This document shows, piece by piece, positions 1-64,000 of a stretch of 64,000 nucleotides of DNA; position 1 is the stretch's first letter; each line of letters begins with the position of its first letter. The notes under the pieces were generated by a model. It saw only the letters and a list, made by a program, of their open reading frames with translations. It searched no databases and had not been told where the DNA came from. The translations under genes and the position numbers were made by a program. Where the stretch lies: the IMG/VR virus record IMGVR_UViG_3300043399_000877, positions 1 to 64,000 of that record; one strand, given 5' to 3'.

Positions 1-858
1 GTCTTTGAGTTTTCCACCCCAGAGATCACGAGTTGCTGCATAAATGTCGAAACTGTCCGACACACATGCAAGGATCTTTCCGGGTCCGCCGAAGGTGTTA
101 AGCATATTTTCATATGCATCCACTTCACGATCACGGCCCCAGCTAGTAATAGTGCTATGTTCCGAAGCCGGAATACTGAAGCCAACCACTTCATCAGTGT
201 TGTAGTAGGCCATGACACCTTCGATGGCTTCAAACGTGTCGGTGCCCATGAAGTTGACAAGGTGTCCCATGCCGCCAAGGATTGCCGTTTCTCCCGAGCT
301 CGCACCGCGAGCACCGAAGTCGTGCAGCTTGAACATCAACTGATCCCGAACCGGAACATCAGACGTCTGTTCAAGATACTTTGCAATCACAACCTTCATC
401 TTGCGGCTCTTGGTCGCAACAGTGGAAGGATACCAAACGCCGCGCAGCATAATGGTCTCGATGTAGCTGGTCAACCACCACAGCCGTGGATCAGTGTTGA
501 CGACCTGCACCTGAACGTTGCGGGTTTCCATAACCGTACCTTCTGGCACAGCCTGGATTGCCAAAGGCAGCAAACCGCGGTATTCATTCACAATGATTTC
601 CCAACCAGCACGGTTAAACGGGAGCCCGTGTGCAGTAACAATGCGTTCTGCACGGTCGATGTCAGCCATCGTAATCGGCGTGGTCAGGTAGTCTTTCATG
701 AATGCTTGAAGGCCAAAAAATACCGACCGTTCTTCTCCACCGCGGCTCTCGATATAAGAGCTGATGTGAGTAGTTTCCGGAGGGTATTGCATCCACTGGC
801 TGAATTTGTAGCTATCGGTTCTAACGATAGTGCTGATGAAACTTAGTACTGTTTTCAT
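1..858 (-). CDS. nadV: Nicotinamide phosphoribosyltransferase (Nampt/NadV), truncated by window edge
   Basis: Not in the ORF track because it runs off the edge. Manual translation from ATG 858 (RBS AGGAG): MKTVLSFISTIVRTDSYKFSQWMQYP...SYIESRG...LHDFGARG...GTDT...SIPASEHSTITSWG...VSDSFD, all Nampt motifs. Confidence 0.95.
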   Translation of the reverse strand, partial: MKTVLSFISTIVRTDSYKFSQWMQYPPETTHISSYIESRGGEERSVFFGLQAFMKDYLTTPITMADIDRAERIVTAHGLPFNRAGWEIIVNEYRGLLPLAIQAVPEGTVMETRNVQVQVVNTDPRLWWLTSYIETIMLRGVWYPSTVATKSRKMKVVIAKYLEQTSDVPVRDQLMFKLHDFGARGASSGETAILGGMGHLVNFMGTDTFEAIEGVMAYYNTDEVVGFSIPASEHSTITSWGRDREVDAYENMLNTFGGPGKILACVSDSFDIYAATRDLWGGKLKD

Positions 859-910
859 TTTAGAACTCCTCTAAATGTTATGCGCCTGCTCACTGCTGGC
901 GGCTTTGTTG

Positions 911-935
911 GTGTGGGCGACTCTCTCGCCCACAC
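911..935 (-). terminator. 10-bp hairpin between ORF 938-1492 and nadV
   Basis: GTGTGGGCGA(911-920)/TCGCCCACAC(926-935) perfect inverted repeat; no U-tract on the minus strand. Confidence 0.4.
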
Positions 936-937
936 TG

Positions 938-1492
938 TTAAAGTTCTTCAGTAAGAACCTTAATTCCTTTGAAAGTGCTGTTTGCACCTTTGTTTTTGGT
1001 ATCAACGGCAGTCACCATAGCGATCTCTACCTTATCAGCACCGTTACCGGTATAGATAAGCACATCGCCTTTCTTGAACTTCCCGGGCTCCCCTTGGAAG
1101 TGTTGGTCACGGCCGTTGACGCGTACCTTGAAAGTGTAAGGAACAACCTCTTCCAGCTGAGCTTTGTCAGCAAGGATAATCTCGTTGGTTCCTTTGACTT
1201 CTATCAGGAACTTGTTCTGACTGTTGGTTCCCACATGCACACCGTACACAATGGTACCATCTTCCCTTGTCAGACTATATAGTGTCTTGCTGTCTGCCAC
1301 GTCATTCTCCTCGTAAATCTTAATTCTTGAACAATCAAACCTAACGCTTGTGCCGTTATGCAAGTACTTTGCATTCACATAACCTGTATTACCATATGTG
1401 GTAACATTGTTATAGGCATAGGTAACCTGAGCGGGTCTCTTGCCGTTGTGTGCGATAACAATATCACCTGCTTTATACTTAATGTCGCTCAT
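938..1492 (-). CDS. Hypothetical phage protein
   Basis: 184-aa ORF downstream of a TTGACA promoter-like site (~1540). Confidence 0.8.
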   Translation of the reverse strand: MSDIKYKAGDIVIAHNGKRPAQVTYAYNNVTTYGNTGYVNAKYLHNGTSVRFDCSRIKIYEENDVADSKTLYSLTREDGTIVYGVHVGTNSQNKFLIEVKGTNEIILADKAQLEEVVPYTFKVRVNGRDQHFQGEPGKFKKGDVLIYTGNGADKVEIAMVTAVDTKNKGANSTFKGIKVLTEEL

Positions 1493-1518
1493 GTTCTACC
1501 TCATGTTTATAATGCATA

Positions 1519-1836
1519 TTACGCTGCATTGCTGGTATTGTCAACAGTTATTTCATCTCGCCACTCACTGCCGCTGCGGTATTGTTTCAGAGTGCGATAG
1601 TTTACGGGCCAGTCATTAAGGCCGAGGTCTGTAAGTTCACTACAGCATGGGCATTTGAAAGTCACTGCCGGATCGCGTGATCCCCAGCTATCACCGGGGA
1701 CTCCGGGGTAGTATCTGAGGTCGTCAAAATCCACTTGCAGTAGTGCATTGCAACCTTTACCACCGTTGCCCCAACCGGTGCAACGGTGTTTAATGGTCCA
1801 GTTTTCACCACGTATTCCAGGTTCAAGAATTTTCAT
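1519..1836 (-). CDS. Hypothetical protein with two CxxC-like motifs
   Basis: Likely start MKILEPG at 1836, overlapping the upstream gene stop; C-T-G...C and CPCC. Confidence 0.7.
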   Translation of the reverse strand: MKILEPGIRGENWTIKHRCTGWGNGGKGCNALLQVDFDDLRYYPGVPGDSWGSRDPAVTFKCPCCSELTDLGLNDWPVNYRTLKQYRSGSEWRDEITVDNTSNAA

Positions 1837-2050
1837 TTGATTGCCCATCCACAAAAGCGACACACAGGTCTTCCCAGTATGCAACGTCACTGACGTCCGG
1901 CCCAAAAACGGCCCCATACGCAAGTGCAACCGGTTTGCTGAACAGGATGTCGCCACCCTGTTCAATTTCTAGTTTACCAGTTGACCCGGATTCTCGAACA
2001 ACCCGGCAATGGTACTGATCATCCAGACGTGCTTCCCAAACTTTTTCCAT
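1823..2050 (-). CDS. Hypothetical protein
   Basis: Likely start MEKVWEA at 2050, directly after the nadM stop. Confidence 0.7.
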   Translation of the reverse strand: MEKVWEARLDDQYHCRVVRESGSTGKLEIEQGGDILFSKPVALAYGAVFGPDVSDVAYWEDLCVAFVDGQSNENS

Positions 2051-2054
2051 GTTT

Positions 2055-3080
2055 TTACCCAATGTTAACAAAATGATCGATAATGTGGAAGTGATCTTCA
2101 AACATAAGTTCTTGTTTCACTTCGTGGAACGGTACCCAAAATGCCTTTTCAGCATCGTCCGAACCTTTGACTTTCGGCAGTTCTTCTGCAAAACCGAGGT
2201 CGATGTAAAACGCCTGAGTAATGGTACGCCCACGTTGGCTGCGGTTCGGAGCATCGAAGGTTCGAGAATCACGGATGCTACCACGCAGCACCGGAACCGG
2301 AACCTTGATCTTAGTTTCTTCACGAAGTTCACGCAGCGCACCGTCTAGCATGGTTTCGCCTTGGTTAAGGAAGCCACCGGGCAGTGCCCAGAGTCCTTTA
2401 CCCGGCATGTCACCGCGCTTAACAAGCAGAATGTGACCGCTTTGTACAACCACAGCATCAACAGTCATGAAGGTCGGCGGGAACGGAGCAACTTTCCACG
2501 CTTCCTTGTACTTCTTAACCATATGGTATTCGTCATACAGAGTGTTGAACCATGAACCAGAAGCGAACGAATGTTGCATTTTAGTAAAAGCAATATCTGG
2601 CATGCTCTTGTAGGCTACAGAAGAATCACCTTCAAAAAGAGCGTTACGAATATCAGTTGCGTTGATACCATCAACGTTAGGAACACTCACGTTGCCCCAG
2701 CCCAGCGGCTTGAAGATTTTCAGGTAGTAGCTGCTTCCGTCTTTTTCGTGGCCAATAAGACCGATACGGATTGGATCGGCACTCCAAGCAAGTGCGCCAT
2801 GAACGACGTTCTGCACTGCGCGAACCCACTTGTTGTCGTCGTACGGGTAATCGCTGACCGGAACAACTTTAACGTTGTTGTCCGGGAACACAGATTTAAT
2901 CATCTGTCTGCGTTCTTCAAATGTAAAGGGATTTCGAATATTTCGTGAAGCAAAGCTGGAACCAACAACAATGATTACTTCTCGTGCTTGCTTGATTGCG
3001 GCATCAATGATTGCCCGGTGTCCATTGTGAAACGGCTGGAACCTGCCAATAAAGACTAGTGCGTCATATTTCATTTGCAA
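2055..3080 (-). CDS. nadM: Bifunctional NMN adenylyltransferase / Nudix ADP-ribose pyrophosphatase (NadM-Nudix, NatV-like)
   Basis: N-terminal FIGRFQPFHNGH (HxGH) and NPFTFEER; C-terminal Nudix box GGFLNQGETMLDGALRELREET. Confidence 0.95.
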   Translation of the reverse strand: MQMKYDALVFIGRFQPFHNGHRAIIDAAIKQAREVIIVVGSSFASRNIRNPFTFEERRQMIKSVFPDNNVKVVPVSDYPYDDNKWVRAVQNVVHGALAWSADPIRIGLIGHEKDGSSYYLKIFKPLGWGNVSVPNVDGINATDIRNALFEGDSSVAYKSMPDIAFTKMQHSFASGSWFNTLYDEYHMVKKYKEAWKVAPFPPTFMTVDAVVVQSGHILLVKRGDMPGKGLWALPGGFLNQGETMLDGALRELREETKIKVPVPVLRGSIRDSRTFDAPNRSQRGRTITQAFYIDLGFAEELPKVKGSDDAEKAFWVPFHEVKQELMFEDHFHIIDHFVNIG

Positions 3081-3151
3081 AAACTCCTTTTGCGGTTAAA
3101 TGCATGCCTCTCTGGCTTGCAGTATATTTATACAGGAATGTCGCACACATG

Positions 3152-3772
3152 TCAAGAAAGATTGTGAAACTTTCCCAATGCAAGTTCATTGATTGCACAG
3201 GTCATTCTGACACCGGCACTGACTTGGCGCCAAAAATCAGCATGATCAGGATCAGCATACTGATTTTGCTCGACTCTCGGCAGCATCTTTCGCATAAACT
3301 CAAGATTTCCGTTCATACAAACCTGCATGTCTTTATCGTAGAGACTCATGCTTTCACGAACTATATTCCCGTGATTCACATAAACCTGCAATGGTTGCGC
3401 GAGTTGATGAAGATCACCGCGCACCATAGCAGCATGCCGCGTATCTGTAATTTCGTGACTGACAGTTGCCATGGTTTCGTAATATACGTCTGACCACAAC
3501 TGGCGACTCATTCCACGATCTTGTGCCAATTCGATAAAGAATTCAGCACTACGAAGTTCTTTTTCTGGTTCGGGATCGTAAACTACATCGTGAACTAAAA
3601 CAGCCCAATCTGTTGATTCACGATATGGTTCAGCCACCGCATCAAAATAATTGTAGATACTGACGATGTGGTTTATATTGTGATAGCGGAGTGAATACCG
3701 TTCGGTATTGTCCTGAATGCGGCCGCGCAACATGGCCGCCAGTTCAGTGTTCTGAATACGACTCCATCTCAT
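3152..3772 (-). CDS. HD-domain metal-dependent phosphohydrolase-like protein
   Basis: RYHNINHI and VLVHDVVYDP...ELRSAE motifs. Confidence 0.7.
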   Translation of the reverse strand: MRWSRIQNTELAAMLRGRIQDNTERYSLRYHNINHIVSIYNYFDAVAEPYRESTDWAVLVHDVVYDPEPEKELRSAEFFIELAQDRGMSRQLWSDVYYETMATVSHEITDTRHAAMVRGDLHQLAQPLQVYVNHGNIVRESMSLYDKDMQVCMNGNLEFMRKMLPRVEQNQYADPDHADFWRQVSAGVRMTCAINELALGKFHNLS

Positions 3773-4266
3773 ACTGGTTCAAACTCAATCTGGTTGCAGT
3801 CTGCAAGCTTCACCCAAAACCTCGGTTTTTTCTTAAAAATGGCTTGTGGGTGTTTTTGCAGGTAGAAAGTAATCGAACTCCAATCGCTGGAACCTTTGCG
3901 AATATATATCCGATCAATTGTTAATTCAGACCCCGCAGGCAATGTTGCATCAATTTTAAAAGTTCTGAAGTTGACGTTATAAACAGTGTTTCTCAAAGTC
4001 TGCATTTCTTCGTATTCTTCTGCAGATAAAATTTGTTTTTGGTATCCGTAAATGTATCCTGCCTTGCGTTCCAGAACGTGCATACGATCACGAAGTGCGT
4101 CACACTCGGCCCGCTTGCGAACAACACCTGGATCCTCGTCTCCTTTAAAGAGGTCCCAGAGGCTTCGATTGCGGTACTCTTCAATAAGTTCAAAATTCCA
4201 GTCTTGGAGAAGACGGAAACCATCACCAATTTCAGGAATATACATTTTCATTTGAAAAAGTCCCAT
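3769..4266 (-). CDS. Hypothetical phage protein
   Basis: 165-aa ORF overlapping its neighbours in operon fashion. Confidence 0.75.
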   Translation of the reverse strand: MGLFQMKMYIPEIGDGFRLLQDWNFELIEEYRNRSLWDLFKGDEDPGVVRKRAECDALRDRMHVLERKAGYIYGYQKQILSAEEYEEMQTLRNTVYNVNFRTFKIDATLPAGSELTIDRIYIRKGSSDWSSITFYLQKHPQAIFKKKPRFWVKLADCNQIEFEPV

Positions 4267-4541
4267 GTTTTGAGTTTATGCCAGTATGTATAGTAATCGT
4301 TTTCCAGTTGCACAAAGAATCTCTTTATCTTATGGCAAATGGTATTTGGCCTCAGAGATTTTTGATTCCAGTCCCTAGTTACTGACTCAATTGCCTCGTC
4401 TTCGGTTTCTTCGACAAACGTTCCGCCCTGAGCTGCACAGTGCAAACACCGGGCATGTGCTTCAAAATCAAGCCCGCACACATATCGAACTATTTCAATT
4501 TCATCAGATCCGCAAAACGGACAAAAATCAAGGTTTTTCAA
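4248..4541 (-). CDS. Lar-like (restriction alleviation) Zn-ribbon protein
   Basis: LDFCPFCGS...ARCLHCAAQG...WNQ pattern. Confidence 0.65.
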   Translation of the reverse strand: MKNLDFCPFCGSDEIEIVRYVCGLDFEAHARCLHCAAQGGTFVEETEDEAIESVTRDWNQKSLRPNTICHKIKRFFVQLENDYYTYWHKLKTWDFFK

Positions 4542-5536
4542 TATTCAGCCGCCATGTCCTTGCCGAGATAGATACCAACCATACTAAACAGGTCATCTTC
4601 CCCGTCGTCATCGTCGTACTCGGATTCACGAGCATTCATAACATCGTTCATAACCGAGTTCAAGAACCGGTATTCCGGGTACTCCTCACTCTGACTACCC
4701 ATGTGCATGACCGGAAGCCAAGTTTTACGAGTGCATTCCATCATGCTGTTGACCATTACACCCACCATAAACGTGCGAATGAACTCCACAGCTTCGTCAA
4801 GTTTTCCTTCTTCGATAAAATTGAAAATGCACTCGCGACCATTGAGCAAGTCCCAAAACTCGAAGTTCTCAAATGCGCGGAAAGTGCTACTGAGAATGTG
4901 TTTTTCAGACGCAAAAAAGTCTCGTCTAAAATAACGAACGATCATCTTGTCTTCTTTGCCCAGAGCGGCAACAGCCGCGGCTGCACTAGCAACAAAATCG
5001 GGCAGCAAGGCCGCCAGTTTTGCATAGGTAACGTTTTTAATGTAATACTGATCAGATTCAAAACCGGCAGGAACGACCCCTTCTTTGCCCTTCCACATAT
5101 CAAATGTCCATTCGTTCCACATACGATCCACAACATCCTTGCGAATCATAGTGAAGTAAACCGGTCGATCAGTCCCACCAAAGCCGCGAACAAACAACCG
5201 ATTTTCGTGGACAGCTTCAAAAAACTTTTCATCGTCAAAGTCGTCACGTTTGACGGCAATGTCGTGATACTGGTTTTCACCAACCTCAAGTTCAACCAAT
5301 TCACGGCGAAGTTCTTCCACGATAAATTTGAGAGCGACACCGTTACAGCCTTCAGCGCCGCCATAGTCGTTGTATTTGGCAGCAAACGGGACCAGAACCG
5401 GTTGGTACAGAGCAGTACTGTAGCAGTGGCTACGATACTTACTCAAGTCGCGTTCACGAATAGGAAATACGTAAACTTCTTCCCCGGAGATAATCGGCAA
5501 ATTGGTAAGTCCGCAAGTGTTATTCCAGCTGCCCAT
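4538..5536 (-). CDS. Hypothetical phage protein
   Basis: 332-aa ORF starting MGSWNNTCGLTNLPI; ATGA overlap with the downstream gene. Confidence 0.8.
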   Translation of the reverse strand: MGSWNNTCGLTNLPIISGEEVYVFPIRERDLSKYRSHCYSTALYQPVLVPFAAKYNDYGGAEGCNGVALKFIVEELRRELVELEVGENQYHDIAVKRDDFDDEKFFEAVHENRLFVRGFGGTDRPVYFTMIRKDVVDRMWNEWTFDMWKGKEGVVPAGFESDQYYIKNVTYAKLAALLPDFVASAAAAVAALGKEDKMIVRYFRRDFFASEKHILSSTFRAFENFEFWDLLNGRECIFNFIEEGKLDEAVEFIRTFMVGVMVNSMMECTRKTWLPVMHMGSQSEEYPEYRFLNSVMNDVMNARESEYDDDDGEDDLFSMVGIYLGKDMAAEY

Positions 5537-5580
5537 GGCATCCTCGTGTTGCTAATGTTTAAAAGAAAACTACAGCATGT

Positions 5581-6135
5581 TTATGCTGTAGTCAATATTT
5601 TATTCGCTTTCTCAGCAAGTTCTTCGATCGGGACCGGCCGGTATCCAACTGCTTCAACACTCACGTTAATGTATCTGCCTTCCGGGCTGGGATTTTGATG
5701 TATATGTCCGTGGACGTTTACCATAAAATTGCCACTGCCCGGGGCACCGGTTTCGTGTTGGCTTTGATGCAGCGGAATATGGCTTAAGTGCAATTTGAAA
5801 TCACGGAACTTACGTTCCAGATAAATGCTCTTAAAAAATCCACCGCTGGCCATAAACTTGATGTCGTCGTGATTTCCAACGATTAAGTTTTTGCTGCCGT
5901 TAAATCGCGGCCAGATGCGTTTAAATTTATCCCTATCACCTATAAAAACGTCTCCGAGGTGATAAACTTTATCACCGGGTTTTACAACGCTGTTCCAGGT
6001 ATCCAGCATAAACTCGTCCATTTGATCTACATTGTCAAATTCCGGACGAACTCGTAAGCCGGTCTTACTATCTACAAAATTCAGTATATTTGCGTGATGT
6101 AAGTGTGTGTCTGATATTACGTAGATATCTCCCAT
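5581..6135 (-). CDS. Calcineurin-like metallophosphoesterase
   Basis: SDTHLHH, HLGDV, GNHD and HGHIH motifs. Confidence 0.9.
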   Translation of the reverse strand: MGDIYVISDTHLHHANILNFVDSKTGLRVRPEFDNVDQMDEFMLDTWNSVVKPGDKVYHLGDVFIGDRDKFKRIWPRFNGSKNLIVGNHDDIKFMASGGFFKSIYLERKFRDFKLHLSHIPLHQSQHETGAPGSGNFMVNVHGHIHQNPSPEGRYINVSVEAVGYRPVPIEELAEKANKILTTA

Positions 6136-6638
6136 GTTTCCATTCCATACATATTATATTTGACCACACGGTCAAATCCTTCACTGAGAGCCGGTTCCAC
6201 ATAGCTGTCGCACATGCTCTCGATAATGTGTCCCGGGATAGTCTTTCCCGGGCGATTCTCCAGTCGCCACTGCCAGTCACTGATCTGACTGTCACCCTGC
6301 GGCGGTTCAACAACCCAGCACTCGCGACGATATTCGCGAGGGAACCGGTTCAAAATGCTTTCACGCTTGCGAGCGCTGAGATTGGTCTGATCCCAGATAA
6401 CATCTTGACCAGTTTCAATAGCAGTACGAAGGCGACCGTTCATTTCAGTTGTTGCTTTTTTGATGTACTTGCTAAATGCAAAATCATAACTCCAACCCTG
6501 CCCGGCAGCCCATTCTTCAATAAGATTGTCGGTGCTGTAGACAAAAGTGCGGTCTCCACGATCGCGCAGGACAGTGTTCACCAAGGTGCTTTTGCCGGTA
6601 CCGGGAAGACCGACCATAACATAGAGCGTGGGCAACAT
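6117..6638 (-). CDS. AAA_33 family P-loop kinase (polynucleotide kinase-like)
   Basis: Walker A GLPGTGKST, STD, WDQTNL...R motifs. Confidence 0.85.
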   Translation of the reverse strand: MLPTLYVMVGLPGTGKSTLVNTVLRDRGDRTFVYSTDNLIEEWAAGQGWSYDFAFSKYIKKATTEMNGRLRTAIETGQDVIWDQTNLSARKRESILNRFPREYRRECWVVEPPQGDSQISDWQWRLENRPGKTIPGHIIESMCDSYVEPALSEGFDRVVKYNMYGMETWEIST

Positions 6639-6641
6639 TTT

Positions 6642-6887
6642 TTAATCCTTTATCATGTATCTGCCATATTTCATAGACAGAAAAGTTTGCTCTCGTTCAG
6701 TAAACTGGCTCCAGTCTATCTGGGAAACCCATTCATCGTAACTCATGGGCGTGTTGTTTAGATAAAACGCTGAACGACCATCTGGGAATATCACTGCTGG
6801 CCCAGTTTCATTATGTAGCCCACCACGGGCTACATAGAGAACGGAACCGTCACTTGTTGTTATTGGCGTTGCGTTTTTTCCATTCAT
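6642..6887 (-). CDS. Hypothetical protein
   Basis: LHNETGPAVIFPDG repeat-like motif common in phage proteins; start uncertain. Confidence 0.6.
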   Translation of the reverse strand: MNGKNATPITTSDGSVLYVARGGLHNETGPAVIFPDGRSAFYLNNTPMSYDEWVSQIDWSQFTEREQTFLSMKYGRYMIKD

Positions 6888-7212
6888 CTTCTTTGAACTT
6901 TTTTACATCAACTATTGCTGCTTTGAGGGTTTCGGCATAGTTAAGTGCCGATTGCTCTTTAAGAACAATAGTAGTTTCCATTTCAGCATAGCCCTTTGTA
7001 AGAATCTGCCAAATTTGACTCCAGCGATTACGCTGCCACCATTTGGTATGATTTTTCATATACACATTAACTTGTACACCAAAATCATCTGCTTCAACTT
7101 CAACTTCATGGCTGCAAACGTCATTACCACAATCGCAGCGAACATGGTACCACTTGCTGTCGCCCCACTCGTTGGTTTTAAGAATGCCTTCTGCTGGCCG
7201 TTGTGCTCGCAT
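6850..7212 (-). CDS. Hypothetical protein
   Basis: 120-aa ORF in operon context, CDCGNDVCSH motif. Confidence 0.7.
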   Translation of the reverse strand: MRAQRPAEGILKTNEWGDSKWYHVRCDCGNDVCSHEVEVEADDFGVQVNVYMKNHTKWWQRNRWSQIWQILTKGYAEMETTIVLKEQSALNYAETLKAAIVDVKKFKEDEWKKRNANNNK

Positions 7213-7215
7213 CGT

Positions 7216-7587
7216 TTACTCCAAAGGAACTTCTGTCAGTCCGTGTTCACGGTCCAGGTATTTGTATTCTACCTTGACTGGCTCGAATTGCTCGAGATAG
7301 CGGAAGATTATACTGGTATCCAAAGGACCGCAAGTATAAACATCCAGTTGCAACAGTCCGGGATCGGTTTCGTCCCACACATGCATGGCTACATGACTGG
7401 TCTCGATAATTGCAGCAACAGTGAGACCACGATTGCCCACGACATCCAGGTATTTTGCAAAAGGTCCAATCAAGACCTTCATGCCGATATCTCGAATGAG
7501 ATCCCCGATCCATTCAACGATCCGCCCTTCGTCACGGGGAGGATTTTTAACTTCTGCTCTAACAACCAAATGCTTATGTACTAACAT
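7216..7587 (-). CDS. speD: S-adenosylmethionine decarboxylase proenzyme
   Basis: IETSHVAMHVWDE...LQLDVYTCG, AdoMetDC self-cleavage and catalytic motifs. Confidence 0.85.
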   Translation of the reverse strand: MLVHKHLVVRAEVKNPPRDEGRIVEWIGDLIRDIGMKVLIGPFAKYLDVVGNRGLTVAAIIETSHVAMHVWDETDPGLLQLDVYTCGPLDTSIIFRYLEQFEPVKVEYKYLDREHGLTEVPLE

Positions 7588-7595
7588 TCTATCTC

Positions 7596-7796
7596 CTAAT
7601 GAACTGTATAAACGCCATAATGGGTCTGGATTTTACCGGCTATTGCGTCATATAACCGATCTCGGACAGCCAGTATTTCATCGTCACTTACCCATTTAGC
7701 TTCGAGTTCACCATCGATTACTGCCTGTATTCTTTTTATGTCAATGTCGGTCAATTGATGTTCGACATTGGTCTGTTTTGTTGAGCGTTTCTTCAA
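7596..7796 (-). CDS. Hypothetical protein
   Basis: Small ORF; its TAG stop overlaps the AGGAG RBS of speD. Confidence 0.65.
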   Translation of the reverse strand: MKKRSTKQTNVEHQLTDIDIKRIQAVIDGELEAKWVSDDEILAVRDRLYDAIAGKIQTHYGVYTVH

Positions 7797-7804
7797 ATCT
7801 TCAC

Positions 7805-8287
7805 CTAAATATATACTCTTACGTCAGTAATACCGCTAGTGCCAACACTATAGGAGTCGCTGAACTTTGTCAATACATTTTTTAGTTCTGCATCAGAAAC
7901 GCGATATAGTTCGCGTTGTCCTTGACTGCCGACAAAATGATGGTCTTTTAACAACTTGTGAAATACAGATTCTAAATGCCAGCTGTCACGATCAGTTTCA
8001 ACCATTATTTGTGCATATATTCTAAAATCTATACCGGATTGATTCCGTCCACGAGCTATGGTTTCTGTATATTTTGCTCGTCCCATTTTCACAGGGCCGC
8101 GAGCAAGAATTCCAGTTTCATGATCGTGTAAATGCGCTCTACCAATGTAAACGCAGTATTCTGCGTTTTCCGGCGTCTCAGTTCTACCTGCTGGTATCCC
8201 TTCGTCAAGTCTTCGTTGTTTTAACTCTTTATACCCTTTGCCTTGCATCACCATACCATTTACTATACCCCAATTTTTCAAATACAC
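7805..8287 (-). CDS. Hypothetical protein, GIY-YIG/T5orf172-like
   Basis: VYIGRA...VKMGRA...LESVFH...RELY pattern. Confidence 0.55.
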   Translation of the reverse strand: MYLKNWGIVNGMVMQGKGYKELKQRRLDEGIPAGRTETPENAEYCVYIGRAHLHDHETGILARGPVKMGRAKYTETIARGRNQSGIDFRIYAQIMVETDRDSWHLESVFHKLLKDHHFVGSQGQRELYRVSDAELKNVLTKFSDSYSVGTSGITDVRVYI

Positions 8288-8882
8288 TGTCCGGTATTGA
8301 GGCGTTGACTATTGCCACTTGTTGAGCAGTAAGTCTGACCGGTCTTTGATCGAGATAATACTCAATCATACTATCCTGAAAACCCTCGGACATAAACAAC
8401 GATCCGGGTTCAGGAACTTGCCAAATCACGCGATCGCGGGAAACTGGCAAACGTTCTCTAAGGCGCTCACGGCCTTGATAGGTTACTATGTCCTCGTAAC
8501 GCAGCAACAGCACGTTGGGCTTGTCAGCGAGCGCGAGCCAGCGCTCTGCGTGTAGGGCGTACAGTGCAGCTAGCCTGCGCAAGTTAATGCTGTCGTGCCC
8601 AGCTAGAGCCTCTGCGTCTGTGCTGTCTTGCAGCCCATAGTCATGAAAACAAACCAGCATGTCTGCTGGTTCTCTAAAAACCACACTCTCTGTCCAAGTG
8701 TAGGGGTTTTTGTATATTAACAATACTGTTTCTTGAGTTTGTTTTATCTCTTCTGGAACTTCTAGACTGTGTTTCCAGGTTCCAGGTCCATTGAGCCAAC
8801 CGGCTGAGAAAGTATTTCTCAGCAGGTGGTCTAAGAAAGTTGTTCCTGAACGTTGTAATCCGAAAGTATAATGTTTAAACAT
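8229..8882 (-). CDS. Sulfotransferase-like protein
   Basis: PAPS-binding-like FGLQRSGTTFL, YKNPYTW, LRYEDI. Confidence 0.7.
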   Translation of the reverse strand: MFKHYTFGLQRSGTTFLDHLLRNTFSAGWLNGPGTWKHSLEVPEEIKQTQETVLLIYKNPYTWTESVVFREPADMLVCFHDYGLQDSTDAEALAGHDSINLRRLAALYALHAERWLALADKPNVLLLRYEDIVTYQGRERLRERLPVSRDRVIWQVPEPGSLFMSEGFQDSMIEYYLDQRPVRLTAQQVAIVNASIPDSVFEKLGYSKWYGDARQRV

Positions 8883-8902
8883 GCATTATTTATTGTCGGT
8901 TA

Positions 8903-8989
8903 TGGTGCCCGTGGAGGGACTTGAACCCCCACTCCTGTTACGGAAACGGATTTTGAATCCGCCGCGTCTACCAATTCCACCACACGGGC
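8903..8989 (-). tRNA. tRNA-Leu(CAA)
   Basis: Cloverleaf GCCCGTG...GCGGA-TT-CAA-AA-TCCGT, long variable arm, encoded CCA. Confidence 0.95.
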
Positions 8990-9235
8990 AAATATTTTTC
9001 GAAGCCGGTATCAGCTCAATCTCTAGTAGAAATTTAACGGGCCCAGCTGCTTTCTGACAACTATGTCGTCTGTTTTTCCACCGTTTAAGTCAGTCCTAGA
9101 ATAGCAACCGCATTGCGGTATCCTGACTTCACTTCGAAATTTGTTTAGTGTTGCACGAGCTAAAACTTATAGTTTATTGCCGGATTCTTGTGCACCATCG
9201 TCCTCACACCCCCCTAGGTGCGGCGCAACACTATC

Positions 9236-9313
9236 TTGGCGACCTGTACGGGGATTGAACCCGTGATCTCTAGCGTGACAGGCTAGCGTCTTCAACCACT
9301 CGACTAACAGGCC
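9236..9313 (-). tRNA. tRNA-Asp(GTC)
   Basis: CTAGC-CT-GTC-AC-GCTAG, T-loop TTCAAT, CCA. Confidence 0.95.
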
Positions 9314-9318
9314 AATTT

Positions 9319-9409
9319 TGGCGGATGGTGGAGGATTCGAACCTCCGCCAGGCTATTAACCTGGACTCCCTTTCCAGGGGAGTATAATAAGCCACTCTAA
9401 CAACCATCC
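9319..9409 (-). tRNA. tRNA-Ser(GGA)
   Basis: CTCCC-CT-GGA-AA-GGGAG, long variable arm, GCCA end. Confidence 0.93.
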
Positions 9410-9416
9410 TGAAATC

Positions 9417-9492
9417 TGGTGCGGGATGAGGGATTCGAACCCCCGACATTTTCGGTGTAAACGAAACGCTACTACCACTGAGCTAATCCCGC
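9417..9492 (-). tRNA. tRNA-Val(TAC)
   Basis: TTTCG-TT-TAC-AC-CGAAA, CCA. Confidence 0.95.
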
Positions 9493-9519
9493 GTTATATT
9501 TAACATACACTAGACACGC

Positions 9520-9795
9520 TTAGTTGTCTAGTGTTTTTTCACTTGCAGTTTTATACTTTTCCAAGTATTCGTAAACCTGCTCGTAGGTCTCAAACATTCG
9601 TGTTCCCTGTTTTGACATCACACGAACGGTGGACCCAAAACACTGTATTAGGCCAAATCCCGGATATCTTCCGTTACCCAACCGTCTAGTGTTCCATCTA
9701 TTGCGTCTAGGAACCGGGTCCCTAAACTCGTGTTCTATGTTTAATAGTTCTGCGCATCGGGCGTAGAACGCTTTCTTCTCTTCTCTCGTTTTCAT
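9520..9795 (-). CDS. Hypothetical protein
   Basis: True start MKTREEKK at 9795; the longer track ORF begins inside tRNA-Ser. Confidence 0.7.
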   Translation of the reverse strand: MKTREEKKAFYARCAELLNIEHEFRDPVPRRNRWNTRRLGNGRYPGFGLIQCFGSTVRVMSKQGTRMFETYEQVYEYLEKYKTASEKTLDN

Positions 9796-9797
9796 CT

Positions 9798-9887
9798 TGG
9801 CGGACAGGGTGGGATTCGAACCCACGGTACCCTTGCGGGTACGCTGGTTTTCAAGACCAGAGCCTTAAACCACTCGGCCACCTGTCC
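9798..9887 (-). tRNA. tRNA-Ser(TGA)
   Basis: CTGGT-CT-TGA-AA-ACCAG, long variable arm, GCCA. Confidence 0.95.
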
Positions 9888-10643
9888 TTATCTTTTATTT
9901 ATCAAATCCTCGACATAGCATCTATCAACATAATGATTAACACCAGTATCTACCGTAAAATGTGTCCTCGGTTGGTTCTTCATTATCCATAGCTCGTATG
10001 CATGCCTCTCTGATTCTGCTATTACTTTTGTGGGAGTGTAGCTGTATATATCAGTGGGTTTTGGAAGTTTACGTATGTAATCGTTCCTTGCCCACCATAC
10101 ATTTCCACTTGTTATAGTGTCCCCAGTTTCTTTAGACTGAAGATCGCGAACACAGACAACATCATGATCTACTAGATGCTTTATACATCGAGTCCATTCA
10201 GTTATTGTAAAATGGTCTAATACCTCTCGCCAATTCCACACATTGGTACTGGTACCAGTCATACCTTTGGAATGTGTATATAAAACATATCCATCGTTAT
10301 TTTGGCAGTGTTCATGCAAATAGTCTAACGTCTGTCCTTCGTAAAGATTCTTTTGACTTATGTCCCTGACTTCTAAGACTCTTATAAACGGATATCTGGC
10401 GTTAACGTAGTTGACTACTTTTTCACAAAACGGTATATTATCTCCACCGTTTTCAGGAAAAAATCCACCGCCGTATTCGTCAGTTTCCCACCACATGGGC
10501 ATGCTTACACACAAATTCAAGTCAGCTGCCTCGTGCAATCGTGCTTGTGTTATTAGACGCATTTGCGCATCAAACATCCAGTGCCAGCGTAGTCCGCGGC
10601 TATCTGGCGGAATAAACAAATGGTAAAACAATTCTATTTTCAT
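9888..10643 (-). CDS. Hypothetical protein, possible glycosyltransferase-like
   Basis: YVLYTHSKG and SGNVWWARNDYIRKLP motifs seen in phage glyco-islands; AT-rich. Confidence 0.55.
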   Translation of the reverse strand: MKIELFYHLFIPPDSRGLRWHWMFDAQMRLITQARLHEAADLNLCVSMPMWWETDEYGGGFFPENGGDNIPFCEKVVNYVNARYPFIRVLEVRDISQKNLYEGQTLDYLHEHCQNNDGYVLYTHSKGMTGTSTNVWNWREVLDHFTITEWTRCIKHLVDHDVVCVRDLQSKETGDTITSGNVWWARNDYIRKLPKPTDIYSYTPTKVIAESERHAYELWIMKNQPRTHFTVDTGVNHYVDRCYVEDLINKR

Positions 10644-10657
10644 TACGATATTTATTT

Positions 10658-10781
10658 TGGCGCCGGGCGGGGATTACTGCCTCCTGACTTCTCATCGAAG
10701 GGTCATGACCCTCTCAAAGCCATTTTCTCCATTCGCCTTTGGGTCATGACTCCCATCAGCCACACCTATGTGATACCCAGC
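10658..10781 (-). ncRNA. tRNA-like RNA with enlarged central domain
   Basis: GCTGGGT/GCCCGGC 7-bp acceptor + G + CCA, degenerate T-arm, central stem built from two GGGTCATGAC(C/T)C palindromes. Confidence 0.55.
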
Positions 10782-10862
10782 TAACTTAATTGGAAGAACA
10801 GTCTCGGAATCGGAGCAGTGCCAGCACCGCGTCCAGTGGGTCGGTAACACGAAAACTGTTCT

Positions 10863-11489
10863 TCAAGTTAAGTTTTTTAGTGCAGTTATTATCTGGTCTC
10901 TAGTCCAAATACACACATTTCGTTTTACAAACGACGGAAGAGTGTCATTTATAGAAAACACTGGATCAGGAAAATTAAATGGGTGTTTTTTAAAGTTAAG
11001 CTCTGCATAACCGCCAGTCGTTATGTTTACATTTTCTGCAGGAGTATCGTGGCAGGTAGTAAACAGAAGTGGCGTACCACTTCTTAAAAAATTATTTAAC
11101 GTTGCATATATGTCTTTGAAAGACATATGAAACATGCAATCTCTACAAAGCATCATATCTGCTTGCGGTAACGGGTCAACTGTTATATCCATAACTCTAA
11201 GATCCAGGTTTGGAAACTTAGCCCGGTTTTTTTCTATCAAAAAATCAACTACGTCGGCACCGATATACTTTATATCAAGGGTGTCAACTAATGTTCCCAT
11301 CCACGTAAGGTCACCACATCCAGCATCAAAAAGTGTTTTTACATTAAACTGCTCGATTATGCCGGGAAAGGCTGATCTTAATTGTTCTGTGTACCATAAA
11401 GAAGATCCGGGACCACTCAAAGGTGTATCACCCTGTCCGCCCCATTCTTCATTTTTGTATATTTTTGAAAATATTTCTTTATTGCTCAT
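10863..11489 (-). CDS. Class I SAM-dependent methyltransferase
   Basis: SGPGS, LFDAGCGD, YIGADVV, DMMLCRDC motifs. Confidence 0.85.
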   Translation of the reverse strand: MSNKEIFSKIYKNEEWGGQGDTPLSGPGSSLWYTEQLRSAFPGIIEQFNVKTLFDAGCGDLTWMGTLVDTLDIKYIGADVVDFLIEKNRAKFPNLDLRVMDITVDPLPQADMMLCRDCMFHMSFKDIYATLNNFLRSGTPLLFTTCHDTPAENVNITTGGYAELNFKKHPFNFPDPVFSINDTLPSFVKRNVCIWTRDQIITALKNLT

Positions 11490-11508
11490 ACAATATTTAG
11501 TCGTTTTT

Positions 11509-12520
11509 GCATAGCTTGAGATTACAGCATGCTTCGAGTGCCTTTCTGGAGTACCACCGGCCTTGCGAGCCGTGTTGCCAGTTTATCCACTAAAGCCAGT
11601 TACGGTCATTCAGTATCACTCATGGTCGCCTTGTTGAGGAGTGGCATTTCTCCTGTCGCACGTTGCTATTCGTCCATCAATCCTTCGCCTGCCTTGCGAG
11701 CAGTTCACTTCCGCTAAGAAGTTACGCTATCTTTCCGAACAACTACATCAGCCTTGCGAGCATCCGTAGACCACATTCTCTTTCGAGTGTGGTATTAGAC
11801 CACTTTCACAACGTACCGGGACAGTCTTTCGCTTTTGAGTCAATAGTAGGACTTGAACCTACAGTCGACGGTTCCATAAAACCGTTGCATTACCATTATG
11901 CAATATTGCGAACCTACTTCGATGTGCTGTCCCAGTTGCACCATGTCTTGTTAGACACAGTATACAACACACCGACTGTCTTTCAGCTTGCGGCTTACTC
12001 AACCTTACTTCACGAGTCCGGGGCCTAACCCTTCTTCGCTTGTAATGCTACCTAGCCTTTGCTTGCGGGCTCAGACAGTGTAGCTACCTGTTGATATTCA
12101 GCACTCGTTAGTTTGGCTGAAAGCTGTTCGGGCGCCAACCCTCTTACCACTCACCGACTGGCTCTGTGGCTATCCTTTCGGACAACTCTCCTAACTTAAT
12201 GCCTACCGCCATTCTACTGACGGGACTTGCTTTCGCGTCATTGCGAGTCAAGTCTAATCCAGGCTTGTATGAACGAACCATTGCTGGTGCCAGTTTATAG
12301 GAAACCTGGCCTTGGGTGTGTTACCACACTTATTCTAGTGACGTCATACCGCCAATCTTTAACACAAAGCCCACGTTTCACAACGTTAACTTTGCGAGTC
12401 TCTGTTTTTAACTGTACCCCAAAACGTTGCCAATTGACTGGCTGGTTATACCTTGTTGGGTAGGATACGGATAAACTCCGTTTTTTGCCACATACAGTTA
12501 AAAACAGAGCGTTTACTCTG
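11509..12520 (-). ncRNA. Large structured ncRNA, GOLLD-like candidate
   Basis: ~1 kb with no credible minus-strand ORF, many GNRA-capped hairpins (GCTCGCAAGGC three times, CCGAAAGG, CTCGAAAG), perfect 17-bp stem 12400-12416/12493-12509, embedded tRNA-like domain, own promoter + boxA. Family identity not confirmed by a covariance search. Confidence 0.6.
11839..11910 (-). tRNA. Degenerate tRNA-His-like element embedded in the large ncRNA
   Basis: D-arm GCAT-AATGGTA-ATGC, ACGGT/ACCGT stem with 8-nt loop TTTATGGA, T-arm GTAGG-TTCAAGT-CCTAC; weak acceptor, no CCA. Confidence 0.6.
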
Positions 12521-12524
12521 TTTG

Positions 12525-12542
12525 CTAAATTTTCAAAGAGCG
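12525..12542 (-). promoter_or_regulatory. rrn-type boxA antitermination element
   Basis: CGCTCTTTGAAAATTTAG vs E. coli rrn boxA TGCTCTTTAACAATTTA, ~25 nt after the promoter. Confidence 0.7.
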
Positions 12543-12568
12543 TGTAACTACTGTTACGTTATGTTGTT

Positions 12569-12596
12569 AATATAGCAGCTAGTGCAGCAATGTCAA
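12569..12596 (-). promoter_or_regulatory. Sigma70-type promoter for the large ncRNA
   Basis: GTTGTTGACA-N16-TATATTAACAAC; nearly identical flanks at 12755-12782. Confidence 0.75.
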
Positions 12597-12754
12597 CAAC
12601 TATTTTGGTCTTGTTGCGGACTGTGTTTTTCTTTGCACAAAAATGTAAGGAACAGTCTTTGCAACGTCGTTTTAGTATACCGCGCAGTGTGTTTTTTCAT
12701 CCAAAGAAAGTATTTTAAGGAACACTGTTTGCGGCGTCGTTTTGTCGTGTTGTT

Positions 12755-12782
12755 AATATAGCAGCTCTTGCAAGTTTGTCAA
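12755..12782 (-). promoter_or_regulatory. Sigma70-type promoter driving hairpin units 3-4
   Basis: GTTGTTGACA-N16-TATATTAACAAC. Confidence 0.75.
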
Positions 12783-12791
12783 CAACTAAAT

Positions 12792-12875
12792 TGGTACACA
12801 CATCGTCTGCAGAATTGAACTGCGATCAGTCCCTATAGGACTAGCACGACCTTTGTGCTATGAACGATGTGCGTA
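12792..12875 (-). ncRNA. tRNA-like RNA with 12-bp acceptor-like stem and ACCA end
   Basis: TACGCACATCGT/ACGATGTGTGTA-CCA, T-arm GCAG-TTCAATT-CTGC, two internal hairpins AGCAC/GTGCT and GTCC/GGAC. Confidence 0.65.
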
Positions 12876-13020
12876 TAATTTAACTTGCGGCGTGTGTTTT
12901 GCTGATTTAAAGGTCAATTATTAAGGAACACGCTATGCAAGTATTGTGTAACCGGGCCGCGGATTGTGAGTTTTTTCCAAATAAAAATATAAGGAACAAT
13001 CTGTGCGGCCCGGTATTCTG

Positions 13021-14757
13021 TTAGTTCAGCAGCAGGTTTTCCAACCGGTCGTAGCTGAAGCTGCCGTAGCTGAGATCGTGATCGTATTCTACACCGTCTG
13101 CGCGATCCAAGTCGTAGCTGATGCCGGCGGCATCCAACAGTTGGCTCACAGTCCAGAAACGGCTGGTACCACGAGCAACAACAGCAGTTGACTTGTTGTC
13201 CACACTCCAACGGTTATCGTTGAGACGACCCTGGTAGACAGTGAAGGTGTTGTTGTTGACAAAACCGATCACATTACCGCGGCTATCCAGCGAACCCTTT
13301 TCGCGAATTACGACGTCCTCAATCCAACGATCCTTGCCGTCACGACCCACGACCAGTTCAAACCCAGCACCGTTGTTACCACTGAAGATGTTAACAAACA
13401 GGCCGTATTCGACACCGGTACTGGTCATGAATTCCATAGCACCGTTGCGAGCGCTGGTCATATCACCACTGAAGGTAACCGGATTGCTCTTGCTGTAACC
13501 ACTCCATGCACCCCAACCAGTACGATGACCGCTGCGGTCAATAGTGCTGAGATCGAGGTCATGTGCGCCCCAGTCGTCTTGCCAGTAAACACCGGCGCTG
13601 ATACGTCCACCACTCACGGTGATGTTGGTACCGTAGGGCAGGTTACCCAGTGCTTGCTTGCGGCTGATCGGAAGACCGTAATCAACAGTGCTATCCAGCA
13701 AAATACGCTTGCCCTGAAGACCAGCAAGATCGCGGCGGAGGCTAGCAACAATCATGTCACGGACACGATTCAGTCCAGCAGTATCACGAACCGCGCGGCC
13801 TGTTTCAAGATGCACTTTACCGTTGCGAACAATAAATGCGTCGGTATCCTGACCGGTGTGCTTGTACTCGATCAAGTTCAGGATCTTGAAGCGGTCACGA
13901 AGGCTAACCTTCTCAAGCGCCGTCTGGTCTGCACGACCAGCCAGTGCCAGTGCAAGGAACCGCTTGCCGATCGGTTCGTGAACCGGGACATGGTTGCGCT
14001 TGCTGAGTCGGGTGATACGGTTAATCACGTTACGATTGACAGCTCGCTTTGCAGCAAGGATCAACGGCTTGTGGCGGTTGAACACCTGTGCCAGCGGCAT
14101 TTCGTGTGCTTCTAGAAACTTGGTAGTAATCTGGCTGCAAACTTTGATGCTGTCAATAACCTGACGGCTCTTGATCAGCAGGGTTTTTCCGGTTGCAACC
14201 TTCACCATATAACGAACAGCGTCGTCACCGTTGTTGAAACGGTCGCGATTGGGATTGAACAGTTCAACCCGCAGTTCGTTATTACGAATCTGGTTTACAT
14301 CGTAGTCGATGTTGAAGTCCTGGATGATCTGACGAACAAGATCAGAATCTTTAACCGGAGCATTTGCATAAATCAGTGCGCGAACACGATCAGCAAGTTG
14401 CTCAACAGTGATACCCTGAACATAGGTCATAACCATAACCTGGCCTTCTTCAACTTCCAGGTCAAACAGGCCCGGACGATTGAGACCGTAAACTTCCACG
14501 TAGTGGAGCAGTTGCTTGGTCACCAGCTGAACAAGGCTGGCAGTATCACGCTCAACACGCCCGAAAAGGGTGCGAATAGCGAGCGGACTGCGGGTTGCCA
14601 TCAACACAGCCCTATGAACCGAGTTGGGTTCAAAGTCGGTGACAACAGCCAGTTTTTCAACCAACGAAGTGTTAACCACGCCGGTCGTCGCTCCGGGTTC
14701 TACAACCAGAGCATTGAACAGTTTAAGAACGTTTGCTTGTGCAGTCTGATTGTACAT
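13021..14757 (-). CDS. Conserved large-phage protein, helical N-terminal region with TerD-like C-terminal domain
   Basis: Start MYNQ at 14757 (RBS AAGGAG); C-terminal GVYW...HDLDLS...TGW...VTFSGDMTSARNGAMEF resembles TerD-family motifs; GC-richer codon usage typical of highly expressed genes. Confidence 0.6.
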   Translation of the reverse strand: MYNQTAQANVLKLFNALVVEPGATTGVVNTSLVEKLAVVTDFEPNSVHRAVLMATRSPLAIRTLFGRVERDTASLVQLVTKQLLHYVEVYGLNRPGLFDLEVEEGQVMVMTYVQGITVEQLADRVRALIYANAPVKDSDLVRQIIQDFNIDYDVNQIRNNELRVELFNPNRDRFNNGDDAVRYMVKVATGKTLLIKSRQVIDSIKVCSQITTKFLEAHEMPLAQVFNRHKPLILAAKRAVNRNVINRITRLSKRNHVPVHEPIGKRFLALALAGRADQTALEKVSLRDRFKILNLIEYKHTGQDTDAFIVRNGKVHLETGRAVRDTAGLNRVRDMIVASLRRDLAGLQGKRILLDSTVDYGLPISRKQALGNLPYGTNITVSGGRISAGVYWQDDWGAHDLDLSTIDRSGHRTGWGAWSGYSKSNPVTFSGDMTSARNGAMEFMTSTGVEYGLFVNIFSGNNGAGFELVVGRDGKDRWIEDVVIREKGSLDSRGNVIGFVNNNTFTVYQGRLNDNRWSVDNKSTAVVARGTSRFWTVSQLLDAAGISYDLDRADGVEYDHDLSYGSFSYDRLENLLLN

Positions 14758-14831
14758 CGTTGTCTCCTTTGTATGCACACTTTATAACAGTTGTCGCGTG
14801 TTGCGTCAAGTGTTATTTTGAAGTCTTTATT

Positions 14832-15227
14832 TTAGTCTTTATGGTGTTGCCAAAGTTTGTCTGAACCACCTAGGTGACCCCAGTCAGAGTCGACAACCAT
14901 TTTTGAACTAATACCGCCGCGCGGGCGGAAAGTAATTTCAAGACGAATACGAAATGGATCGTAGGCTTCCATCAAATGCTTATACATCACGTCTGTAGCC
15001 CTCTCGTATGAAATTACGGTATCTCGATATTGTATCAGATACTCTTTGAGAGATTTTAGTTCAATTGTTTTTTCTTTACCATGAAACCAAATCTTGATAT
15101 GTCCAAAGTCTGGTTGGTTTTTCACCCCAAGAAATGTAAATTCCGGAATATCAATCTGTTGTTCATATCCAGCGGCAGCATTTGGTAAAGATTTTAGTGT
15201 ATTTTCAATTGTATTCCAAAGTTTCAT
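14832..15227 (-). CDS. queF: QueF-like T-fold protein (catalytic Cys replaced)
   Basis: PEFTFLGVKNQPDFG, ELKSLKEY QueF motif, ISYE, FRPRGGISS. Confidence 0.75.
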   Translation of the reverse strand: MKLWNTIENTLKSLPNAAAGYEQQIDIPEFTFLGVKNQPDFGHIKIWFHGKEKTIELKSLKEYLIQYRDTVISYERATDVMYKHLMEAYDPFRIRLEITFRPRGGISSKMVVDSDWGHLGGSDKLWQHHKD

Positions 15228-15802
15228 TACTGCTCCGTTTTGTTATTGAGTCTTTGTTTGAGTCTTTTCTTATAAGTTTCTGTATTGCAATAAGGCTCAA
15301 TAGCCGCAATTACCGCAGTTTCAACATCGCTGATGGTTTTTGGATCATCTGACATGTTCCAAACCAATACCGGAATATCGGAAATTTTAATCAGCGGTTG
15401 ATACTGATGTTCTGTTATTACAGGTTCTACTCGACGGCGTCCAACCGTCTTATAGTATTCCGGATACTCTGGCATGTCTGAATAAATGAATCGGGCGACA
15501 CCTTCGCGCCATCCCTGAGGTGTTTCAATCCTGGGTTGCACTTTGGGTTTCAAGGGCCCGTACAACTCAGCGGGATTTGCTCTCAACTTACTACCATGGT
15601 TTTTATAAAACCTTCCAAAAACTGTCGCCGTTGGCGAGTGACACTTACCAAAGTAAAAATTCACTTCAGGATAAATGTAATAGAGTCCGCGATGCACACC
15701 GTGCAGGCCTGCTTCGAGGGATCCTACAGTAGATTCATAAGGACGTTGTTTACGTCCAGTGAATCGTTCAACGAGATTGATAATTGTGTCTACGTGTTGC
15801 AT
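15227..15802 (-). CDS. Hypothetical protein (GIY-YIG-like)
   Basis: GLYYIY...FYFGK...ETAVIAAIEPYCN. Confidence 0.55.
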   Translation of the reverse strand: MQHVDTIINLVERFTGRKQRPYESTVGSLEAGLHGVHRGLYYIYPEVNFYFGKCHSPTATVFGRFYKNHGSKLRANPAELYGPLKPKVQPRIETPQGWREGVARFIYSDMPEYPEYYKTVGRRRVEPVITEHQYQPLIKISDIPVLVWNMSDDPKTISDVETAVIAAIEPYCNTETYKKRLKQRLNNKTEQ

Positions 15803-15846
15803 TTTGCTAATCTAGCAGTGCCGTCAGCAAATGTCAACAAGTTTTA

Positions 15847-15922
15847 TGGTGCTGCTAGACGGGTTCGAACCGCCGACCTGATGATTACTAATCAACTGCT
15901 CTACCAGCTGAGCTACAGCAGC
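15847..15922 (-). tRNA. tRNA-Thr(AGT)
   Basis: GCTGCTG...TTGA-TT-AGT-AA-TCA, Thr-type body, ACCA. Confidence 0.88.
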
Positions 15923-15927
15923 GTTAT

Positions 15928-16002
15928 TGGAGCGGGCGATGGGATTCGAACCCACGACCTGAGGCTTGGCAAGCCGCCGCTCTACCCCTGAGCTACGCCC
16001 GC
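15928..16002 (-). tRNA. tRNA-Gly(GCC)
   Basis: GCGGGCG...TT-GCC-AA, U73 discriminator + CCA. Confidence 0.93.
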
Positions 16003-16613
16003 ATATTTTTATTTAGTTCTCTCATTTTCATCAACGTCTTTTTTGGACCGCCAGATGAGTGTAAATGAATTATGTTTTTGCTATAGTCTATACCAGTAAA
16101 TTTTTCATATATCGGAGCCTGTTGAACAATATCAGTAATTGCCTTTCCTGAACGATACATGCTAATATAGATATCTTGTTCATAATCATACTTGTTATAA
16201 TTCCATTTACTGACATGCTCAAAAACCTGGTCCCATATGCTACTATCCATATCATGCGGGAAATATCTTACTCCACAGTTATGTCTACAACCAGCCACAA
16301 AATCTTCATTAAAAACCTGTGTAGGTTTTATACACAGTGTGTCTGGATCGGTATAAAGTATGTTGCATTTTTCATTTTTCCATATTTTATACGTTTTCTC
16401 GAGAGTAAAAATAAAAGATTCTTGGAGAGTGTCTTTAGTACCGGTTAAATGTATTAGAGACCACTCTCCGAGAAGGTTTTCTTTAAAAGAGCTTATACTT
16501 AACTTTTGCATTTTTTTATAATCTTTGTAATTAGTTAAACCAAAAACAAAATCATCAAAAACGGCTGTTTCACCAGGAATTTCATATGTGCTCTTTAACA
16601 TGTAGTTTTTCAT
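15993..16613 (-). CDS. Putative GT-A glycosyltransferase-like protein
   Basis: ILYTDPDTL (DxD), IIHLHSS; very AT-rich. Confidence 0.55.
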   Translation of the reverse strand: MKNYMLKSTYEIPGETAVFDDFVFGLTNYKDYKKMQKLSISSFKENLLGEWSLIHLTGTKDTLQESFIFTLEKTYKIWKNEKCNILYTDPDTLCIKPTQVFNEDFVAGCRHNCGVRYFPHDMDSSIWDQVFEHVSKWNYNKYDYEQDIYISMYRSGKAITDIVQQAPIYEKFTGIDYSKNIIHLHSSGGPKKTLMKMRELNKNMRA

Positions 16614-16616
16614 ATT

Positions 16617-16838
16617 TTATTTATCTATATCCAACACGTCTAATTCTTGACCGCCAAGAGTCAGTAAAAACAGTGTGTTTTTATTGTCAGGATACAGATA
16701 TATAATGTATTCATTGCCCGTTCTTTCAAACGGGCCATGCCGTAGGCGATACCTTTTTATAAGGTTCTGGACTGTTCTAAGACTGTGATATGGAACTTTA
16801 ATTCTCATATAGGTCATCATAGTCATCAATCTCGTCAA
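16617..16838 (-). CDS. Hypothetical protein
   Basis: Small ORF, start uncertain. Confidence 0.55.
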   Translation of the reverse strand: MTRLMTMMTYMRIKVPYHSLRTVQNLIKRYRLRHGPFERTGNEYIIYLYPDNKNTLFLLTLGGQELDVLDIDK

Positions 16839-17331
16839 GCCAATCGTCTCCGGTCAGTGCCGATCGATCGTACTGCTTGTAGTAATCCTCGTTTGGTTTA
16901 AGGATTCTCACATCTGGTATTTGCATTTGCAGAATCAAAAAATGCCGCATGCTTGGAATATCGGTGATATACCAAGTCGTCCCACATCCGCCACCTGCCA
17001 GTTTTATGGCGCCGTGTGCCATGTTGGCGACGGCAGTTCTAAGTTTACTACCGTATTCGGTAATAACCCTCACTGTTTGACTTTTGACATATGCTGCATG
17101 ATCCTCGGCCGTTGCAGGCCTAATTGTTGCGCAATTATCGTCGTCGATTGTTACTGTACAATCTCGGACTTTAATTGCTCCCTTGGTGTGTGCGTTATCC
17201 GGCGTCTCTTTTGTACTCCACGGAACCGAGCAGTCCACATGGTTTACATAAAAGGTTTCCCCTCGCAATTTAAGCACCCACATCGGGATAGTTGCATCTT
17301 CCAGATGTTTTTTGTTGAAGTGGAAAACCAC
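16798..17331 (-). CDS. Hypothetical phage protein
   Basis: VFHFNKKHLED.TIPMWVLK...YVNHV conserved phage-type N-terminus. Confidence 0.75.
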   Translation of the reverse strand: MVFHFNKKHLEDATIPMWVLKLRGETFYVNHVDCSVPWSTKETPDNAHTKGAIKVRDCTVTIDDDNCATIRPATAEDHAAYVKSQTVRVITEYGSKLRTAVANMAHGAIKLAGGGCGTTWYITDIPSMRHFLILQMQIPDVRILKPNEDYYKQYDRSALTGDDWLDEIDDYDDLYEN

Positions 17332-17687
17332 GTCTCTACAAGGTATAGCAATCTACGACATTTCTTTCTCCTTTTGTCATATATGGTGACAGCCTAACAG
17401 TCGATCTTAATGGGTATTAGCACTGGCAGGTTCCCATTTCCTGCATCTCTTCGCTTTCGCTACTTTACCGTTTCTGGTGTGTGAGGCGGGTGTTCTCACC
17501 TCAGTGCCGCAGGGTTTCTGGTTTGCTGTCTCTACTACAAACCCTTTTTCGAATTGGCGACCACTGTTAGCCGCTGTTGCGACCCCCAACACGTTGTCCT
17601 GCCCCATCGGGGGCCTTGGCGTGTTTTTGTATTGGGATTTAGCATCCAAGTATCCAATCGCGACAGTGGGGGCGCATGGATACTGAT

Positions 17688-17762
17688 TGGCGCGTGTGGA
17701 GGGACTCGAACCCACAACTGTACGCTTTAGAGGCGTCTGCTCTACCATTGAGCTACACATGC
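17688..17762 (-). tRNA. Amber suppressor-type tRNA (anticodon CTA)
   Basis: GCATGTGTAGCTCAATGGTAGAGC-AGACGC-CT-CTA-AA-GCGT...GTGGGTTCGAGTCCCTC-CACACGC-G-CCA. Confidence 0.85.
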
Positions 17763-18095
17763 ATTATCTTGTAAGGCAAGTTCTTAAACCCGTGATACAG
17801 GTTCGGCTTGCCCGCCCGTGGTTTTCACACCACGGACTTGACCACTGAGTTATCAGCCCCATTTTTATACACCCTGGGTCTAAAGCAGGGTGTTTTACAA
17901 CACCGGTCCTATGCCGGTGAGCCGCAGCCGGACCGGCGGACTATTACCCCCTGCCCTCCCGAAACTATATTCCGGTACATTGAGCGGCGTTGTAAAAGTG
18001 GAGTTGGCAAGGGTTCCGACCCCTACTTTAGTTGCAACCTACGCCTGCCCGGCGATCCTAGCTGCAACTGACAATCCGTGTCAATCCAACATAAT

Positions 18096-18172
18096 TGGTC
18101 TGTCTGAGAGGACTCGAACCTCCGACCTATGGTACCCAAAACCATCGCACTACCAGGCTGTGCTACAGACAG
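18096..18172 (-). tRNA. tRNA-Pro(TGG)
   Basis: ATGGT-TT-TGG-GT-ACCAT, C1-G72, ACCA. Confidence 0.93.
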
Positions 18173-18190
18173 TCTATATAATTATCCATG

Positions 18191-18871
18191 TCAACAATTT
18201 TTTGTAACTTTAAAAAACAATTGCATTTCGTTGTCTTTTAAAACTTGTATATCACCTGATATAGTGTACATATCTAACAAATTCCTCAAGTAAGGAACAT
18301 CTGCGTCGTCAAATAACACTACGTCATTGGGAGCGGCTAAATCTATCACATTGGAGATATCTGCATTAGCATCATGCACAGTATGTGATCCATCAATTAC
18401 CCATCCAATTTTTTTGTTTCTAATTTCTGGATAAAAATTAAAAATATTTGGTAACACATTTTTTGAGTCGCCAATTCTTAATTCAATTCTATCGCCATAG
18501 ATCTGTTTTAGGTAATTGAAGCACGGAACTGTATATCTGTGAATGCCAACATCTATGCCCACATAGTTCAAAGATTTATTTGCAGTTAGGGCCAACATGG
18601 CGCTGTGTCCACCGTTAAATCCAATTTCAACCACAACATCACATACAGATGCAAACATTGCATAAAGTTTACGTTTATCAGAAAAACCTTTATGTAATGA
18701 TGATCTATCTTTTTCTAGATCATAATAAAAAATATTTCCTTCTAAAGGTTCTTTTGTTTTTGATATTGTTTTGTTTAACCCATGTAGTATTTTTTTATAC
18801 TCTTGATAAAAAACTTCTTCATGGTTACATTGTTCATTTAACAGATGGCGTATTTCATTATTAATAATCAT
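18191..18871 (-). CDS. Class I SAM-dependent methyltransferase (Methyltransf_24-like)
   Basis: VEIGFNGGHS, GIDVG, GDS, VIDGSH, LFDD; AT-rich. Confidence 0.8.
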   Translation of the reverse strand: MIINNEIRHLLNEQCNHEEVFYQEYKKILHGLNKTISKTKEPLEGNIFYYDLEKDRSSLHKGFSDKRKLYAMFASVCDVVVEIGFNGGHSAMLALTANKSLNYVGIDVGIHRYTVPCFNYLKQIYGDRIELRIGDSKNVLPNIFNFYPEIRNKKIGWVIDGSHTVHDANADISNVIDLAAPNDVVLFDDADVPYLRNLLDMYTISGDIQVLKDNEMQLFFKVTKNC

Positions 18872-18889
18872 TTAAAATTCCATAGTAAG

Positions 18890-18961
18890 AAGGATATTTG
18901 GATTCGAACCAAAATCACATGAATCTAAATCATGCCACTCTATCCACTTGAGTTATATCCT
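18890..18961 (-). tRNA. Atypical short-arm tRNA with TAG anticodon (possible pseudo-tRNA)
   Basis: AGGATAT/ATATCCT acceptor, D-loop AGTGGATA, CATGA-TT-TAG-AT-TCATG, short variable loop, no CCA. Confidence 0.6.
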
Positions 18962-18991
18962 GTCACTATGTATTTACGCAGATTATATAAA

Positions 18992-19066
18992 TGGCTGGGG
19001 ATGGAGGGGTCGAACCTCCGTATGTCGGGACCAAAGCCCGATGCCTTACCACTTGGCTAATCCCCA
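18992..19066 (-). tRNA. tRNA-Gln(TTG)
   Basis: TGGGGAT...TCGGG-CT-TTG-GT-CCCGA, GCCA. Confidence 0.95.
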
Positions 19067-19073
19067 AGAATTT

Positions 19074-19265
19074 TTATCGACGGTTCTCTACTACGTCTTT
19101 GACAGTCTCTAATACTGCATCCAAGCTAGTAAGCACCAGCTTTGCACTTTGCCAATCTTCTTGATCATCTTGTCCGCTGTATTCAACAACGAACCCGTTA
19201 TCGGCGAAGCTGATGCTAATATCAGTAACTCCGCTGACGATTTCATTCTTACTACGTTTCCCCAT
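19074..19265 (-). CDS. Hypothetical protein
   Basis: 63-aa ORF with AGAGGA RBS, between tRNAs. Confidence 0.7.
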   Translation of the reverse strand: MGKRSKNEIVSGVTDISISFADNGFVVEYSGQDDQEDWQSAKLVLTSLDAVLETVKDVVENRR

Positions 19266-19280
19266 ATTTTCCTCTTGTTA

Positions 19281-19365
19281 TGGTGCGGGTGGAGGGACTT
19301 GAACCCCCACGCCTTGCGGCGCTTGAACCTAAATCAAGTGTGTCTGCCAATTCCACCACACCCGC
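19281..19365 (-). tRNA. tRNA-Leu(TAG)
   Basis: CTTGA-TT-TAG-GT-TCAAG, long variable arm, ACCA. Confidence 0.95.
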
Positions 19366-19371
19366 GTTCTA

Positions 19372-19569
19372 TTATTGCTTAACACTAACACCCATTGGCG
19401 TATCTGTCAAGTATCTTAATACCAAGTTAGCAACACCAACCGCCAGTAATACAAGTGGGGTATACTGTGGTGCTATTATGTTGATCAAGTCAACATATTG
19501 TGCAAGACCTGCTATGATCACTGCAACGTTAAATAAAGTTGTTCTCCAACCTTTTAAAAAGTTCTTCAT
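19372..19569 (-). CDS. Small two-TM membrane protein (holin-like)
   Basis: MKNFLKGWRTTLFN..., two hydrophobic segments, GGAGG RBS. Confidence 0.55.
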   Translation of the reverse strand: MKNFLKGWRTTLFNVAVIIAGLAQYVDLINIIAPQYTPLVLLAVGVANLVLRYLTDTPMGVSVKQ

Positions 19570-19598
19570 TTCGATGCCTCCCGTGTGCATCGTATTTA

Positions 19599-19674
19599 TG
19601 GAGGCGCGTCGGGGAGTTTAACCACCGTCCTTGGCCCTTGCACAGGCCACGCATTAACCCTTTGCTAACGCGCC
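19599..19674 (-). tRNA. Atypical tRNA-Cys(GCA)-like
   Basis: GGCGCGT/ACGCGCC-T-CCA as in bacterial tRNA-Cys, but 8-nt anticodon loop TGTGCAAG and bulged T-arm with TTAAACT loop. Confidence 0.7.
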
Positions 19675-19780
19675 ACTGTTTAGAAGATAACAGCAGGGTA
19701 CGCAAACTCCCTGAAGGGCCCACTTCAAAGCGAACTCAATCACCCAAGCCCCGGCTGTGTACTGTTATCTTCTAAATAGT

Positions 19781-19863
19781 TGGTACCCGCGGCCGGACTC
19801 GAACCGGCACACCTGTGGCGGGAGATTTTAAGTCTCCTGTGTCTACCGTTCCACCACGCGGGC
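19781..19863 (-). tRNA. tRNA-Leu(TAA)
   Basis: GGAGA-CT-TAA-AA-TCTCC, long variable arm, ACCA. Confidence 0.95.
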
Positions 19864-19867
19864 ATAT

Positions 19868-19944
19868 TGGTGCTCCCACAGGGACTCGAACCCCGAACCT
19901 GCAGATTATGAGTCTGTCGCTCTAACCAATTGAGCTATAAGAGC
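19868..19944 (-). tRNA. tRNA with CAT anticodon (Ile2 or elongator Met)
   Basis: ACAGA-CT-CAT-AA-TCTG, non-initiator body, ACCA. Confidence 0.9.
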
Positions 19945-19951
19945 AGTATAA

Positions 19952-20027
19952 TGGTGCCGCCACGAGGGCTTGAACCCCGGACATCCTGATTACAAATCAG
20001 GCGCTCTACCAGCTGAGCTATGACGGC
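19952..20027 (-). tRNA. tRNA-Thr(TGT)
   Basis: CCTGA-TT-TGT-AA-TCAGG, ACCA. Confidence 0.95.
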
Positions 20028-20036
20028 TTAAGAAAC

Positions 20037-20111
20037 TGGAGCGGGTAGCCGGCATCGAACCGGTCCTCATCAGCTTGGAAGGCTGAGGCACATCCCCTAT
20101 ACCATACCCGC
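20037..20111 (-). tRNA. tRNA-Gly(TCC)
   Basis: TCAGC-CT-TCC-AA-GCTGA, TCCA. Confidence 0.95.
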
Positions 20112-20279
20112 AGTTCGAGGGGTAAGCCGGTCGCTAGCAATTACCCTCGTTAAACACCTTCACGGCTCGAATGTTCCGTGCAAGGGACGCCTAAAAATGC
20201 ATAAGTGGCGGGGAGCGTATTTGACACTGTAGTAGTGTCCTTGCCGGCCATATCCCTCTTATCTAACTGCCACTTATCT

Positions 20280-20354
20280 TGGCACCGGTGGAAGGAATCG
20301 AACCCTCTACGCGCGGTTTTGGAGACCGCCGCTCTACCACTGAGCTACACCGAT
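20280..20354 (-). tRNA. tRNA-Trp(CCA)
   Basis: GCGGT-CT-CCA-AA-ACCGC, G73, CCA. Confidence 0.95.
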
Positions 20355-20355
20355 A

Positions 20356-20544
20356 TTATTCTGATGGTGCTGTTGATGTCACCGAGTCTGTTATTTGTGG
20401 GTCAACTGTTGTTGACTCTTCTGTCGTGTAGTTAACATAATTAACTGTTACGAACTCCACAACCGTATCGTAAAACACTGCAAATGCTGCCAAAAACGCA
20501 GCAGCCAAAGTGCTGATTATTTTTCCTTTGTGTTGTGCTAACAT
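20356..20544 (-). CDS. Small membrane-anchored hypothetical protein
   Basis: Start MLAQHKG (GGAG RBS), one TM segment, S/T-rich tail. Confidence 0.6.
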   Translation of the reverse strand: MLAQHKGKIISTLAAAFLAAFAVFYDTVVEFVTVNYVNYTTEESTTVDPQITDSVTSTAPSE

Positions 20545-20587
20545 TATATCTCCTTGTATTTTATCTGGAGTATTTAGCATTTAAATT

Positions 20588-20663
20588 TGGTGGACCCTAC
20601 CGGTTTCGAACCGGTCGCCTCCTGCTTGCAAGGCAGGCGCTCTCCCAACTGAGCTAAGAGCCC
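20588..20663 (-). tRNA. tRNA-Ala(TGC)
   Basis: GGGCTCT with G3-U70, CCTGC-CT-TGC-AA-GCAGG, ACCA. Confidence 0.95.
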
Positions 20664-20758
20664 GAAATTCCGCTGGTTCTCACGTTTTGAACCGAATGTT
20701 GTCCGGAATTTCGACCACTGTTCGATAGGCAAGCTATCTTGGTACCCGGATCAAACTC

Positions 20759-20848
20759 TGGCGGAACGTACAGGATTCGAACCTGTGGGCCCCTTTCGGG
20801 GCCGATGGTTTAGCAAACCACTGGTTTAAGCCACTCACCCAACGCTCC
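20759..20848 (-). tRNA. tRNA-Ser(GCT)
   Basis: TGGT-TT-GCT-AA-ACCA, long variable arm, GCCA. Confidence 0.95.
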
Positions 20849-20855
20849 AGTATCT

Positions 20856-20932
20856 TGGTTGCGGGGACAGGATTTGAACCTGTGACCTCTTGGTTATGAG
20901 CCAAGCGAGCTACCGGACTGCTCTACCCCGCA
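20856..20932 (-). tRNA. tRNA-Met(CAT), initiator-like body
   Basis: GCGGGGTAGAGCAGTCCGGTAGCTCG fMet-type D-arm, CTTGG-CT-CAT-AA-CCAAG, AACCA. Confidence 0.9.
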
Positions 20933-21033
20933 AAAATCGTGTATACAATGGAGTACCGAGTGCTGATAGCGAATCAACTTCCTAGTAATTTGCGTGTTAA
21001 GAATGTCTCTACTCTAACACAACCATCGTATTT

Positions 21034-21109
21034 TGGCTCCCTGACCAGGGCTCGAACCTGGGACCCGCTGATTAACAGTCAGCTGCTCTACCTACTGAGC
21101 TATCAGGAA
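21034..21109 (-). tRNA. tRNA-Asn(GTT)
   Basis: GCTGA-CT-GTT-AA-TCAGC, GCCA. Confidence 0.95.
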
Positions 21110-21114
21110 ATATA

Positions 21115-21580
21115 GTTGTTGGCTCTAGCACCTAATTGCCGACTTAGCTTCGTAAAGGTTAACACGAAGTACCGTTATGCTTGCGGCTTACGGGTTCAGC
21201 ACCCTGCGCTAGTTAGTATAATTCGCGCCTCGGTGTAGCCTAGGCTGCTACAAATGGTCACTTAAGACGTTGCAACCTCAGTTGCTTATGGCCTTTTTAT
21301 TTTAGTATCCGATATTTGTATCGGGCGCGAATCATTCTGTTTTCAGCTACACTGCGTCCGGGATTCGAACCCGGCTTGCTCCCGAAAGGCGTCGCCCAAG
21401 GAGTATTATGGATTCAGGCCAGCCACTTGGCCCCAACCACAGTGTATGTGAAAACAGAATTGTTAACACTCTTGCGAGTGTCTTCAACGAGGAACTCACG
21501 GGCACATTCGCCAGTTTGTTCTTCTGTTTCAGCCCTGTCATCGCTTACGCTCGGGGCCGGTCCTGTTTCCAGGAACAACT
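21115..21580 (-). ncRNA. Uncharacterised ~470-nt structured ncRNA with embedded tRNA-like domain
   Basis: No credible ORF; many hairpins (ACACTC-GCAA-GAGTGT, CCGATA/TATCGG, GCAAC/GTTGC, TGTAGC/GCTACA); tRNA-like domain 21351-21443 closed by 12-bp stem 21334-21345/21449-21460; follows promoter + boxA. Confidence 0.65.
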
Positions 21581-21582
21581 TT

Positions 21583-21600
21583 CCAAATTTTTAAAGAGCG
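21583..21600 (-). promoter_or_regulatory. rrn-type boxA antitermination element
   Basis: CGCTCTTTAAAAATTTGG, in a leader homologous to 12525-12570. Confidence 0.7.
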
Positions 21601-21636
21601 TGTAGCTTGCGCTACTGTTTGTTACGTTATGTTGTT

Positions 21637-21665
21637 AACATACTGTATCTCTACTGCGTTGTCAA
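21637..21665 (-). promoter_or_regulatory. Sigma70-type promoter heading the tRNA/ncRNA operon
   Basis: GTTGTTGACA-N17-TATGTTAACAAC. Confidence 0.7.
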
Positions 21666-21916
21666 CAACTTTTTCATGCTTGCTGCAAAAACTTTCTTTT
21701 GGAACGTTGTTTGCTGCGTTGTCCTGTGTTTATATAGTGTGCTGCCGCTGCTGTCAACTGTTTTTTTGGTCTAGTCCAAACAACTTGTTTATTCTATCCC
21801 ACAGTGGGAGTGTCAGTTCTACATATGTCAGATAGTCTATCTCGCCTTGATTATATTGCCTTAGTATCTTTTTGTATTCTTGTAGTGCTTGTGTCTGTTC
21901 TGGTGTGTACAATGGA

Positions 21917-21946
21917 AAAACCCTCCCGTTTTACTGGGAGGGTTTT
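21917..21946. terminator. Intrinsic terminator (bidirectional shape)
   Basis: AAAACCCTCCC-GTTTTACT-GGGAGGGTTTT. Confidence 0.8.
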
Positions 21947-22113
21947 GAAACTTTTGAACTTTCGCCGTTCTTAGCTTCGCAATCCCCCCAGGCACTTGGT
22001 GCTACCTGGATTTGAATCCTGGCCCCATCCTAATGCTATTACTGTTGCGAGTGCGAAAGTCATCGACATTTTCATTCCTTTAATTGTATTTTATTTATCT
22101 TTTTGGTTGTATT

Positions 22114-22308
22114 TTATTTATCTTTTCGAATGAATTTCGGTGTAGAATTTGTAAATTTTTTCTTTGGCCTCGCAACGCCGTTTATTACTATCATTTCCTC
22201 CGATTCTTTCGGAATATCCACAGGGTCTTTGTATTTTACATCTTTTGCTTCTGATGTTTTTATATACCCCAAAACTCTTAACAAATTACCTATAATTTTC
22301 ATGTTCAC
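22114..22308 (-). CDS. Hypothetical basic protein
   Basis: 64-aa Lys-rich ORF. Confidence 0.6.
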   Translation of the reverse strand: MNMKIIGNLLRVLGYIKTSEAKDVKYKDPVDIPKESEEMIVINGVARPKKKFTNSTPKFIRKDK

Positions 22309-22330
22309 TCAACCAGGAAAACCGTGCAAT

Positions 22331-22840
22331 TTAATGCACGGTTACATTTAACATCACACGATCACCTACCTGATAATTATCACGATTTGTGACAAAACTT
22401 CCGGTAACGTCCTTCCAACGATAATACACTCGCCAGCCGGCGATTTCCTGGTAGTTATTGCGGACATATTCTGTTCGGCACTGTTGTTCTAACTGATACC
22501 CAACAACTACATCGCGACCGCGGCGACCGGCAGCATCAGCGCCGAGAATGACTCCCAACGCTGTGGCCAAATCTTGGCCATCTCCGCTACCAAACTGGTG
22601 GCCGATGGCTCCGCCGACAATAGCACCAACAACCACATCTCCGGGTTGTGCTGGACCACGACCGTAAACCGGCACCTCTACCTGATGGCAATAAGTGCGC
22701 GGTTCGTCTACAGGTACATTTGTGTATATGGGATCAACCGCAGTAACCCGGCCTGTGACTGTGGTTGTCTGGGCAAAAACCGGTACTGACAAAAAAATCA
22801 GTACGATTGCAATTAAACACAGTAAGGGTGTTATACGCAT
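22331..22840 (-). CDS. Secreted glycine-zipper 2TM protein (YcfJ-like)
   Basis: Signal peptide, GAIVGGAIGHQFGSGDG...ATALGVILGA glycine zipper. Confidence 0.8.
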   Translation of the reverse strand: MRITPLLCLIAIVLIFLSVPVFAQTTTVTGRVTAVDPIYTNVPVDEPRTYCHQVEVPVYGRGPAQPGDVVVGAIVGGAIGHQFGSGDGQDLATALGVILGADAAGRRGRDVVVGYQLEQQCRTEYVRNNYQEIAGWRVYYRWKDVTGSFVTNRDNYQVGDRVMLNVTVH

Positions 22841-22907
22841 GTTAGATCCTCCGCGTTATGTATATACACTATATATACCTGACGGCTGTGTCAAGTGCAA
22901 AAGCGAA

Positions 22908-23498
22908 TTAACGCCGTTGCACAATCGTATCAACCAGTCCGTAGTCAAGAGCTTCTTGTGCGCTCATAAATGTGTCGCGGTCCATGTCACGCTCAAAGTC
23001 AGCATAGGTCTTACCGCGTGTATTGTGCTGGACATACAGTTCGGTAAGCATCTGCTTCATCTTGGTGATTTCACGATATTGAATCTCAATATCACTCTGC
23101 ATACCACGGGCGCCGCCACTTGGTTGGTGAATCATATGACGAGCATAGGGCAGCATGTAACGATGCCCGGGTTCACCGGCTTGTGCAAGGAAACTGCCCA
23201 TGCTGCAAGCCTGTCCGATAACAATTGTATGCACCGGAGGTTTAACAAACTGCATGGTATCGTAAATTGCCATGCCGGCAGTGATAACACCGCCCGGGCT
23301 ATTGATGTAGAATTTGATCGGACTGTTGGGATCTTGACTTTCCAGAAACAGCATCTGAGCAACAATCAAACTTGCACTGTGATCGTCAACACCGGTGTCC
23401 AGCATGACGATGCGATCTTTGAGCAATCGACTGTAAATGTCGTATGCACGTTCGCCACGGCTTTCACTTTCAATAACTGTAGGGATTAGATTAGGCAT
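22908..23498 (-). CDS. clpP: ATP-dependent Clp protease proteolytic subunit
   Basis: Start MPNLIPTV; [24 protein letters not shown] (Ser), MIHQPSGG (His), MDRD (Asp). Confidence 0.97.
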
Positions 23499-23913
23499 TT
23501 TTTTCCTCTTGATTTGCGACCAGACCGGCCACTGTTTTATAGCGTTCCCAGGCGTTTCTCGCTGCCGGGTTTGATTCATGTAATTCTGCTGTAAGCACTA
23601 GGTCGTACCATTCGTGCTGAGTTCGTAACGGATATGCACCGAACTGTCGCGGCTGATGTAATTTGCCATCGCGCTTGAGACGTATGCTCATTTCACGAAA
23701 TTCAGCTTCCTGTTCTTGATGGTTGATCCATTCAGGGTTGCTCCATAGTCCACCAACTCCGTCACCGGCGTAGCCTCGCCAAATTCCCGTCCATTGCGCG
23801 TCGTCCTCGGGATCAAAGTCGGTGCGGGTCACAATAACCATAACATCGTTGTAATCGACTTTACCGTCAACCAGATCGCGGACGCAACGACTATAGCTGG
23901 TTCCTACTTTCAT
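23491..23913 (-). CDS. Hypothetical phage protein
   Basis: [19 protein letters not shown] conserved phage-type N-terminus. Confidence 0.75.
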
Positions 23914-24161
23914 GTGTGTTTTCCTTGCAGTTTGATGTTTAGTACAAAGTTTTCAACCAGCAATTTGGTCATGCTGGCCATGGCTATCAGTAATTTACGA
24001 TCGTCCGGCAATCCGGCAATCTGATCTATAACAGTAGCAGCCATGAGATTGTAAGCCTGACGTTCTTCAATGCTGAGCATGCCCCAGTCAATAGGGTCTG
24101 CTATCTCTGCTTGCATAGCAAGATCTACGAGAGTGTCAACAGTTATCTTAGTAGAGTTCAT
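23910..24161 (-). CDS. Hypothetical protein
   Basis: 83-aa ORF in operon. Confidence 0.7.
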   Translation of the reverse strand: MNSTKITVDTLVDLAMQAEIADPIDWGMLSIEERQAYNLMAATVIDQIAGLPDDRKLLIAMASMTKLLVENFVLNIKLQGKHT

Positions 24162-24888
24162 AATTTTTTCCTAGATGATAAAATTGGAAGTCGTTGTAGC
24201 CGGTTTCACGATAAACTGTTACATTTCCGCGAACTCCCATACCATCGGATTTATTAATAAAGTAGTTGATCATAGGCAGAAATTGGCTTTCATTCTCAAC
24301 TCGTATGCATAGCAGATTGTTGTTGCTGTTACGGAAATAATACCGATGGTATGGATTCCTGCGATTTACTCGAGAAACCCGATCCACATAATAAAAACGC
24401 TCGTCAATATCCACCAGCGTTTTATCTTTGTCCAATGACTGATGATTTTTGAGAAGATTTTCCATAACTTGATCTTCCAGATAAAAGTCCGGCAGGCGCA
24501 ATATTACTGGTATATCTGAGTCCTGTAAGGCGTTGGGATTATCCACAACTTCAGTAACTCTCTGTCTGAAACTGCTAACCGTATGACCACGCAAACTGGT
24601 GATCATTAACTTATTTTTAAAATGTCTGCGAATGTCATCAGCTTGTTTGACAAATTCAGGCTCTATATCCGCTTTTAGGTATTCTCCACCGCGAACAGTA
24701 TTTCCAAAAATCATGTTTGCGTATCGAGTGTTGTTGGGATTGTCTGCCCGCAAACGCATAAGCCATGCCAGCGCATCAAAATCCAGATGGTGAACTTTGG
24801 TTTCCGGTAGTGCTATATTAACATCAAATTCATCAGATGCTAAATCTGAAAACCAATCCGGAAATTTAACAGTGTTGCTTGTTGTCAT
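24148..24888 (-). CDS. Hypothetical protein
   Basis: Likely start MTTSNTV at 24888 after the upstream stop. Confidence 0.7.
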   Translation of the reverse strand: MTTSNTVKFPDWFSDLASDEFDVNIALPETKVHHLDFDALAWLMRLRADNPNNTRYANMIFGNTVRGGEYLKADIEPEFVKQADDIRRHFKNKLMITSLRGHTVSSFRQRVTEVVDNPNALQDSDIPVILRLPDFYLEDQVMENLLKNHQSLDKDKTLVDIDERFYYVDRVSRVNRRNPYHRYYFRNSNNNLLCIRVENESQFLPMINYFINKSDGMGVRGNVTVYRETGYNDFQFYHLGKNYELY

Positions 24889-24890
24889 AC

Positions 24891-25613
24891 TTAATCCCAC
24901 AATGATTGATAGTACTTGCCGAAGAGTCGAAAGCCGTTCTGGATACGGTTTGCATAAGCCCGGCGGGCATCCCAATCAGTAACCGCCGTGTGTCCGGGAC
25001 CTTCTACCATTTGACTGGTCCCGTCTTCGCTAATCTTTTTAAATCTAAAGTCATGTTCACCAGTGGTAAACTGATCTTCCCAATCCTGCAGATCACCAGC
25101 TTCGGTCTCGAAAGCATGGATCATTTCATCAAGAACCCAATCCCAACGCTTAAAATGATTGTCGTCAGTGTCCCATTCGTTCTCTTTGGGTGGCGCTGCG
25201 GTGCTGCGCAGATGTTCCGGGACGTCTTCGTCATCAACATACGGCGCACCGTGTGTGGTTGCTTTCAGCTGTTTGAGCATGGGGAGGATAATATAAGCAA
25301 GAGTGTTGTCCATGCTCCAGGTATCCCAGCGATCAATATGGACCGAGATCTTGCGCTTTTTCTTTTGGTCAATCCACAGCAGCAAACGATATAGCCAAGT
25401 GTTAGGACGGTCGTCACGCAATCCTGAAACATCACCAACAGCAGGTTCAGGAAGTACACTGCCATGTGCCAGCCATTCGCCAAATCGATGAACACGATCA
25501 GCAGTATGCGGGAACCCGTATTCATCCTTTTCTTTAGGAACCCAAAACATGATTTTTTCAGCCAGCTGATAAGGGCCGAACCAGTTCTTATAAGGTCCAA
25601 TTTTTACCCGCAT
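24891..25613 (-). CDS. Hypothetical phage protein
   Basis: 240-aa ORF with GGAG RBS and a TTGACA promoter just upstream (~25660). Confidence 0.8.
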   Translation of the reverse strand: MRVKIGPYKNWFGPYQLAEKIMFWVPKEKDEYGFPHTADRVHRFGEWLAHGSVLPEPAVGDVSGLRDDRPNTWLYRLLLWIDQKKKRKISVHIDRWDTWSMDNTLAYIILPMLKQLKATTHGAPYVDDEDVPEHLRSTAAPPKENEWDTDDNHFKRWDWVLDEMIHAFETEAGDLQDWEDQFTTGEHDFRFKKISEDGTSQMVEGPGHTAVTDWDARRAYANRIQNGFRLFGKYYQSLWD

Positions 25614-26153
25614 GTATTTCTCCTTTTCTATAAGCTAACATCTAACTGCCGGGTTGTCAATCAGTGTTTCAGTCAGAATTATCACAAACCTCAGGTAGTT
25701 TGGTGATATTCTTGGTTAGCTAACGCTAACCAGTTGTTTACTTCATTTCGCTCTTAGCATCGCTCATTCAGTCAACAACGATTTTTTATCTGATCTTTTT
25801 CTAGATTCCAATTCACACTTAGCCTTCCGACGGCCGAGTGCAAAATGACTTTTTCTGAGTTCGTCATCACAGTCATATTCAAAAACCTATTAACGTAAGG
25901 GAAAGGCGGTTACGCGGTACCTTTTTACTTTGTGCTTATCATAGCGCAGACAAAGACCAACAATAACATGACCAACTGTTGATCGTCCGTAGGATCCAAG
26001 TGTCAGGAGAGCCTACTCATTCGCTCCGGTCAGGGAGCCACGAAAGGGGACATACAAGGCGTGCTAAACCCACGCCAGGAAACAACACCAGATCTGCTCG
26101 CCGGTCAGGCTAGCTCAAGGTGGCCACTGGGCAACGATTGTTTTTATATAGCC

Positions 26154-26420
26154 TTAGTGTGCCTTTTCATTGGAATAACGAGTCAGTGCCTGTTCAATAA
26201 ATGTTAGTGCCTGTTCTTCTGACATCCAGCCGGCCTCAAACGGTTCATCACCGTAAGGCTCGCCGTAAGTCCATGCGTCAACTGTAAATGGATCTGGATT
26301 GCCTATATAAACTGTCCAACTGTTGCCTCTTGCCCTGAAATAAAATTTTGTGCCTTGAAATGTGCCTTCAGCTTGCACTGGACAAACTCCGCCGATCCAG
26401 TCCAACGTGTATTCTATCAT
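26154..26420 (-). CDS. Hypothetical protein
   Basis: CPVQAEG...FYFRARG motif. Confidence 0.7.
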   Translation of the reverse strand: MIEYTLDWIGGVCPVQAEGTFQGTKFYFRARGNSWTVYIGNPDPFTVDAWTYGEPYGDEPFEAGWMSEEQALTFIEQALTRYSNEKAH

Positions 26421-26830
26421 TTTATGTCTTCCAATATTCTCATAACACCGTCACGCACCAGAAGCGTTACAAAGGATCCTCCGCTGGATCGTGTATATTC
26501 GCGCCCGCCGTCAATAAAAACACTGCCATCGGGACTTTTGTTAAAGTGGTGGCGATAAGCACTGTATATTACATCTCCGTTATCTGCCATTATACCGGTA
26601 ATCTCCTGTTCTTCAACGAAAGCACCGTTGGTGATCATTAGAGTTCCAGCATTGTCACGATATAGTGCAAAATAACGACTGTTGCTCACCGGATGTGGTT
26701 CGGCGCCGTAGAAAACTGCAACGTGAATTCCTTTGTGTTCGGTATCGCATACATACGTTGCGTTGCGCACACTCTCAATTGCGGCTATGTTTTCTGCCGA
26801 AAACAACAGGCTTTCATTTATCAGTTTCAT
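26417..26830 (-). CDS. Hypothetical phage protein
   Basis: YSAYRHHF...FIDGGREYTR motif. Confidence 0.75.
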   Translation of the reverse strand: MKLINESLLFSAENIAAIESVRNATYVCDTEHKGIHVAVFYGAEPHPVSNSRYFALYRDNAGTLMITNGAFVEEQEITGIMADNGDVIYSAYRHHFNKSPDGSVFIDGGREYTRSSGGSFVTLLVRDGVMRILEDIK

Positions 26831-27296
26831 TGTTCAATCCTTGTAGGTGTTCGAAGTTGCGATACTTGTCCAGACGACGATGGTATTCGTCAGCAGCTTC
26901 TTTGAGTTTGGGATATTTAGATTCAAGATTGAAATCTCGATTTATAATAACAGCCAAACTACGTTGAATATCTTCCAACGTTCTCTGATACTGCAAAACC
27001 GGGTCCAGCTTTTCTCTATCCACGTCGTCAACTTTTGTATACCCGTGTGCTGGGCCCGGGAGGTAACTGCCCGTGGGAACCACACCGACGTCAATCCAGT
27101 TGCGCTTTGCTTCATTTATGCCTTTGTGATCATGATAGTCAGGACGGTCGTCAGTGTGACGTCTTGCCCCGCACTGACATTTGTAAAATCTCTGATTCCA
27201 ATTGCGAGTTTTTCCAGTATCAGTATAGTTGGTCTGGTACTGATCGTTGACTGCCATCAGTTCCCAAGTATGGGTATGAAAAAACTTACTGAGCAT
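26814..27296 (-). CDS. Hypothetical protein
   Basis: 160-aa ORF in operon. Confidence 0.7.
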   Translation of the reverse strand: MLSKFFHTHTWELMAVNDQYQTNYTDTGKTRNWNQRFYKCQCGARRHTDDRPDYHDHKGINEAKRNWIDVGVVPTGSYLPGPAHGYTKVDDVDREKLDPVLQYQRTLEDIQRSLAVIINRDFNLESKYPKLKEAADEYHRRLDKYRNFEHLQGLNNETDK

Positions 27297-27891
27297 CTTT
27301 CAAGACCTTCTTCTTAACAGTTTTGTAAATCCCGGGATTTACTTTTAGTACGTGCGGCATCATTTGGTGCCGAATATAGTTCCTAGTATAGCGCAAATCA
27401 CCGTTGCTGTCATCCTGAATAAATGGGATATTTTGACTTGCTGCCCACAATTCAATGTCGCGTTTACGATTTAGTCTGAATGGGCGAATTACGTTTCCGT
27501 TGCGGTAAGGAACAATTCTACCATAACCGTGCAAACTGCTCCACACCCAAGTCTCAACACAATCATCCAAATGATGTGCTGTAACCACCGGTCGCCCCTG
27601 ACATCTATCTTCAAAAAATCGATAACGCTCGTTACGCCAGTGTTCCTCTTGGCTCATGCCAATCGGTGTTTCGGCGTTTTCAATAGTACCGTGAATGCAT
27701 TTGATGTTGCGTTGCAAACAGTGTTCACCAACAAATTGCTCTTCATACAGGCTGTAGTGGTTTCCATGATTAAAATGGAGAACTGTAACGTCGTGGTTCT
27801 TACGAAGAAACTCAAGAGCCACCATGCTGTCAACACCGCCGCTGACAGCAACACAAATTTCTCTAGGCAAGCGCCCTTGCAGCTTGATCAC
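27286..27891 (-). CDS. tilS: tRNA(Ile)-lysidine synthase (N-terminal PP-loop domain only)
   Basis: VAVSGGVDSM PP-loop, RNERY, TAHHLDDCVET, IRPF, DDSN...YTRNYIRH. Confidence 0.9.
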   Translation of the reverse strand: MIKLQGRLPREICVAVSGGVDSMVALEFLRKNHDVTVLHFNHGNHYSLYEEQFVGEHCLQRNIKCIHGTIENAETPIGMSQEEHWRNERYRFFEDRCQGRPVVTAHHLDDCVETWVWSSLHGYGRIVPYRNGNVIRPFRLNRKRDIELWAASQNIPFIQDDSNGDLRYTRNYIRHQMMPHVLKVNPGIYKTVKKKVLKDAQ

Positions 27892-28169
27892 AGCTTGTCT
27901 CCGTCGTATAGCCTGCTGCGTAACTGTACTATAAAAAACTCGCGCATGTCAACAGGAATTTGCTTCGGGTTAAAAGGGGTTGTTCTGTTTTTAAGATAAA
28001 ACACCGTGTCATCGCATTGCATCCATGCTCGATCGCTCATATACATTAACTGTTGTTTAAAAGTGTAAGATCTGGGAATTCGTGTCTCATGAGAATACCA
28101 ATAGCGAACTCCGCCAAACCTTTCAGCTGCTGCTGGTGAAAGCTCATAATACACTACAGTTTTATCCAT
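27888..28169 (-). CDS. Hypothetical protein
   Basis: Operon-coupled ORF. Confidence 0.65.
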   Translation of the reverse strand: MDKTVVYYELSPAAAERFGGVRYWYSHETRIPRSYTFKQQLMYMSDRAWMQCDDTVFYLKNRTTPFNPKQIPVDMREFFIVQLRSRLYDGDKL

Positions 28170-28551
28170 GTTCTTCTACTCGGATTCCTTGAATCCGCAT
28201 CAATGTCACGTGTTTGGGTTTAAGCCATTTTACTGTATATTTTGGTTCCTGCTTGGTCACAATATCGTCAAAAATGACTTGATATACTGTTGGATAGAGA
28301 TACTGCAAAGAACTTCCACCCACCACATTAAGAATTCTGGGTGATCGACCTCGGCCCCGCAAAACTCGACCGTAAGATTGCAAACCGTACTGTCCATTTT
28401 TTGCGATCTTGTCCGCTTTCTTTTCAGGCTCATATACGCGGTATTGCTGGTATCCGATCTTGGGCATCCGTAGTGCATCTGTGGCAGAACGACTTTGTGC
28501 TAGTCGCTCCTGGAGATCGACTTCAAAACGGATAGTCTTTTTCTTTGACAT
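28162..28551 (-). CDS. Hypothetical protein
   Basis: Operon-coupled ORF. Confidence 0.65.
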   Translation of the reverse strand: MSKKKTIRFEVDLQERLAQSRSATDALRMPKIGYQQYRVYEPEKKADKIAKNGQYGLQSYGRVLRGRGRSPRILNVVGGSSLQYLYPTVYQVIFDDIVTKQEPKYTVKWLKPKHVTLMRIQGIRVEEHG

Positions 28552-28879
28552 TGGCAGTGCCCTTCATTAGTTTCAGTAAACGCCGATTACGACATTTTTG
28601 TTCTGCTTTTGGACGAGTTTTGGCAGTTCTCAGTCCTATCCGAGTGTCGTAATCTCTAGCCCATTCAATCCCATACAGGAATGATTCAACTTGCTCTAGA
28701 TCTCCACCAAATACTGAAAGTTCTTTATTAAAAACTGGAAGACTGTCTTCGTCTTTGGGCTTTAATAGAAATATGTCCTCAGTTCTGTTGTAGTTTCCAC
28801 TAAGTCTAAATCCCAGGCGTTCGGCAGACGTTTCCAACTTTTTAATTCGTTCGTATGTGTTAAAACCCACTTTGCTCAT
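28523..28879 (-). CDS. Hypothetical protein
   Basis: Operon-coupled ORF. Confidence 0.7.
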   Translation of the reverse strand: MSKVGFNTYERIKKLETSAERLGFRLSGNYNRTEDIFLLKPKDEDSLPVFNKELSVFGGDLEQVESFLYGIEWARDYDTRIGLRTAKTRPKAEQKCRNRRLLKLMKGTANVKEKDYPF

Positions 28880-29223
28880 TTGATCCTCTGCTCACCCGCT
28901 GGAGTTGTTCTAAAGACATTTGTACCGTTTGCGCGAATTAGGTCCACCAGGGATTGCGGATTTTCTTCAGCAACTGTACGAAGTGTTTCTACATCCACTG
29001 TGCTGTTAAACACCCAAATTTCCGGATTGCGTTGTGGATTGAACCTTGCTCGCAAAGTCATGTGTTGGAGATTCGGCGCGGGTGATGGATCACGTCCGGT
29101 TAAATCTTCCAATAACCGAGTACGCTCGTAGCTTGTCATGTCAAAGATTGTTTCAAATCCCAGACAATCCCAATATGCCACAAACGTATGCAGTTTTTCG
29201 TTGTGTTCAGAATCTGTTGTCAC
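28876..29223 (-). CDS. Hypothetical phage protein
   Basis: WDCLGFE...LRARFNPQRNPEIW motif. Confidence 0.75.
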   Translation of the reverse strand: MTTDSEHNEKLHTFVAYWDCLGFETIFDMTSYERTRLLEDLTGRDPSPAPNLQHMTLRARFNPQRNPEIWVFNSTVDVETLRTVAEENPQSLVDLIRANGTNVFRTTPAGEQRIK

Positions 29224-29473
29224 CGGGTTTTAACTCCAAAAAGCTTCCGTATTTCATTACAAAGTAAGTATACTTTTTCTCACTGTAGAAGTCAAGACAT
29301 ATACAGTGCTTGTACTTTCCAGTGATTTTATCGTAGTCTCGAAATTCGCGATCGACAAACCCCAGATGTTTTTTCATACGTTCGCGTACTAGAATGTAGC
29401 TGGGACGATAATCTTTGCGCAATTGCTCTTTGAGCGAGGCCCATTGCGGAAGTGTGAGTTCTACGGCTTTCAT
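29207..29473 (-). CDS. Hypothetical protein
   Basis: Operon-coupled ORF. Confidence 0.7.
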   Translation of the reverse strand: MKAVELTLPQWASLKEQLRKDYRPSYILVRERMKKHLGFVDREFRDYDKITGKYKHCICLDFYSEKKYTYFVMKYGSFLELKPGDNRF

Positions 29474-30186
29474 AGTGGTTTCAACTTTACATAATTGATT
29501 CTGCTTTTGGGAACCTTGGTAAATTCACAAGAATCCTTCGCAGAAAACTTTGCAGTAATGTGAAACTTGTCTCCGGGCTTGTGTTTCTTATCATGCATAA
29601 ATGACACAAGGTTTCCGTTGATACCACCAGTATATGCATATTTCTCAAAACGTTGGATGTAAAACGTCCGCAGAATTTCGACAACACCTGTAACACGGCC
29701 AGCCAAATATTCACTTTCGGCAAACTCGGTCTTAAGACGCTTCCGCAACTGTGCTTCTGCATCCTCGCGATTATACAATTCCGGAATGTACCCAACAATG
29801 CCCAGTTTGTGACTTGGTGCTGTTTCTTCGCTGATGATGTTCAGCACGTCACGCTTAAACGGACTAAACTCGCCAGTCATAGCATCGAGGGTGTATCTCT
29901 TAAAGAACTTGATAGCAAGTTCCGCATTTTCAAGGTCTTCTTCAGTTACCTCAAGTGGAACAAACTTTTCAGGAATCCAGTTTTTTTGAACTGAATTGGG
30001 ATCATTTTCCATATGAGCAAGCGTATAGAAAATTTGTTCTTTGTTACAAAGAACCCGTTTTCCTTCTTCGCTAAAGGTTTGTTTGATGTATTTGCCACCG
30101 TTTGCGCGGTATGCAGCAAAGGACAATGCTATTACGAACCGGGTATTGTAAGAACCATCGTTTTGTTTAGCAGTATGCAGATTCAT
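29470..30186 (-). CDS. Hypothetical phage protein
   Basis: 238-aa ORF downstream of a TTGACA promoter (~30243). Confidence 0.75.
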   Translation of the reverse strand: MNLHTAKQNDGSYNTRFVIALSFAAYRANGGKYIKQTFSEEGKRVLCNKEQIFYTLAHMENDPNSVQKNWIPEKFVPLEVTEEDLENAELAIKFFKRYTLDAMTGEFSPFKRDVLNIISEETAPSHKLGIVGYIPELYNREDAEAQLRKRLKTEFAESEYLAGRVTGVVEILRTFYIQRFEKYAYTGGINGNLVSFMHDKKHKPGDKFHITAKFSAKDSCEFTKVPKSRINYVKLKPL

Positions 30187-30274
30187 CTTGTTGCCCTGAT
30201 CTAAGTTACTCGCTTACAATAGCAGACGACAGGTGCGTTGTCAAGAGCTGTTGATAAAAAACATCATAACTGCA

Positions 30275-30493
30275 TCATAGGCGATGTATTATTCTGCCCT
30301 TGGTTAAATCATAGGGAGTCATTTCAACTCGAACGCGGTCACCCATGACCAACCGTATTTTGTGTTGTCTCATTTTTCCACCAGTGTATGCTGTTATCTG
30401 GTGCTCGTTGTCTAATTTTATTCTAAAAGTTTGATTTGGTAAAACCTCGATGATTTCACCTTCGTAGTCAAGCATGTCGTTAGCCTTGGCCAT
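30275..30493 (-). CDS. infA: Translation initiation factor IF-1
   Basis: [31 protein letters not shown]...[17 protein letters not shown]. Confidence 0.97.
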
Positions 30494-30710
30494 TTTGGTC
30501 CTTTGTGTTCAATGTAGAGTCCTTTCTTTTTCCACCTCTTCTCCTATATATCATTTTTTTACGATTTTCTAAGTCGTCTAGCACTTTTTTCTTTTGAGCA
30601 TCAGAAAAAAATTTCCATTTGGAAATTTCCTCTCGAGTCCGATAACATCCTACACAAATGTTTTCAACAGTGTGTATAACACATATTTTAACACATGGTG
30701 TCGGCGTCAT
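30480..30710 (-). CDS. DUF1289 family Cys-rich protein
   Basis: TPCVKICVI...[14 protein letters not shown]. Confidence 0.8.
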
Positions 30711-30880
30711 TTTTGGCGGCCCGTTAGCTTCCTTGGTTTTGGACCCCAAGAGTGAAACCTCTGCTGATGCAGAATTTGTAGATTCGCGCAGTAGTCCGCG
30801 ACGGGCCAACCGCGGCGCCCTACTGTCAACAAATATTTAGCAAACAGAACGGCGACTGTCAATAAAAAATAAATATTTTT

Positions 30881-31315
30881 ATGATGATTAATGACATTTA
30901 TATTGAAGCTTTTAGAAATGTAATTCATGAAACCGAGCGAGTCACGGGTTATACTGTACCTGAACCGGTCAAGACATATGTAGTAATGCTGTTGTCAAGT
31001 TATATGGATCGTACGAATTTTATGCCCAATCGTGCATTTATTGAAGAGTTGTTATCTCTGTACAGTCATCGTAAGGCCAAAGAGCTCGGAGATACGTGTC
31101 TGTTTTTAACCGGAGTTTTTCCAGAATACGGAAAGCGATACGGTATTGATAAAAACTACTACATGGGAATTGGCATGGAAAGTTATAACATTGCATCACG
31201 ACAGTTAAATGATCAATTGCTTAAAATGCTATCGGATAATTTTTCGTACTTGCAACGTTTTATTGAAATAAGCACTAAGCCGAATATATTACGAGAAATA
31301 AGCATTTGTAGATGA
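30881..31315 (+). CDS. Hypothetical protein
   Basis: 144-aa plus-strand ORF ending at a convergent hairpin; KAKELGDTCLFLTGVFP motif. Confidence 0.75.
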   Translation: MMINDIYIEAFRNVIHETERVTGYTVPEPVKTYVVMLLSSYMDRTNFMPNRAFIEELLSLYSHRKAKELGDTCLFLTGVFPEYGKRYGIDKNYYMGIGMESYNIASRQLNDQLLKMLSDNFSYLQRFIEISTKPNILREISICR

Positions 31316-31340
31316 ATGAAGCGGGCCTGGCCCGCTTCAT
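31316..31340. terminator. Hairpin between convergent genes
   Basis: ATGAAGCGGGCC-T-GGCCCGCTTCAT. Confidence 0.6.
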
Positions 31341-31525
31341 CTTTCAGTAAATTTTTCGTAGAGTGTTACAATTACACCGGCGTATCCGCCTATGGTGAAA
31401 AACGCAAAAGTCAAAAGCCATTCACCCAGCGTTTCGTCACCCCTCCGGGCTGCATTGAAGTATTCATACAGAGCATGTAAGAATCCCACTACAAACCAAG
31501 ATATGACCCAAAAAGATAAACTCAT
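31337..31525 (-). CDS. Small membrane protein
   Basis: Two hydrophobic segments. Confidence 0.6.
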   Translation of the reverse strand: MSLSFWVISWFVVGFLHALYEYFNAARRGDETLGEWLLTFAFFTIGGYAGVIVTLYEKFTER

Positions 31526-31568
31526 GTTACCTCACAGTAGTGGGCCGGGGTCTCCCCCGGCCGACCTA

Positions 31569-32159
31569 TCAGAAGCTAAACTTCACACCAAGGTGTGCTT
31601 GGGTGTTATCAGCAGCAGCACCGTCGAAGTTGTAACGGACGCTGGGAGTGATTGCGATGTTTTCGGCAACCGCAAAGTCAACGCCGACTTCAGCAAGTCC
31701 GCCCTGCTTTGCCCAGTCGTTGGTAGCATCCCAGGTGTAACCAACTTCACCCCAAACAGTGACAGCTTCGGCAGCAACGTACGAAGCACCGAGGGTCGGG
31801 GTCACAGCCAGCACTTCGCTGTTAACGAAGTATTCGGCATCAGCACGGCCGTAGAGGCTAAGTGCATCACGAGAGTAAGTCATGGTGTATTCAGCACCGA
31901 TCGAAAATTCGTCATCTGCACGATGAGTAGTTGCATACACATCGAGAGCACCGGTGGCGTTAGCACCAGCGTCGTAGGAAAGTGCTTCGTAGCCCACAGT
32001 CAGGCTATCATAACCATTATCAGCAGTACCTTCCAGCACAAATTCAAGTTTACCGGTTTCAGCAGTCAGCGTGACGCCAGTGTTGTCGAAGTCGTTGGCA
32101 GAAGCGACAGTGGCAGAGACGGCCATTGCGGCAGCGGCAACAAAAACAGTTTTCATCAT
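31569..32159 (-). CDS. Outer-membrane beta-barrel protein (alphaproteobacterial Omp-like)
   Basis: Signal peptide MKTVFVAAAAMAVSATVASA, alternating amphipathic strands, C-terminal HLGVKFSF (BAM signal ending in Phe). Confidence 0.8.
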   Translation of the reverse strand: MMKTVFVAAAAMAVSATVASANDFDNTGVTLTAETGKLEFVLEGTADNGYDSLTVGYEALSYDAGANATGALDVYATTHRADDEFSIGAEYTMTYSRDALSLYGRADAEYFVNSEVLAVTPTLGASYVAAEAVTVWGEVGYTWDATNDWAKQGGLAEVGVDFAVAENIAITPSVRYNFDGAAADNTQAHLGVKFSF

Positions 32160-32255
32160 CTTGTATAGTTTCCTTTTATGTTAAGCACAATTGCTTATGC
32201 ACTATAATTAGCACGAATGTTTCTATAATGCAACAAAAATATTGAGCTGAACGTG

Positions 32256-32933
32256 TTAGTGGGCTCTAGATGTTGCATTTATGCAACGCAATTTTTGGTC
32301 TATAACTGATACTGTTTGGTCAGAACAAACAACTTCGTAATGATTTACTGGAATTTCTACAATTTCCATCTTATCTTCGAGATATCGCATGCTTTCAATG
32401 GTTACCACACTGTCGTTTGGTTCGTTCATCCACGGGGCATGACCGCGAGTTGTAACTATCTGCGTCCAAGGAATATTTGAAATATCTACTTGTTGTGCTT
32501 CGATAATTGGGGCGCTCTTTCTACCGATGTCTTTAAATAACTGATACTTTGGAACGATGTACCTAGCCCAATCGGCCATGCTGGATCCGCGAAACGGAGT
32601 ACTTATGCTTATTCCCCCAATCACATTGAGATGTTTAGCCATATGCAATGCGTATATTCCACCTAGGCTGTGTCCAACAACAAATATTGGACCACGATCT
32701 TGAAGGTGACTTAGCATTTCATCTAAATTTTTATAAAAACCGTTATAACTTGAGTATTCAACAAAAGTAGAAGGAACGTGTGGAAGTTTTTCTTTTATGT
32801 ATTTAAAACTCAAACTAGACTGGTTAGCACCGTGCAACCAAACAACGTGCGGATATTCTACTGTCTCCGTTTGACTTAAAACAGATTCAGTTTCAACTTG
32901 TTTTGGTTTTAGTAAGTTTAGCAGCCAATTCAT
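32256..32933 (-). CDS. Alpha/beta hydrolase
   Basis: LHGA, VGHSLGG nucleophile elbow, STPFRGS, NDSVV, NHYE. Confidence 0.85.
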   Translation of the reverse strand: MNWLLNLLKPKQVETESVLSQTETVEYPHVVWLHGANQSSLSFKYIKEKLPHVPSTFVEYSSYNGFYKNLDEMLSHLQDRGPIFVVGHSLGGIYALHMAKHLNVIGGISISTPFRGSSMADWARYIVPKYQLFKDIGRKSAPIIEAQQVDISNIPWTQIVTTRGHAPWMNEPNDSVVTIESMRYLEDKMEIVEIPVNHYEVVCSDQTVSVIDQKLRCINATSRAH

Positions 32934-32941
32934 ACAATTAT

Positions 32942-33625
32942 TTATATGTCTGGAAACAGACATTCGCGAACAAACAGGTCAACATCAGCCTCATTGAGGC
33001 CCAACGCTTTCATAGTTTTTGGTGTGTGCGGATTTTGTTTTTGATAATGTGCGTAACGATTTTGCAGTTTTTTGCCAATTTCTGGATCGGACCGGTTATT
33101 ATAAGTTCCGATATCCATCAAATAGTTCGTTATACTTTCGTTACTGAAGTCAAAAAGTTTTTGAAGTTCTTCCGGATCGTTTATATTACCGGCAGCAATC
33201 ATCGATTCAGTAAAAATTTGTTTAGCCCAATCCGGAAGTTCTCTAGTTTTTTTCCAAACAGTTGAATCCGTAGCAACAGCAAAATCATCTATCATTTGAT
33301 GATGTGCATTTGTTGTGGGAGAATAATCGTGAAAGAAACCGGTAATCTTATGTTTACCGGCTATAACATCTAAACCGAAAATAGGACCGTCATTGTGCAA
33401 GTGTGGAAATACGCAACAATGCATCATCCACAATCCTTTAGATTGCCTTGCATCAACTACATCAACGTGAGCACGTCTATAACTATCACTAGTCCAAACA
33501 CGATTTACCCAACCCGGTTGGTTAAATCTCTCCATCCCGGGTTCTGATATTTCAGTTCCGGTTCGGTCAAAAGCTGCTTCCAGATTATTCTGGAGTAGTA
33601 TCAGTGTTTTCCATATTTCCATCAT
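32942..33625 (-). CDS. pcyX: Ferredoxin-dependent bilin reductase, PcyX/PcyA-like
   Basis: RRAHVDVVDAR.SKGLWMMHCCVFP...FGLDVIAG...HDYSP...QKQNPHT. Confidence 0.85.
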   Translation of the reverse strand: MMEIWKTLILLQNNLEAAFDRTGTEISEPGMERFNQPGWVNRVWTSDSYRRAHVDVVDARQSKGLWMMHCCVFPHLHNDGPIFGLDVIAGKHKITGFFHDYSPTTNAHHQMIDDFAVATDSTVWKKTRELPDWAKQIFTESMIAAGNINDPEELQKLFDFSNESITNYLMDIGTYNNRSDPEIGKKLQNRYAHYQKQNPHTPKTMKALGLNEADVDLFVRECLFPDI

Positions 33626-34148
33626 CAAGTTCTTCAAACAATCTAATGGCAAAATTGAAACACACTATTGCTTCGTCAGCCATTTCATCTTTAAGCATAG
33701 AACGTATTTTACGTTCTAGTTCTTCTCTGTTTTCAAATTCATACATTTTTCCCGACCCCGGGCTCTTTTTCTTAAGAATTTGACCACCATACATATCACC
33801 GAAGTGACGCACATATACATGTGCCAATAACCCATCGTGGTCCAGTGTATGAACATGCCGTTCGTATTCTCTTACCAATGGAGAAATAATATCCATGGTT
33901 GCGTGTGGGACTCCGAACTTATTTTCAAGTTCCATTAAATCCTCGTACATCTTGTTGCTTCTGCAAACTTCGCGTATACTCGGAATTTTGTTATAAACGT
34001 ATGTTTCTAATACGGAGTATATAAGATACTGATTATACAGATATCTGTAGTACTCTTCCGGAGTCAGTCCACGGATAAGCTTTCTTGCAAACGAAGTTCG
34101 TTCTGCTTTTTTATGTACTTCCCAGGTAAGTTCTTTTAGTTTACTCAT
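33585..34148 (-). CDS. hemO: Heme oxygenase
   Basis: LKELTWEVHKKAE (proximal His), LAHVYVRHFGDMYGGQIL, CFNFAI. Confidence 0.92.
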   Translation of the reverse strand: MSKLKELTWEVHKKAERTSFARKLIRGLTPEEYYRYLYNQYLIYSVLETYVYNKIPSIREVCRSNKMYEDLMELENKFGVPHATMDIISPLVREYERHVHTLDHDGLLAHVYVRHFGDMYGGQILKKKSPGSGKMYEFENREELERKIRSMLKDEMADEAIVCFNFAIRLFEELDDGNMENTDTTPE

Positions 34149-34450
34149 GAATCTTCTTCTACTTTTATCTTTAACGGAAAACCGTTCTCTCTACTTATCC
34201 CAGTGGCCTCTAGAGCTTTTTGTTCTGCAATTTCATAACTGTAAATACCAACAACGCCACTGCCTTCTTCGTGAATACGAACTGTAATTGTACGAGCAAC
34301 TTCTTCGGTGTGCTTAAACAATTCAACAAGCAAACTTACAACAAAATCCATAGGAGTTTTGTCATCATTTAAGAACACAATTTTGTATTTTTTTGGTTCA
34401 GAAACAGTAATTTTTATTTTTTCGTCAAGTAAAACATCAGTAGCAGTCAT
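34145..34450 (-). CDS. clpS: ClpAP adaptor protein ClpS
   Basis: YKIVFLNDDKTPMDFVV...VRIHEEG.GVVG.Y.YEIAE.K...FPLK. Confidence 0.92.
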   Translation of the reverse strand: MTATDVLLDEKIKITVSEPKKYKIVFLNDDKTPMDFVVSLLVELFKHTEEVARTITVRIHEEGSGVVGIYSYEIAEQKALEATGISRENGFPLKIKVEEDS

Positions 34451-34470
34451 TATCATCTCCGTTTGAAAAT

Positions 34471-34493
34471 GGGGCGGCCAGCAGCGCCGCCCC
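34471..34493 (-). terminator. Intrinsic terminator after hsp20
   Basis: GGGGCGGC-GCTGCTG-GCCGCCCC-ATTTT on the minus strand. Confidence 0.65.
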
Positions 34494-34500
34494 AACTTGA

Positions 34501-34950
34501 TTAGCCTTCGATTAGCTTTGTTGAGTTTATGGCTATCTTTTTGGGTTGTAGTTCTTCTGGAACATTTCTCTTTAAGTGAATGTTAAGAATGCCCAGCTCT
34601 AGTGTAGCATTAGCTACTTCGATATGATCTGCAAGTGTAAAACTTCTGCGGAAATTTCTGTTTCCGATTCCCTTGTGCAGATACTTTACGTCCTCCCCGC
34701 CTTTGGGCGTAAATCCTTCAACAGTTAAGACGTTTTTGTCTAGCGTTATGTCTAGATTATCCATTCCAAATCCGGCAACAGCAACGCTAATCATCCATTC
34801 GTCGTCGTTTATCTCAGCGACGTTATACGGAGGATAATTTGTGTTTTGGCTGCTTGCAAAGCTTCTTTCGATTTCATCAAACAAGCGTTCAAAACCTACT
34901 GCTGTGCGGGTGATTTGTGGAAAATCTAAAGTTAGTGTTCTTGGTGTCAT
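34501..34950 (-). CDS. ibpA: Small heat-shock protein (IbpA/Hsp20)
   Basis: VGFERLF, NYPPYNV, AVAGF, YLHKGIG.RNFRRSFTLADH, LELGIL.IHL. Confidence 0.95.
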   Translation of the reverse strand: MTPRTLTLDFPQITRTAVGFERLFDEIERSFASSQNTNYPPYNVAEINDDEWMISVAVAGFGMDNLDITLDKNVLTVEGFTPKGGEDVKYLHKGIGNRNFRRSFTLADHIEVANATLELGILNIHLKRNVPEELQPKKIAINSTKLIEG

Positions 34951-35044
34951 TTTCATCTCCTTTTTAAGCAAGAATCCGTAAAACCCTTTATGGCGTTTTA
35001 CATTTTATTTATACAGCTATTATTCAAAAACGTCAATTTTTATT

Positions 35045-35269
35045 TCATTCTTCGCGTTTTTGTTGATTTTTCTTATAACGACGGATTGATGCAAGGCGAG
35101 CGAGCCGGCGCTTGGTCCCTTTGCTTTGATAAAATTCTCGTTCACGAAGTTCTTGCATAACCCCTTCTTCAAGAATTTTCTTTTTAAGCTTTCGCATTGC
35201 ACGACCGATATCATTGTTGTGAACTGCCACTTTAAGACCATTAATCGGGAGTTCGTTACGATTATCCAT
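35045..35269 (-). CDS. rpsU: Ribosomal protein bS21
   Basis: VHNNDIGRAMRKLKKK...EG..QELRERE.Y.SKG.KRR...RR. Confidence 0.88.
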   Translation of the reverse strand: MDNRNELPINGLKVAVHNNDIGRAMRKLKKKILEEGVMQELREREFYQSKGTKRRLARLASIRRYKKNQQKREE

Positions 35270-35657
35270 TATTATCCTCTTGTTTAAAAAAATTTGGCAA
35301 CCAACTTAGGTCATAAATTCTGTTGGTGCTAACCATATTATATGGCGTAAAATTGTCATTTGTCAAGTAAAAAACGTTTGGATACGAAATTAAATACGTT
35401 GCAAACGTTTTTATAAGTGAAGTGGTGTTGTCTATATCAATAATCACACAGTCTGCGATTTTAGAGATCTTCAATATCCAGTCAATACTTTCAACTTCAA
35501 TTTCAGGATCACAGAAGTACACATTCATAGGATTTGGATATTGCAGAAGAAAATCCTGCAATTGATTTTTTAAATCTTGATTGGGTGATACTATTAATAT
35601 TGATTTAGAACGATTATAAAGCACATCAGGCGGTGTTATTACCGTTATGTTGTCCAT
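35262..35657 (-). CDS. Hypothetical phage protein
   Basis: 131-aa ORF starting ITVITPPD. Confidence 0.7.
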   Translation of the reverse strand: MDNITVITPPDVLYNRSKSILIVSPNQDLKNQLQDFLLQYPNPMNVYFCDPEIEVESIDWILKISKIADCVIIDIDNTTSLIKTFATYLISYPNVFYLTNDNFTPYNMVSTNRIYDLSWLPNFFKQEDNNG

Positions 35658-37275
35658 TAGCTTCTCTTATTCTCTTCCATAAACTATCAGGGCCCTGCTC
35701 TGAGTTTTGCACGTAATCAGTATTATAATCAACATACTGAGCCCAAGGCAATTCATCTATAACCCCATTTATATAGTCATCTTTGAATGCTTTTAAGTTC
35801 AAACCGGGATTTTGTTCTTTCCAGAGTTTTTTTGCATTTTTCCAAGCATCATGAGCTTCATATTCTTGTAATAGTTCTTCACGTTTTCTTTGCTCTTGCT
35901 CAGTGACTATTTGCGATATTGATTCTGCTGTTCCCGTTTCTTCTGATCGATCCAGGTCCGTAACTCTTCCATCTGTTTCTTTAGAAGCGGGTGAATCCGC
36001 ACTGGTGGGACCAGCATTTTTAGTAATTGATCTATCATTATAGTTTCCAACGTCAAAACTTGTATTGTTACCAGATCTGAGTGCAAATGTTTGTTGGCTG
36101 GCTATTAACAACAATACGGCCAGTGGGTCAAAAACAAATATAATCATTATTATAACCCATCTAACCGCCTTTTCAAGCAATGCTTTATCAGACGAGTCAC
36201 CATAAATAAATTCTGCAACGTATTTCAGAGGACCAACTTCAGCTTCCACCTTTTTATATTGAGTTTCCAAGTTTATTTTTTGTTCGGTAAGTGTGTTAAC
36301 GGATTGAGTAGTTGATGCAATTCTCTCCCGAAGATCAGTTATTTGCCCAACAGTTTCATCATTGTTGGTTTGTCCTAGCTGGTCCCGTAAGCGGTTAACG
36401 AGAGCATTACTATCGCTTACCTGTTGATCAACACCTTCTCGTATTCTTGTAATTTCATCACGTGATCGAGCAATTATTTGTTCAGACTCAGCCCTTAATG
36501 AACTAATTCTTTCCGATAGTGCTGTGCGATTTTGTTCTTCAGATTGACGATAATCGTCAATAGCACGTTCAGTTGCTGGTCCCAAACTACCATCCTGCCT
36601 CACACCGATAATTGCCTGTGCTGCTCTAACGTCGTTGGATGCAAGAGCAGAATCTAGTGCGGCGATTCTCGCCAAACTTGTTTGTATCTCGCTTTCGACA
36701 GACGCAATAAGTCGTTCAGATCTCTGAGTTTCTTGGTCTATTAATGCAGTTTGTTCATCGATTAATGGTTGAACACGAGCATATGCGCTGTCAATTCGAG
36801 ATTGTTCAGCATCAATTTGAGCCTGAATTTCACTGTCTCGGGTAGTGGGGGCGGATTCTAATCGTGCAATTTCACTTTGCCAGGATTCGATTTGTGATTC
36901 CTGTCTAGCTATTTCGGTAGTTATTTGTTCAATTTGAAGTAGAGATGATTCTAAATTTGAAGTTTGCTCGATATGCGCTTTACTTAGGAAACCAAAAATT
37001 CCCATACTGGTGATTAACATAAGAGTCACAACTGCAACTGACAAATATGTCTTTAACCACCAAACGGCTTGCCGCCAATATCGATGTAACCATACTGTGG
37101 TTACAAGTTTTGCAATTTCTAGAACCGTTCCCATTATAATGATTGGGATTGCAGATGCCGGAAATATAGCTACTAAACCAGCCACACTATAGAATATAGC
37201 TACAGACGATATCGAAAGAGCTGTAATTAAAACTAAAATACCCAGTAACATGATACAATATTTATTCTTTTTCAA
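35626..37275 (-). CDS. Membrane-anchored coiled-coil protein with internal peptidoglycan-binding-like motif
   Basis: 3 N-terminal TMs, long coiled coil, AQAIIGVRQDGSLGPATERAI, C-terminal TM IIFVFDPLAVLLLIA. Confidence 0.7.
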   Translation of the reverse strand: MKKNKYCIMLLGILVLITALSISSVAIFYSVAGLVAIFPASAIPIIIMGTVLEIAKLVTTVWLHRYWRQAVWWLKTYLSVAVVTLMLITSMGIFGFLSKAHIEQTSNLESSLLQIEQITTEIARQESQIESWQSEIARLESAPTTRDSEIQAQIDAEQSRIDSAYARVQPLIDEQTALIDQETQRSERLIASVESEIQTSLARIAALDSALASNDVRAAQAIIGVRQDGSLGPATERAIDDYRQSEEQNRTALSERISSLRAESEQIIARSRDEITRIREGVDQQVSDSNALVNRLRDQLGQTNNDETVGQITDLRERIASTTQSVNTLTEQKINLETQYKKVEAEVGPLKYVAEFIYGDSSDKALLEKAVRWVIIMIIFVFDPLAVLLLIASQQTFALRSGNNTSFDVGNYNDRSITKNAGPTSADSPASKETDGRVTDLDRSEETGTAESISQIVTEQEQRKREELLQEYEAHDAWKNAKKLWKEQNPGLNLKAFKDDYINGVIDELPWAQYVDYNTDYVQNSEQGPDSLWKRIREANGQHNGNNTA

Positions 37276-37298
37276 TAGAGAAAACTATGCGAAGGGTA

Positions 37299-37670
37299 TT
37301 ACCCTCTTCGCATAGTGCTTACTTCAATAGCCTGTTCTTTATTCAAAATAGGAACAGCATTACTCTTGTGCATCGTAGCGATGCCTTTGATAAGAGTGCC
37401 AGTATAACGTTTTTCAGTAACCTTTGCACCACTGCCGGCAACTGTATTGCTCAGTGGAATTGCTGATTCTACCTGATAATCAGGAATGTCATACAACCCT
37501 ACCCGACGGCCTTTGCGATCTGTAGGAAGTTTGGTCTTGCCAACACCCATGCGCTCTAAAAATCGATCGTGTGCTTCACGAGCGTCTCTGAGTTTTTGGG
37601 TATTGGCAACCTTCTTCTTCGAGTTGTACCTAGTGGTGGTCAGATGTGGACCAACAAGGTGCATACTCAT
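37299..37670 (-). CDS. Conserved T4-like phage hypothetical protein
   Basis: YTGTLIKGIATMHKSNAVP motif. Confidence 0.75.
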   Translation of the reverse strand: MSMHLVGPHLTTTRYNSKKKVANTQKLRDAREAHDRFLERMGVGKTKLPTDRKGRRVGLYDIPDYQVESAIPLSNTVAGSGAKVTEKRYTGTLIKGIATMHKSNAVPILNKEQAIEVSTMRRG

Positions 37671-37673
37671 TGA

Positions 37674-37913
37674 TTACTTCCAACCGGCTTCTTGTGCTGT
37701 CACTCGAATAAAGCGACGGGAAGTGTCATTTTGGTTAGGGTTGGCGATAGTAACCATAACACGCTTGCGCTGGCGGAAAGCACGAAGCTGATTCATGAGC
37801 CTATCGCCGCTCTGCATGTATTCTCGATGAATAGCACCAAGGATACTCTGCTTCACATTGCTGTGAATGCCCTTAGAAGTGTAAGTCTTTCCGGAACTTT
37901 TGCCTTTTGCCAT
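37674..37913 (-). CDS. Hypothetical basic protein
   Basis: MAKGKSSGKTYTSKG...VTIANPN..T.RRFIRV. Confidence 0.7.
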   Translation of the reverse strand: MAKGKSSGKTYTSKGIHSNVKQSILGAIHREYMQSGDRLMNQLRAFRQRKRVMVTIANPNQNDTSRRFIRVTAQEAGWK

Positions 37914-37992
37914 GATATCCTCTTGTATTGCGTTGTATGTGTAAACTTAGCGCACTATCGCTAGTTTGTCAACAACTATATCGCGTCAAGCA

Positions 37993-38637
37993 TTAATAAT
38001 TGGGGTCGCCTTTTTCGATATTTGTTATGCGAGTTTTCCCCCTAAACGTTATCGGTCTAGTTACTCGGACGTTGGTATACTTATCAACGGTGTTTACACG
38101 AGTTTTGTTTAGCAAATACGTCACAATCTTTCTTATTTTTTCGTCTGTAAGAATTTCTTCTTCAACTTCCATCCAGCTTTCGCCGTTGGCTATTCGCTTC
38201 ACTCTGTTGTAGAACGAGATCAAATACTTGTAGTCACCCGGTGGTAAATTTCCACCCAATATTGCTGGGGCACGTTTAACAAATGTTTTACTAGTACCGA
38301 TGTCGTCAATAATATCAAACATGTTATATATTATTTGGTCTTCGTCAGCACCGCCACTGCCGATAACATATTGAACCGTAATTATAATAGGTTCTCCGCC
38401 GGTTCTTTCGGCAACTTCGACCGCAGCTGATTCAGCAGTTTCGCGGTCAGCAGTTAAATAAACTCCCCCATAGCTCTCCTTTCCGGGTTCGTCACTCCCG
38501 TATCCGGTTCCCGGACGGTCAGGCAACAGCCCATGAACTTTGATTGATTGGAGATACACAGAACTGGTACCATGATACATGATCGCAGTTTTTTGTCGGC
38601 CCGGTCGTCCTTCGAATAAAATTTCATAAAATCTCAT
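37993..38637 (-). CDS. ADP-ribosyltransferase-fold (ART/Tpt1-like) protein
   Basis: MYHGTSS...I..HGL.P, GVYLT...A..AA motifs. Confidence 0.55.
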   Translation of the reverse strand: MRFYEILFEGRPGRQKTAIMYHGTSSVYLQSIKVHGLLPDRPGTGYGSDEPGKESYGGVYLTADRETAESAAVEVAERTGGEPIIITVQYVIGSGGADEDQIIYNMFDIIDDIGTSKTFVKRAPAILGGNLPPGDYKYLISFYNRVKRIANGESWMEVEEEILTDEKIRKIVTYLLNKTRVNTVDKYTNVRVTRPITFRGKTRITNIEKGDPNY

Positions 38638-38814
38638 AACTAACCTCTTTACGAATATTTAGTTAATTATGAAATAGTTCACTTACAGTTTCAGAGTGGT
38701 GCGTTTTGTATGTCCACTATTCGAATCCTGTCGGTGCAGAACCGATTATATCTGCACAAGACTACATTCCCAGCCTCTCAGACTATGTCATCGATTTTTG
38801 CCGTCTGTAAGTAA

Positions 38815-39148
38815 GTGCAACGGTTCTGTTGCTAGGTCCGTTGCCAACCCCCGGTCGCTTATTAGGCGGCCATTGCCATTTCTGGCGCTGCGTTAATATT
38901 TGCAGTTATCATTTTCTTCGCGGTAACGGCGCTTAGATCCCGGTGACTCCATCCTGCCTAGTTCGTACATCGATCCTGTTTCGGCCCCATCAAAGATACA
39001 TGCACATACGTCCTACTCCTGCTTCCAGCGTGTCGCTATCAACATAGGTTTTCGGAAAATCGCTGTACCTAGTATGACATGTATCTATGGTGGAGCCGTC
39101 GGGTACCGCCCCCGAGTCTGTCCCGTGTTCGGTGAACTTCAACGTCAC
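38815..39148 (-). ncRNA. ssrA: Circularly permuted two-piece tmRNA (alphaproteobacterial type)
   Basis: Acceptor piece ...GACTCGGGGGCGGTACCCGACGGCTCCACCA (CCA end at 39088) precedes coding piece GGGGCCGAAACAGGATCGA (starts 38988); 7-bp acceptor with G3-U70; tag ORF 38903-38862 ANINAAPEMAMAA*. Confidence 0.92.
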
Positions 39149-39154
39149 ATGTTA

Positions 39155-39183
39155 TTTATACACTTATTCTATACTAGCGTCAA
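39155..39183 (-). promoter_or_regulatory. tmRNA promoter: sigma70 TTGACG-N17-TATAAA overlapping a TATAAATA late promoter
   Basis: CTTGACGCTAGTATAGAATAAGTGTATAAATAAC. Confidence 0.7.
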
Positions 39184-39400
39184 GATATTTCTTGTATTCT
39201 TCCAATTTGTCTTTTTCCAAAACCTCGTCAAGGACAATATTAGGGTATTTAAGGTAAGCAAAAGTCTTTTCTCGATCAGTCAGCCAAACCACTTTACCAC
39301 CTGCTACTACAAACTTAGAGAGTAGTTTCCAGTATATATAGCATCGTTTTCGCTTATCATTGCTTGGGGGTTTTGGTATCTGTGCTTGCCAGGGTTTCAT
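39164..39400 (-). CDS. Hypothetical protein
   Basis: 78-aa ORF in operon. Confidence 0.6.
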   Translation of the reverse strand: MKPWQAQIPKPPSNDKRKRCYIYWKLLSKFVVAGGKVVWLTDREKTFAYLKYPNIVLDEVLEKDKLEEYKKYLDASIE

Positions 39401-39545
39401 CTTTTTTCGCTATGTTGCGCAATGCATGATTGAGAATCAATCGTTCCTCTTGGCTGAGATTTTTATTGATTTCACTTAGACATTCGTCACAAAAATCTGA
39501 CCCGTATTCTGCACAGTCTCGGCAAACTTCCGGTAACTTTTCCAT
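39357..39545 (-). CDS. Hypothetical Cys-containing protein
   Basis: CRDC...FCDEC, GGAG RBS. Confidence 0.6.
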   Translation of the reverse strand: MEKLPEVCRDCAEYGSDFCDECLSEINKNLSQEERLILNHALRNIAKKDETLASTDTKTPKQ

Positions 39546-39567
39546 GCTAACTTCTCCAAAACAATAT

Positions 39568-39783
39568 TTAGCGAAAACGATAACAGCTTTCGTGGCTAAC
39601 TAGTTCTGGTTCCATGTTCAGGCTTTCAGTGTAATCAAAAACCTGAACCCCACGAAGGCGCAACAAGGTCACGTCTTGCGGTTGCATTAATATTGGCAGG
39701 TTGATTTCCAAACATGGATTAGTTTTTACAGGCCAATCGACATCAACTAAATGTGCCAATACCTTATTTGCTTGTTGCGGCAT
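39568..39783 (-). CDS. Hypothetical protein
   Basis: 71-aa ORF overlapping the upstream stop. Confidence 0.5.
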   Translation of the reverse strand: MPQQANKVLAHLVDVDWPVKTNPCLEINLPILMQPQDVTLLRLRGVQVFDYTESLNMEPELVSHESCYRFR

Positions 39784-40123
39784 AGACAGTATCCATTAAC
39801 TTCATGAGAGGCATGTTTTTTAATTCTGGATCCAAACTCATAAACGTGGACGTTTCCATTTCATTTGTGGAACCCAGAATAACCAAAATATCATTTTCTG
39901 TAAGATGGTCACCTAATTTTTCGGCAGTCCAAAGTACACTCATGATAACAAGGTTTGTTATTTTCCCCTCGTCACGTATGCGTTTTTTGGAAATATACTG
40001 CTTGACTGAACCAATATTTGTGTGATATTGGTTCATCTTTTTGATCAAGTTATTGAAGTAAGCGACTGTATCTTCACTGGGTACCATATCAAAACTTTCT
40101 TTATTACTATTTATTTTATTCAT
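39764..40123 (-). CDS. Hypothetical protein
   Basis: 119-aa ORF. Confidence 0.7.
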   Translation of the reverse strand: MNKINSNKESFDMVPSEDTVAYFNNLIKKMNQYHTNIGSVKQYISKKRIRDEGKITNLVIMSVLWTAEKLGDHLTENDILVILGSTNEMETSTFMSLDPELKNMPLMKLMDTVYAATSK

Positions 40124-40688
40124 TCGTTATTAACTCAACTATCTCACGCCAAGTGTCTACACGATGTAGACGATCATCCTCATAAAATTGATTATGGGGA
40201 TGATTTATAAGTATACTTTTCAATCCCATGTCAGCACCGAGGCTGGCATTTTCAGGTTTGTCTTCAATCCACCATAGTCCGCTATCTCGATAGGGTTCTA
40301 GGGAGTGCTGTTTGTCTCCACCGGTATCCAGGCATACTAGGTCATCAAATGCTTGGTTTCCAAAAACTGAATGTAAATTATGCCATCTTAACCGTTTAGT
40401 GTAAGGGTCAAGACTCACGCTTGTGATACAAGTAAAGTTGAAACCTTTTTCTGCTAGTGATGCTACACCAGTTCTAGAATCTCTAAAAGCTGGTAAGAAC
40501 CCCATCCAGGAACAGTTGTTAAATTCCCTAATAAGTTGCTTGCTTCGATTTCGAGCAATACCGTAAACCAACTCCATTTCATAGTAACCCTGGTCTACCT
40601 GATCATATCCACGGTCACGCATCCATTCATGAAATGGGTTCTCCCAATCAAGGAGAACTCCGTCGCAGTCTGTTAAAATTTTCTTCAT
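40116..40688 (-). CDS. HAD-family 5'(3')-deoxyribonucleotidase-like protein
   Basis: ILTDCDGVLLDW, ITS, WIEDKPEN motifs. Confidence 0.85.
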   Translation of the reverse strand: MKKILTDCDGVLLDWENPFHEWMRDRGYDQVDQGYYEMELVYGIARNRSKQLIREFNNCSWMGFLPAFRDSRTGVASLAEKGFNFTCITSVSLDPYTKRLRWHNLHSVFGNQAFDDLVCLDTGGDKQHSLEPYRDSGLWWIEDKPENASLGADMGLKSILINHPHNQFYEDDRLHRVDTWREIVELITNE

Positions 40689-40751
40689 GTTAAACCCCAT
40701 GCCTAAATACTAAACTACCTAAACAAAGAAGTCAAAGAAAATTTATTCGTC

Positions 40752-41066
40752 TCAAAGAAGGTTGTTGGCCACATCAGTAGATACGCTTATTATAGTGGCT
40801 ATGTAAATGCCATTCTGGCCTACTTCATCGTTTAGCCGGGCAGTTCGTATACCGTCTGCATATGTATCACCGCTGGCTGTTTTTATAGTATCCTTGTGTC
40901 CACAGTCAGTGGTCACTTCATCACCCAGTCTTGCAACACCTTTGCCGTTTACAAAGACTGACGTACTGGCAGATGTTATGGTTCCGCCAGTGGGATTTGG
41001 TACTATGTGTGAAGGATGATAGCAAATGCCATCAGTTCTATCATCCTTTCTAGCAGAACCGCGCAT
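40752..41066 (-). CDS. PAAR-domain spike tip protein (T4 gp5.4-like)
   Basis: SARKDD...HPSH...GTI.SAS.SVFVNGKGVARLGD...CGH. Confidence 0.85.
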   Translation of the reverse strand: MRGSARKDDRTDGICYHPSHIVPNPTGGTITSASTSVFVNGKGVARLGDEVTTDCGHKDTIKTASGDTYADGIRTARLNDEVGQNGIYIATIISVSTDVANNLL

Positions 41067-41356
41067 TATACCAATTTAATCCCAGTTGTGCTGCTGATGT
41101 ATTGTTTGGCCATTTCGCTATCAGTTTTGGCTACAAACAACACTGTATTTGTGTTTAGTTCAATTTTGGTGTCTGGGTTTACTGTAAAAGTAAACGGGCC
41201 CAATCCCAATCCGTTTTGTGTAACCATAATAGCCATCGGCTTGGACAACACTAGCTTTCCGGGTTTTTCTTCAACCAGTCTTGCTATTAACTCTTCTCCG
41301 GTCACTGTTTTTACAGTAACGGTGTCACCAGCCTTATAGGGTGCTTCAATTAACAT
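41066..41356 (-). CDS. Hypothetical protein (Sm-like beta fold)
   Basis: VTVKTVTGEELIARL...LSKPM. Confidence 0.7.
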   Translation of the reverse strand: MLIEAPYKAGDTVTVKTVTGEELIARLVEEKPGKLVLSKPMAIMVTQNGLGLGPFTFTVNPDTKIELNTNTVLFVAKTDSEMAKQYISSTTGIKLV

Positions 41357-41622
41357 TAATCATTTCTCCACATATCGTGTGATTCCATATAGGCCTCGAG
41401 ATTGTCACAAGTGCCTATGTACTCGCCATATAGCCATATTTGCGGTACTGTGCGAGCGTTGGGTGCAACTTCGAGAAGATCTTCTCGAGTCCAAACTCCG
41501 CCATCGGGCCGCTCAGCACCGATGCGACGCTCTTCGTATGCTATTCCTTTGCTTTCAAGAAGCAATTTTGCCCGCACACAATACGGGCAATTGTCTTTAC
41601 TCCAAACAACTGTGTTTGTCAT
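41356..41622 (-). CDS. grx: Glutaredoxin
   Basis: WSKDNCPYC...RTVPQIW, adjacent to nrdB. Confidence 0.95.
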   Translation of the reverse strand: MTNTVVWSKDNCPYCVRAKLLLESKGIAYEERRIGAERPDGGVWTREDLLEVAPNARTVPQIWLYGEYIGTCDNLEAYMESHDMWRND

Positions 41623-42746
41623 AGTTCCAATCCTTTAAATGTATCTGACCCTACATCCTGTTTGATAGCACCGATAGTATAGCTGCTTATCTCAGTTTCT
41701 TGAGGTGCAACCTGTACTTCTGCACCGCTAATCCATTTTTGGGTCCAGGGCAATGGGTTGTTTTTTACAGAATACGGGCTGGTCAATCCAACATTCTGCA
41801 TTCTACGAGAGGCAATCCATTCAATGTACTCATTCAGTAATTGTACATTTAGGCCAATCATGCTGCCGCCTTTAAACAGATACTCAGCCCAAACTTTTTC
41901 CTGATTTACTGCATCTACAAACATTTTAATGCATTCGGCTTCGGTTTCTACGGCGATTCTTGCGTAGTCAGGGTCGTCTTTTTTAAGTATTTTAAGCAGC
42001 ATTTGAGTGCCGGCAAGATGCAGATTTTCATCTCTTGCAATTAGTTTGATGATCTTTGCATTGCCTTCCATCTTTTTGAGTTCGGCAAACGCCCAACTGC
42101 AAGCAAAGCTAACATAGAAGCGAACCCCCTCAAGAATGTTAACACTCATCAGTGCAAGCCATAGCTTTTTCTTGAGATCATAAAGATCAACTACTATTTC
42201 TTTACCGTTAACCGTGTGCTTGCCCGCGCCGAGTAAGTTGTACCAGTGAGCAAGCTCGATTAATTCGTCATAGTTTTTGCTAATGTCTTCGGCGCAATCG
42301 ATAATTTCTTCAATGTCCATAAGTTCATCAAAGATTTTACTTGGGTTGCTGTACACGTTTTTGATAATATGAGTATAGCTTCTGCTGTGAATAGTTTCAC
42401 TAAATGTCCAGGTTTGTATCCAGTTCTCTAGTTCTGGAAGACTGCAAATTGGACTAAAAGCTTCAACCGGTGCTCGTCCTTGCACACTATCCAGTAGAAT
42501 TTGACGTTTTAGATTGCTAGTAAAGATGTGCTGCTCGTGTACCGGAAGGCTACGAAAATCTTTGCTGTCTTTATAAATGTCAACTTCTTCAGGACGCCAG
42601 AAGAATCCCAACTGTTTATCAGTTAGTTGATCCAGCTGTTTGTATTTCATAGTGTCGTAACGCTGGATGGTTGGACCCCCGCTGGGGTCCAAAAATGCTA
42701 AAACTTGAGTATGATCGGCTTTGTTTGATGTATCAAAAACGCTCAT
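41619..42746 (-). CDS. nrdB: Ribonucleotide reductase class Ia beta subunit
   Basis: FFWRPEEVD, QILLDSVQGR, ETIHSRSYTHI, EGVRFYVSF, IARDENLH, VAPQETE. Confidence 0.98.
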   Translation of the reverse strand: MSVFDTSNKADHTQVLAFLDPSGGPTIQRYDTMKYKQLDQLTDKQLGFFWRPEEVDIYKDSKDFRSLPVHEQHIFTSNLKRQILLDSVQGRAPVEAFSPICSLPELENWIQTWTFSETIHSRSYTHIIKNVYSNPSKIFDELMDIEEIIDCAEDISKNYDELIELAHWYNLLGAGKHTVNGKEIVVDLYDLKKKLWLALMSVNILEGVRFYVSFACSWAFAELKKMEGNAKIIKLIARDENLHLAGTQMLLKILKKDDPDYARIAVETEAECIKMFVDAVNQEKVWAEYLFKGGSMIGLNVQLLNEYIEWIASRRMQNVGLTSPYSVKNNPLPWTQKWISGAEVQVAPQETEISSYTIGAIKQDVGSDTFKGLEL

Positions 42747-42798
42747 GTATTTTCCTTTTCTTATAGCTTAAAGGTAGCACAGATTTTACGACTGTCAA

Positions 42799-45105
42799 TT
42801 ATATTGTGCAGCTTTCGCAAACTTCATCTTGACCAGCAGTATCAGTCTCAGATACAGGAGTTTCAAAAACCATTTTGCTTACATCAACTTCGCCGGCGCC
42901 GTCGTTAGTATTGAAATAATACAATTGCTTACCACCGTATTTGTAGAACAGAACCATATGCTGCAACATTACGCTCATCGGAATCTTCTCATCTTCAAAA
43001 AATTGTGGGTTGTAACTGGTATTGACGCTAATGCCTTGATCAATATATTTTTGAAGTACGGCCATAATCTTTAGATATCCTTCGGGACTACGCTGATCCC
43101 ACAAAAGGTCGTACTTGTTTTTAAGGCGCTTGAATTCCGGAACAACTTGTTTAAGCACACCGTGCTTGCTTTGTTTTACACTGATATATGCGCGCGGTGG
43201 TTCAACACCGTTCGTGGCATTTGCAATCTGTGCGCTGGTCTCGCTGGGCATCAATGCCATAAGTGTGCTGTTGCGAATACCGGTTTCTCTTAACTGATTT
43301 CTGAGACCTTCCCAATTCATACGCTCGGTATGCGGTACCAGTTCATCAAGTGTACGCTTGTAAGTCTGATTTGGGGTAACACCTATACCGTATTTGGTTT
43401 CCCAATTGCCCGGGCAGGCTCCCTGTTCGATTGCAAGATCTGCACTGGCTTTGATCAAATAATAACTCCAGGCTTCAGCCCATTCGTCAACCAATGCAAG
43501 TCCCTCGCTGTCTATATTTTGATAGCTAAGACCGTTCTTTGCCATCCAGTATGCAAAGTTAATAATACCAATTCCCAACGGTCTGCGCTTCTCTGTGGAT
43601 TTACGGGCGGCAAGAACCGGGTAATCTTGATACGAAAGAAGAGCATCTAATCCGCGAACAGCCAATGTGCAAACTTTTTCAAACTCCGAGGGGTTGCGTA
43701 TATTACCCCAATTGATTGCGCTGAGTGTGCATAGTGCTATTTCACCATCGGGATCGTTTAGATCATTAAGTGGCTTTGTGGGTAGGTCAATTTCTGCACA
43801 TAAGTTGCTCTGTCGTATTGGCGCTAATTCTGCAATAAAACTACCGTGATCGTTGGCATTATCCACGTTTTGTAGATATATGCGACCGGTTGCTTTTCTT
43901 TCTTCCATAAACGAACTGAAAAGGTCCAGTGCTTTTACCGATTTCTTTCTCAGTTTGGGATTCTTTTCAGCAGCTTCGTAGAGCTTGCGGAATTCATCTT
44001 GATTTGTAAAGAAAGCTTCATAAAGTCCCGGAACATCCTTGGGGCTGAACAATGTTATACTGTCACCAGTAATCAATCGTTCGTACATTAGCTTGTTGAA
44101 CTGTACTCCATAATCCATATGTCGTACACGAGTTTCTTCTGTGCCTTTGTTGTTTTTAAGAACCAGCAAATCTTCTACTTCAAGGTGCCAAGCCGGATAG
44201 TATACTGTGGCAGCACCACCACGAACGCCGCCCTGACTGCAACTTTTAACCGCAGCTTGGAACATTTTATAAAAAGGAATAATGCCGGTATGGTATGCAT
44301 CACCACTCCGAATTGGCGAGCCAATTGCACGGATCTTCCCGCCGCCGATGCCGATGCCGGCCTTTTGACTTACATATTTAACGATAGCACTTGTGGTGGC
44401 ATTAATGCTATCAAGGCTATCATCAGACTCGATAAGGACACAACTGCTAAACTGGCGCTGCGGTGTGCGAACTCCTGCCATAACCGGCGTGGGTAAGCTG
44501 ATATCATGCGTAGAGATCGCATCATAGTAATCCTTTATCCAATGCAGTCTAGTTTCTTTTGGATACCCGTGAAAAAGAGTTGCTGCAATGAGAATATAAC
44601 ACATTTGCGGTGTTTCAAATATCTCACCAGTTACACGATTTTGAACCAAGTATTTTCCACGGAATTGCTCCATAGCTACATAAGTCAAGTTTTCATCACG
44701 CTCGTGTTTAACAAAACTGTTGATTTTTGCCCATTCGTCGTCGTTATAGTAATTAATCAAATCTGGATCGTAAAACCCGCGGGCGATGTTCTTTTCAACC
44801 AATTCTTTTACTGTGCAAGGAAGATAGCCACCATAAACTTCCTTTCTCAAACCGTAATTTATAAGACGTCCACCCACATATTGGTAATTGGGCGTCTCTT
44901 CTGAAATAAGATCTGCTGCTGCCTTGATTAGTGTTTCTTGAATTTCACTGCTTTTAATACCGTTATAAAACTGTATCTGACTTTTGATTTCTACTTCGCT
45001 GGGACTTACACCGGTAATTCCCTCACAGGCAAAAAATACAACCTTGTGGAGTTTTTCAATATTCAATGGCTCCTTAGAGCCATTTCGCTTGGTGACTTGA
45101 ATCAT
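42799..45105 (-). CDS. nrdA: Ribonucleotide reductase class Ia alpha subunit with ATP cone
   Basis: VTKRNG ATP cone, PTPVMAG, FSSCVLI, QSNLCAEI, PSETS, KQLYY, CESC. Confidence 0.98.
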   Translation of the reverse strand: MIQVTKRNGSKEPLNIEKLHKVVFFACEGITGVSPSEVEIKSQIQFYNGIKSSEIQETLIKAAADLISEETPNYQYVGGRLINYGLRKEVYGGYLPCTVKELVEKNIARGFYDPDLINYYNDDEWAKINSFVKHERDENLTYVAMEQFRGKYLVQNRVTGEIFETPQMCYILIAATLFHGYPKETRLHWIKDYYDAISTHDISLPTPVMAGVRTPQRQFSSCVLIESDDSLDSINATTSAIVKYVSQKAGIGIGGGKIRAIGSPIRSGDAYHTGIIPFYKMFQAAVKSCSQGGVRGGAATVYYPAWHLEVEDLLVLKNNKGTEETRVRHMDYGVQFNKLMYERLITGDSITLFSPKDVPGLYEAFFTNQDEFRKLYEAAEKNPKLRKKSVKALDLFSSFMEERKATGRIYLQNVDNANDHGSFIAELAPIRQSNLCAEIDLPTKPLNDLNDPDGEIALCTLSAINWGNIRNPSEFEKVCTLAVRGLDALLSYQDYPVLAARKSTEKRRPLGIGIINFAYWMAKNGLSYQNIDSEGLALVDEWAEAWSYYLIKASADLAIEQGACPGNWETKYGIGVTPNQTYKRTLDELVPHTERMNWEGLRNQLRETGIRNSTLMALMPSETSAQIANATNGVEPPRAYISVKQSKHGVLKQVVPEFKRLKNKYDLLWDQRSPEGYLKIMAVLQKYIDQGISVNTSYNPQFFEDEKIPMSVMLQHMVLFYKYGGKQLYYFNTNDGAGEVDVSKMVFETPVSETDTAGQDEVCESCTI

Positions 45106-45148
45106 TTTTTTACGTTCCTTTAACTATAACAAACAATGGTAAGATTAT

Positions 45149-45574
45149 TTACTGAAGACTAGGCATAATATAAACGGTTTCGACAAAAATGTTTTCTGGT
45201 ATTTCATTTTTATATACAGTTCGTTCCATGTCGTAACCTATTACAAAATCGTCCACATACAGAAGATATTTTACTTCGGAGTCTTCTGCATTGGTACAGA
45301 TATGTATCTTAAAGACGGTGTCCTTAAACCTGTCGGTTAATTGTAAACTATAACAAATACCAAGTAATTTACAAAAATTGCAATATTGATTATCATAGAG
45401 CAATTCCCAGGGATCGGGCCACGTTTTCTGGTCCCATGGATCCGCTTGAATTGATACCAGCGGCGCTCGTTTATAAAACTCTATGACTGAGGAATATGGA
45501 TCATTAGACGTTTCTAGTGTGGAACGAAACTCGCTCCACAAACGCATTCTATCTTCAAATTTTTTATCAAACAT
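45149..45574 (-). CDS. Hypothetical phage protein
   Basis: 141-aa ORF, WPDPWELL motif. Confidence 0.75.
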   Translation of the reverse strand: MFDKKFEDRMRLWSEFRSTLETSNDPYSSVIEFYKRAPLVSIQADPWDQKTWPDPWELLYDNQYCNFCKLLGICYSLQLTDRFKDTVFKIHICTNAEDSEVKYLLYVDDFVIGYDMERTVYKNEIPENIFVETVYIMPSLQ

Positions 45575-45579
45575 TTTTA

Positions 45580-47208
45580 TTACGATTTTAGTCGTATTGT
45601 ATAAGAAAATCTATCGTTTGTCAATCCTGGAATAGTATTCTGTGCTTGTAAAATAATAGTTTCTTTGATACCATTACTGTCTAAATCTTCTAACACTGCT
45701 CTAAATTTTAGTAGTCTACTAAAATTTCCCTCACCGTTATAGGTATAACGATCATTTACCACAACAGTTTCTCTTTGTGAGTTGCACACAAGTTCGATAG
45801 TCCCTTCTCGTACAAAAAATTCATCCCGATATACATAATCTAGATAAACTGTACCATTTTCTGTAGGTGCAGGAACCTTTATTATGTTTCCGTAATCGTT
45901 TCTAAACCCAATAAATGTTGTGTTTGCAAAACGATTCTCGTATCTAACACTGCCTTCTATTTCAGGAATATATCTCACAGTGCTATTTGGTTCGAGCGAA
46001 TCTGCAAATGGTATATCTTTGCTTCTTTGAAAATAGTCTGAATCACTTACGTTGTTGTCGGAATCTAATTTTATAATTGATGTAAGAGTGCTTTCAGCAC
46101 TACCGTCATCGTTACCTACTAGAAGATATCTATTGTTTTTACTCACGTTATATTTGCCGTATGCAACCCACAATGCCTGTAAAGTTATCCTATCAAAAAC
46201 TGAATTTTCTATTGTGTTAAATGACGGGCCGAAGTTCTGAGCAACTGTGCCCTGTAAGCTATCTCTACCAAAAACGATTCCCTGTCTTGCCCATTTAAAG
46301 GTACATCCACTAAACACATTTTCAACAATGTCATCATCACTGTAAACTAGTATACTGAAATGATCCAAGTCAACATTTATAAAACGATTGTTATTTGAAG
46401 ATACCTGTGTGCTTGTACTAGATAATTTGATACCAAATTGTGAAAAATTATCTTCTCCAGGCTGCCAACTTCCGGATATTCGTAAATCTTTAAACACACT
46501 ATCGCGGCATGAATCTAGGATAATTGCCGGATTGTCTCCACTACTAATAATGGTCATACCCTCAATAAGTACATCTCTGGTTTGATTATCAAAAGTGTTT
46601 GATTCAGCACCGCTGTAGTCACCGATTTCGCTTAATGCGTTAACTGTTTGAAAAACAGTAACTTCATCAGATATTAATATTGTACGGCCCTTGCCGGCAC
46701 CGACAATTGACACATAAGGTGGTACAAAAATAGTACCGGTTACGCGATAGGTTCCCGGTGGAATGTGAACCGTTACACGGTTTGTTACAGTAGTTTCACC
46801 GTTTGTTTTATTTTTTAAATAGTGTTGATCTATTGCACGTTGAATTGCTGCTGATTGATCAGTACCGTCACCTTTAGCACCAAATGCCACAACAGAAACG
46901 TAATCATCCAATCTCTCTTGTAGAGTTCTCGATATTTTTAACGCTTCTGTATCACCAGTCTGTATATCCTGATTATTTCTATAAGAATACTTTGCAACAT
47001 AATCCAGCATATTGACGGTGTCGTGCTCGGTCAATAGTCGAGTGTTCCCTACATAAGGAGCACCTTCGGCTACACTACCGTTACCTATGTAAAGTTTTTG
47101 TGTGTCTATGGCCCAGCCAAGTTCACCGCTAGCCAATTGTGGCATTCCGGTTCCTTCTCGCTCTCTGCCACGGCGGTGTTGTATCTTTGAAATCTGTACA
47201 ATAGCCAC
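45580..47208 (-). CDS. Virion structural protein with pectate-lyase-like beta-helix (baseplate/tail-associated)
   Basis: MAIVQISKIQHRRG...GELGWAIDTQKLYIGNG, SVVAFGAKGDG.D.SAAIQRAID, IPPGTYRV. Confidence 0.75.
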   Translation of the reverse strand: MAIVQISKIQHRRGREREGTGMPQLASGELGWAIDTQKLYIGNGSVAEGAPYVGNTRLLTEHDTVNMLDYVAKYSYRNNQDIQTGDTEALKISRTLQERLDDYVSVVAFGAKGDGTDQSAAIQRAIDQHYLKNKTNGETTVTNRVTVHIPPGTYRVTGTIFVPPYVSIVGAGKGRTILISDEVTVFQTVNALSEIGDYSGAESNTFDNQTRDVLIEGMTIISSGDNPAIILDSCRDSVFKDLRISGSWQPGEDNFSQFGIKLSSTSTQVSSNNNRFINVDLDHFSILVYSDDDIVENVFSGCTFKWARQGIVFGRDSLQGTVAQNFGPSFNTIENSVFDRITLQALWVAYGKYNVSKNNRYLLVGNDDGSAESTLTSIIKLDSDNNVSDSDYFQRSKDIPFADSLEPNSTVRYIPEIEGSVRYENRFANTTFIGFRNDYGNIIKVPAPTENGTVYLDYVYRDEFFVREGTIELVCNSQRETVVVNDRYTYNGEGNFSRLLKFRAVLEDLDSNGIKETIILQAQNTIPGLTNDRFSYTIRLKS

Positions 47209-47235
47209 GTTAAATACTCCTATTCTTTAGTGTAT

Positions 47236-47937
47236 TTATCCGTGATTCATATAATACTGTTCCACCCTGTTCCACCAAGCATCGCACCAGTCGTCAAAGG
47301 TTCTACCAAAATATAGGTCTGGTTCGGGTGAAAGATCAAATTGCTGATATTCAAGATCTTTACTACACATGAAAATATGCCCATGTTTTATGTCTGTACC
47401 GTGAACCTCGTTATGTGCTATAGCATAAGCAGTTAATTGCAAGAAGTAATCTTCAATCCATTCGCCTTTTTTTGGTTTGTTTGTCTGTTTAAAATCAAGT
47501 ATTGCATCGTGATTTCTATAAACACCCACAAGATCTGTTGTTCCAGCATATATCTTGGGAAAATACAGCGGAACTTCACTTCCCCATACTTCGCTTATGT
47601 GCGTTATGGCTTGATCTCGAATAAGTGTAGCCATGTTGTGTGCTTGCTGCGCATATGGATTGCTGCCAGCAGACGGCCATACACCGGTTCCCACATAGTC
47701 TTCGAGATACTTGTGCATTCGAGTCCCACGTCCTGCGGCTTCAACAGTAATTTGAGTTGCGGTGCGCTCACCCACACGTTTTCGCCATTCATATATGTGC
47801 GTTTTGTCTTTTGTACTGTCAAGGATTGTTGTAACACTGGGTACCGGAACATCACCGCCCCAATCATAGCGACGTTTACCGTCCACCTCAATTCTTTTTA
47901 GTGGACGGTATGTGTATTTTTCAACTACTAAACTCAT
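47236..47937 (-). CDS. PD-(D/E)XK exonuclease (MGME1/Cas4-like)
   Basis: PSVTTIL, RGTRMH, SEVPL, YAGTTDL, ILDFKQT, QLTAYA. Confidence 0.85.
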   Translation of the reverse strand: MSLVVEKYTYRPLKRIEVDGKRRYDWGGDVPVPSVTTILDSTKDKTHIYEWRKRVGERTATQITVEAAGRGTRMHKYLEDYVGTGVWPSAGSNPYAQQAHNMATLIRDQAITHISEVWGSEVPLYFPKIYAGTTDLVGVYRNHDAILDFKQTNKPKKGEWIEDYFLQLTAYAIAHNEVHGTDIKHGHIFMCSKDLEYQQFDLSPEPDLYFGRTFDDWCDAWWNRVEQYYMNHG

Positions 47938-48269
47938 TTGCTGTCCGGGTCGAAGTCGTCCAGGTAGTCATCAAAATAGTAAGCATCTGAAATGTAAGGT
48001 GCAACTGAACTGAACGGGTCGTCCATACCTTCTACATTTTCAACTTCCGGAATCATGGCCTTGAGGAGATTTTCTATACCATATTTTAAAGTCATAGTGC
48101 TGCTGGCGCATCCACTGCAAGCACCACTCATCTCTAATACAACAGTACCATTATTGTAATCTTTGAATTTAACTTCACCACCGTGTTGAGAAACATACGG
48201 ACCAACATGTGTGGTTAACAGAGATTCTATCTCTAATATAATTTCTTCTTTTGAACGAACTTCAGCCAT
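47934..48269 (-). CDS. nfuA: NifU/NfuA C-terminal Fe-S carrier domain protein
   Basis: VGPYVSQHGGEV...VLEMSGACSGCASSTMTLKYGIE. Confidence 0.9.
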   Translation of the reverse strand: MAEVRSKEEIILEIESLLTTHVGPYVSQHGGEVKFKDYNNGTVVLEMSGACSGCASSTMTLKYGIENLLKAMIPEVENVEGMDDPFSSVAPYISDAYYFDDYLDDFDPDSK

Positions 48270-48458
48270 AAAATATCCCTTTTCTTAGACTATACAATGT
48301 ATTTTGTAAAAGTCAAATGCTGAATATTTATAGCTCTGTGTGGTTTTCTTCAATTAAAACTGTAGTACTATTAACTATCTAAGTTATGCAAGGTCATGCA
48401 CACAACTACACATAGTTTATTGTGTCGTCAATGTTTGTTTCGCTATTAATGTAGAGAT

Positions 48459-48728
48459 TTACTTTTTTAAATCAACGGCCTGCATGGCCATTTGTTTAAC
48501 TTTTGATCCACTTGAATCAACATCTTTGGTAAGATTGTCAATAGAACCTCGACTAAATTCTATAGAATTTTGATCAAAGTTTTTTATTATTTGCTGTAAG
48601 CGTGGATCAGTGTCATATGCCATTTTAAGCATGTCATAATTAAACTCGGGAATCTTACTGTTGCGCATGTACTTAATCAAAGCAGGCAGCGGAACTTTAG
48701 ATTTACCCGAGTTTTTTATTAGACTCAA
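48459..48728 (-). CDS. Hypothetical protein
   Basis: ORF in late gene block, start uncertain. Confidence 0.6.
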   Translation of the reverse strand: MSLIKNSGKSKVPLPALIKYMRNSKIPEFNYDMLKMAYDTDPRLQQIIKNFDQNSIEFSRGSIDNLTKDVDSSGSKVKQMAMQAVDLKK

Positions 48729-48763
48729 TACTTGAAAAACTTTGTCTACACTAGCAGACTCAG

Positions 48764-49699
48764 TTACTTTTTTTTTGAAAGGATCATTCCCAGTCTGCGT
48801 GGGTCTATGCTTTCACGCTTTGGGCGTGGTTCAGTTTCCGGTTCGCTGGCTGCGAGCTCAGCATCCAGATCATCATCGTCAAGCTCGTCGCCACCGGCTT
48901 CTGCATCGAGATCACTCATGCCAGCTTCAGCACCGAGTTCATCTGTGCCCGGTGCCGGCTCAGCCATGCCCTCTTCACCACCCAAAGTATCTTGAGCAGC
49001 CGCGTCACCGGTTAGCAAACCAACACCGGTGGTTAATGCTTTACGGGTTTCTTCCATAACACCGTAGAGACTTTCAAAACTGGGTTTTACAGTATTAACA
49101 AACTGTTCGCTTACTTCACTGCCTAACTCTTCACGAATGCTATCGGCCAATTCTAGCATGGATTGAGTTTGCATTTCAGCAACATCTTCCATCCAACCGG
49201 TTAGTCTTTCTACCATCTGCTTTGCAGCCATGACCAACTCGGCTTCGTCTTCGGTTCCTTCAGCTACATAGGATTCGTTTCGTAGTTTTTTCAATACAGC
49301 ACCGGCAACTTTTTCACCACGTTCCTTGGAACCATAACGACTTGCAGCATCTTTTGCAATTTTGCTAAATTGTTTGCCGGGCTTGCCGATGTCTTTACCG
49401 GCGCGGGCTTTTTTAGCACTGTAATCTCCGGTAGATGCTTCGGTAAATCCACCGCGCTCGGAAATTTCTGCATTTAGCACATCCAAGTACATCTTGGTTT
49501 TTTGATAAACGTCATTGTGAACGCTTTCAAAACTCTCCATAGTTTCGACAGCTTTGAGCTTGGTTCTCAACTTGTTTCTGGTGTCTTCTAGTTGTTCAAG
49601 AGTAAACTTTTCTAGATCAATTTTAGATCCGTAGCGAGCTGCTAGACTTTCGTTTAGCGACTTAGATGTAACTGGTTTTCCGATATCTTTGATTTTCAT
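48764..49699 (-). CDS. Probable prohead core/scaffold-like protein
   Basis: Acidic helical protein with LNES/LRNES motifs typical of gp21-protease substrates; late promoter upstream. Confidence 0.55.
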   Translation of the reverse strand: MKIKDIGKPVTSKSLNESLAARYGSKIDLEKFTLEQLEDTRNKLRTKLKAVETMESFESVHNDVYQKTKMYLDVLNAEISERGGFTEASTGDYSAKKARAGKDIGKPGKQFSKIAKDAASRYGSKERGEKVAGAVLKKLRNESYVAEGTEDEAELVMAAKQMVERLTGWMEDVAEMQTQSMLELADSIREELGSEVSEQFVNTVKPSFESLYGVMEETRKALTTGVGLLTGDAAAQDTLGGEEGMAEPAPGTDELGAEAGMSDLDAEAGGDELDDDDLDAELAASEPETEPRPKRESIDPRRLGMILSKKK

Positions 49700-49726
49700 G
49701 GTTTGTTCCTATGATGTTTGTTATAT

Positions 49727-50152
49727 TTATTTATCTAACAACAAAGATTCCAGTTTTTGTTTTGTGTTGTCGATCACCAATTCACAATTTTTTAAACGAT
49801 CAGTTGCTATAGCCCTGCGTATTTCATTGCGAGTTGTTTCAATCGTATGTTGAAAAAATATGACGTCCATCTCGTTTTTTTCTAAACAACGATCGAGGTC
49901 TAAAACTGCTCTATTATCTCGATTGTTTATGTAGTTTTTTGCATATACCAGAGCTGCATGCTTGCTGTATATGTTGGCAATTTGCTGTTGCTTACGTACG
50001 TCAAAAACCAAGTATCCAGCTGTTTTGCTTTTGCGGATTATGGTATGGCCCAATTTAATTGTGCCACCGTCTTTTTCCGGCAACACATAATCATGGATAT
50101 TGCTATCAATGATGGTCTTAAGTTCTTCAACTGCTACGGTTAAGTCTATCAT
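49727..50152 (-). CDS. Hypothetical protein
   Basis: Late-block ORF. Confidence 0.7.
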   Translation of the reverse strand: MIDLTVAVEELKTIIDSNIHDYVLPEKDGGTIKLGHTIIRKSKTAGYLVFDVRKQQQIANIYSKHAALVYAKNYINNRDNRAVLDLDRCLEKNEMDVIFFQHTIETTRNEIRRAIATDRLKNCELVIDNTKQKLESLLLDK

Positions 50153-50345
50153 CTGGAACTACTACTACCTCACCTTTATAATATACCTTTGAAACTAAAT
50201 TTTTGCGTATTAGATTTTCTAATACGTATTGTTCACGTTCCTGGAAGTTTTTAATATACTCAGGTTCTTTCAATTTGTCAAGAACTATTTTTTCTTCGTT
50301 AGTAATAGCTATTCTGAAGTCTGATATCAGATCATTAATTTTCAT
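50127..50345 (-). CDS. Hypothetical protein
   Basis: Late-block ORF. Confidence 0.7.
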   Translation of the reverse strand: MKINDLISDFRIAITNEEKIVLDKLKEPEYIKNFQEREQYVLENLIRKNLVSKVYYKGEVVVVPDDRLNRSS

Positions 50346-50878
50346 CTTTGGCCACCCATCAGTTTGGCCAACTCATCTCTGGTGAATGTCATCTTGTCGG
50401 GTTCACCACTTAGTTTATATTTGTCTGGATTTTCAATCTCAATGTCGTTTCCAGTTACTTTTGTTACTTTAAAATTTCCCACTCGCCCGGTGGTTGTTGG
50501 AAGATTGACTTTCGCGCCTGGACGGAAATCAATCGAGGGAGACGTTTGTTTTGCTGCGGTCTGCGGTCGTTGCTGTTGACCGGGCCGTACAGTTCCGGCT
50601 GAAGGCTTTGGTTGCATCTGTGTTCCGACCTTTGCATTTGGCCCTTGTTCGGCATCTTCTTCATCATCCGACCCAAAAGCGCCAGCAGCGGCGCCGGCCA
50701 CTCCGGACACTGCCGAACCTACTCCTCTTGCCAACGCACCGGCTCCCTTTAATGCGGCGCGACCAGCCAAACGTGCAGCACCTCCGGCCAATGCACCGGC
50801 ACCGCGAGCAGCCAAGCCGATTAGCGGGAGTATTTCATCCAATTTTTCTTCTTCTTTAATGAAATCCTTGGCTCTCAT
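50342..50878 (-). CDS. Hypothetical Gly/Ala-rich head-associated protein
   Basis: EEKLDEILP motif, Gly-zipper-like tract. Confidence 0.6.
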   Translation of the reverse strand: MRAKDFIKEEEKLDEILPLIGLAARGAGALAGGAARLAGRAALKGAGALARGVGSAVSGVAGAAAGAFGSDDEEDAEQGPNAKVGTQMQPKPSAGTVRPGQQQRPQTAAKQTSPSIDFRPGAKVNLPTTTGRVGNFKVTKVTGNDIEIENPDKYKLSGEPDKMTFTRDELAKLMGGQR

Positions 50879-51162
50879 CTGCTTCGTTTTTTGATACCTT
50901 TGTTTATTCTAACTATACGCTTGTACTGTGGTCTTTTGGTGGTTATGGATCGTTTTATTGCCTGGTGTGCCCGGTGGGTACGACGGGTTTTCTTAAATGT
51001 AGCTGACTTTTTTTGATTTATCGGACTGTTGCAAGTTGCCGGTTTTGATACTACACGACCGGACTTTTTACCACTTGTGCAGCGATACTTTCTTACAGGC
51101 CCATGCTTGCTGCGACCCCATACCTGCGTGTAACCTTCGGAAAGTATCTCTAGTATTTTCAT
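50875..51162 (-). CDS. Hypothetical basic protein
   Basis: KYRCTSG.K.GRVVS.P..C motif. Confidence 0.7.
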   Translation of the reverse strand: MKILEILSEGYTQVWGRSKHGPVRKYRCTSGKKSGRVVSKPATCNSPINQKKSATFKKTRRTHRAHQAIKRSITTKRPQYKRIVRINKGIKKRSR

Positions 51163-51164
51163 TT

Positions 51165-51398
51165 TTAAAACTTCATAATAATAACTACGATGGTACTCAA
51201 TAATCCAGCAATTATAGTTCCGGTTGTTCCTACAATAACTTTGACCAAACTGCTGTTACCAGTTTTAATATCATCACTTATCGACTTAAGTTCATTTTCA
51301 ACATTGGTTAGTCGTTTATCCAGTGCTTCGTATCGCTGGGCGCACAAATCAACATGCGCTTCGAGGTTAGTTCTTTCCAACTCAGTGGGCTTTGACAT
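51165..51398 (-). CDS. Small coiled-coil + TM protein
   Basis: LEAHVDLCAQRY, C-terminal TM. Confidence 0.75.
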   Translation of the reverse strand: MSKPTELERTNLEAHVDLCAQRYEALDKRLTNVENELKSISDDIKTGNSSLVKVIVGTTGTIIAGLLSTIVVIIMKF

Positions 51399-51475
51399 CT
51401 TTATCTCCTTGTTGTCTTTTTGTTTTTTAAATGTGAGCCTTAGATGTGCCTTAATATTTTTATATATTTATCATT

Positions 51476-51868
51476 TTACTCTTGTTTTAAAAAGACAATA
51501 TTTTTAAGGCGAGCATCACGAGATCTAAAAACCCAATCCTCTATTTCTATTTTTTCTTCTAACCCACCGATAACCGGTACTAGCTCAAAGTCTTCTTCGA
51601 GATCTTCTACGCTGTGATACTGGTTTAATCCAAATGAAAAGTCCAGTGTCCAGACTGGTTTGGTTCCTTTAAATTCCGATCCAAAACCTATTTTAGATAA
51701 GTTTACAACTTCTTTCTTTGGTGGTTGGTCTATTTCTGGGTTTGACCGTATACCGATAGTTTGTAATACTGTCAAATAATTTTGTTGTTGTTTTACCAAC
51801 ACCGAATCATCTCCACGACGGGCACCGGTTTCGGTAATGTCTATCAGGGTGTATAATTTGAATTTCAT
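51476..51868 (-). CDS. Hypothetical phage protein
   Basis: YTLIDITETG...QQQNY.T.LQTIG.R motif. Confidence 0.7.
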   Translation of the reverse strand: MKFKLYTLIDITETGARRGDDSVLVKQQQNYLTVLQTIGIRSNPEIDQPPKKEVVNLSKIGFGSEFKGTKPVWTLDFSFGLNQYHSVEDLEEDFELVPVIGGLEEKIEIEDWVFRSRDARLKNIVFLKQE

Positions 51869-51886
51869 AAAGTATTTAACGGTCAT

Positions 51887-51918
51887 AAAAAAAGGCCCAC
51901 CAAAAGTGGGCCTTCTTT
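51887..51918 (-). terminator. Intrinsic terminator
   Basis: AAGGCCCAC-TTTTG-GTGGGCCTT-TTTTT on the minus strand. Confidence 0.85.
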
Positions 51919-51933
51919 GAGTAATTTACTCGA

Positions 51934-52317
51934 TTATGACTGCTTTAGGTTAGCTTGCTTGAATACGGCTACGATTGAAGTAGCTGCACCAGTTACACCA
52001 TGAGCGTCACTTAGGTCAGCAGTGTATTCACCGGTTCCCTGTACTCTCAAGAACACTTCGTCAGTAACGCCTGAAACGAAGTCTGAACCATCAGCAGTAC
52101 CCATACCAGCAACTACGAATGCGCTGTCGCCGGTTCCGTTTGAACCATGGGATAGAGTTAGGTAGCTAACGATAGTGTTTAGTTCTGCATTAGTGAGGTT
52201 AGTCTTTGCAATCTTAACGATAAGCGTGGTACCTGCGTCGCTAGTGAAGATTGTATTCTTGAGGTAGTTAGCACCAACGGTGGTTCCACCAACTTGTAAA
52301 TTTGTTACGTCTGCCAT
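51934..52317 (-). CDS. Probable abundant virion protein (head decoration-like)
   Basis: Strongly biased codon usage, late promoter upstream, terminator downstream. Confidence 0.55.
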   Translation of the reverse strand: MADVTNLQVGGTTVGANYLKNTIFTSDAGTTLIVKIAKTNLTNAELNTIVSYLTLSHGSNGTGDSAFVVAGMGTADGSDFVSGVTDEVFLRVQGTGEYTADLSDAHGVTGAATSIVAVFKQANLKQS

Positions 52318-52422
52318 TTCTTTTCTCCTTGATCGTATGGCACAAAATTGCGCTCCGCAATCTTTGCTATAGATATTTATACAGGAGAGCGAAAAACTAT
52401 TAATAACGCTCGAAAATCGTTA

Positions 52423-53487
52423 TTAATTAGGAACCCATTGCCGGCGTGGTACCAATTTAATGTAAAATCTAGTGGTAACATATCCTTCGCTACCGGGCTG
52501 GCCGTTTACTGTTGACTTAAATGTAACATTATTCTCATCTAACTGCCGTATTAGATCGTCTTTTATATCCATAACTTGATGGTAAATGTCAAACATGAGA
52601 GACATCTGTGCGGAATTCTGTTTTAGCAGGGCTTCTATTTTTCCCTGTTTATTAAAAGACACGCTCGATTGGCTAAGCCAGTCTCTGAAGTTTTCAACAG
52701 ATATAAGATCTATGCTGTGTGCTTTCACCATGCTATTGGTATATTTGTAAATTATTTCTCTAAAATCGGAAAGCCCCGGACGGCTTTCAAACAAGAACTG
52801 ATTTAACGGCAGGTAGTGCTTTTCATCTAAGAGCTCGTCAAGAGCCTTTAATTTTTCGGAATCTAAAGAAATTTTACCTTTGACGGCAGTCTGGCTCATA
52901 ACTACGATGCTGCTGGAATTTTTAAATAGGTTTTCTTGGGGCGGATATCCGTATGCATTTTTATGAAAATCACGATAGTGTTTGTGAATTGCGAGGCCTA
53001 CCGAACTTTTCATTATTGTGTCAGCAAGATCACTGTCTTGATCTATACTGTAAGTGGTCTTGTTTGGGGCAAAATGCAAATGTTTGCCGTCAACTTCATA
53101 AGGCTTTCCCGGATGCCACAATACGTCTGCATAATAGAATCCAGTTTCTGTTTCGGGAAAATTACTTTCAATTATTCTCCAGAGTTTAGCTAAATCCTCT
53201 GCAAACCTACCGCGCCATCCTTCTTGTTTTCCACGTGACATGGTCCAACTAACTAATTCATCAACAGATCCAATCCATTCATGACCCCATCCGTTTTTGC
53301 CCACAAGGGTAAACCTACCACTGTTGTCACGCCCGAAGTATATAGTGGGGTTTCCATCCCACTTTATACTCATATTCACGTTATGAATATTCTTTAGAAT
53401 AAACTGGGCCCGCAGCGCGCCGCGCGTCTCTGTAAAAACCAGATCTTCTGGATGCTGATACTCACGGCCTATTCTTTTTATTCTCAT
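52423..53487 (-). CDS. Hypothetical protein with KxDG ligase-like motif (DUF6267-like)
   Basis: EYQHPEDL, SIKWDGNPTIYFGR, GSEGYV. Confidence 0.55.
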   Translation of the reverse strand: MRIKRIGREYQHPEDLVFTETRGALRAQFILKNIHNVNMSIKWDGNPTIYFGRDNSGRFTLVGKNGWGHEWIGSVDELVSWTMSRGKQEGWRGRFAEDLAKLWRIIESNFPETETGFYYADVLWHPGKPYEVDGKHLHFAPNKTTYSIDQDSDLADTIMKSSVGLAIHKHYRDFHKNAYGYPPQENLFKNSSSIVVMSQTAVKGKISLDSEKLKALDELLDEKHYLPLNQFLFESRPGLSDFREIIYKYTNSMVKAHSIDLISVENFRDWLSQSSVSFNKQGKIEALLKQNSAQMSLMFDIYHQVMDIKDDLIRQLDENNVTFKSTVNGQPGSEGYVTTRFYIKLVPRRQWVPN

Positions 53488-54181
53488 CGTATTCATCCAT
53501 TAGTGATAGACCTTCGTGGCCCAGCGTTTCTTCAGCCTCGGCAATCAACTGTTGCCAATTTGGTTTGCGTTTGACATAATGCATTATACTGTCAATATTT
53601 TCTAAGTCATCCAGTATTGCATCGTTTCCCAACAAATAACCGGGCATTGCAGTTATCTTATCGGAAAGCAGAACACCTTCACGGGTGAGCACACCTTTTA
53701 GTGCGCTCCAACGATATCCACGAGATTTTGCAATACTTGCTAGAAGAATGTGCCGATGTCTGCCTTTAAAACCGTGGGTGCTTTCCCCACGCAGGCTCCA
53801 CTTTAGCCAATCTGGATCGCCAAACATGAGATCAACTTGCACATAACCAAATTCACGATTTCCGCAAATAGGAGTGCGAATGTGAACACAATTTCCGCTT
53901 CTGGCGACCCAGGATTTTAATGGGTCGTCTGGGTACCGGTGTTTTATGTATTCTGATACAGTTTTATACACCGAGTCTTTGCTGTGGTAATCTTCGTTAA
54001 CTGCTAGATCAATGTCGTTTGACTGTTCAGCTTGACCGGCAGACCCTAGGAGATTTTTTGAAAGACCAGGAATTTTTACCAACAGCTCTATCCACATGAC
54101 AGTGCTGGGTATATCATCTCGTTTTATGGGTTGTGTTAATGGTTGTCGTGTCGCGGGATCTTTAAAAACATGGCCACCCAT
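53462..54181 (-). CDS. Pol-beta-type nucleotidyltransferase-like protein
   Basis: MGGHVF, LLGSAGQAEQSNDIDLAV, VQVDLM. Confidence 0.6.
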   Translation of the reverse strand: MGGHVFKDPATRQPLTQPIKRDDIPSTVMWIELLVKIPGLSKNLLGSAGQAEQSNDIDLAVNEDYHSKDSVYKTVSEYIKHRYPDDPLKSWVARSGNCVHIRTPICGNREFGYVQVDLMFGDPDWLKWSLRGESTHGFKGRHRHILLASIAKSRGYRWSALKGVLTREGVLLSDKITAMPGYLLGNDAILDDLENIDSIMHYVKRKPNWQQLIAEAEETLGHEGLSLMDEYDENKKNRP

Positions 54182-54194
54182 GTACAGTCCACTT

Positions 54195-54455
54195 CTATTT
54201 TTTTCTAGATTCGATTATTCGTTCAACACCGGCTCTAAATTTTTTTGGATTTGCGTTTTTAATGGCACTCAAAAAACGTTTTTCCAAATCGATTGCAGTG
54301 TCGGGGTCGTATGTTTCGTGTATGTTTACAAGAAAATTAATGGCACTTTCGATAATATTATTACCAGTGGTAGATAAACGTTCTTCACCATGCAAACGAT
54401 TCATGGAGTTTAATTCTTCTAAAATGCTTCTGGTTCGTTTCTTCATTGGTGCCAT
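54195..54455 (-). CDS. Hypothetical phage protein
   Basis: KRTRSILEEL...IIESAIN motif. Confidence 0.75.
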   Translation of the reverse strand: MAPMKKRTRSILEELNSMNRLHGEERLSTTGNNIIESAINFLVNIHETYDPDTAIDLEKRFLSAIKNANPKKFRAGVERIIESRKK

Positions 54456-54633
54456 CTCCTAATATATTTAGCTTATTAACAACGGCTTGTCAAGACAAAT
54501 TTCGTTTCTGTCAGTTATGCTGCATGTGCATACCGCGATTGCACAGATACCCCTAGATTTCTTTGCTTTCCTGTGTTAAATATAGTGTGCATGTGCAGCA
54601 TTTGCGCATTAATCACACAGGAACATACAGAAA

Positions 54634-54807
54634 ATGATGACAATGAACTTTTTTAACGGATTGGTTAAAGTATTAAAATCCAACAGCGAACGAGATGACT
54701 CAGGGCTTCGCAGTTGGGCGCGGTTAGAATACAAAGGCGATGCGGAATACGCATACAACTATTATAAGTCGACTGGACAGATTCCGGCACTGGGAGTATG
54801 CTCATAA
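54634..54807 (+). CDS. Small hypothetical protein
   Basis: Manual translation MMTMNFFNGLVKVL...LRSWARLEYKGDAEYAY...*; TAATG coupling to the next gene. Confidence 0.6.
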   Translation: MMTMNFFNGLVKVLKSNSERDDSGLRSWARLEYKGDAEYAYNYYKSTGQIPALGVCS

Positions 54808-54977
54808 TGTTCAAGTTACATGAATGGTACAAGAAGCGTAGAATGTTTAAGACAACCTACAACGAACTTAATCGCCTTTCCGATTATGAGCTTGCTGATT
54901 TAGGTTTGGATCGCAGCATGATTGAATACATAGCTAAAAACTCGAGTTATGGGAGCGATAAGAATGTTTTCCTTTAA
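54807..54977 (+). CDS. DUF1127 (YjiS-like) small protein
   Basis: Manual translation MFKLHEWYKKRRMFKTTYNELNRLSDYELADLGLDRSMI (L..LSD..L.DLGL.R signature). Confidence 0.85.
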   Translation: MFKLHEWYKKRRMFKTTYNELNRLSDYELADLGLDRSMIEYIAKNSSYGSDKNVFL

Positions 54978-55134
54978 AAACTGGTTTAAAACAAAAACAG
55001 AACAAGAACGTATTGAAGACTATCTTGCAGATAGCTTGAGCTTGGAAGACCTCGAACGCCGGCAGCGATCGATTAGTCGCGGAGAAGCACCTTGGCAGGT
55101 TCGCGCAAACCTAAATCTCAAAGGATGGGCATAA
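54964..55134 (+). CDS. DUF3563-like small protein
   Basis: ERIEDYLADSLSLEDLERRQRSI. Confidence 0.7.
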   Translation: MFSFKNWFKTKTEQERIEDYLADSLSLEDLERRQRSISRGEAPWQVRANLNLKGWA

Positions 55135-55321
55135 TGTTAGATCCCGATCACAGTTATTTCCGCCAGACTAAGGATGGCAAGAAAGGTGGCAAGTAATGTC
55201 ACATATACCATATTACGGTGAAGACACCAAAGAAGAAAAGAAGTCCAAACCGCAGCCTAAAGAATAATATACTAACTTTTTGATAGCCTCCCGACTAAAT
55301 AACAGTAATCGGGAGGCTATC

Positions 55322-56170
55322 ATGTCATTTACTTTCAATTTTACAGAAGACCAACTAAAACAGATACTCAAAGGAAACCCGGAAGTTTCCGAATGGTACC
55401 GTGCAATGGTGGAGATATTACCCAAATGGGAAATAAACACACCACAACGTGTCGCAGCGTTCCTTGCCCAAACTGCACACGAAAGCCAGAACTTTAAAGT
55501 TCTAGAAGAAAACCTAAATTATAGTTGGAAGGGATTGCGCCAGGTATTTGGCAGGTATTTCCCAACTGACGCGATGGCTAAGGAATACGAGCGCAAACCT
55601 GAAAAGATAGCCAATCGTGTATACGATGATGCAAACCGGTCGTCAAAGTTAGGTAACACATCGCCCGGTGATGGGTGGAAATACCGTGGGCGCGGCATTA
55701 TTCAGCTAACTGGTAAAAACAACTATTCGGCATTCGCCAAGTCTATTGGAAAAACTTTAGACGAGACTATCGCACATCTTCAAACCAAACAGGGTGCTCT
55801 AGAAAGTGCTGCATGGTTCTGGAATCAAAGAAACATAAATCGACCAGCAGACGCGGGTCAGATAGACCAAGTATCAAAACTTGTTAACGGTGGTGACATC
55901 GGTTTAACCGAGCGTCGAAATAATTACAATCAGGCATTGCAAGTTCTAAACGGCAAGACAACTGCGCCAGCCGCTGCGCCGGTCCCCACTACATTGCGAT
56001 TGGGATCACGCGGTGATGAAGTAAAACGTTTACAAGCCGCACTGGGAATCACAGCTGATGGCGTGTTCGGTCCCGGAACTGAACGTGCATTAAAGCAATG
56101 GCAGGCTGGTGCTGGATTGACTGCCGATGGTATAGCTGGCCCAGCAACTTTGAGAAAGCTCTATAACTGA
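55322..56170 (+). CDS. Endolysin: glycoside hydrolase family 19 + C-terminal peptidoglycan-binding domain
   Basis: AAFLAQTAHES, ENLNYS, YRGRGIIQLTGKNNY, VNGG..G; LRLGSRG..VKRLQAALGITADGVFGPGT. Confidence 0.93.
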   Translation: MSFTFNFTEDQLKQILKGNPEVSEWYRAMVEILPKWEINTPQRVAAFLAQTAHESQNFKVLEENLNYSWKGLRQVFGRYFPTDAMAKEYERKPEKIANRVYDDANRSSKLGNTSPGDGWKYRGRGIIQLTGKNNYSAFAKSIGKTLDETIAHLQTKQGALESAAWFWNQRNINRPADAGQIDQVSKLVNGGDIGLTERRNNYNQALQVLNGKTTAPAAAPVPTTLRLGSRGDEVKRLQAALGITADGVFGPGTERALKQWQAGAGLTADGIAGPATLRKLYN

Positions 56171-56631
56171 TGTTTGGCAGTTTTAAACTCATAGGCATTT
56201 TTGCTATCGTTATGGCCGTGACGCTGTCGGGATTCTATTGGTATTATCAAAATTCTCAAAAAACAATAGCAACCCTAACCGGCAATGTTGCGCGACTAGA
56301 GGTGGCAACTCAGATTCAAACTGAAACCATCAACAGTTTACAAGCGGATTTTCAATTGGCAAATCAAGAATTGGCGAAAGTAAACACCACTCTCGCCGAA
56401 ACTCGAGAACAGAATCGTATATTGGTTGATAAATTGTCCGAACACGACCTCGGTTATCTGGCAGAAAGTCGTCCAGGATTGGTAGAGCGAACGATCAATC
56501 GAGCAAGCGACCAGGCCGGGCGATGCTTCGAGTTGCTCAGTGGCGCCCAGTTAACTGAACAAGAAAGCCGGGCAGCATCAGCTAGAGAATTTAATAGTGA
56601 ATGTCCTTGGCTGTGGCCCGGGCAACAATAG
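56170..56631 (+). CDS. Probable inner-membrane spanin (Rz-like)
   Basis: N-terminal TM, coiled coil, follows endolysin. Confidence 0.7.
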   Translation: MFGSFKLIGIFAIVMAVTLSGFYWYYQNSQKTIATLTGNVARLEVATQIQTETINSLQADFQLANQELAKVNTTLAETREQNRILVDKLSEHDLGYLAESRPGLVERTINRASDQAGRCFELLSGAQLTEQESRAASAREFNSECPWLWPGQQ

Positions 56632-56639
56632 GTGATATT

Positions 56640-57020
56640 ATGAAAGCATACATTTTAACAGCGGCGTTACTGTTTGTAGCAGCATGTGGTGCTAAGGCTC
56701 CGGAACCGATTAAGATAAGCACTTCTCCGGTTGAAAGGCCAGAATTAGTGTTGCCGGAGGCTGACCCGTTGAAGTTAAGAGACGTTAAATGGATTGTTAT
56801 AACTGGCGAAAACTACGAAACTGTTTTTAAAGAACTTGCTGATTCCGGAGAAAACATAGTTTTAATCGGTCTCACAGACCAGGGTTATCAAAATCTGTCG
56901 CTTAATTTAAACGACCTGCGCACATACATACAACAGCAAAATGCCATAATACTTGCATACCGGAATTACTATATACGGTCACAGAGTGCTCTTGATGGTG
57001 CTGTCAAGTTAGATCAATAA
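56640..57020 (+). CDS. Probable outer-membrane spanin lipoprotein (Rz1-like)
   Basis: Lipobox LLFVAAC-G, Pro-rich segment, follows the i-spanin candidate. Confidence 0.7.
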   Translation: MKAYILTAALLFVAACGAKAPEPIKISTSPVERPELVLPEADPLKLRDVKWIVITGENYETVFKELADSGENIVLIGLTDQGYQNLSLNLNDLRTYIQQQNAIILAYRNYYIRSQSALDGAVKLDQ

Positions 57021-57080
57021 ACTTGTTGACAGTCTATAAATATTGTGTTACTTTTGTAACATAGTTAAGGAGACACACAC

Positions 57081-57386
57081 ATGCAAGACTACACTAAGCA
57101 AATGCAAGATATGGCTTCGGCTTTTGCCGAGCAGTTCAAGGCAGCGATGCCGAAAGTACACTTCAACAAAAACGGATACGAGATCCGTGCCCAGGTATTG
57201 GAAATGGCACAATCTCAGGTTTGGCAAGACTATCACACCAAGTGTGGCCAGTATGAAACCAGCGTCCGCAAGGAAGGTGACAATATGGTTGTCAGGGTTG
57301 ATCTTCCGCAAGTTCCCGGAGTCGACCAGGTTCTTGAAGCTGCTGAAAAGTTTTACAACTTCGTCAACGGCACTAATAATAAATAA
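57081..57386 (+). CDS. Hypothetical protein
   Basis: AAGGAG RBS, TATAAATA upstream, KNGYEIRAQVLEMA motif. Confidence 0.8.
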   Translation: MQDYTKQMQDMASAFAEQFKAAMPKVHFNKNGYEIRAQVLEMAQSQVWQDYHTKCGQYETSVRKEGDNMVVRVDLPQVPGVDQVLEAAEKFYNFVNGTNNK

Positions 57387-57455
57387 AAGACAGTAAAAAT
57401 TTTATGTAGGTCAGAGCATAGCTCTTTTTAGTATTAAATATTGTATAATGACACG

Positions 57456-57481
57456 CCCCGGTTAGTGCAAACTAGCCGGGG
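57456..57481. terminator. Hairpin between convergent genes
   Basis: CCCCGGTTAG-TGCAAA-CTAGCCGGGG. Confidence 0.6.
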
Positions 57482-57485
57482 TTAA

Positions 57486-58901
57486 TCATTTTACTTCCAA
57501 CCAGCTCAACGATGCTCTTATAGTAGCATTTGATCCAATATAATAACAAATTATAGCAATACACTGACTGTCTGTTGAATCGTAATTTTGATATATAGTG
57601 CTTATTCTGTTGACGACGTCGGCTGTACCGACCACTGCATTATTGTTTCCCTTGGTACCTAATGCAAAATCATCATATAATATATTATAATCTGGCCTAC
57701 TTTGCCAATTTGAATTAAGAGCAGCATTGACAGTATATTGTGTCCATCCTGCCCCGGGGACGTCATTCCAAACCGGAGATCCATCAAAAACGGTAGTACT
57801 GTTTGGAAGTAAAACAATACAATATCTTATGTCGACATCGGTTATTATGTTAAATCCCTTTAATCTAGCCAGTGATCTGTTTGGATGGCCCTGTTGGGTG
57901 TTTGTGAGTTTTAAAGCTATAGCACATTTTCCATATGATTGACTATTTGCTTGAGTTAATGATACCGTTGTTGAACCAGTGCTAACACCACGTTGCCATC
58001 CGGTTTCAAAATCTGACCCTTCACAATAAACACTCCCACAAATCATCATTAGTTCACTGGAACTAGATGTGTCCCCCACATTTTTTATTTCCCATCGTAT
58101 TGGTAAACTGGGCTGAATCATATAAACTTCAGTTACTGAGTTTGCGTGATTAAAATGATGTACATGATGTACCACCCCGTCAACAACAAACCCTATTCTA
58201 ACTCGTCCAACACCCAACCATTGATAGTCTAATGTGAGAATTTGTGCCTTTGAAAAATCTAAATTTACATGGCTTGGGTTTCCTTCAGGATCAGATTCCC
58301 AACTTCCGTCCATTCTATCCATATTCCAATTGTTTTGTGATACAATTTCAGTATCGGTACCATTCTTTCTAATAACAACTTCTGGAACGGTTCCGTTCAT
58401 TCTAAAAAATATTCCATTCAGATCATCAAATGCACCAACTGCCTGTACTAGATTTTCTTTTGCCTGATCCATCACGTAAGTAATAAAAAATAGGTTACTT
58501 GTACCTGAAATGTATGGATGATACTGTTTTGTTTGTCGTACAGCTCGATCACCAGATGCTGTGCCTATAGTAGCTAATGCACACACTCTTGGATAATCCA
58601 CTGTTATACTTGCCGTCCCCGAGGTGAGATCATTCATCTCAAAAAGAGTACCTTCGCCATACATGTATCTGTATTCGCCCAGGATTCTACTATCCGATAC
58701 TCTACCCCTGCCGAATGAAGTTATAGTCGGACTGTCTGCCCAACTTATTCCAACACCGTATGTTTCTGTTCCTCCTTGGACTCGTACAACTGGTTTGCCC
58801 TGTGCGTTGTATTCCATTGCTTTATGTAAATCCCAAAGATTACTTTCGTTTGGGTGTGCATAGGGTGTGCTATTGTTTTCGTTACGGTTTTTCCAACTCA
58901 T
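57486..58901 (-). CDS. Probable virion structural protein (beta-rich)
   Basis: 474-aa track ORF, likely start MSW; RQTKQYHPY..G, DYQWLGVGRVRIGF motifs. Confidence 0.6.
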   Translation of the reverse strand: MSWKNRNENNSTPYAHPNESNLWDLHKAMEYNAQGKPVVRVQGGTETYGVGISWADSPTITSFGRGRVSDSRILGEYRYMYGEGTLFEMNDLTSGTASITVDYPRVCALATIGTASGDRAVRQTKQYHPYISGTSNLFFITYVMDQAKENLVQAVGAFDDLNGIFFRMNGTVPEVVIRKNGTDTEIVSQNNWNMDRMDGSWESDPEGNPSHVNLDFSKAQILTLDYQWLGVGRVRIGFVVDGVVHHVHHFNHANSVTEVYMIQPSLPIRWEIKNVGDTSSSSELMMICGSVYCEGSDFETGWQRGVSTGSTTVSLTQANSQSYGKCAIALKLTNTQQGHPNRSLARLKGFNIITDVDIRYCIVLLPNSTTVFDGSPVWNDVPGAGWTQYTVNAALNSNWQSRPDYNILYDDFALGTKGNNNAVVGTADVVNRISTIYQNYDSTDSQCIAIICYYIGSNATIRASLSWLEVK

Positions 58902-59104
58902 GGTGCCCAAGGTCTTCCAGGTTTTAATCCACCCACGTTTGGATTATCAACTACGTTGTTGGTGTCGTTGTCGTTTTCTGCGTAAACAGTGGGTAGCTGT
59001 GTTAAATCATAGGACTCAGAACGCTTTGCGCTGGCCGCATCTAACTTTGCAATTTGGCGATCACGCTTGTAGGGTAATGTGCTGATCCCGTTTGCGCTCA
59101 TCAC
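58898..59104 (-). CDS. Hypothetical phage protein
   Basis: SANGISTL..KRDRQ.AKLD...LPT.Y...NPN.GGL..GRPW. Confidence 0.7.
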   Translation of the reverse strand: MMSANGISTLPYKRDRQIAKLDAASAKRSESYDLTQLPTVYAENDNDTNNVVDNPNVGGLKPGRPWAP

Positions 59105-59325
59105 AAACCTCCCAGTCTTTTTATATCTTCTAGTTCGTTTTTCTTTCTGCTGTGTTTAACATGCTGCATGATTTCATCGTAATCATCCATGGTTATTACT
59201 TTGTGCTTGCTGAGTCCTGTCACCTTTTCAGTCACAAAGTGCAGTGTCATGTCATCTTTGACTTCTTCTCTAGCCAGCTCAAGCAGACGTAAAAATGTCG
59301 GAACATCTAGTTTTATTATATCCAT
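59101..59325 (-). CDS. Hypothetical phage protein
   Basis: DVPTFLRLLELARE, ends IKRLGGL; TATAAATA upstream. Confidence 0.75.
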   Translation of the reverse strand: MDIIKLDVPTFLRLLELAREEVKDDMTLHFVTEKVTGLSKHKVITMDDYDEIMQHVKHSRKKNELEDIKRLGGL

Positions 59326-59362
59326 TTGTCATCTCCTTGTGGTATTTATAGATAAATAAAAT

Positions 59363-59536
59363 ATGATTAAGCGTTTCTTAAAATGGTTTGACGATTACAA
59401 TCTTGCAATGCAAGAAATGGGGTATCCGCCGGGATATCCGTTTACTTACGCATACGGCGCATACATCATGCCGTTGCCGCCCATTGATGAATTAAAAGAA
59501 CCGACAAAAGATAAAGATGAAAAAACTGGCGTATAG
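59363..59536 (+). CDS. Small hypothetical protein
   Basis: Manual translation MIKRFLKWFDDYNLAMQEMGYPP...EKTGV*; overlaps the next gene. Confidence 0.5.
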   Translation: MIKRFLKWFDDYNLAMQEMGYPPGYPFTYAYGAYIMPLPPIDELKEPTKDKDEKTGV

Positions 59537-59945
59537 AACCCTTGGGATAATATGCGTGGGGTTTGCCTACGTGGGATTGGTCACGCCCGGTATCCCATTT
59601 AGTATATTTTTAGTCATTGCTGCATGGGCTTTTGCAAAAAGTTCGGAAACTTGGCATGACTGGATATACAATCATCCAATCTTTGGTGAATTTTTAACCA
59701 ATTGGAATACAAAAAGAATATTCCCAACTCGAGGAAAATACATAATGATTGCAACTATGGCTAGTACTTTAATCATAACTTGGTTTATGACCGAAAACCT
59801 AAAAGCCATAATGTGGAGCGGTGGGTTTATGGGACTGGTTGCTGTGTGGGCTTGGCGTTATCCGGGAAGCGAAGCTGAATACCAGAGTCGCATAGAAAAA
59901 AACCAGCCCGTAGGCTGGTCTAGTCCACGCGAATGGTTTCGTTAA
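59517..59945 (+). CDS. DUF454 (YbaN-like) inner-membrane protein
   Basis: GFAYVGLVTPGIP...F...AAWAFAKSS..WH.W..NHP.FG..L.NW. Confidence 0.85.
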   Translation: MKKLAYRTLGIICVGFAYVGLVTPGIPFSIFLVIAAWAFAKSSETWHDWIYNHPIFGEFLTNWNTKRIFPTRGKYIMIATMASTLIITWFMTENLKAIMWSGGFMGLVAVWAWRYPGSEAEYQSRIEKNQPVGWSSPREWFR

Positions 59946-60472
59946 AAATATCTATCAACAGCGTTTCTAGATAATTCATTAACTACAAAATCCCATTGTT
60001 CTGGTGCCGGAACGGCGAATATACTGGTGTTGTTCATACTAACCTGTATCCAAAGCTTTTGATCCAACTCTCGATCCAATCTTTCCGGAGTCCACCACAC
60101 ACAACCAGCAACAAACCTATAGTATTCTGGTACTTGATGTATTTTAAATAAATCTATAGCCGAGTTGTCGTTTGTGACTGCAACTTTGTTATAAAACACT
60201 TCGGTTTTTTCAGTTTGCCAATCGGTAGTGTGCAACAACCGAATTTCTCTGGGATTGACTGGTCCTCCCAGATAAACAGGACTGTTTTCGTAATCGTAAG
60301 GCAAATCAAATCCCAGTATGTCAATACCAACTGTGCTTATCTGATTTATTATAACACCAATAATGCGTTTGGAGTTTAGTGAAACTGGCATAACCAAAGT
60401 TCGGTGCCAAGCACTGCCATCTAACTGAGTGCTTGCAAGTAATACTGACCCCGTTGTTATGTTATGTTTCAC
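59942..60472 (-). CDS. YqgE/AlgH (DUF179) family protein
   Basis: LLAS..L....W.RT.V, GVIINQ, VYLGGPV, LLHT, RFVAG...W....LDREL. Confidence 0.8.
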   Translation of the reverse strand: MKHNITTGSVLLASTQLDGSAWHRTLVMPVSLNSKRIIGVIINQISTVGIDILGFDLPYDYENSPVYLGGPVNPREIRLLHTTDWQTEKTEVFYNKVAVTNDNSAIDLFKIHQVPEYYRFVAGCVWWTPERLDRELDQKLWIQVSMNNTSIFAVPAPEQWDFVVNELSRNAVDRYF

Positions 60473-60477
60473 TACCC

Positions 60478-60726
60478 TTAACCTTTATTTGGGATTATCG
60501 GTCCCCCGTATTTTTGAGCTTTTAGTTTTTTACCGGACATACGTACTCTTTTCTTACCGATACGTTGAATTTTTCCACCTTCTCTAGCTCTATAGCCTTG
60601 CCCTTTACAACTTGCAAGAGCACTTGCACCGAGACTTTTGTTGCTTCGGCTGCTTTTGCACAGTGCCTTACTGGCCTTCCATTCTTCGATATCGTCTTCT
60701 TGTGTTAGTACTTCATCTAATCTCAT
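60478..60726 (-). CDS. Hypothetical basic protein
   Basis: LGASALASCK.QGYRAR motif. Confidence 0.7.
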   Translation of the reverse strand: MRLDEVLTQEDDIEEWKASKALCKSSRSNKSLGASALASCKGQGYRAREGGKIQRIGKKRVRMSGKKLKAQKYGGPIIPNKG

Positions 60727-60757
60727 AGGTTTAACTCCATTTATTATATTTATCCGA

Positions 60758-60982
60758 TTAACGATACCTGTCTGCAGGGTTAGTCACTTCACGATCCTCG
60801 TCGGCAGCCAATCTAAATGTTAACGCACTACGAGGTCCACGGGTGGTATTGAGTGATATTTCTCCAGTTTTAGGATGGAACTCAATTTTTGTAATCTGAG
60901 CTGGTCTGTTATTTGGACCTACCAAAATAGTTTGTCCAAGTTCAAGATCTACAGTTATACGATTTAGTGTGCTCATGACCAT
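60758..60982 (-). CDS. Hypothetical protein
   Basis: 74-aa ORF with GGAG RBS. Confidence 0.7.
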   Translation of the reverse strand: MVMSTLNRITVDLELGQTILVGPNNRPAQITKIEFHPKTGEISLNTTRGPRSALTFRLAADEDREVTNPADRYR

Positions 60983-61033
60983 TCTCCTCTATAAATGCGT
61001 ATGCACCGAGTATTTATTTGTATAAATAATTAC

Positions 61034-61348
61034 ATGCACTTGTTTATTAGTAACCTTAACATAACAACTCCACCCTGGTCTGTCAATCAAGTGGATGATG
61101 TTTACGAAATAGTAAACTCAGATCAAACACTTGTTGCGGCTGTCCCGATAGATCCAAGAGAAGATTTATCAAGAATACAAGCGAACGCCGCGGTGTTGGC
61201 GGCTGCGCCAGAGCTGCTGGCAGCTCTTAAGGAGGCGGCGTTTATACTGGAATCACGCGGGGAACCCCTGGGCGAACCGTATTTTGAATTGATCAACCGC
61301 GCAAGTCCAGCGTTGCCGCCTATACCTTATCCGAGACCGCAACGTTAA
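61034..61348 (+). CDS. Hypothetical protein
   Basis: TPPWSV...ANAAVLAAAPELLAALKE motif common in phage proteins. Confidence 0.65.
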   Translation: MHLFISNLNITTPPWSVNQVDDVYEIVNSDQTLVAAVPIDPREDLSRIQANAAVLAAAPELLAALKEAAFILESRGEPLGEPYFELINRASPALPPIPYPRPQR

Positions 61349-63999
61349 TTAAATTTCTCGAAATCTTTAGCTGTGGCATGCCTTATGCTATGGTCGTCAA
61401 AATAAGAATAACCGCCGTTTTTGTTAATTACGGCAATTTCATTAAATGACGATCGCACCACTTGCAATAGGTCTCCGGTTTGTTGTCCTCCGGGTCTAGT
61501 TACAACTATCCAATCACCTGGTATAAATCCAGATTCAGGAGTTTTGTAACGATCCAAGTTTGCTGCAAATACTGTCTGTTTTGGAACCACCTTTTCGTTA
61601 TTGGTTCCTTTTTCCACCAACACATAATTATTATACTCTCGGTCGTCAATAACTATCATGTAGTCTCGGTCGTCGTTTTTGGAAATTTTAACAGTGTCAC
61701 CCAACGCAAAGCCATTGCGTCCTTTGGTAACTGGCATGGCGTTAATGGCATATATTGTACCGGCATAATCATTAGTACCAACGTCTTCTATTTCTATTCC
61801 CGGATCCCCGTAACGATCAACAAGACCGTCTTGAGTAATTTTTGCAAGAATATATTTACCTTGGCGTTCGTAAACAACATACGAGCCGGCTTTTACATCT
61901 GAGTCTTTGGCAAATAACGGGAATTTGCTTCTGTATTTTGCATAAGCAGAGCGGTCACTCATTATGATGGGTTCGGCTTCCGGCCAAGGAGAGTTTAATA
62001 CTTCGATAGCATATGTTGCAGATTTGTCGGGATCTTCTTTTATTTTTTCTTCGCCTGCTGGTATCCTAACATCGAAATACTTTGCATATCTCATATAATT
62101 GCGTGTATTTTTTGCTATAGCTGCTTCGCCCTTTTCAAATCTCTTACCCAGCACATGTATCGCATACCAGGTTGCCTCTTCTGAATCAGTTGCAAGTGCG
62201 GCTTCGCCTTCGGGGAAACTGTGAGCATCATGATCGAACGTCTGCAAATAATATTTTGCAAGTCCAGCGTTGTCGGCAAAACGCATACGCATCTTTTTAA
62301 AGTCATAACCGACATCAAAATACGCTGCACTCTCGGCGGCGTTCATTAGGTCACTTATTTTAGAATTTGGATCTTTTACCAGCTTATCTAGATTGTCTCG
62401 AATTTCTTTCTTAACTGTTGGTGAAATACTTGCAAGTTTGGTAGCCCATTCTTTACTGCGCTTTATAAGTGCCATTTGCAATTTGGGTGATGCAAGTTCA
62501 AGACTACCGTCTTCGTAGTCCCACACCCGCTGATTCTTGAGGTTCTTCTTAAACCAACGCTCGAATGCCACCCGGTCGTAAGACTTTCCGGGACCGATTT
62601 GTTTTGGTAAAACTGGAGCATTTTCAGAGCGGTTGCGTTCGCTGTTGTATATTTTTTCAATTGGAACAATGTACTTCCCGGAAAAGAACACAGCCTGGTG
62701 TGGTTCGTTGCTGTGTATAACACCGGCGCCCCGACTATCGGTTGCGTACTCGTACCCGAGTATTCGCATAATGCGATTCCATTCAACTGTTTTTTTAGGT
62801 GCAGGCTTGCTGCGTCCTTTTTGCCATTCAGTGATCATGTTTTGTACTGGGTCTGCTGATTCTTTTATCTCAATTCCCATTGCTGCGGCTTTTGATATAA
62901 ATTGTTCAACATCATCGGCTGAAACATTATCAGCTGGAAATGCTGCGTCAAGCTCAGCGTATGTTATAACTCCGGTTTGTTTGCCTTTTTTAAGTAACTC
63001 GTTCTTTTTGTCGACACCGGGTGCCGCCGGAGCGGCGGGGGTGTTGCCCAACGGTTCAAACTCAGTCTCCGGTGGTTCTGGTGCTGTTGGGGTGTTAGGT
63101 GCGTAATCCGGATTAGCTTTATAAAAGATCGCAAACGGTCGTTTTAACACGGTGCCATTTTCTTTATTTTTAAGAACAACACCATCCTTCTCGATACCGA
63201 TAACAGTAAAAAGTTTCTTGCCTTTTGGGCTGGTCGCGTTGGCATCATCACCGATTTTAAATTTTAATCCGGTTGTGTCTTTGACGTCGTTTCCGTAATC
63301 TTTGTTGGGATCATACAACTCAACATCTCCGTATGTTAAATCGAAGACCTCAGGGCCGTTATCCATGTCAATTTCTAAAGAACCCGATGATTTATATGCA
63401 TAAGAAACCGTTCCGGTTTTTTTATAATATTCATGACCGGGTTTTGTCACTATAACTTTATCACCATGGTGTATTAACTCCGTTTTTGGTAGGTTTTTTG
63501 GAGGCGCAGTCTTTTTCAGGTATTTGAGCGGTACCTCGATGTAATTGCTTTTAGGAGAACCAACCAAAGCCACTGATGCATGTGGCTGATCCATGTTATA
63601 GTCGTTGCCGTCAAAATGCATGCTCACAACCTTAGCCACAACTTTATCCGGTGCTTGGCTGTTGGACCAAGGTTTACTGTAATCCGTAAAAGCTGGGTTT
63701 ATTTCAACAAAATCACCCTTGCCAAAGTCGACCTTTATATCGCCCATTTTTTTCTTCTTGGCTAATTCCGCACCCATTACGCGAGTCACGTTCCACAACT
63801 TTGATATGTCAGGCCCGGCCTTGTCTTCTTCAAAACTAAATGCATTACTTAATGCTTCTTTTTCGATACGACTATATTCTTCTGGATCAAAGCCCTGTGA
63901 CGTCATATACTGACGCAATTTAGCCATATCGCGTTTGAACTGTTGTTCGGTATATCTTGCAATATCCAGTCCTGCATTGGCGTTACGCGGTGTAAACAC
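61345..63999 (-). CDS. Large multidomain protein (KOW/SH3-like modules, sigma70 1.1-like segment, helical repeats); probably continues beyond the window
   Basis: 884-aa open frame reaching the window edge; GDKVIVTKPG and GDWIVVTRPG KOW-like motifs; LLKKGKQTGVITYAELDAAFP segment. Confidence 0.7.
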   Translation of the reverse strand: MFTPRNANAGLDIARYTEQQFKRDMAKLRQYMTSQGFDPEEYSRIEKEALSNAFSFEEDKAGPDISKLWNVTRVMGAELAKKKKMGDIKVDFGKGDFVEINPAFTDYSKPWSNSQAPDKVVAKVVSMHFDGNDYNMDQPHASVALVGSPKSNYIEVPLKYLKKTAPPKNLPKTELIHHGDKVIVTKPGHEYYKKTGTVSYAYKSSGSLEIDMDNGPEVFDLTYGDVELYDPNKDYGNDVKDTTGLKFKIGDDANATSPKGKKLFTVIGIEKDGVVLKNKENGTVLKRPFAIFYKANPDYAPNTPTAPEPPETEFEPLGNTPAAPAAPGVDKKNELLKKGKQTGVITYAELDAAFPADNVSADDVEQFISKAAAMGIEIKESADPVQNMITEWQKGRSKPAPKKTVEWNRIMRILGYEYATDSRGAGVIHSNEPHQAVFFSGKYIVPIEKIYNSERNRSENAPVLPKQIGPGKSYDRVAFERWFKKNLKNQRVWDYEDGSLELASPKLQMALIKRSKEWATKLASISPTVKKEIRDNLDKLVKDPNSKISDLMNAAESAAYFDVGYDFKKMRMRFADNAGLAKYYLQTFDHDAHSFPEGEAALATDSEEATWYAIHVLGKRFEKGEAAIAKNTRNYMRYAKYFDVRIPAGEEKIKEDPDKSATYAIEVLNSPWPEAEPIIMSDRSAYAKYRSKFPLFAKDSDVKAGSYVVYERQGKYILAKITQDGLVDRYGDPGIEIEDVGTNDYAGTIYAINAMPVTKGRNGFALGDTVKISKNDDRDYMIVIDDREYNNYVLVEKGTNNEKVVPKQTVFAANLDRYKTPESGFIPGDWIVVTRPGGQQTGDLLQVVRSSFNEIAVINKNGGYSYFDDHSIRHATAKDFEKFN

Positions 64000-64000
64000 C

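What the first reader, a model, noticed from the sequence alone, without database searches (positions are those of the whole stretch)
11509..12520. ~1-kb GOLLD-like giant ncRNA in an alphaproteobacterial phage
Seen: a kilobase with no credible coding frame on the transcribed strand, dense in GNRA-tetraloop hairpins (GCTCGCAAGGC three times), with a perfect 17-bp helix (12400-12416/12493-12509), a dedicated promoter and boxA, and an internal tRNA-like insert. Established: GOLLD RNAs are large phage-associated RNAs of unknown function found near tRNA clusters, sometimes with a tRNA inside. The segment GTGTGTTGTA..CTGT.TCTAACAAG...GCAACTGG.ACAGCACATC and the 3' GTAATCTCA resemble GOLLD as I recall it; this is not verified.
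Basis: partly seen in the sequence, partly recalled or inferred. Interest (0 to 1): 0.72.

Follow-up and report, generated by a model that had tools for sequence, protein, structure and literature searches.

The report
GOLLD giant RNA in a megaphage

Summary
Confirmed. Window 11513-11975 (minus strand) matches Rfam GOLLD (RF02032) over the whole model at 187.4 bits (gathering 150, E 3.5e-51). Upstream, 11976-12354 is a 379-nt 5' domain shared with about 20 viral contigs. 73 of its 91 predicted pairs show compensatory changes. The GOLLD proper is therefore 842 nt (12354 to 11513), with a tRNA-like insert (11837-11910) in the variable linker. All of these are published GOLLD features.

In four public RNA libraries, contigs pile up on 11504-12384 only. 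Depth there is up to about 300,000, against 0-41 on the flanking genes.

The leader (promoter, small hairpin, boxA-like CGCUCUUUGAAAA) has one paralogue in the 382-kb genome, at the head of the main tRNA array. Similar leaders precede GOLLD in relatives. This suggests rRNA-operon-style antiterminated synthesis followed by processing.

The alphaproteobacterial host is plausible but unproven. It rests on an alpha-type tmRNA and on the nearest cultured matches being roseophages that also carry GOLLD.

Verdict: a new member of a known kind, of modest interest.

The parts
12755..12782 (-). Upstream copy of the promoter (TTGACA-16-TATATT with TG extension). It forms a tandem pair with the proximal promoter 186 nt downstream.
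   Evidence: 11 of 12 matches. family D2: 57-nt direct repeat 12553-12609 / 12739-12795, 79% identical.
12569..12596 (-). Proximal sigma-70-type promoter of the GOLLD transcription unit. The predicted start is near 12562.
   Evidence: It is paralogous to the promoter at the head of the tRNA array at about 21637-21664. Function is inferred, not shown.
12544..12557 (-). Small hairpin (GUAAC-AGUA-GUUAC) between promoter and boxA, in the position of boxB in rrn leaders.
   Evidence: Fold. The paralogous leader has GUAGC-GCAA-GCUAC at the same place. A hairpin precedes boxA in L080, L024 and L079.
12530..12542 (-). boxA-like element CGCUCUUUGAAAA.
   Evidence: the pattern CGCTCTTTRAAAA occurs only twice in the 381,886-bp genome, here and at 21588-21600 at the head of the tRNA array. 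The same motif lies upstream on the same strand in 9 of 19 relatives. E. coli rrn boxA is U-GCUCUUUA-ACA, and position 9 may be G, as in Aquifex (PMC3177189).
12400..12509 (-). Leader module: a perfect 17-bp helix (12493-12509 with 12400-12416) closing a 76-nt three-hairpin junction. It is a likely processing stem and is absent from the stable RNA.
   Evidence: z -5.8. The same architecture with different sequence occurs before GOLLD in L080 and L092 and in this phage's tRNA-array leader. RNA contigs stop at 12382-12384.
12364..12396 (-). Small hairpin with a GUGA loop between the long stem and GOLLD P1. The apparent 5' end of the stable RNA falls here or just upstream.
   Evidence: Fold. Contig ends at 12382 (followed by adapter), 12384 and about 12382 in three runs.
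11976..12354 (-). GOLLD 5' domain (379 nt).
   Evidence: Alignment A1 with 18 relatives. RNAalifold gives 91 pairs, 73 with compensatory changes. 96% of cells are canonical, against 33-42% when partners are slid. It contains an invariant GUCCGAAAGGAUA hairpin (GAAA loop).
11914..11975 (-).
   Evidence: Alignment.
11837..11910 (-). tRNA-like insert in the variable linker (J13/15). It has an 8-nt anticodon loop UUUAUGGA, and the two outermost acceptor pairs are mismatched.
   Evidence: 14 of 19 distinct relatives carry a homologous tRNA at the same site. A natural variant in run X8 lacks one base at 11876, giving a canonical 7-nt loop with anticodon UAG.
11513..11836 (-). GOLLD conserved 3' domain, ending in the GUAAUCUCA hairpin.
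   Evidence: model positions about 110-416. Subfamily alignment.
11751..11761 (-). First GCUCGCAAGGC hairpin (Rfam consensus ggcuCGCAAggcc).
11691..11701 (-). Second GCUCGCAAGGC hairpin, equivalent by my inferred mapping to the conserved loop L21b. Just upstream (11708-11723) is the L21a-like hairpin with loop UUAGCG.
   Evidence: the stem covaries and the loop GC is kept in 18 of 21 rows. Published roles of L21a and L21b: PMC12286853, PMC12990946. The mapping onto L21a/L21b is my inference from model positions, not from a structural alignment.
11560..11570 (-). Third GCUCGCAAGGC hairpin, an extension of the penultimate helix of the 3' domain.
   Evidence: CUCGCAAGG is conserved in 20 of 21 rows.

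Best explanation
The locus is a GOLLD RNA gene on the minus strand of a 382-kb phage. Shown: an 842-nt RNA (12354 to 11513) with the family's conserved 3' domain and a covariation-supported 379-nt 5' domain. A tRNA-like element is nested in the linker between the two domains. The gene sits among phage tRNA genes. The RNA is present in environmental RNA libraries at depths orders of magnitude above the neighbouring genes. Inferred: transcription starts near 12562 from one or two strong sigma-70 promoters. The nascent RNA carries a small hairpin and a boxA-like element, as in rRNA operons. By analogy, these would recruit host NusB/NusE and shield this long untranslated transcript from Rho termination. 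No minus-strand terminator is predicted before about 8700, downstream of five more tRNA genes, so the transcript may run that far. A long-stem leader module (12400-12509) is then cut away, giving a mature 5' end near 12384-12400. By homology to GOLLD env-38 and the S. agalactiae GOLLD, whose cryo-EM structures are published, the mature RNA most likely self-assembles into a closed homo-oligomeric RNA cage. The linker and its tRNA moiety would face the interior. It probably acts in the phage's takeover of translation, alongside its 42 tRNAs and its tmRNA. The biological function of any GOLLD is still unknown, so this last step is the weakest.
For: Family identity: Rfam GOLLD at 187.4 bits versus gathering 150, full model, E 3.5e-51, and it is the only copy in the genome. 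15 relatives with the same 5' domain also pass (159-213 bits).

5' domain: 73 of 91 pairs compensatory, 96% canonical versus 33-42% in slid controls.

Expression and ends: RNA-library contigs cover 11504-12384 only. In X8 the depth is 62,000-325,000 there, against 0 on the leader and about 41 on the 585-aa gene. In X9 and X17 the flanking genes from 10048 to 14900 are at zero; only the tRNA-Ser gene at the stretch's low end also has depth. An adapter-terminated contig ends at 12382.

Leader: the boxA-like motif occurs twice in 382 kb. Both copies lie in an 85-90-nt paralogous promoter-hairpin-boxA block at the head of a stable-RNA unit. The motif lies upstream on the same strand in 9 of 19 relatives and never downstream. 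Promoter-hairpin-boxA lies directly before GOLLD in L080, L024 and L079, and promoter and boxA-like motif likewise in L092 and L102, where I did not check for the hairpin. Long-stem modules recur with different sequences.

Transcription unit: the first minus-strand terminator-like sites are at 8703-8651.

Cage: L21a- and L21b-like hairpins and the three CGCAAG loops are conserved in the subfamily. Published structures and linker tRNAs: PMC12286853, PMC12990946.
Against: No experiment on this RNA exists. Oligomerisation is inferred from homologues whose 5' domains differ in sequence; env-38's 5' domain is not alignable by eye. Stoichiometry varies among GOLLDs, from 8 to 14 (PMC12990946).

The read evidence comes from assembled contigs, which break at strain-variable junctions and have no strand. 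The depths sum related variants, and 'a hole proves nothing'. One contig in X3 continues 150 nt beyond the 3' end into unlike sequence.

boxA function, Nus recruitment and processing by RNase III or RNase P are analogies. The simple pattern count for boxA within the window alone is not above chance (2 mismatches allowed).

The window's nested tRNA has an 8-nt anticodon loop and two mismatched terminal acceptor pairs, so it may not be a working tRNA.
Confidence: 0.9

Rival explanations
1. The functional RNA is the whole stretch of about 1.05 kb from the promoter to 11513. On this view the 17-bp helix module is a lineage-specific extra domain of the mature GOLLD.
For: The leader is strongly structured (z -4.9 and -5.8). 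Long-stem modules recur directly before GOLLD in L080, L092 and L024, so they could be an accessory domain.
Against: Most relatives lack it and have tRNA genes or a bare boxA leader instead. In three RNA runs the contigs stop at 12382-12384, one with adapter sequence directly after. Depth over 12484-12657 is 0 in the three true metatranscriptomes. The same module also precedes the tRNA array, which fits a processing signal better than a GOLLD domain.
Confidence: 0.08
2. The main role of the GOLLD here is as carrier of the nested tRNA. It would be a precursor or 'inhibited storage' scaffold that keeps the tRNA inside the cage, unprocessed, until it is released late in infection.
For: A homologous tRNA occupies the same linker site in 14 of 19 distinct relatives, nearly all with canonical 7-nt loops, U33 and a purine at 37. 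L015 and L090 differ at 5 of 7 anticodon-loop positions but at 1 position elsewhere. This suggests selection acts on what the tRNA decodes. Two contigs in X17 end exactly at 11911, one base 5' of the tRNA. The storage idea is published for a Mycolicibacterium GOLLD with tRNA-Phe (PMC12990946).
Against: Many GOLLDs, including env-38 and L102, L053, L035 and L094 here, have no tRNA in the linker. The window's own copy has an 8-nt loop and a weakened acceptor stem. Contig ends at 11911 can equally be assembly breaks where co-occurring strains carry different inserts.
Confidence: 0.2
3. The cage acts as a decoy or container for host macromolecules (ribosomes, defence nucleases, stress proteins) and has no direct role in tRNA supply.
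For: The published cages have large empty interiors, and ribosome pull-down has been reported (PMC12286853). The very high RNA abundance fits a stoichiometric binder.
Against: No conserved protein-coding neighbour was found in 20 relatives that could point to a partner. Nothing in the sequence tests this idea.
Confidence: 0.15
4. The region is protein-coding, or a decayed non-functional relic.
For: Plus-strand ORFs of 121, 78 and 62 aa overlap it. The nested tRNA looks damaged.
Against: None of the five ORFs scanned has a Pfam hit above the gathering score. Substitutions among relatives are compensatory in helices, with indels of any length. There is a full-length Rfam hit and extreme RNA abundance.
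Confidence: 0.01

Closest known systems
GOLLD RNA (Rfam RF02032; Weinberg et al. 2009; cryo-EM of env-38 in PMC12286853)
   Same: The 3' domain matches the full model above the gathering score. There is a structured 5' domain of about 380 nt and a variable linker with a nested tRNA. The gene lies in a phage among tRNA genes. Total length is 842 nt (env-38 is 833 nt). L21a- and L21b-like hairpins and a conserved GAAA hairpin in the 5' domain are present.
   Different: The 5' domain belongs to a sequence subtype found in about 20 of the 119 pattern-selected viral loci and is not obviously alignable to env-38. It has a dedicated promoter-hairpin-boxA leader and a long-stem leader module. Its nested tRNA has an 8-nt anticodon loop.
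Unannotated GOLLD copies in cultured phages: Phaeobacter phage MD18, Roseobacter phage DSS3P8, Stenotrophomonas phage CM1
   Same: All pass Rfam GOLLD (169.6, 150.7 and 217.8 bits) and sit in tRNA arrays. MD18's annotated tRNA-Arg lies inside its GOLLD. MD18 and DSS3P8 also carry an alpha-type tmRNA, as this window does.
   Different: Nucleotide identity is only about 70% over part of the RNA. In the roseophages the tmRNA follows GOLLD within about 200 nt, whereas here it is 27 kb away.
rRNA-operon leaders (tandem promoters, boxB-boxA, RNase III processing stems; NusB/NusE antitermination)
   Same: The order promoter(s), hairpin, boxA-like core GCUCUUUG, then a long perfect helix is the same. 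It sits upstream of a long untranslated structured RNA and, in the paralogue, of a tRNA array.
   Different: No rRNA is involved. The long helix encloses a small 76-nt element and does not enclose the mature RNA. Binding of Nus factors and RNase III cleavage are untested.
ROOL RNA
   Same: It is also a large phage or prophage RNA near tRNA islands that forms an RNA-only cage.
   Different: There is no Rfam ROOL match anywhere in the window. ROOL has an unrelated sequence and fold.

Membership tests
GOLLD (RF02032) | Covariance-model score at or above the curated gathering score over the conserved 3' region | tested here: met
   187.4 bits versus 150, E 3.5e-51, model 1-416 of 416, not truncated (repeated).
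GOLLD (RF02032) | A structured, less conserved 5' region of about 400 nt preceding the 3' region | tested here: met
   The 379-nt domain is aligned with 18 relatives. 73 of 91 pairs are compensatory, and 96% are canonical versus 33-42% in slid controls.
GOLLD (RF02032) | Variable linker between the domains, sometimes holding a tRNA | tested here: met
   tRNA-like insert at 11837-11910. The same site is occupied in 14 of 19 distinct relatives. The feature is described in PMC12286853 and PMC12990946.
GOLLD (RF02032) | Encoded in phages or prophages next to tRNA arrays | tested here: met
   The source is a 381,886-bp virus record. There are 24 tRNA calls in the window, on both sides of the RNA.
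GOLLD (RF02032) | Loops that make the intermolecular bridges (L21a with a self-complementary GC or CG, conserved L21b) | tested here: inconclusive
   Two adjacent hairpins sit at the expected place. One has loop UUAGCG with a covarying stem and GC kept in 18 of 21 rows, and the other is GCUCGCAAGGC. The mapping to env-38 numbering is my inference.
GOLLD (RF02032) | Self-assembly into a closed homo-oligomeric cage | not testable with these tools
   This needs mass photometry or cryo-EM of the transcript.
GOLLD (RF02032) | Abundant transcript during phage growth | tested here: met
   Contigs from four RNA libraries cover 11504-12384 at depths far above the flanking genes. Timing within infection cannot be tested.
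ROOL | Match to the Rfam ROOL model | tested here: not met
   No match at the gathering threshold over the whole window, nor at E up to 1 over 10600-21700.
rrn-type antitermination leader (boxA / NusB-NusE) | boxA core GCUCUUUA-like sequence shortly downstream of the promoter, preceded by a hairpin | tested here: met
   GCUCUUUG lies at 12534-12541, about 20 nt after the predicted start, with a hairpin at 12544-12557. There are only two copies in the genome, both in paralogous leaders. It recurs in relatives.
rrn-type antitermination leader (boxA / NusB-NusE) | Binding of NusB/NusE and resistance to Rho termination | not testable with these tools
   This needs binding assays or nusB/boxA mutants in the (unknown) host.
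tRNA (nested insert) | Cloverleaf scoring above the Rfam tRNA gathering score | tested here: met
   46.1 bits versus 29, model 3-68.
tRNA (nested insert) | 7-nt anticodon loop and a fully paired 7-bp acceptor stem | tested here: not met
   The loop is 8 nt, UUUAUGGA. Pairs 1-72 and 2-71 are C.C and G.A, read. Relatives and a natural variant have 7-nt loops.
YrlA / Y RNA-like (considered for the long-stem cloverleaf leader module) | Match to the Rfam YrlA model | tested here: not met
   There is no hit on 12400-12509 or 21332-21462 at E up to 1.

The most novel reading that the evidence does not exclude
In this clade of large phages, GOLLD genes may be built like miniature rRNA operons: tandem strong promoters, a boxB-like hairpin, boxA, and a long processing stem capped by a cloverleaf. 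On this reading the RNA is made by Nus-dependent antiterminated transcription and then trimmed. The linker would hold a conserved 'tRNA slot' whose anticodon loop is swapped between lineages (CUU, UCU, UAG, GAU, UUU, CUA, UCA, and two 8-nt loops). That would make the cage a storage or timed-release vehicle for a decoding tRNA. The recurrent long-stem cloverleaf leader module would be an undescribed processing or regulatory RNA motif.
Probability: 0.25. Interest if true: 0.6.

Novelty: new member of a known kind. Interest (0 to 1): 0.33.

Why it matters
GOLLD is one of the largest bacterial or phage non-coding RNAs. It is known to build RNA-only cages, yet its function is unknown.

This copy adds little to the family as such, because GOLLD is already known from phages next to tRNA arrays and with nested tRNAs. 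Cultured roseophages and Stenotrophomonas jumbo phages also turn out to carry unannotated copies.

Three things are useful. First, there are data consistent with very high abundance and a trimmed 5' end in natural communities. Second, a conserved rRNA-like promoter-hairpin-boxA leader gives a concrete, testable idea of how such a long untranslated RNA escapes Rho. Third, a set of about 20 alignable relatives shows rapid anticodon-loop turnover in the nested tRNA, which bears on the proposed tRNA storage role of the cage.

Tried and rejected
- Megablast of the region against 50,697 phage records found no match. Only the distant mode found relatives.
- A search for relatives through the upstream 585-aa protein found none.
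- Conserved protein neighbours of GOLLD were sought in 20 relatives. No family is shared by more than 4 loci, and none sits at a fixed position, so there is no partner-protein lead.
- I looked for a 'specifier' site in the GOLLD body that covaries with the nested tRNA's anticodon. The best columns are just invariant AGG or part of a known helix. Rejected.
- The leader long-stem cloverleaf was tested as YrlA, tRNA or any other Rfam family. Nothing matched at E up to 1.
- TAG recoding was considered because of the CTA-anticodon tRNA. Reading through TAG lengthens ORFs less than reading through TGA or TAA, so there is no sign of recoding.
- Five ORFs inside the region were scanned as genes. No Pfam match reached the gathering score.
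- The intergenic stretch 10644-10862 was folded as a structured sRNA. The fold is not better than shuffles (z -0.65).
- My first promoter pattern had the wrong spacer and is not used.
- The published GOLLD alignment covers only the 3' end, so it could not be used to test the 5' domain.
Full report
WHAT IS THERE. The window is the first 64 kb of a 381,886-bp virus record that CheckV rates as complete. The record has 41.9% G+C and 42 tRNA calls. A scan of the whole window against Rfam 15 at gathering thresholds gives one large-RNA hit. It is GOLLD (RF02032) at 11975 to 11513 on the minus strand: 187.4 bits against a gathering score of 150, E 3.5e-51, all 416 model positions, not truncated. It is the only GOLLD in the genome. 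Nothing matches ROOL or any other large RNA.

THE OBSERVATION. Every item checks out.
- GCTCGCAAGGC occurs three times, all inside the region, with none expected by chance.
- The 17-nt perfect inverted repeat 12400-12416 / 12493-12509 is present.
- A TTGACA-16-TATATT promoter with a TG extension lies at 12596-12569, with a second copy 186 nt upstream.
- The boxA-like CGCTCTTTGAAAA is at 12530-12542.
- A tRNA-like insert lies at 11837-11910.
- The few ORFs in the region are short, and the five scanned have no Pfam hit above the gathering score.

THE 5' HALF AND THE TRUE EXTENT. Rfam models only the conserved 3' half. To test the rest, I scanned IMG/VR for the two 3' motifs (GTGGATAA, 30-60 nt, GTAATCTCA). 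This returned 119 loci.

nhmmer with the window's RNA finds about 20 of them alignable over nearly the full length. Many lie on contigs of 250-465 kb. Fifteen of the sixteen I scanned pass the GOLLD gathering score (159-213 bits) and sit in dense tRNA arrays. The sixteenth, L091, is only a weak nhmmer relative.

In most relatives the similarity starts at window position about 12361. Only L092, L102 and L045 show any similarity further upstream. An alignment of 12371-11976 with 18 relatives (A1) folds into 91 consensus pairs, and 73 of these have compensatory double changes. In my control, 96% of the pair cells are canonical, against 33-42% when the 3' partners are slid by 1-3 columns.

The first pair is at 12354. 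The GOLLD proper is therefore 12354 to 11513, or 842 nt. That is close to the 833-nt env-38 RNA solved by cryo-EM, whose construct also begins with a similar AUGGCCGCUAUGG... first hairpin. A profile of this 5' domain detects only about 20 of the 119 loci. This agrees with the published statement that the 5' region is the less conserved one (PMC12286853).

EXPRESSION. Near-identical sequence is held by 20 public runs from freshwater, wastewater, retting and aquaculture samples, including six labelled metatranscriptomic. I laid the contigs of four RNA libraries on 9700-14900. The contigs stack on 11504-12384.
- In X8, the summed word depth is 62,000-325,000 in the bins from 11440 to 12309. It falls to 116 in 12310-12483 and to 0 from 12484 to 13179, and is about 41 on the 585-aa gene.
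- In X9 and X17, everything from 10048 to 14900 outside the RNA is at zero. The only other depth is on the tRNA-Ser gene at the low end of the stretch.
- X3 has one 1,047-nt contig over 11504-12382 with Nextera adapter sequence directly after 12382.
- A 99%-identical contig in X9 ends at 12384, and one in X17 reaches about 12382.

There are caveats. These are contigs, so they have no strand and they break where co-occurring strains differ. The depths sum related variants, and the tool warns that holes prove nothing. Even so, uneven coverage of this size cannot be contaminating DNA. Three studies agree that the abundant species stops short of the 17-bp helix.

THE LEADER. The stretch from the promoter to boxA has one paralogue in the genome, at 21690-21580. 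That copy lies at the head of the leader of the main tRNA array.

The two copies share GTTGTTGACA, TAT(A/G)TTAACAACATAACGTAACA, a small hairpin, and ACACGCTCTTT(G/A)AAAATTT. The pattern CGCTCTTTRAAAA occurs nowhere else in 382 kb. The core GCUCUUUG matches the E. coli rrn boxA core GCUCUUUA. Position 9 is G in Aquifex and is judged tolerant (PMC3177189).

In 9 of 19 distinct relatives, GCTCTTTGA lies upstream of GOLLD on the same strand, and it never lies downstream. The opposite strand has two hits, both in one locus. Roughly 1.4 hits per strand would be expected by chance. In L080, L024 and L079 the order promoter, hairpin, boxA directly precedes GOLLD. L092 and L102 have the promoter and the boxA-like motif at the same place, but I did not check them for the hairpin.

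The same architecture, with unrelated arm sequences, precedes GOLLD in two relatives: L080 (25-nt arms, 76 nt between) and L092 (20-nt arms, 81 nt between). It also occurs in this phage's own tRNA-array leader, with 21-nt arms, 85 nt between them and a T-arm-like GGGUUCGAAUCCCGG. It matches no Rfam family.

No minus-strand terminator is predicted between GOLLD and 8703-8651, which lies beyond a methyltransferase-like ORF, a 251-aa ORF and five tRNA genes.

I read this as an rRNA-operon-like arrangement: antiterminated transcription of a long, mostly untranslated unit, followed by removal of the leader at or near the long stem. Only the sequence features and the contig boundaries are shown. Nus binding and the nuclease are inferred. 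The paper library holds no paper that links GOLLD with antitermination.

THE NESTED tRNA. ARAGORN finds a tRNA at the same linker position in 14 of the 19 distinct relatives. The inserts are homologous to each other, with shared flanks, D-arms and T-arms. Their anticodons differ: CUU four times, UCU three times, UAG twice, and GAU, UUU, CUA and UCA once each, plus one 8-nt loop. Nearly all have U33 and a purine at position 37. L015 and L090 differ at 5 of 7 loop positions but at only one position elsewhere.

The window's copy has an 8-nt loop (UUUAUGGA), and its two outermost acceptor pairs are mismatched. A natural variant in X8 lacks one base at 11876, which gives UUUAGGA (anticodon UAG), as in L092. 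The window's insert may therefore be impaired, or it may read differently.

tRNAs in the GOLLD linker, facing the cage interior, are already described, and an 'inhibited storage' role has been proposed (PMC12286853, PMC12990946). I found no site in the GOLLD body that covaries with the anticodon.

LIKELY MECHANISM. By homology, the mature RNA should form a closed homo-oligomer. The subfamily keeps two adjacent hairpins where env-38 has L21a and L21b. One has a covarying stem and loop UUAGCG, with the self-complementary GC kept in 18 of 21 rows. The other is the invariant GCUCGCAAGGC. It also keeps an invariant GAAA hairpin in the 5' domain. Published GOLLDs form cages of 8 to 14 subunits, depending on such elements. 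What the cage does is unknown for every GOLLD. I rank a role in the phage's translation takeover, including handling of the nested tRNA, first, and a decoy or container role second.

HOST. The window carries a two-piece tmRNA that scores best as alpha_tmRNA (109.6 bits). The nearest cultured-phage matches of both the GOLLD and the tmRNA are phages of Phaeobacter, Ruegeria, Rhodobacter and Brevundimonas. MD18 and DSS3P8 carry an unannotated GOLLD followed by an alpha-type tmRNA. Against this, the NrdA protein is closest to jumbo phages of Gammaproteobacteria, at 57-63% identity. An alphaproteobacterial host is plausible but not shown.

VERDICT. This is a new member of a known family, so a specialist would not be surprised. 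The rRNA-like leader, the evidence for trimming and very high abundance, and the anticodon turnover in the nested tRNA are modest but testable additions.

Noticed in passing
window 38814-39200 (-): A two-piece (permuted) tmRNA that scores best as alpha_tmRNA (109.6 bits). ARAGORN did not call it. Cultured roseophages MD18 and DSS3P8 have the same kind of tmRNA about 200 nt after their GOLLD.
   Followed up: partly
window 21110-21650 (-), especially 21332-21462: The leader of the main tRNA array is about 470 nt long and strongly structured (z -6.8). It starts with the paralogous promoter-hairpin-boxA block. It also contains a 21-bp helix closing a cloverleaf with a T-arm-like GGGUUCGAAUCCCGG. 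The same long-stem cloverleaf design occurs in the GOLLD leader, and a comparable long-stem module precedes GOLLD in L080 and L092. No Rfam family matches, so it may be an undescribed processing or regulatory motif.
   Followed up: partly
window 12610-13020: There are four copies of a roughly 60-nt imperfect hairpin repeat (TAAGGAAC... arms, families D1/D3/D5) between and upstream of the two promoter copies. On the plus strand they end in T runs and look like terminators facing the GOLLD unit.
   Followed up: no
window 12800-12869 (-): A tRNA-like element is called only by ARAGORN (anticodon ATA, short anticodon loop). It does not reach the Rfam tRNA threshold and lies just upstream of the distal promoter copy.
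   Followed up: no
window 10662-10770: In run X3 only, a 109-nt contig with adapter sequence at both ends has depth 2,510, higher than GOLLD in that run. It lies in the gap between the 251-aa ORF and the methyltransferase-like ORF. The fold of the gap is not better than shuffles. It may be a small RNA or an artefact.
   Followed up: partly
window 17688-17762 (-): A tRNA with anticodon CUA (amber suppressor type). Whole-genome ORF lengths give no sign that TAG is recoded.
   Followed up: partly
window 17418-17509 (-): A skipping-rope RNA (RF02924, 51.2 bits versus 36.7) lies inside the tRNA region.
   Followed up: no
window 19599-19674 (-) and 18889-18962 (-): There are two odd tRNA calls. One has a 2-base 'anticodon' by ARAGORN (Rfam tRNA 41.2 bits). 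The other is a 74-nt tRNA with anticodon UAG that lacks the long variable arm expected of bacterial tRNA-Leu.
   Followed up: no
L015 and L090, nested tRNAs (L015:783-853, L090:908-978): The two nested tRNAs are nearly identical except in the anticodon loop (CUCUUAA versus UUUAGAU, 5 of 7 positions). This is a focused anticodon-loop replacement on a constant tRNA body.
   Followed up: partly
L123 (Phaeobacter phage MD18 22146-25102), L124 (Roseobacter phage DSS3P8), L125 (Stenotrophomonas phage CM1): These GenBank records of cultured phages contain GOLLD RNAs above the Rfam threshold that are not annotated. In MD18 the annotated tRNA-Arg lies inside the GOLLD, and a 'hypothetical protein' CDS starts 8 nt after its 3' end on the opposite strand.
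   Followed up: yes
window 61345-63999 (-), 41619-45105 (-), 2055-3080 (-): An 884-aa ORF with a sigma-70 region 1.1 domain, class I ribonucleotide reductase subunits (NrdA/NrdB), and a cytidylyltransferase-NUDIX fusion. NrdA is closest to 320-370-kb jumbo phages of Gammaproteobacteria.
   Followed up: partly

What the first reader, a model, noticed from the sequence alone, without database searches (positions are those of the whole stretch)
12610..13014. Array of four covarying RNA scaffolds that appear to display different anticodon-loop mimics
Seen in sequence (minus strand): four ~60-nt units share one architecture. Outer stem ending GC, then A-N-A opposite a single C, a 6-bp stem ending GT, invariant TCCTTA, a small variable hairpin, an A-tract with C, and the return strands. 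The stems change sequence but stay paired in every unit: GATTGT/ACAATC, GCGTGT/ACACGC, CAGTGT/ACACTG, GACTGT/ACAGTC; outer stems ACCGGGCCGC/GCGGCCCGGT, ACTTGC/GCAAGT, GCCGC/GCGGT, GTTGC/GCAAC. In three units the variable hairpin has a 7-nt loop with U at position 2 and a purine at position 6, as in a tRNA anticodon loop: unit 1 (12951-13014) AT-TTG-GA = Gln UUG; unit 3 (12680-12735) TT-TGG-AT = Pro UGG; unit 4 (12613-12665) GT-GCA-AA = Cys GCA. Unit 2 (12883-12942) has TTGA-CCTTTAAA-TCAG, resembling the Lys UUU arm, but with an 8-nt loop. Units 1-2 start right after the stop of the 578-aa gene and units 3-4 have their own promoter. Inference: a family of small phage RNAs in which a protein-binding scaffold presents anticodon stem-loops, perhaps as decoys for host anticodon nucleases (PrrC, RloC, VapC, PARIS AriB class) or as sponges for synthetases or modification enzymes. 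Caveat: the A/U-rich inner stems are weak, so the anticodon reading is the least certain part. I know of no named family matching this motif.
Basis: partly seen in the sequence, partly recalled or inferred. Interest (0 to 1): 0.93.

Follow-up and report, generated by a model that had tools for sequence, protein, structure and literature searches.

The report
Phage tRNA-mimic RNA scaffolds with partner protein
The four repeats are real members of a widespread, apparently uncatalogued family of small structured phage RNAs that always sit beside one unknown protein gene inside phage tRNA clusters and display tRNA-like pieces, much as bacterial Y RNAs do for the Ro60 protein.

Summary
Four about 55-nt units on the minus strand share a two-helix scaffold: P1, AAA opposite a bulged C, P2 ending GU/AC, then single-stranded UCCUUA. 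No Rfam family matches them.

A covariance model finds over 230 further units in other phage contigs. Base-pair covariation is very strong: about 93-94% of cells paired, score 0.71-0.72 against at most 0.19 for slid controls.

The units are almost always on the same strand as, and next to, homologues of the 578-aa gene at 13021-14757. That gene belongs to a large phage family with no Pfam, PHROG, NCBIfam, PADLOC or PDB match; its neighbours by feature and by fold carry TerD or 'tellurium-resistance-like' labels. In the window's subfamily the units lie downstream of the gene (30 of 31 loci); in the wider family, upstream (69 of 78 loci). Cultured cyanophages S-CRM01 and S-CBWM1 carry the pair.

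The variable insert holds exact anticodon-loop copies (20 of 205 units against 2.4 expected), UUGGA loops, inert tetraloop hairpins, or whole tRNA-like bodies that partly match Rfam YrlA.

Best reading: a Y-RNA-like ribonucleoprotein whose scaffold binds the protein and displays tRNA mimics. The decoy function is untested. For units 1 and 3 the anticodon reading remains ambiguous.

The parts
13021..14757 (-). Gene for the partner protein: 578 aa from the ATG at 14757 (the mechanical ORF runs from a GTG at 14778, 585 aa). Predicted helical N-terminal region, a beta-sandwich at about residues 355-525, and a C-terminal helical tail.
   Evidence: ORF. Start inferred from homologues of 577-578 aa and the Atlas record. 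At least 333 close homologues and 1315 clusters at 50% identity. No Pfam, PHROG, NCBIfam, PADLOC or PDB sequence hit. AF2 model with pLDDT 84. BFVD and ESM Atlas neighbours carry TerD or 'tellurium resistant like' labels.
12951..13014 (-). Scaffold RNA unit 1. P1 is 10 bp here. The insert UAUUUUUAUUUGGAAAAAACUC belongs to the UUGGA class and is Gln-like if read as the loop AUUUGGA.
   Evidence: z -7.1; 70.8 bits; 64 bits. An orthologous unit with a compensatory P2 change is in L133.
12883..12942 (-). Scaffold RNA unit 2. The insert has the hairpin UUGA / CCUUUAAA / UCAG, with an 8-nt loop.
   Evidence: (71.8 bits). The orthologue in L133 has GACCUUUCAAUCAG. Related hairpins UUGA-CUUGAAA-UCAA and UUGA-CUAUAAA-UCAG occur in L218 and L216.
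12792..12874 (-). tRNA-like cloverleaf without an anticodon, lying inside the array. It has a 12-bp closing stem, a D-like arm, a middle arm with a 3-nt loop, a T arm with UUCAAUU, and a 3' ACCA. Membership in the system is uncertain.
   Evidence: ARAGORN calls an odd 'tRNA-Tyr(ata)'. There is no Rfam tRNA hit. Fold energy -33.4 kcal/mol, z -5.2. It is not conserved at this place in relatives.
12755..12782 (-). Sigma-70-like promoter ahead of units 3-4.
   Evidence: TTGACA, 16 nt, TATATT with an extended TG, 11 of 12. This is a consensus match only.
12678..12736 (-). Scaffold RNA unit 3. The insert holds the hairpin UUUC / UUUGGAU / GAAA (UUGGA class, Pro-like if read as an anticodon loop).
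   Evidence: 67.6 bits; 65 bits. A near-identical insert with two compensated P2 pairs is at L168 9746-9804.
12612..12666 (-). Scaffold RNA unit 4. The insert UUUUU / GUGCAAA / GAAAA is Cys-like.
   Evidence: 64.2 bits; 66 bits. Orthologues with AUGCAAA are in L133 and L168. The phage tRNA at 19599-19674 has the loop GUGCAAG.
12569..12596 (-). Second, nearly identical promoter-like site. It marks the 3' limit of the array and probably drives the next transcript, towards GOLLD.
   Evidence: 11 of 12. GOLLD lies at 11513-11975.

Best explanation
The four units belong to a large family of small phage non-coding RNAs. Each has a constant scaffold: P1 of about 5 bp ending G-C; a 3-nt A-rich bulge opposite one invariant bulged C; a 6-bp P2 ending G-C and U-A; then single-stranded UCCUU(A). 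A variable insert closes the hairpin.

The scaffold is most likely the binding handle for the protein encoded next to it, the 578-aa product of 13021-14757. The insert is the displayed part. It is a tRNA fragment mimic (anticodon-loop-like hairpins, UUGGA loops) or, in relatives, a whole tRNA-like body.

The system therefore works like a Ro60/Y-RNA particle: one protein and several alternative RNAs, each presenting a different tRNA-like face to some tRNA-binding factor, as decoy, tether or specificity adaptor. It is made from the phage's tRNA-cluster transcripts and, for units 3-4, from their own promoter.

Shown here: the structure, the family, the gene linkage, the tRNA-cluster context, and the tRNA-like content of the inserts. 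Inferred: that the protein binds the scaffold, that discrete small RNAs accumulate, and what the displayed loops bind.
For: Structure:
- In 83 units near close homologues, 93.9% of cells pair, with 276 double-sided changes and a covariation score of 0.71 against 0.07-0.12 for slid controls. The bulged C and UCCUU are present in 83 of 83 units.
- An independent set of 132 distinct units scores 93.4% paired and 0.72, against at most 0.19 for slid controls.

Gene linkage:
- All 6 other IMG/VR loci of the close family have units right after the gene (L132 confirmed).
- So do 30 of 31 metagenome or assembly loci with downstream DNA.
- In the wider protein family, 149 units lie in 69 of 78 loci, all on the gene's strand: 129 upstream, 15 downstream, 5 elsewhere. 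Six of the nine empty loci lack upstream DNA.
- A strand-aware regex finder gives 285 hits on the gene strand and 2 on the other.
- Cultured cyanophages S-CRM01 (g174) and S-CBWM1 (gp22) have both the gene and the units, inside their tRNA arrays.

Partner-specific core: units within one locus share the same variant of the 6-nt core in 81% of pairs, against 28% between loci. Their variable P2 positions are only 49% identical, against 38% between loci.

tRNA content of the inserts:
- Exact anticodon loops are enriched 8-fold over shuffles.
- Permuted or nested tRNA-like bodies occur in L172, L240, L215, L209, L242, L223 and L275.
- Rfam YrlA matches the tRNA-like part at 29-41 bits, with E down to 1e-5.

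Trans-acting character: units 3-4 have their own promoter, and units also occur away from the gene inside tRNA arrays (L120, L125, L155, L170).
Against: - There is no direct evidence that the protein binds RNA. It has no recognisable RNA-binding domain, and Foldseek finds no solved structure like it.
- Adjacency could reflect cis-regulation of the gene.
- Most inserts are short, A/U-rich and thermodynamically weak. Only 78 of 205 fold into any hairpin at 37 C.
- For the UUGGA class the flanks pair only modestly above chance: at least 4 bp in 0.51 of units against 0.32 in controls.
- Only 10-20% of inserts look like anticodon loops, and tetraloop-capped inserts mimic nothing.
- The shared core variant within a locus could arise from gene conversion rather than from a shared protein partner.
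- No expression data were available.
Confidence: 0.55

Rival explanations
1. Anti-defence decoys. The displayed anticodon-like loops soak up host anticodon nucleases or other tRNA-targeting defence effectors. The protein stabilises the decoys or helps to inactivate the attacker. This is a special case of the best explanation, not exclusive of it.
For: - Loops identical to Asn, Lys, Ile, Ser and Gln anticodon loops are enriched.
- The system sits in the tRNA clusters of large lytic phages.
- The close protein family is absent from 185,579 bacterial and archaeal genomes.
- Several different loops occur per array.
- From my own knowledge, not tested here: phage tRNAs are known to counter tRNA-cleaving defences such as PARIS, PrrC and retron-linked nucleases.
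Against: - Most units lack an anticodon-like loop.
- P3 stems are weak and A/U-rich, unlike real anticodon stems.
- The commonest loop class (UUGGA) and the tetraloop inserts do not fit.
- There is no link to any known defence or counter-defence protein family.
Confidence: 0.2
2. Cis-acting elements of the neighbouring mRNA. The units would be UTR structures that stabilise, process or autoregulate the protein's transcript, for example as operator sites for the protein's own feedback. They would have no trans function.
For: The units are always on the gene's strand and within tens to hundreds of nt of it. In L127 the array lies between the stop codon and a terminator.
Against: - The array lies 3' of the gene in one subfamily and 5' in the other.
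- Units 3-4 have their own promoter.
- Units occur far from the gene within tRNA arrays.
- Inserts carry whole tRNA-like bodies or exact anticodon loops, which a stabiliser would not need.
- One to seven divergent copies per locus are kept.
Confidence: 0.13
3. A type III toxin-antitoxin-like pair. The protein would act on tRNA anticodon loops as a nuclease or modifier, and the adjacent RNA array would be its pseudo-substrate inhibitor or regulator.
For: An array of RNA repeats directly upstream of a protein gene on the same strand is the ToxIN-like layout. The loops resemble the putative substrates.
Against: - The repeats are divergent in sequence, not identical.
- The protein matches no ToxN, AbiE-like or other nuclease family and no PADLOC model.
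- In the window's subfamily the array follows the gene.
- The hosts are lytic phages rather than plasmids or chromosomes.
Confidence: 0.08
4. A ligand-binding or catalytic RNA (riboswitch or ribozyme) whose conserved core is the active pocket, or a mere processing signal or remnant of tRNA genes.
For: The single-stranded core is invariant and the bulges are conserved. A QueF-like gene lies two genes upstream in the window.
Against: - No Rfam riboswitch or ribozyme matches.
- The units occur in arrays with no consistent regulated gene downstream.
- The QueF neighbour is not conserved.
- Core positions 5-6 drift between lineages (UCCUUA, UCCUAU, UCCUAA, UCCUUU).
- Strong covariation and the strict gene linkage argue against decay products.
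Confidence: 0.04

Closest known systems
Bacterial and phage Y RNAs (YrlA, Rfam RF02553) with the Ro60/Rsr (TROVE) protein
   Same: - A non-coding RNA encoded next to its protein partner.
- A closing stem with conserved bulges serves as the presumed protein handle, and a variable 'effector' module is tRNA-like.
- Several relatives of the window's units carry exactly the YrlA-type module: T arm, loop-capped acceptor stem and D arm. These are hit by RF02553 over model positions 23-88, or 1-114 in S-CRM01.
- Several different RNAs occur per locus.
   Different: - The partner protein is not Ro60. It has no TROVE or vWA Pfam hit, no PDB sequence hit, and no Foldseek match to solved structures.
- The stem has a different conserved core (AAA/C bulges, GU/AC closure, UCCUU), and all YrlA scores are below the gathering score of 69.
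- The window's four units have no Rfam hit at all.
- Most units are miniatures of about 55 nt, with only a small loop in place of the tRNA-like body, arranged in arrays of up to seven.
Type III antitoxin RNA arrays (ToxI/ToxN and relatives)
   Same: Tandem small structured RNA units lie directly beside one protein gene on the same strand. An RNA-protein partnership is inferred from the gene layout.
   Different: - ToxI repeats are near-identical in sequence and are cut out by the toxin; here only the structure and a short core are conserved.
- The protein has no similarity to known type III toxins.
- The array can lie on either side of the gene.
Phage tRNA-cluster RNAs of unknown function: GOLLD (RF02032), skipping-rope (RF02924), and the small stable RNAs of T4/T5 tRNA regions (the last from my own knowledge)
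   Same: They share the genomic habitat. GOLLD (187 bits) and skipping-rope (51 bits) lie within 1-5 kb of the array in this window, among 24 tRNA genes.
   Different: The sequence and structure are unrelated, with no model match. None of those RNAs has a dedicated neighbouring protein family as shown here.
tRNA anticodon-arm mimics in regulation (the thrS operator; T-box and tRNA-like elements) and phage tRNAs that evade or neutralise tRNA-cleaving defences (from my own knowledge)
   Same: They use an anticodon-loop look-alike to engage a tRNA-binding protein, and phage tRNA clusters are linked to conflict over host tRNAs.
   Different: Those are cis operators or full functional tRNAs. Here the loops sit on a separate conserved scaffold, in arrays, with a partner protein, and most have weak A/U stems.

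Membership tests
Y RNA / YrlA (RF02553) | Match to the Rfam covariance model at or above its gathering score (69 bits) | tested here: not met
   The four window units have no hit even at E up to 10. Relatives with tRNA-like inserts reach only 29-41 bits.
Y RNA / YrlA (RF02553) | Partner gene encoding Ro60/Rsr (TROVE domain plus vWA) nearby | tested here: not met
   The linked protein and 37 relatives show no TROVE or vWA in Pfam. There is no Ro60 in the PDB profile search or in Foldseek against the PDB.
Y RNA / YrlA (RF02553) | tRNA-like effector module (T arm, capped acceptor stem, D arm) attached to the protein-binding stem | tested here: inconclusive
   Absent from the four window units, whose inserts are 21-26 nt. 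Present in some relatives: L172 2414-2531, L240 1546-1674, L215 1421-1549, L209 1854-1982 and L242 1154-1272.
tRNA (RF00005) | Cloverleaf recognised by Rfam tRNA or ARAGORN | tested here: not met
   Neither tool calls any of the four units.
   Family level: exact real loops in 20 of 205 units against 2.35 expected. Window:
- Unit 4, GUGCAAA (G32), is close to the phage's own GUGCAAG loop.
- Unit 1 (AUUUGGA) and unit 3 (UUUGGAU) differ from the phage's Gln (CUUUGGU) and Pro (UUUGGGU) loops at 2 and 1 positions.
- Unit 2 has an 8-nt loop.
- The stems are A/U-only and are not in the MFE folds.
Type III toxin-antitoxin (ToxIN-like) | Near-identical tandem RNA repeats and a ToxN/AbiE-type endoribonuclease toxin | tested here: not met
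   The units share only structure and a short core. The protein has no Pfam or PADLOC hit.
Any Rfam 15 family (riboswitch, ribozyme, sRNA) | Covariance-model match | tested here: not met
   Scanning 8000-22000 at E up to 10 gave nothing on the minus strand of 12610-13014. The only overlapping row is a noise-level mir-651 match on the other strand. Eight related loci show no family on the scaffold itself.
TerD-domain proteins (PF02342), for the partner protein | Pfam TerD match, or a fold match to a solved TerD structure | tested here: not met
   There is no Pfam hit and no PDB fold hit. Only indirect leads exist: ESM Atlas neighbour clusters with TerD in 11-22% of members, and a BFVD match to a 'tellurium resistant like protein' (E 2.5e-17). 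Motifs such as DLDLS and SGD are conserved.

The most novel reading that the evidence does not exclude
Large tRNA-bearing phages may carry a dedicated, previously unrecognised ribonucleoprotein system. It would consist of one unknown-fold protein loaded with interchangeable mini-RNAs, each displaying a different anticodon-loop or tRNA-elbow look-alike. The array would be a modular 'tRNA-mimic cassette' that neutralises or redirects host tRNA-targeting enzymes (defence nucleases, modification enzymes or synthetases), with no homology to Ro60 particles.
Probability: 0.3. Interest if true: 0.92.

Novelty: new variant of a known kind. Interest (0 to 1): 0.86.

Why it matters
This result turns one odd repeat in a metagenomic jumbo phage into a defined RNA family with a defined protein partner.
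- **Scale.** More than 230 RNA instances were found here. The protein family has over 1,300 clusters at 50% identity and no annotation of any kind.
- **Habitat.** The pair lives in the least understood part of large phage genomes: the tRNA clusters that also hold GOLLD and skipping-rope RNAs.
- **Biology.** The system appears to be an independent version of the Y-RNA principle, a protein handle plus a tRNA-like display, miniaturised down to single loops. It links phage tRNA clusters to molecular mimicry of tRNAs.
- **Testability.** Two cultured cyanophages, S-CRM01 and S-CBWM1, carry the system, so the idea can be tested directly.
- **Annotation.** A covariance model for the scaffold would annotate hundreds of currently blank intergenic stretches and would flag the partner gene.

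Tried and rejected
1. **Loose DNA pattern in IMG/VR (17 specified bases).** It gave 118 or more loci, nearly all chance; the model scored them at most 23 bits. Stricter patterns found the true relatives.
2. **preQ1 or another riboswitch, prompted by the QueF-like neighbour.** There is no Rfam hit, the order of the stem and the A-rich segment differs from preQ1-I as I recall it, and the QueF neighbour is not conserved.
3. **Anti-Shine-Dalgarno mimic.** UCCUUA equals the 3' end of E. coli-type 16S rRNA (from my own knowledge). However, the wider family has UCCUAU, UCCUAA or UCCUUU, so the last two bases are not fixed.
4. **Self-cleaving ribozymes (HDV-like/theta, twister, pistol, hairpin), a kink-turn, or the archaeal bulge-helix-bulge.** The helices are nested with no pseudoknot, no G-A tandem follows the 3-nt bulge, and there is no Rfam hit.
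5. **CRISPR-repeat mimics or ToxI.** The units are not sequence-identical.
6. **A conserved upstream partner gene.** The neighbours differ between loci and do not align with one another.
7. **Ro60/TROVE identity of the protein.** No evidence was found.
8. **UGGN as a T-box-like partner of the tRNA NCCA end, and GUUCC plus a GG loop as a T-loop/D-loop elbow mimic.** Neither could be tested. I keep them as ideas only. The base after UGG is mostly A, which fits pairing to UCC of the core at least as well.
9. **Energy-based folding of isolated inserts.** Only 78 of 205 fold, so loop statistics were redone by stem counting against shuffles.
10. **Bacterial genomes.**
   - The close protein family is absent.
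   - The strict DNA pattern mostly hit a conserved protein-coding stretch in Flavobacterium, which I read from its translation as dnaK. These hits have no stem complementarity.
   - One true locus turned up, in a Melioribacteraceae MAG.
11. **Conservation of the window's anticodon-less tRNA-like RNA in relatives.** It was not found.
Full report
**1.

On the minus strand of 12612-13014 there are four units with one architecture. Each has an outer stem P1 ending G-C and three A-rich bases (ACA, AUA, AAA, AAA) opposite a single C. A 6-bp stem P2 follows, ending G-C and U-A. Then come the invariant UCCUUA, a variable insert of 21-26 nt, an A-rich run, and the return strands.

- A pattern for the core occurs 4 times in the window, against 0.00 expected.
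- MFE folds recover P1 and P2 in every unit, with z from -7.1 to -1.6.
- A covariance model of the four (R1) finds only these four in 64 kb. A later, better model finds the same four with all filters off.
- No Rfam 15 family matches them at E up to 10.

The array starts a few bases after the stop codon of the gene at 13021-14757. Two twin promoter-like sites (TTGACA, 16 nt, TG-TATATT) lie at 12782-12755 and 12596-12569. They bracket units 3-4.

**2. Where the window comes from**

The window is part of IMGVR_UViG_3300043399_000877, a 381,886-bp phage contig. The surrounding region is a tRNA cluster with:
- 24 ARAGORN calls;
- a GOLLD RNA at 11513-11975 (187 bits) and a skipping-rope RNA at 17418-17509;
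- a QueF-like gene at 14832-15227.

**3. The RNA is a family**

A loose DNA pattern gave only chance hits. Stricter patterns found true relatives in four other phage contigs.

In two of those contigs the units sat right behind a gene whose C-terminus resembled that of the window's protein. I therefore searched from the protein side.
- The protein has at least 333 close homologues of about 575 aa.
- Loci fetched through an alignment of 29 of them (A2) number 7 from IMG/VR (including the window's own contig) and 35 from metagenomes. Three more came from exact look-ups.
- Model R1 found arrays of 1-5 units beginning within about -40 to +160 nt of my approximate stop positions. This held in 30 of 31 loci that have downstream DNA. 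L132's single unit was confirmed with model R2.
- The one exception, L161, has a terminator and a promoter instead.

**4. Covariation**

The 83 units from these loci (A3) were aligned and counted.
- 93.9% of cells pair, with 276 double-sided changes.
- 11 of 12 pairs show compensatory change.
- The covariation score is 0.71, against 0.19 for column shuffles (0 of 500 reach it) and 0.07-0.12 for slid partners.

The alignment was fitted to the model, which favours the structure. Even so, the contrast with the slid controls is large. The stems also visibly change with compensation between orthologous units. For example, window unit 1 has GAUUGU/ACAAUC and L133 has GAAUGU/ACAUUC, with an almost identical insert.

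Invariant features are the bulged C (83 of 83), UCCUU (83 of 83), and the last two P2 pairs (81-83 of 83). A at the third bulge position occurs in 82 of 83.

**5. The partner protein**

- It has no Pfam, PHROG, NCBIfam, PADLOC or PDB sequence match, alone or as a profile.
- The AF2 model (pLDDT 84, pTM 0.58) shows a mostly helical N-terminal part, a beta-sandwich at about residues 355-525, and C-terminal helices.
- Foldseek finds no solved structure.
- Foldseek does match predicted phage proteins, one of which is named 'tellurium resistant like' (E 2.5e-17 to 3.1e-14).
- The ESM Atlas places the protein near clusters with TerD and near bacterial RING proteins of the MXAN_6230/SCO0854 family.
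- Conserved DLDLS, GW and SGD motifs fit a TerD-like metal site as I recall it. This is a lead, not a membership.
- An exhaustive profile search finds 1315 clusters at 50% identity.

The close family is absent from 185,579 bacterial and archaeal genomes. The upstream neighbours of the gene are not conserved. The conserved module is therefore the gene plus its RNA array.

**6. The linkage runs deep**

Only distant homologues (25-29% identity) exist in cultured phages: Synechococcus phages S-CRM01 (g174) and S-CBWM1 (gp22), plus Phass-1. In the two Synechococcus phages the gene lies inside the tRNA arrays. Model R2, built from the 83 units, finds scaffold units beside both genes.

Eighty IMG/VR loci of this wider protein family (A4) gave 149 units in 69 of 78 loci, all on the gene's strand.
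- 129 units lie within 1.3 kb upstream, 15 downstream and 5 elsewhere.
- Six of the nine empty loci have no upstream DNA.

These 132 distinct units again covary strongly: 93.4% paired, score 0.72 against at most 0.19 for slid partners.

A simple strand-aware finder gives 285 hits on the gene strand and 2 on the opposite strand in the protein-linked loci. It gives 9 hits, all but one without the family's other conserved features (A-rich bulge, P1 ending in GC), in 1.5 Mb of unrelated bacterial DNA counted on both strands.

The array is 3' of the gene in the window's subfamily and 5' in the rest. A purely UTR-type role is therefore unlikely.

**7. What the variable insert is**

*In the window's subfamily* the inserts fall into recurring classes that are conserved across phages whose stems have diverged:
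- loops with UUGG(A), about 36 of 83, to which units 1 and 3 belong;
- AUGCAAA-type loops (unit 4);
- CCUUUAAAU-type loops (unit 2);
- GC hairpins capped by UUCG, GNRA or 7-nt loops.

*In the wider family* many inserts are small hairpins with covarying stems. Their loops are letter-for-letter anticodon loops: CUGUUAA, CUUUUAA, CUGAUAA, CUUGAAA and UUUUGGU. CUGCUAA also occurs, but with imperfect flanking stems.

I tested the exact matches against the anticodon loops of 462 distinct tRNAs that ARAGORN calls in the same loci.

| Measure (205 short units) | Observed | Shuffles |
|---|---|---|
| Real loop closed by at least 3 bp | 20 units | 2.35 +/- 1.5 (max 8 of 300) |
| Y32-U33...R37 loops | 40 | 11.6 +/- 3.5 (max 23) |

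*Limits of the anticodon reading:*
- The most over-represented word is UUGG/UGGA, in 46-48 units against about 6 expected.
- Its flanks pair only modestly above chance.
- Real anticodon stems are GC-rich, whereas these stems are A/U-rich.

**8. Whole tRNA-like bodies**

Some units enclose a circularly permuted tRNA body: T arm, loop-capped acceptor stem and D arm. Sometimes it has a small or full anticodon arm.
- Examples are L172 2414-2531 (S-CRM01), L240 1546-1674, L215 1421-1549, L209 1854-1982 and L242 1154-1272.
- The L215 unit carries UCCG/CUGAUAA/CGGA, a textbook Ile-type arm.
- Rfam's YrlA (Y RNA-like) model matches these bodies at 29-41 bits. That is below its gathering score of 69, because the stem part differs.
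- L223 2121-2242 nests an ordinary tRNA plus ACCA inside the scaffold.

A Melioribacteraceae MAG (L275) has a protein homologue (E 7e-71) and a normal unit. It also has a tRNA in which a loop-capped scaffold appears to occupy the anticodon-arm position. I read that chimera by eye; the MFE fold did not reproduce it.

By position, the small hairpin of the short units corresponds to the anticodon arm of these bodies.

**9. The window's four units in this light**

| Unit | Proposed P3 (stem / loop / stem) | Comparison |
|---|---|---|
| 4 | UUUUU / GUGCAAA / GAAAA | Phage tRNA at 19599-19674 has the unusual Cys-type loop GUGCAAG |
| 2 | UUGA / CCUUUAAA / UCAG | 8-nt loop; close to UUGA/CUUGAAA/UCAA and UUGA/CUAUAAA/UCAG elsewhere |
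| 1 | AUUUGGA loop | Phage Gln loop is CUUUGGU |
| 3 | UUUGGAU loop | Phage Pro loop is UUUGGGU |

For units 1 and 3 the MFE fold prefers pairing UCC of the core with GGA. Their reading therefore stays open.

Between units 2 and 3 lies an anticodon-less tRNA-like cloverleaf at 12792-12874 (z -5.2). Relatives do not share it at that place.

**10. Evidence that the protein reads the scaffold**

The evidence is indirect.
- Units of one locus share the same lineage-specific version of the 6-nt core: UCCUUA, UCCUAU, UCCUAA, UCCUUU or UCCUAC/UCCUCC.
- The core is identical in 81% of within-locus pairs, against 28% between loci.
- The variable P2 positions of the same pairs are only 49% identical, against 38% between loci.

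This is what a shared locus-specific partner would produce. Gene conversion is the alternative explanation.

**11. Mechanism and rivals**

My best reading (confidence 0.55) is a Y-RNA-like ribonucleoprotein. The scaffold is the protein's handle, and the insert is a displayed tRNA look-alike that engages some tRNA-binding factor.
- The anti-nuclease decoy version (0.2) is a special case and is untested.
- Cis-regulation of the neighbouring mRNA (0.13) is weakened by four findings: the array lies on either side of the gene, units 3-4 have their own promoter, some units lie far from the gene (L120, L125, L155, L170), and some inserts are tRNA-like.
- A type III toxin-antitoxin-like pair (0.08) lacks direct support.
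- A riboswitch, ribozyme or decay product (0.04) also lacks support.

**12. Known or new**

Neither Rfam 15 nor the paper library yielded this motif or this protein-RNA pair. The library is incomplete, so prior description cannot be excluded.

The system works like Ro60/Y RNA but fails that family's defining tests: partner protein, model score and stem. I therefore file it as a new variant of a known kind. There is a 0.3 chance that it is a distinct new class of tRNA-mimic cassette.

Noticed in passing
window 11513-11975 (-): A full-length GOLLD RNA (RF02032, 187 bits, E 8e-52) with an embedded tRNA-like element at 11837-11910. It lies about 600 nt downstream of unit 4, probably behind the second twin promoter at 12596-12569.
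   Followed up: partly
window 17418-17509 (-): A skipping-rope RNA (RF02924, 51 bits, above its gathering score) in the same tRNA cluster.
   Followed up: no
window 12792-12874 (-): A tRNA-like cloverleaf with a 12-bp closing stem, a T arm, a 3' ACCA and a middle arm with only a 3-nt loop, so it has no anticodon. It sits between units 2 and 3. z is -5.2. ARAGORN calls it tRNA-Tyr(ata); Rfam tRNA does not call it. It is not conserved at this place in relatives.
   Followed up: partly
window 17688-17762 (-) and 19599-19674 (-): A tRNA with anticodon CUA (an amber-suppressor type, which ARAGORN labels 'Pyl'). Also an odd tRNA with the loop GUGCAAG (Cys-type, G at position 32) that ARAGORN leaves unassigned.
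   Followed up: partly
window 14832-15227 (-): A QueF-like gene (PF14489, E 4e-19) directly upstream of the partner-protein gene, hinting at 7-deazaguanine metabolism in this phage. The neighbourhood is not conserved in relatives.
   Followed up: partly
L120 3404-3542 and 5145-5285: Two tRNA-like genes with insertions of about 60 nt, each 3-5 nt downstream of a scaffold unit. The first contains a hairpin ACGGU/CUUCUAA/ACCGU followed by UCCUUA, that is, an Arg-type anticodon arm joined to the family's core sequence.
   Followed up: partly
L124 300-666 (= L128 about 4880-5250): A two-piece (permuted, alpha-proteobacterial type) tmRNA gene with its own promoter directly follows the two-unit array in a 62.8-kb phage contig.
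   Followed up: no
L275 (OY782765.1, Melioribacteraceae MAG), reverse strand about 5100-5280 and 5710-7560: The only bacterial-genome locus found. It holds a homologue of the partner protein (29% identity to S-CRM01 g174, E 7e-71) preceded by one normal unit. It also holds a tRNA whose anticodon arm seems to be replaced by a loop-capped scaffold. It may be a prophage or a mis-binned phage contig.
   Followed up: partly
L253-L332 (Flavobacterium genomes): The strict DNA pattern for the scaffold matches a conserved protein-coding stretch, which I read from its translation as dnaK, in dozens of Flavobacterium species. These are false positives with no stem complementarity, a caution for pattern-only searches.
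   Followed up: yes
window 12737-12750 and 12667-12680 (-): The same short leader, AAAACGAC, precedes both unit 3 and unit 4. It may be a processing site or a trace of a duplication.
   Followed up: no
window 10863-11489 (-): A weak methyltransferase-like ORF (Methyltransf_25, E 1.4e-5, just under the Pfam cut-off) immediately downstream of GOLLD.
   Followed up: no

What the first reader, a model, noticed from the sequence alone, without database searches (positions are those of the whole stretch)
12792..12875. CCA-ending tRNA mimic with a 12-bp acceptor-like stem inside the hairpin array
Seen: TACGCACATCGT/ACGATGTGTGTA followed by CCA, a 4-bp T-stem with a TTCAATT loop, and two short hairpins replacing the D and anticodon arms. 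The geometry fits neither 7/5 tRNAs nor 8/4 or 9/3 allo-tRNAs. It lies between hairpin units 2 and 3. Inference: an RNase P/RNase Z-type processing signal that liberates the array RNAs, or an acceptor-end decoy complementing the anticodon decoys.
Basis: partly seen in the sequence, partly recalled or inferred. Interest (0 to 1): 0.62.

Follow-up and report, generated by a model that had tools for sequence, protein, structure and literature searches.

The report
Lineage-specific tRNA-like insert in jumbo phage
The cloverleaf is really there and is clearly derived from a tRNA, but it is an 85-base insertion found only in near-identical copies of this phage, its "CCA" belongs to the neighbouring promoter, and nothing shows it is a conserved processing signal or a chargeable tRNA.

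Summary
On the minus strand, 12875..12792 folds into a continuous 13-bp closing helix (two G.U), a D-like arm with a GG loop, a short anticodon-like hairpin and a 4-bp T stem with a UUCAAUU loop, followed by CCA (MFE -34.5 kcal/mol, z -6.1).

- The Rfam tRNA model is silent even at E<=10. The ARAGORN call, tRNA-Tyr(ata), is marginal and is lost in a 97%-identical variant.
- The element is an exact 85-nt indel (12879..12795). It is present only in a clade at least 97% identical (four samples with DNA).
- It is absent at a clean junction in relatives at 68-72% protein identity, although these keep the hairpin units and the promoter.
- The CCA is the start of the promoter-upstream module ACCAAWWTAGTTGTTGACA. 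That module occurs without the element in two relatives and at the window's own second promoter.
- No second copy was found in the window, 175 fetched loci, IMG/VR, GTDB genomes or INPHARED.

A model built from the element next finds ordinary tRNAs, and real tRNAs occupy the same slot in distant relatives. My reading is a recently acquired, tRNA-derived, non-decoding module. At most it acts as optional transcript punctuation. Interest is low to moderate.

The parts
12795..12879 (-). 85-nt segment present in the window clade and missing at a clean junction in relatives (the indel: AUUA plus the cloverleaf up to the last base of its 3' stem strand)
   Evidence: Window: GCAAGTTAA[85 nt]CCAATTTAGTTGTTGACA. 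L118: GCAAGTTAACCAATTTAGTTGTTGACA. L133 and L124 are equivalent.
12863..12875 (-). 5' strand of the 13-bp closing (acceptor-like) helix, UACGCACAUCGUU
   Evidence: In the 97% variant (L160/L161), A8>G and C10>U both give G.U pairs on this strand's RNA.
12843..12859 (-). D-like arm: 5-bp stem with AAAGGUC loop (GG as in G18G19)
   Evidence: Resembles the D arm UAGCACAGUGGUAGUGC of tRNA-Thr(ggt) in L120.
12828..12842 (-). Short anticodon-like hairpin. MFE gives 6 bp plus a 3-nt loop. ARAGORN's alternative is a 5-bp stem (one U.G) plus the 7-nt loop CUAUAGG, at the cost of a 3-bp D stem.
12809..12823 (-). T arm: 4-bp stem GCAG/CUGC with loop UUCAAUU. The fifth pair would be C.A.
   Evidence: Near-identical to the T arm of L120 tRNA-Thr(ggt), GCAAGUUCAAUUCUCGC.
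12795..12807 (-). 3' strand of the closing helix, GACGAUGUGUGUA
12792..12794 (-). CCA. This is the first bases of the promoter-upstream module, not part of the inserted segment.
   Evidence: Present at the same distance from the -35 in L118 and L133, which lack the element, and at promoter 2 of the window (12609..). At 15841 the equivalent CCA is the true 3' end of tRNA-Thr(agt).
12755..12782 (-). Sigma70-type promoter P1 (TTGACA-16-TATATT with TG), directly downstream of the element
   Evidence: Repeated module GTTGTTGACA...TATATTAACAAC.
12883..12942 (-). Hairpin unit 3, directly upstream of the element
   Evidence: Its sequence is nearly invariant in L118, L124 and L122.
12951..13014 (-). 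Hairpin unit 4, directly after the stop codon of the 585-aa ORF

Best explanation
The element is a recently acquired, tRNA-derived, non-decoding cloverleaf module. It is 85 nt long and was inserted between hairpin unit 3 and a sigma70-type promoter in one narrow lineage of a roughly 382-kb GOLLD-bearing jumbo phage.

It keeps the parts of a tRNA that make the elbow: a GG D loop and a UUCAAUU T loop on a 4-bp stem. Its anticodon arm is short or ambiguous. Its acceptor helix runs on without interruption for 13 pairs.

The CCA that follows it is the start of the pre-existing promoter-upstream module, so the 'CCA end' comes from where the module sits.

If it does anything (inferred, not shown), it acts in cis on read-through transcripts of the upstream 585-aa gene and units 4 and 3. 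It would be a tRNA-shaped punctuation or 3'-end roadblock, taking the slot that real tRNA genes occupy after the hairpin units in distant relatives. It would be recognised by host RNase P through the helix-plus-ACCA end, or it would simply stall 3' exonucleases. It is dispensable for the hairpin array and for the phage family.
For: Structure:
- The fold is real and strong.

tRNA ancestry:
- ARAGORN calls a 70-nt cloverleaf.
- A covariance model built from the element (R1) finds, after itself, only ordinary tRNAs: L136 tRNA(tat) at 26.3 bits and E 5e-5, L120 tRNA-Thr(ggt) at 20.4 bits, and others at 15-19 bits. The shared similarity is in the D and T arms.

Indel:
- There are clean junctions in L118, L124 and L133.
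- The element is present at 100% identity in L159/L163 and at 97% in L160/L161.
- Contigs without accessible DNA from three further samples (ERZ27275580, ERZ27275609, SRR35181290) show the same 1531-nt gene spacing.
- The protein tree places window+P0001 (+P0002) as a starred clade inside a 15-member group whose other sampled members lack the element, as do the outgroups. One gain is the most parsimonious history.

CCA belongs to the promoter module.

RNA-level reading on the minus strand:
- Three G.U pairs, and a better fold than the plus strand.
- The only two substitutions inside the element in the 97% variant both convert Watson-Crick pairs to G.U. The MFE fold is unchanged at -32.0 kcal/mol.

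The slot is used by tRNAs elsewhere: tRNA-Gln at +159 (L137), +137 (L143) and +290 (L138), and tRNA-Val at +175 (L156), all after the same gene and hairpin units.
Against: - Two G.U-preserving transitions are expected about one time in four by chance. The substitution density in the element (2 in 85) is not clearly lower than in its flanks (7 in 136). Selection on the structure is therefore not shown.
- Gain versus loss rests on an ORF tree with an unresolved polytomy. The locus is also mosaic: L122 has an ORF at 85% aa identity but units 4 and 3 at 97.5% nt identity.
- Promoter modules that carry ACCA may themselves be vestiges of tRNA 3' ends, as at 15841. In that case the CCA could have travelled with a tRNA-promoter cassette.
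- A continuous extension of the acceptor helix is reported to hinder RNase P. Leader/3'-RCCA pairing inhibits the catalytic complex of bacterial RNase P (abstract of PMC9433436). A continuous coaxial extension without a bulge impairs mascRNA processing (PMC8457004).
- No donor sequence or second copy was found, so the origin is unexplained.
Confidence: 0.55

Rival explanations
1. One reading: a dedicated RNase P / RNase Z-type processing signal that releases the hairpin-array RNAs.
For: - It has a tRNA-like elbow and a helix ending in ACCA.
- It sits where real tRNAs sit in distant relatives.
- All bona fide tRNAs of this phage encode CCA.
Against: - The array and its promoters are conserved without it in L118, L124, L133 and L120.
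- Units 2 and 1 have their own promoter downstream of the element.
- The CCA is part of the promoter module.
- A continuous 13-bp helix is a poor context for RNase P.
Confidence: 0.15
2. A miniature inverted-repeat mobile element (MITE-like). The 12-13-nt terminal inverted repeats are transposase recognition ends, and the cloverleaf is incidental or a passenger.
For: - It is a discrete 85-nt indel bounded exactly by inverted repeats.
- If the ends are taken as CGCAC.../...GTGTG, TA flanks both sides.
- Relatives carry homing-endonuclease-type genes in this region (GIY-YIG, NUMOD3, T5orf172).
Against: - It is single-copy. There is no second copy in the 64-kb window.
- Three exact 21-22-mer probes against IMG/VR, which holds the whole 382-kb contig, hit one site only. 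A probe built on the inverted repeats gave only chance hits.
- Two probes against GTDB genomes gave nothing.
- G.U pairs and G.U-preserving changes point to RNA-level rather than DNA-level pairing.
- The TA flanks can equally be the outer pairs of the helix.
Confidence: 0.1
3. An acceptor-end or whole-tRNA decoy: a non-decoding tRNA mimic that titrates a host tRNA-targeting defence nuclease, a CCA-adding or repair enzyme, or EF-Tu.
For: - It has an intact tRNA elbow and a non-canonical anticodon arm.
- The genome is rich in tRNAs, a suppressor tRNA, tmRNA and other RNAs.
Against: - It is not conserved beyond one 97% clade.
- There is no associated gene.
- The CCA is borrowed.
- Nothing in the data bears on binding.
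Confidence: 0.07
4. A working decoding tRNA (ARAGORN: tRNA-Tyr, anticodon AUA) whose precursor has paired leader and trailer.
For: ARAGORN finds a 7/3/5/4 cloverleaf with a 7-nt loop CUAUAGG, with U33 and a purine at 37.
Against: - The Rfam tRNA model reports nothing even at E<=10 on 131 nt, whereas every real tRNA here scores 40-71 bits.
- The ARAGORN call disappears in the 97% variant.
- In the 7-bp reading there is no CCA after the discriminator, although all 21 bona fide tRNAs here encode one.
- From general knowledge, not tested here: bacterial tRNA-Tyr has a long variable arm and a GUA anticodon, and A34 is not used for Tyr.
Confidence: 0.03
5. A neutral relic: a decaying tRNA gene, or a fragment of another gene, that folds by accident.
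For: It is lineage-specific and its substitution rate is like that of its flanks.
Against: - All four helices are intact, and the 6 extra pairs beyond a 7-bp acceptor are not what decay produces. z is -6.1.
- The only coding look-alike is an HNH endonuclease ORF in L171 (YAHR...RRCVNP). It was recovered because the probe selected for both repeat arms, and its interior is unrelated.
Confidence: 0.1

Closest known systems
Phage-encoded tRNA genes and pseudo-tRNAs in the tRNA islands of large phages
   Same: - It lies in a tRNA-dense region: 24 ARAGORN calls in the window, all on this strand.
- It has cloverleaf order, a GG D loop and a UUCRANN T loop.
- It occupies a slot where relatives carry tRNA-Gln or tRNA-Val.
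- Its D and T arms resemble tRNA-Thr(ggt) of a related phage.
   Different: - It fails the Rfam tRNA model.
- It has a 13-bp continuous closing helix, a 4-bp T stem and a short or ambiguous anticodon arm.
- It has no CCA of its own.
- It is not conserved among relatives that do conserve the real tRNAs.
mascRNA / MALAT1 3'-end module (tRNA-like with a leader-trailer extended acceptor stem; PMC8457004)
   Same: A non-decoding tRNA-like cloverleaf placed after a structured RNA 3' region, with its acceptor helix extended by flanking sequence. The proposed use is RNase P-dependent transcript punctuation.
   Different: - mascRNA is eukaryotic and conserved, and needs a bulged nucleotide at -1 for efficient cleavage.
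- Here the helix is continuous, the element is not conserved, and no processing data exist.
tRNA-like module embedded in GOLLD RNA (Rfam RF02032), 900 nt downstream in the same window
   Same: A tRNA-shaped domain inside a larger phage non-coding region, on the same strand, closed by surrounding sequence and lacking a free CCA end.
   Different: The GOLLD tRNA scores 46 bits with the tRNA model and is conserved in relatives (L118 7020-7086, L124). The element scores nothing and is lineage-specific.
Bacterial MITEs (miniature inverted-repeat elements)
   Same: It is small (85 nt), bounded by 12-13-nt inverted repeats, present or absent as a discrete unit, and folds as RNA.
   Different: It is single-copy wherever searched. 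There is no clear target-site duplication and no partner transposase. The tRNA-like interior is not a MITE feature.
YrlA / bacterial Y RNAs (tRNA-like domain plus a long terminal stem)
   Same: A long helix formed by the two ends, plus D- and T-arm mimicry.
   Different: - From my own recollection of the literature, not checked here: in YrlA the terminal stem replaces the anticodon stem, giving a permuted order. Here the order is the normal tRNA order.
- There is no Ro60/Rsr (TROVE) gene nearby. The adjacent 585-aa protein has no Pfam hit and no such fold match.
- There is no Rfam hit.

Membership tests
tRNA (Rfam RF00005) | Scores at or above the family's gathering threshold (29 bits) with the covariance model | tested here: not met
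   No tRNA hit at 12792-12875 at gathering, at E<=10 on 1.7 kb, or at E<=10 on 131 nt. The window's real tRNAs score 40-71 bits.
tRNA (Rfam RF00005) | 7-bp acceptor stem, discriminator base, then CCA (encoded in all tRNAs of this phage) | tested here: not met
   13 continuous pairs. In ARAGORN's 7-bp reading, the discriminator U is followed by GUG, not CCA. The CCA follows the 13th pair and belongs to the promoter module.
tRNA (Rfam RF00005) | D loop with G18G19 and T loop UUCRANN, able to form the elbow | tested here: met
   The D-like loop is AAAGGUC and the T loop is UUCAAUU. Tertiary pairing itself is not testable here.
tRNA (Rfam RF00005) | 5-bp anticodon stem with a 7-nt loop (U33, purine 37) and a usable anticodon | tested here: inconclusive
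   MFE gives 6 bp plus a 3-nt loop. ARAGORN's alternative gives 5 bp (one U.G) plus CUAUAGG, but shrinks the D stem to 3 bp. The anticodon would be AUA.
tRNA (Rfam RF00005) | 5-bp T stem | tested here: not met
   4 bp (GCAG/CUGC). The fifth position is C.A.
allo-tRNA / tRNA-Sec-type (8/4, 9/4, 9/3) | Acceptor plus T helix totalling 12-13 bp in a non-7/5 split | tested here: not met
   13 + 4 = 17 stacked pairs.
MITE | Terminal inverted repeats | tested here: met
   TACGCACATCGTT / GACGATGTGTGTA, 13 positions with two G:T.
MITE | Target-site duplication | tested here: inconclusive
   TA flanks are possible only if the outer two pairs are excluded from the repeat. No empty site from a sufficiently close relative was available: the nearest clearly empty sites come from relatives at 68-72% aa identity, and L122 carries a third allele.
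MITE | Multiple dispersed copies | tested here: not met
   One copy in the window and in the fetched loci. Exact probes against IMG/VR, which includes the whole 382-kb contig, hit one site only. GTDB genomes: none.
tRNA-like RNase P punctuation (mascRNA-like) | Cleaved by RNase P at the 5' side of the cloverleaf | not testable with these tools
   No transcript data. The -1 bulge that mascRNA needs for efficient cleavage is absent here.
Conserved cis-element of the hairpin array | Co-occurs with the array in homologous loci | tested here: not met
   The array is present without the element in L118, L120, L124, L133 and about 20 more distant loci.
YrlA / Y RNA | Neighbouring Ro60/Rsr gene and permuted tRNA-like topology | tested here: not met
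   No TROVE domain in neighbouring ORFs. The 585-aa model has no such fold match. The arm order is the normal tRNA order. No Rfam hit.

The most novel reading that the evidence does not exclude
The element could be the first sampled member of a class of non-decoding, long-stemmed tRNA mimics that move between GOLLD-bearing jumbo phages. Such mimics would serve as RNase P-guided transcript punctuation or as decoys for host enzymes that attack or repair tRNA acceptor ends. The window holds other stem-closed modules that would be relatives in function: 18962..18889, 19783..19672 and 12512..12397.
Probability: 0.1. Interest if true: 0.6.

Novelty: new variant of a known kind. Interest (0 to 1): 0.3.

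Why it matters
As it stands, this is a caution. A very convincing CCA-ending cloverleaf can arise when a tRNA-derived module lands next to a promoter whose upstream flank happens to start with CCA. Comparison with relatives shows the module is dispensable.

It would matter more if end mapping showed that the long helix plus the borrowed ACCA really directs RNase P. That would be a natural bacterial-virus counterpart of the MALAT1/mascRNA trick, caught just after acquisition, with natural 'empty' alleles available as controls.

The more promising objects for follow-up are its neighbours:
- the covarying UGUUCCUUA hairpin family, conserved across the whole phage group;
- the several long-stem modules interleaved with tRNAs.

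Tried and rejected
- **Hairpin-motif probe.** A gapped probe for the hairpin motif (TGTTCCTTA..AAACACA) in IMG/VR returned more than 100 single chance hits and no homologous arrays. It was useless for finding relatives.
- **Unit-3 probe.** The exact 21-mer at the end of unit 3 found nothing in metagenome contigs. That collection evidently lacks these samples. The second scan, with the protein alignment, gave 26 loci.
- **INPHARED blastn.** The only hit to the element was a 19-nt T-arm match in Stenotrophomonas phages RAS14 and CM1 (E = 3). It lies on the strand opposite to the tRNAs there and in no tRNA call, so I rejected it as chance.
- **Inverted-repeat probe in IMG/VR.** It gave 12 non-self hits, about the number expected by chance. 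The best (L171) shares 13 + 12 nt with the two arms but lies inside an HNH endonuclease ORF (YAHR...RRCVNP) with an unrelated interior. No such gene exists in the window or in related loci. I rejected 'decayed HNH fragment'.
- **Donor search.** GTDB genomes (two 22-mers) and IMG/VR (a 22-mer and a 21-mer): none.
- **Closest relative.** P0001 (98%) and several other contigs could not be read because the sample files were too large. Their gene spacing matches the window.
- **The neighbouring 585-aa protein.** I checked whether it might be an RNA-binding partner such as Ro60.
  - No Pfam, PHROG, NCBIfam or PDB-sequence hit.
  - The AF2 model has pLDDT 80.
  - Foldseek against the PDB gave noise only.
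  - VIA-align gave only a weak TerD-like match for residues 387-537 (Z 6.1-6.3, below the level the tool calls trustworthy).
  - There is no support for a link to the element.
- **Other Rfam families.** Nothing at the element except a 7.8-bit Glutamine-II noise hit.

Full report
**Where we are**

The window is part of IMGVR_UViG_3300043399_000877, a 381,886-bp phage contig. Everything around the finding is on the minus strand:
- 24 ARAGORN tRNA calls;
- a GOLLD RNA at 11975..11513 with an embedded tRNA-like domain;
- a skipping-rope RNA and a permuted tmRNA.

Read on the minus strand, the local order is:
- a 585-aa ORF (14778..13021);
- hairpin unit 4 (13014..12951);
- unit 3 (12942..12883);
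- the element (12875..12792);
- a sigma70-type promoter, TTGACA-16-TATATT with TG (12782..12755);
- unit 2 (12735..12679) and unit 1 (12665..12613);
- a second copy of the promoter (12596..12569);
- about 600 nt further on, the Rfam GOLLD match.

**The observation**

The sequence is as described.
- a 5-bp arm with loop AAAGGUC;
- a short hairpin (AGUCCU-AUA-GGGACU);
- a 4-bp stem with loop UUCAAUU.

CCA follows the last pair directly. The MFE structure is exactly this, at -34.5 kcal/mol and z -6.07, and none of 200 shuffles folded as well. The opposite strand folds less well (-29.7 kcal/mol), because the G.U pairs become C.A. Among the window's ARAGORN calls, only this one and 18962..18889 have 6 or more leader/trailer pairs beyond the acceptor stem.

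**Is it a tRNA?**

ARAGORN calls 12869..12800 'tRNA-Tyr(ata)'. Its cloverleaf has:
- a 7-bp acceptor;
- a 3-bp D stem;
- a 5-bp anticodon stem with one U.G;
- a 7-nt loop CUAUAGG;
- a 4-bp T stem.

The call is marginal. It vanishes in the 97%-identical variant, which differs by two G.U-forming changes. The Rfam tRNA model reports nothing here at gathering, nor at E<=10 on 1.7 kb, nor at E<=10 on 131 nt. The real tRNAs of the window score 40-71 bits.

In the 7-bp reading no CCA follows the discriminator, although all bona fide tRNAs of this phage encode CCA.

The element is nevertheless tRNA-derived. A covariance model built from it (R1) finds only ordinary tRNAs after itself: L136 tRNA(tat) at 26.3 bits, L120 tRNA-Thr(ggt) at 20.4 bits, and others at 15-19 bits. 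The similarity is concentrated in the D arm (UAGCACAA.GGU.GUGC) and the T arm (UCGCAGUUCAAUUCUGC).

**Comparative evidence**

The 585-aa ORF belongs to a large, well-conserved family without annotation. I fetched homologous loci through exact-protein look-ups and pattern scans.

The element is present in:
- L159/L163 (JGI 3300047548), at 100% identity;
- L160 (JGI 3300051209) and L161 (SRR31904126), at 97.0% identity over 501 nt.

Contigs whose DNA could not be read, from three more samples, have the same 1531-nt spacing between the flanking genes.

The element is absent, at a clean junction, in relatives whose ORF is 68-72% identical:
- L118 reads GCAAGTTAA|CCAATTTAGTTGTTGACA;
- L133 reads ..GTAAGTTAAACCAATAAAGTTGTTGACA;
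- L124 reads GCAAGTTAATCAAAAAAGTTGTTGACA.

The window reads GCAAGTTAA[85 nt]CCAATTTAGTTGTTGACA.

L120 has the units and a promoter in a different layout, and no element. L122 has an ORF at 85% identity but units 4 and 3 at 97.5% nt identity. After GCAAGTTAA it shows a third sequence, and then its contig ends.

In the protein tree, window+P0001 and then P0002 form starred clades nested in a 15-member group. The other sampled members of that group lack the element, as do the outgroups. One gain on the window branch is the simplest history. The polytomy and the mosaicism of the locus leave room for a loss scenario.

**The CCA**

The three bases after the helix begin the module ACCAAWWTAGTTGTTGACA. 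That module is found:
- without any tRNA-like in L118 and L133;
- at the window's own promoter 2 (GACCAAAATAGTTGTTGACA).

The internal duplication between the two promoter regions starts exactly at 12795. So the 'CCA end' is a consequence of where the module sits.

At a third promoter (15841) the equivalent CCA is the genuine 3' end of tRNA-Thr(agt). tRNA-then-promoter is therefore a recurring arrangement, and the ACCA of these promoter modules may itself be an old tRNA vestige. That is inference.

**Is it mobile or repeated?**

No second copy was found anywhere searched:
- the window;
- all 175 fetched loci, by blastn, nhmmer and the covariance model;
- IMG/VR, with a 22-mer and a 21-mer, which also cover the rest of the 382-kb contig;
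- GTDB genomes;
- INPHARED.

A probe on the two repeat arms gave a chance-level number of hits. The best was an HNH endonuclease ORF with an unrelated interior.

**RNA-level selection?**

The 97% variant carries two changes inside the element. Both are in the 5' strand of the helix (A8>G, C10>U), and both turn Watson-Crick pairs into G.U on the minus-strand RNA. The fold is unchanged at -32.0 kcal/mol. This is suggestive, but it would happen about one time in four by chance. The substitution density is 2 in 85 inside the element against 7 in 136 in the flanks, which is not decisive.

**Context that bears on function**

In more distant relatives (about 50-55% aa identity), real tRNA genes sit directly after the same hairpin units:
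- tRNA-Gln in L137, L143 and L138;
- tRNA-Val in L156.

The slot after the 585-aa gene and its hairpins is thus a habitual place for a tRNA. Ordinary tRNA processing there would cut the upstream message just after its hairpins (inference).

The element may do the same job, or may simply be a passenger. Against efficient RNase P cleavage at the canonical +1 position:
- the acceptor helix continues without a bulge;
- the bacterial RNase P study reports that leader/3'-RCCA pairing extending the acceptor stem inhibits formation of the catalytic complex (abstract of PMC9433436);
- the MALAT1/mascRNA study found that a continuous coaxial extension without the -1 bulge impairs processing (PMC8457004).

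Cleavage at the base of the 13-bp helix, guided by the borrowed ACCA, remains conceivable but is untested.

**Verdict**

It is a real, stable, tRNA-derived cloverleaf with an unusual 13-bp closing helix. It is a young, single-copy, lineage-specific insertion. Its CCA is borrowed from the promoter next door, and the hairpin array does without it in every relative below about 97% identity.

It is neither a member of the tRNA family by the Rfam model nor a conserved part of the array. My best reading is a non-decoding tRNA-like module, at most optional transcript punctuation. Interest is low to moderate.

The surrounding hairpin family (about 40 covarying instances) and the other long-stem modules look more rewarding.

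Noticed in passing
window minus strand: units at 13014..12951, 12942..12883, 12735..12679, 12665..12613; further UGUUCCUUA motifs at 1145, 18299, 27514; about 40 instances in L118-L157: A conserved hairpin family follows the 585-aa gene and the phage promoters throughout this phage group.
- P1 (3-11 bp, ending GC).
- A 5' internal loop AAA (A[ACU]A).
- P2, NNNUGU.
- A loop starting UCCUUA, A/U-rich, often ending AAAAC.
- P2', ACANNN.
- A single C, then P1'.
P1 and P2 covary heavily. No Rfam family matches. UCCUUA is the same as the 3' end of the 16S anti-Shine-Dalgarno tail (recalled from general knowledge, not checked here). It is a candidate new RNA motif.
   Followed up: partly
window 18962..18889 (-): ARAGORN 'tRNA-Leu(tag)' (Rfam tRNA 47.5 bits) has no CCA. 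Its leader and trailer form 8 further pairs beyond the acceptor stem. This is a second stem-extended tRNA-like in the same island.
   Followed up: partly
window 19783..19672, 12512..12397, 18000..17890, 10877..10780 (all -): Four more modules, each closed by a 16-20-bp helix around 50-80 nt of branched structure (z -3.1 to -5.5). One sits exactly between two tRNA genes. One sits just after promoter 2, at the 5' side of the GOLLD region. L124 has a different long inverted repeat at the corresponding place.
   Followed up: partly
window 17762..17688 (-): A tRNA with anticodon CUA (amber suppressor type; Rfam tRNA 60.6 bits). Stenotrophomonas jumbo phage RAS14 is annotated with a tRNA-Sup-CTA as well. 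This is a possible sign of stop-codon reassignment or suppression.
   Followed up: no
window 39200..38814 (-), 17509..17418 (-), 11975..11513 (-): A permuted (alpha-type) tmRNA, a skipping-rope RNA and a GOLLD RNA with an embedded tRNA-like domain. All are above Rfam gathering scores in one phage window.
   Followed up: no
window 14778..13021 (-): The 585-aa protein is very widespread: more than 300 relatives, with many invariant residues. It has no Pfam, PHROG, NCBIfam or PDB sequence match. The AF2 model has pLDDT 80. Only a weak TerD-like resemblance was found for residues 387-537 (Z 6.1-6.3). It is always followed by the hairpin units.
   Followed up: partly
window 12786, 12600, 15841, 21669, 37976, 50285 (-): A repeated promoter module, [GC]TT[GC]TTGACA-N16/17-TAnnTT. 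Three copies are preceded by CCA plus five A/T bases, and at 15841 that CCA is the 3' end of tRNA-Thr(agt). In L160/L161 the bases after the CCA of promoter 1 match promoter 2, which may reflect gene conversion.
   Followed up: partly
L118 5826-5993 and L133 about 4348-4515: A 55-aa ORF is inserted between hairpin units 4 and 3 in two relatives and is absent from the window. L124 carries a 135-aa ORF between promoter-hairpin modules. The intergenic array is a hot spot for small-gene gain and loss.
   Followed up: no
L122 2314-2329: A third allele at the insertion site. After GCAAGTTAA the contig reads TCCATTCCTTTTTTGT and then ends. This matches neither the element nor the promoter flank, and was found nowhere else in the data held.
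   Followed up: partly
window 15227..14832 (-) and 11489..10863 (-): A QueF-like protein (Pfam PF14489, 3.7e-19) and a methyltransferase (PHROG 3382, 1e-34) flank the RNA region.
   Followed up: no
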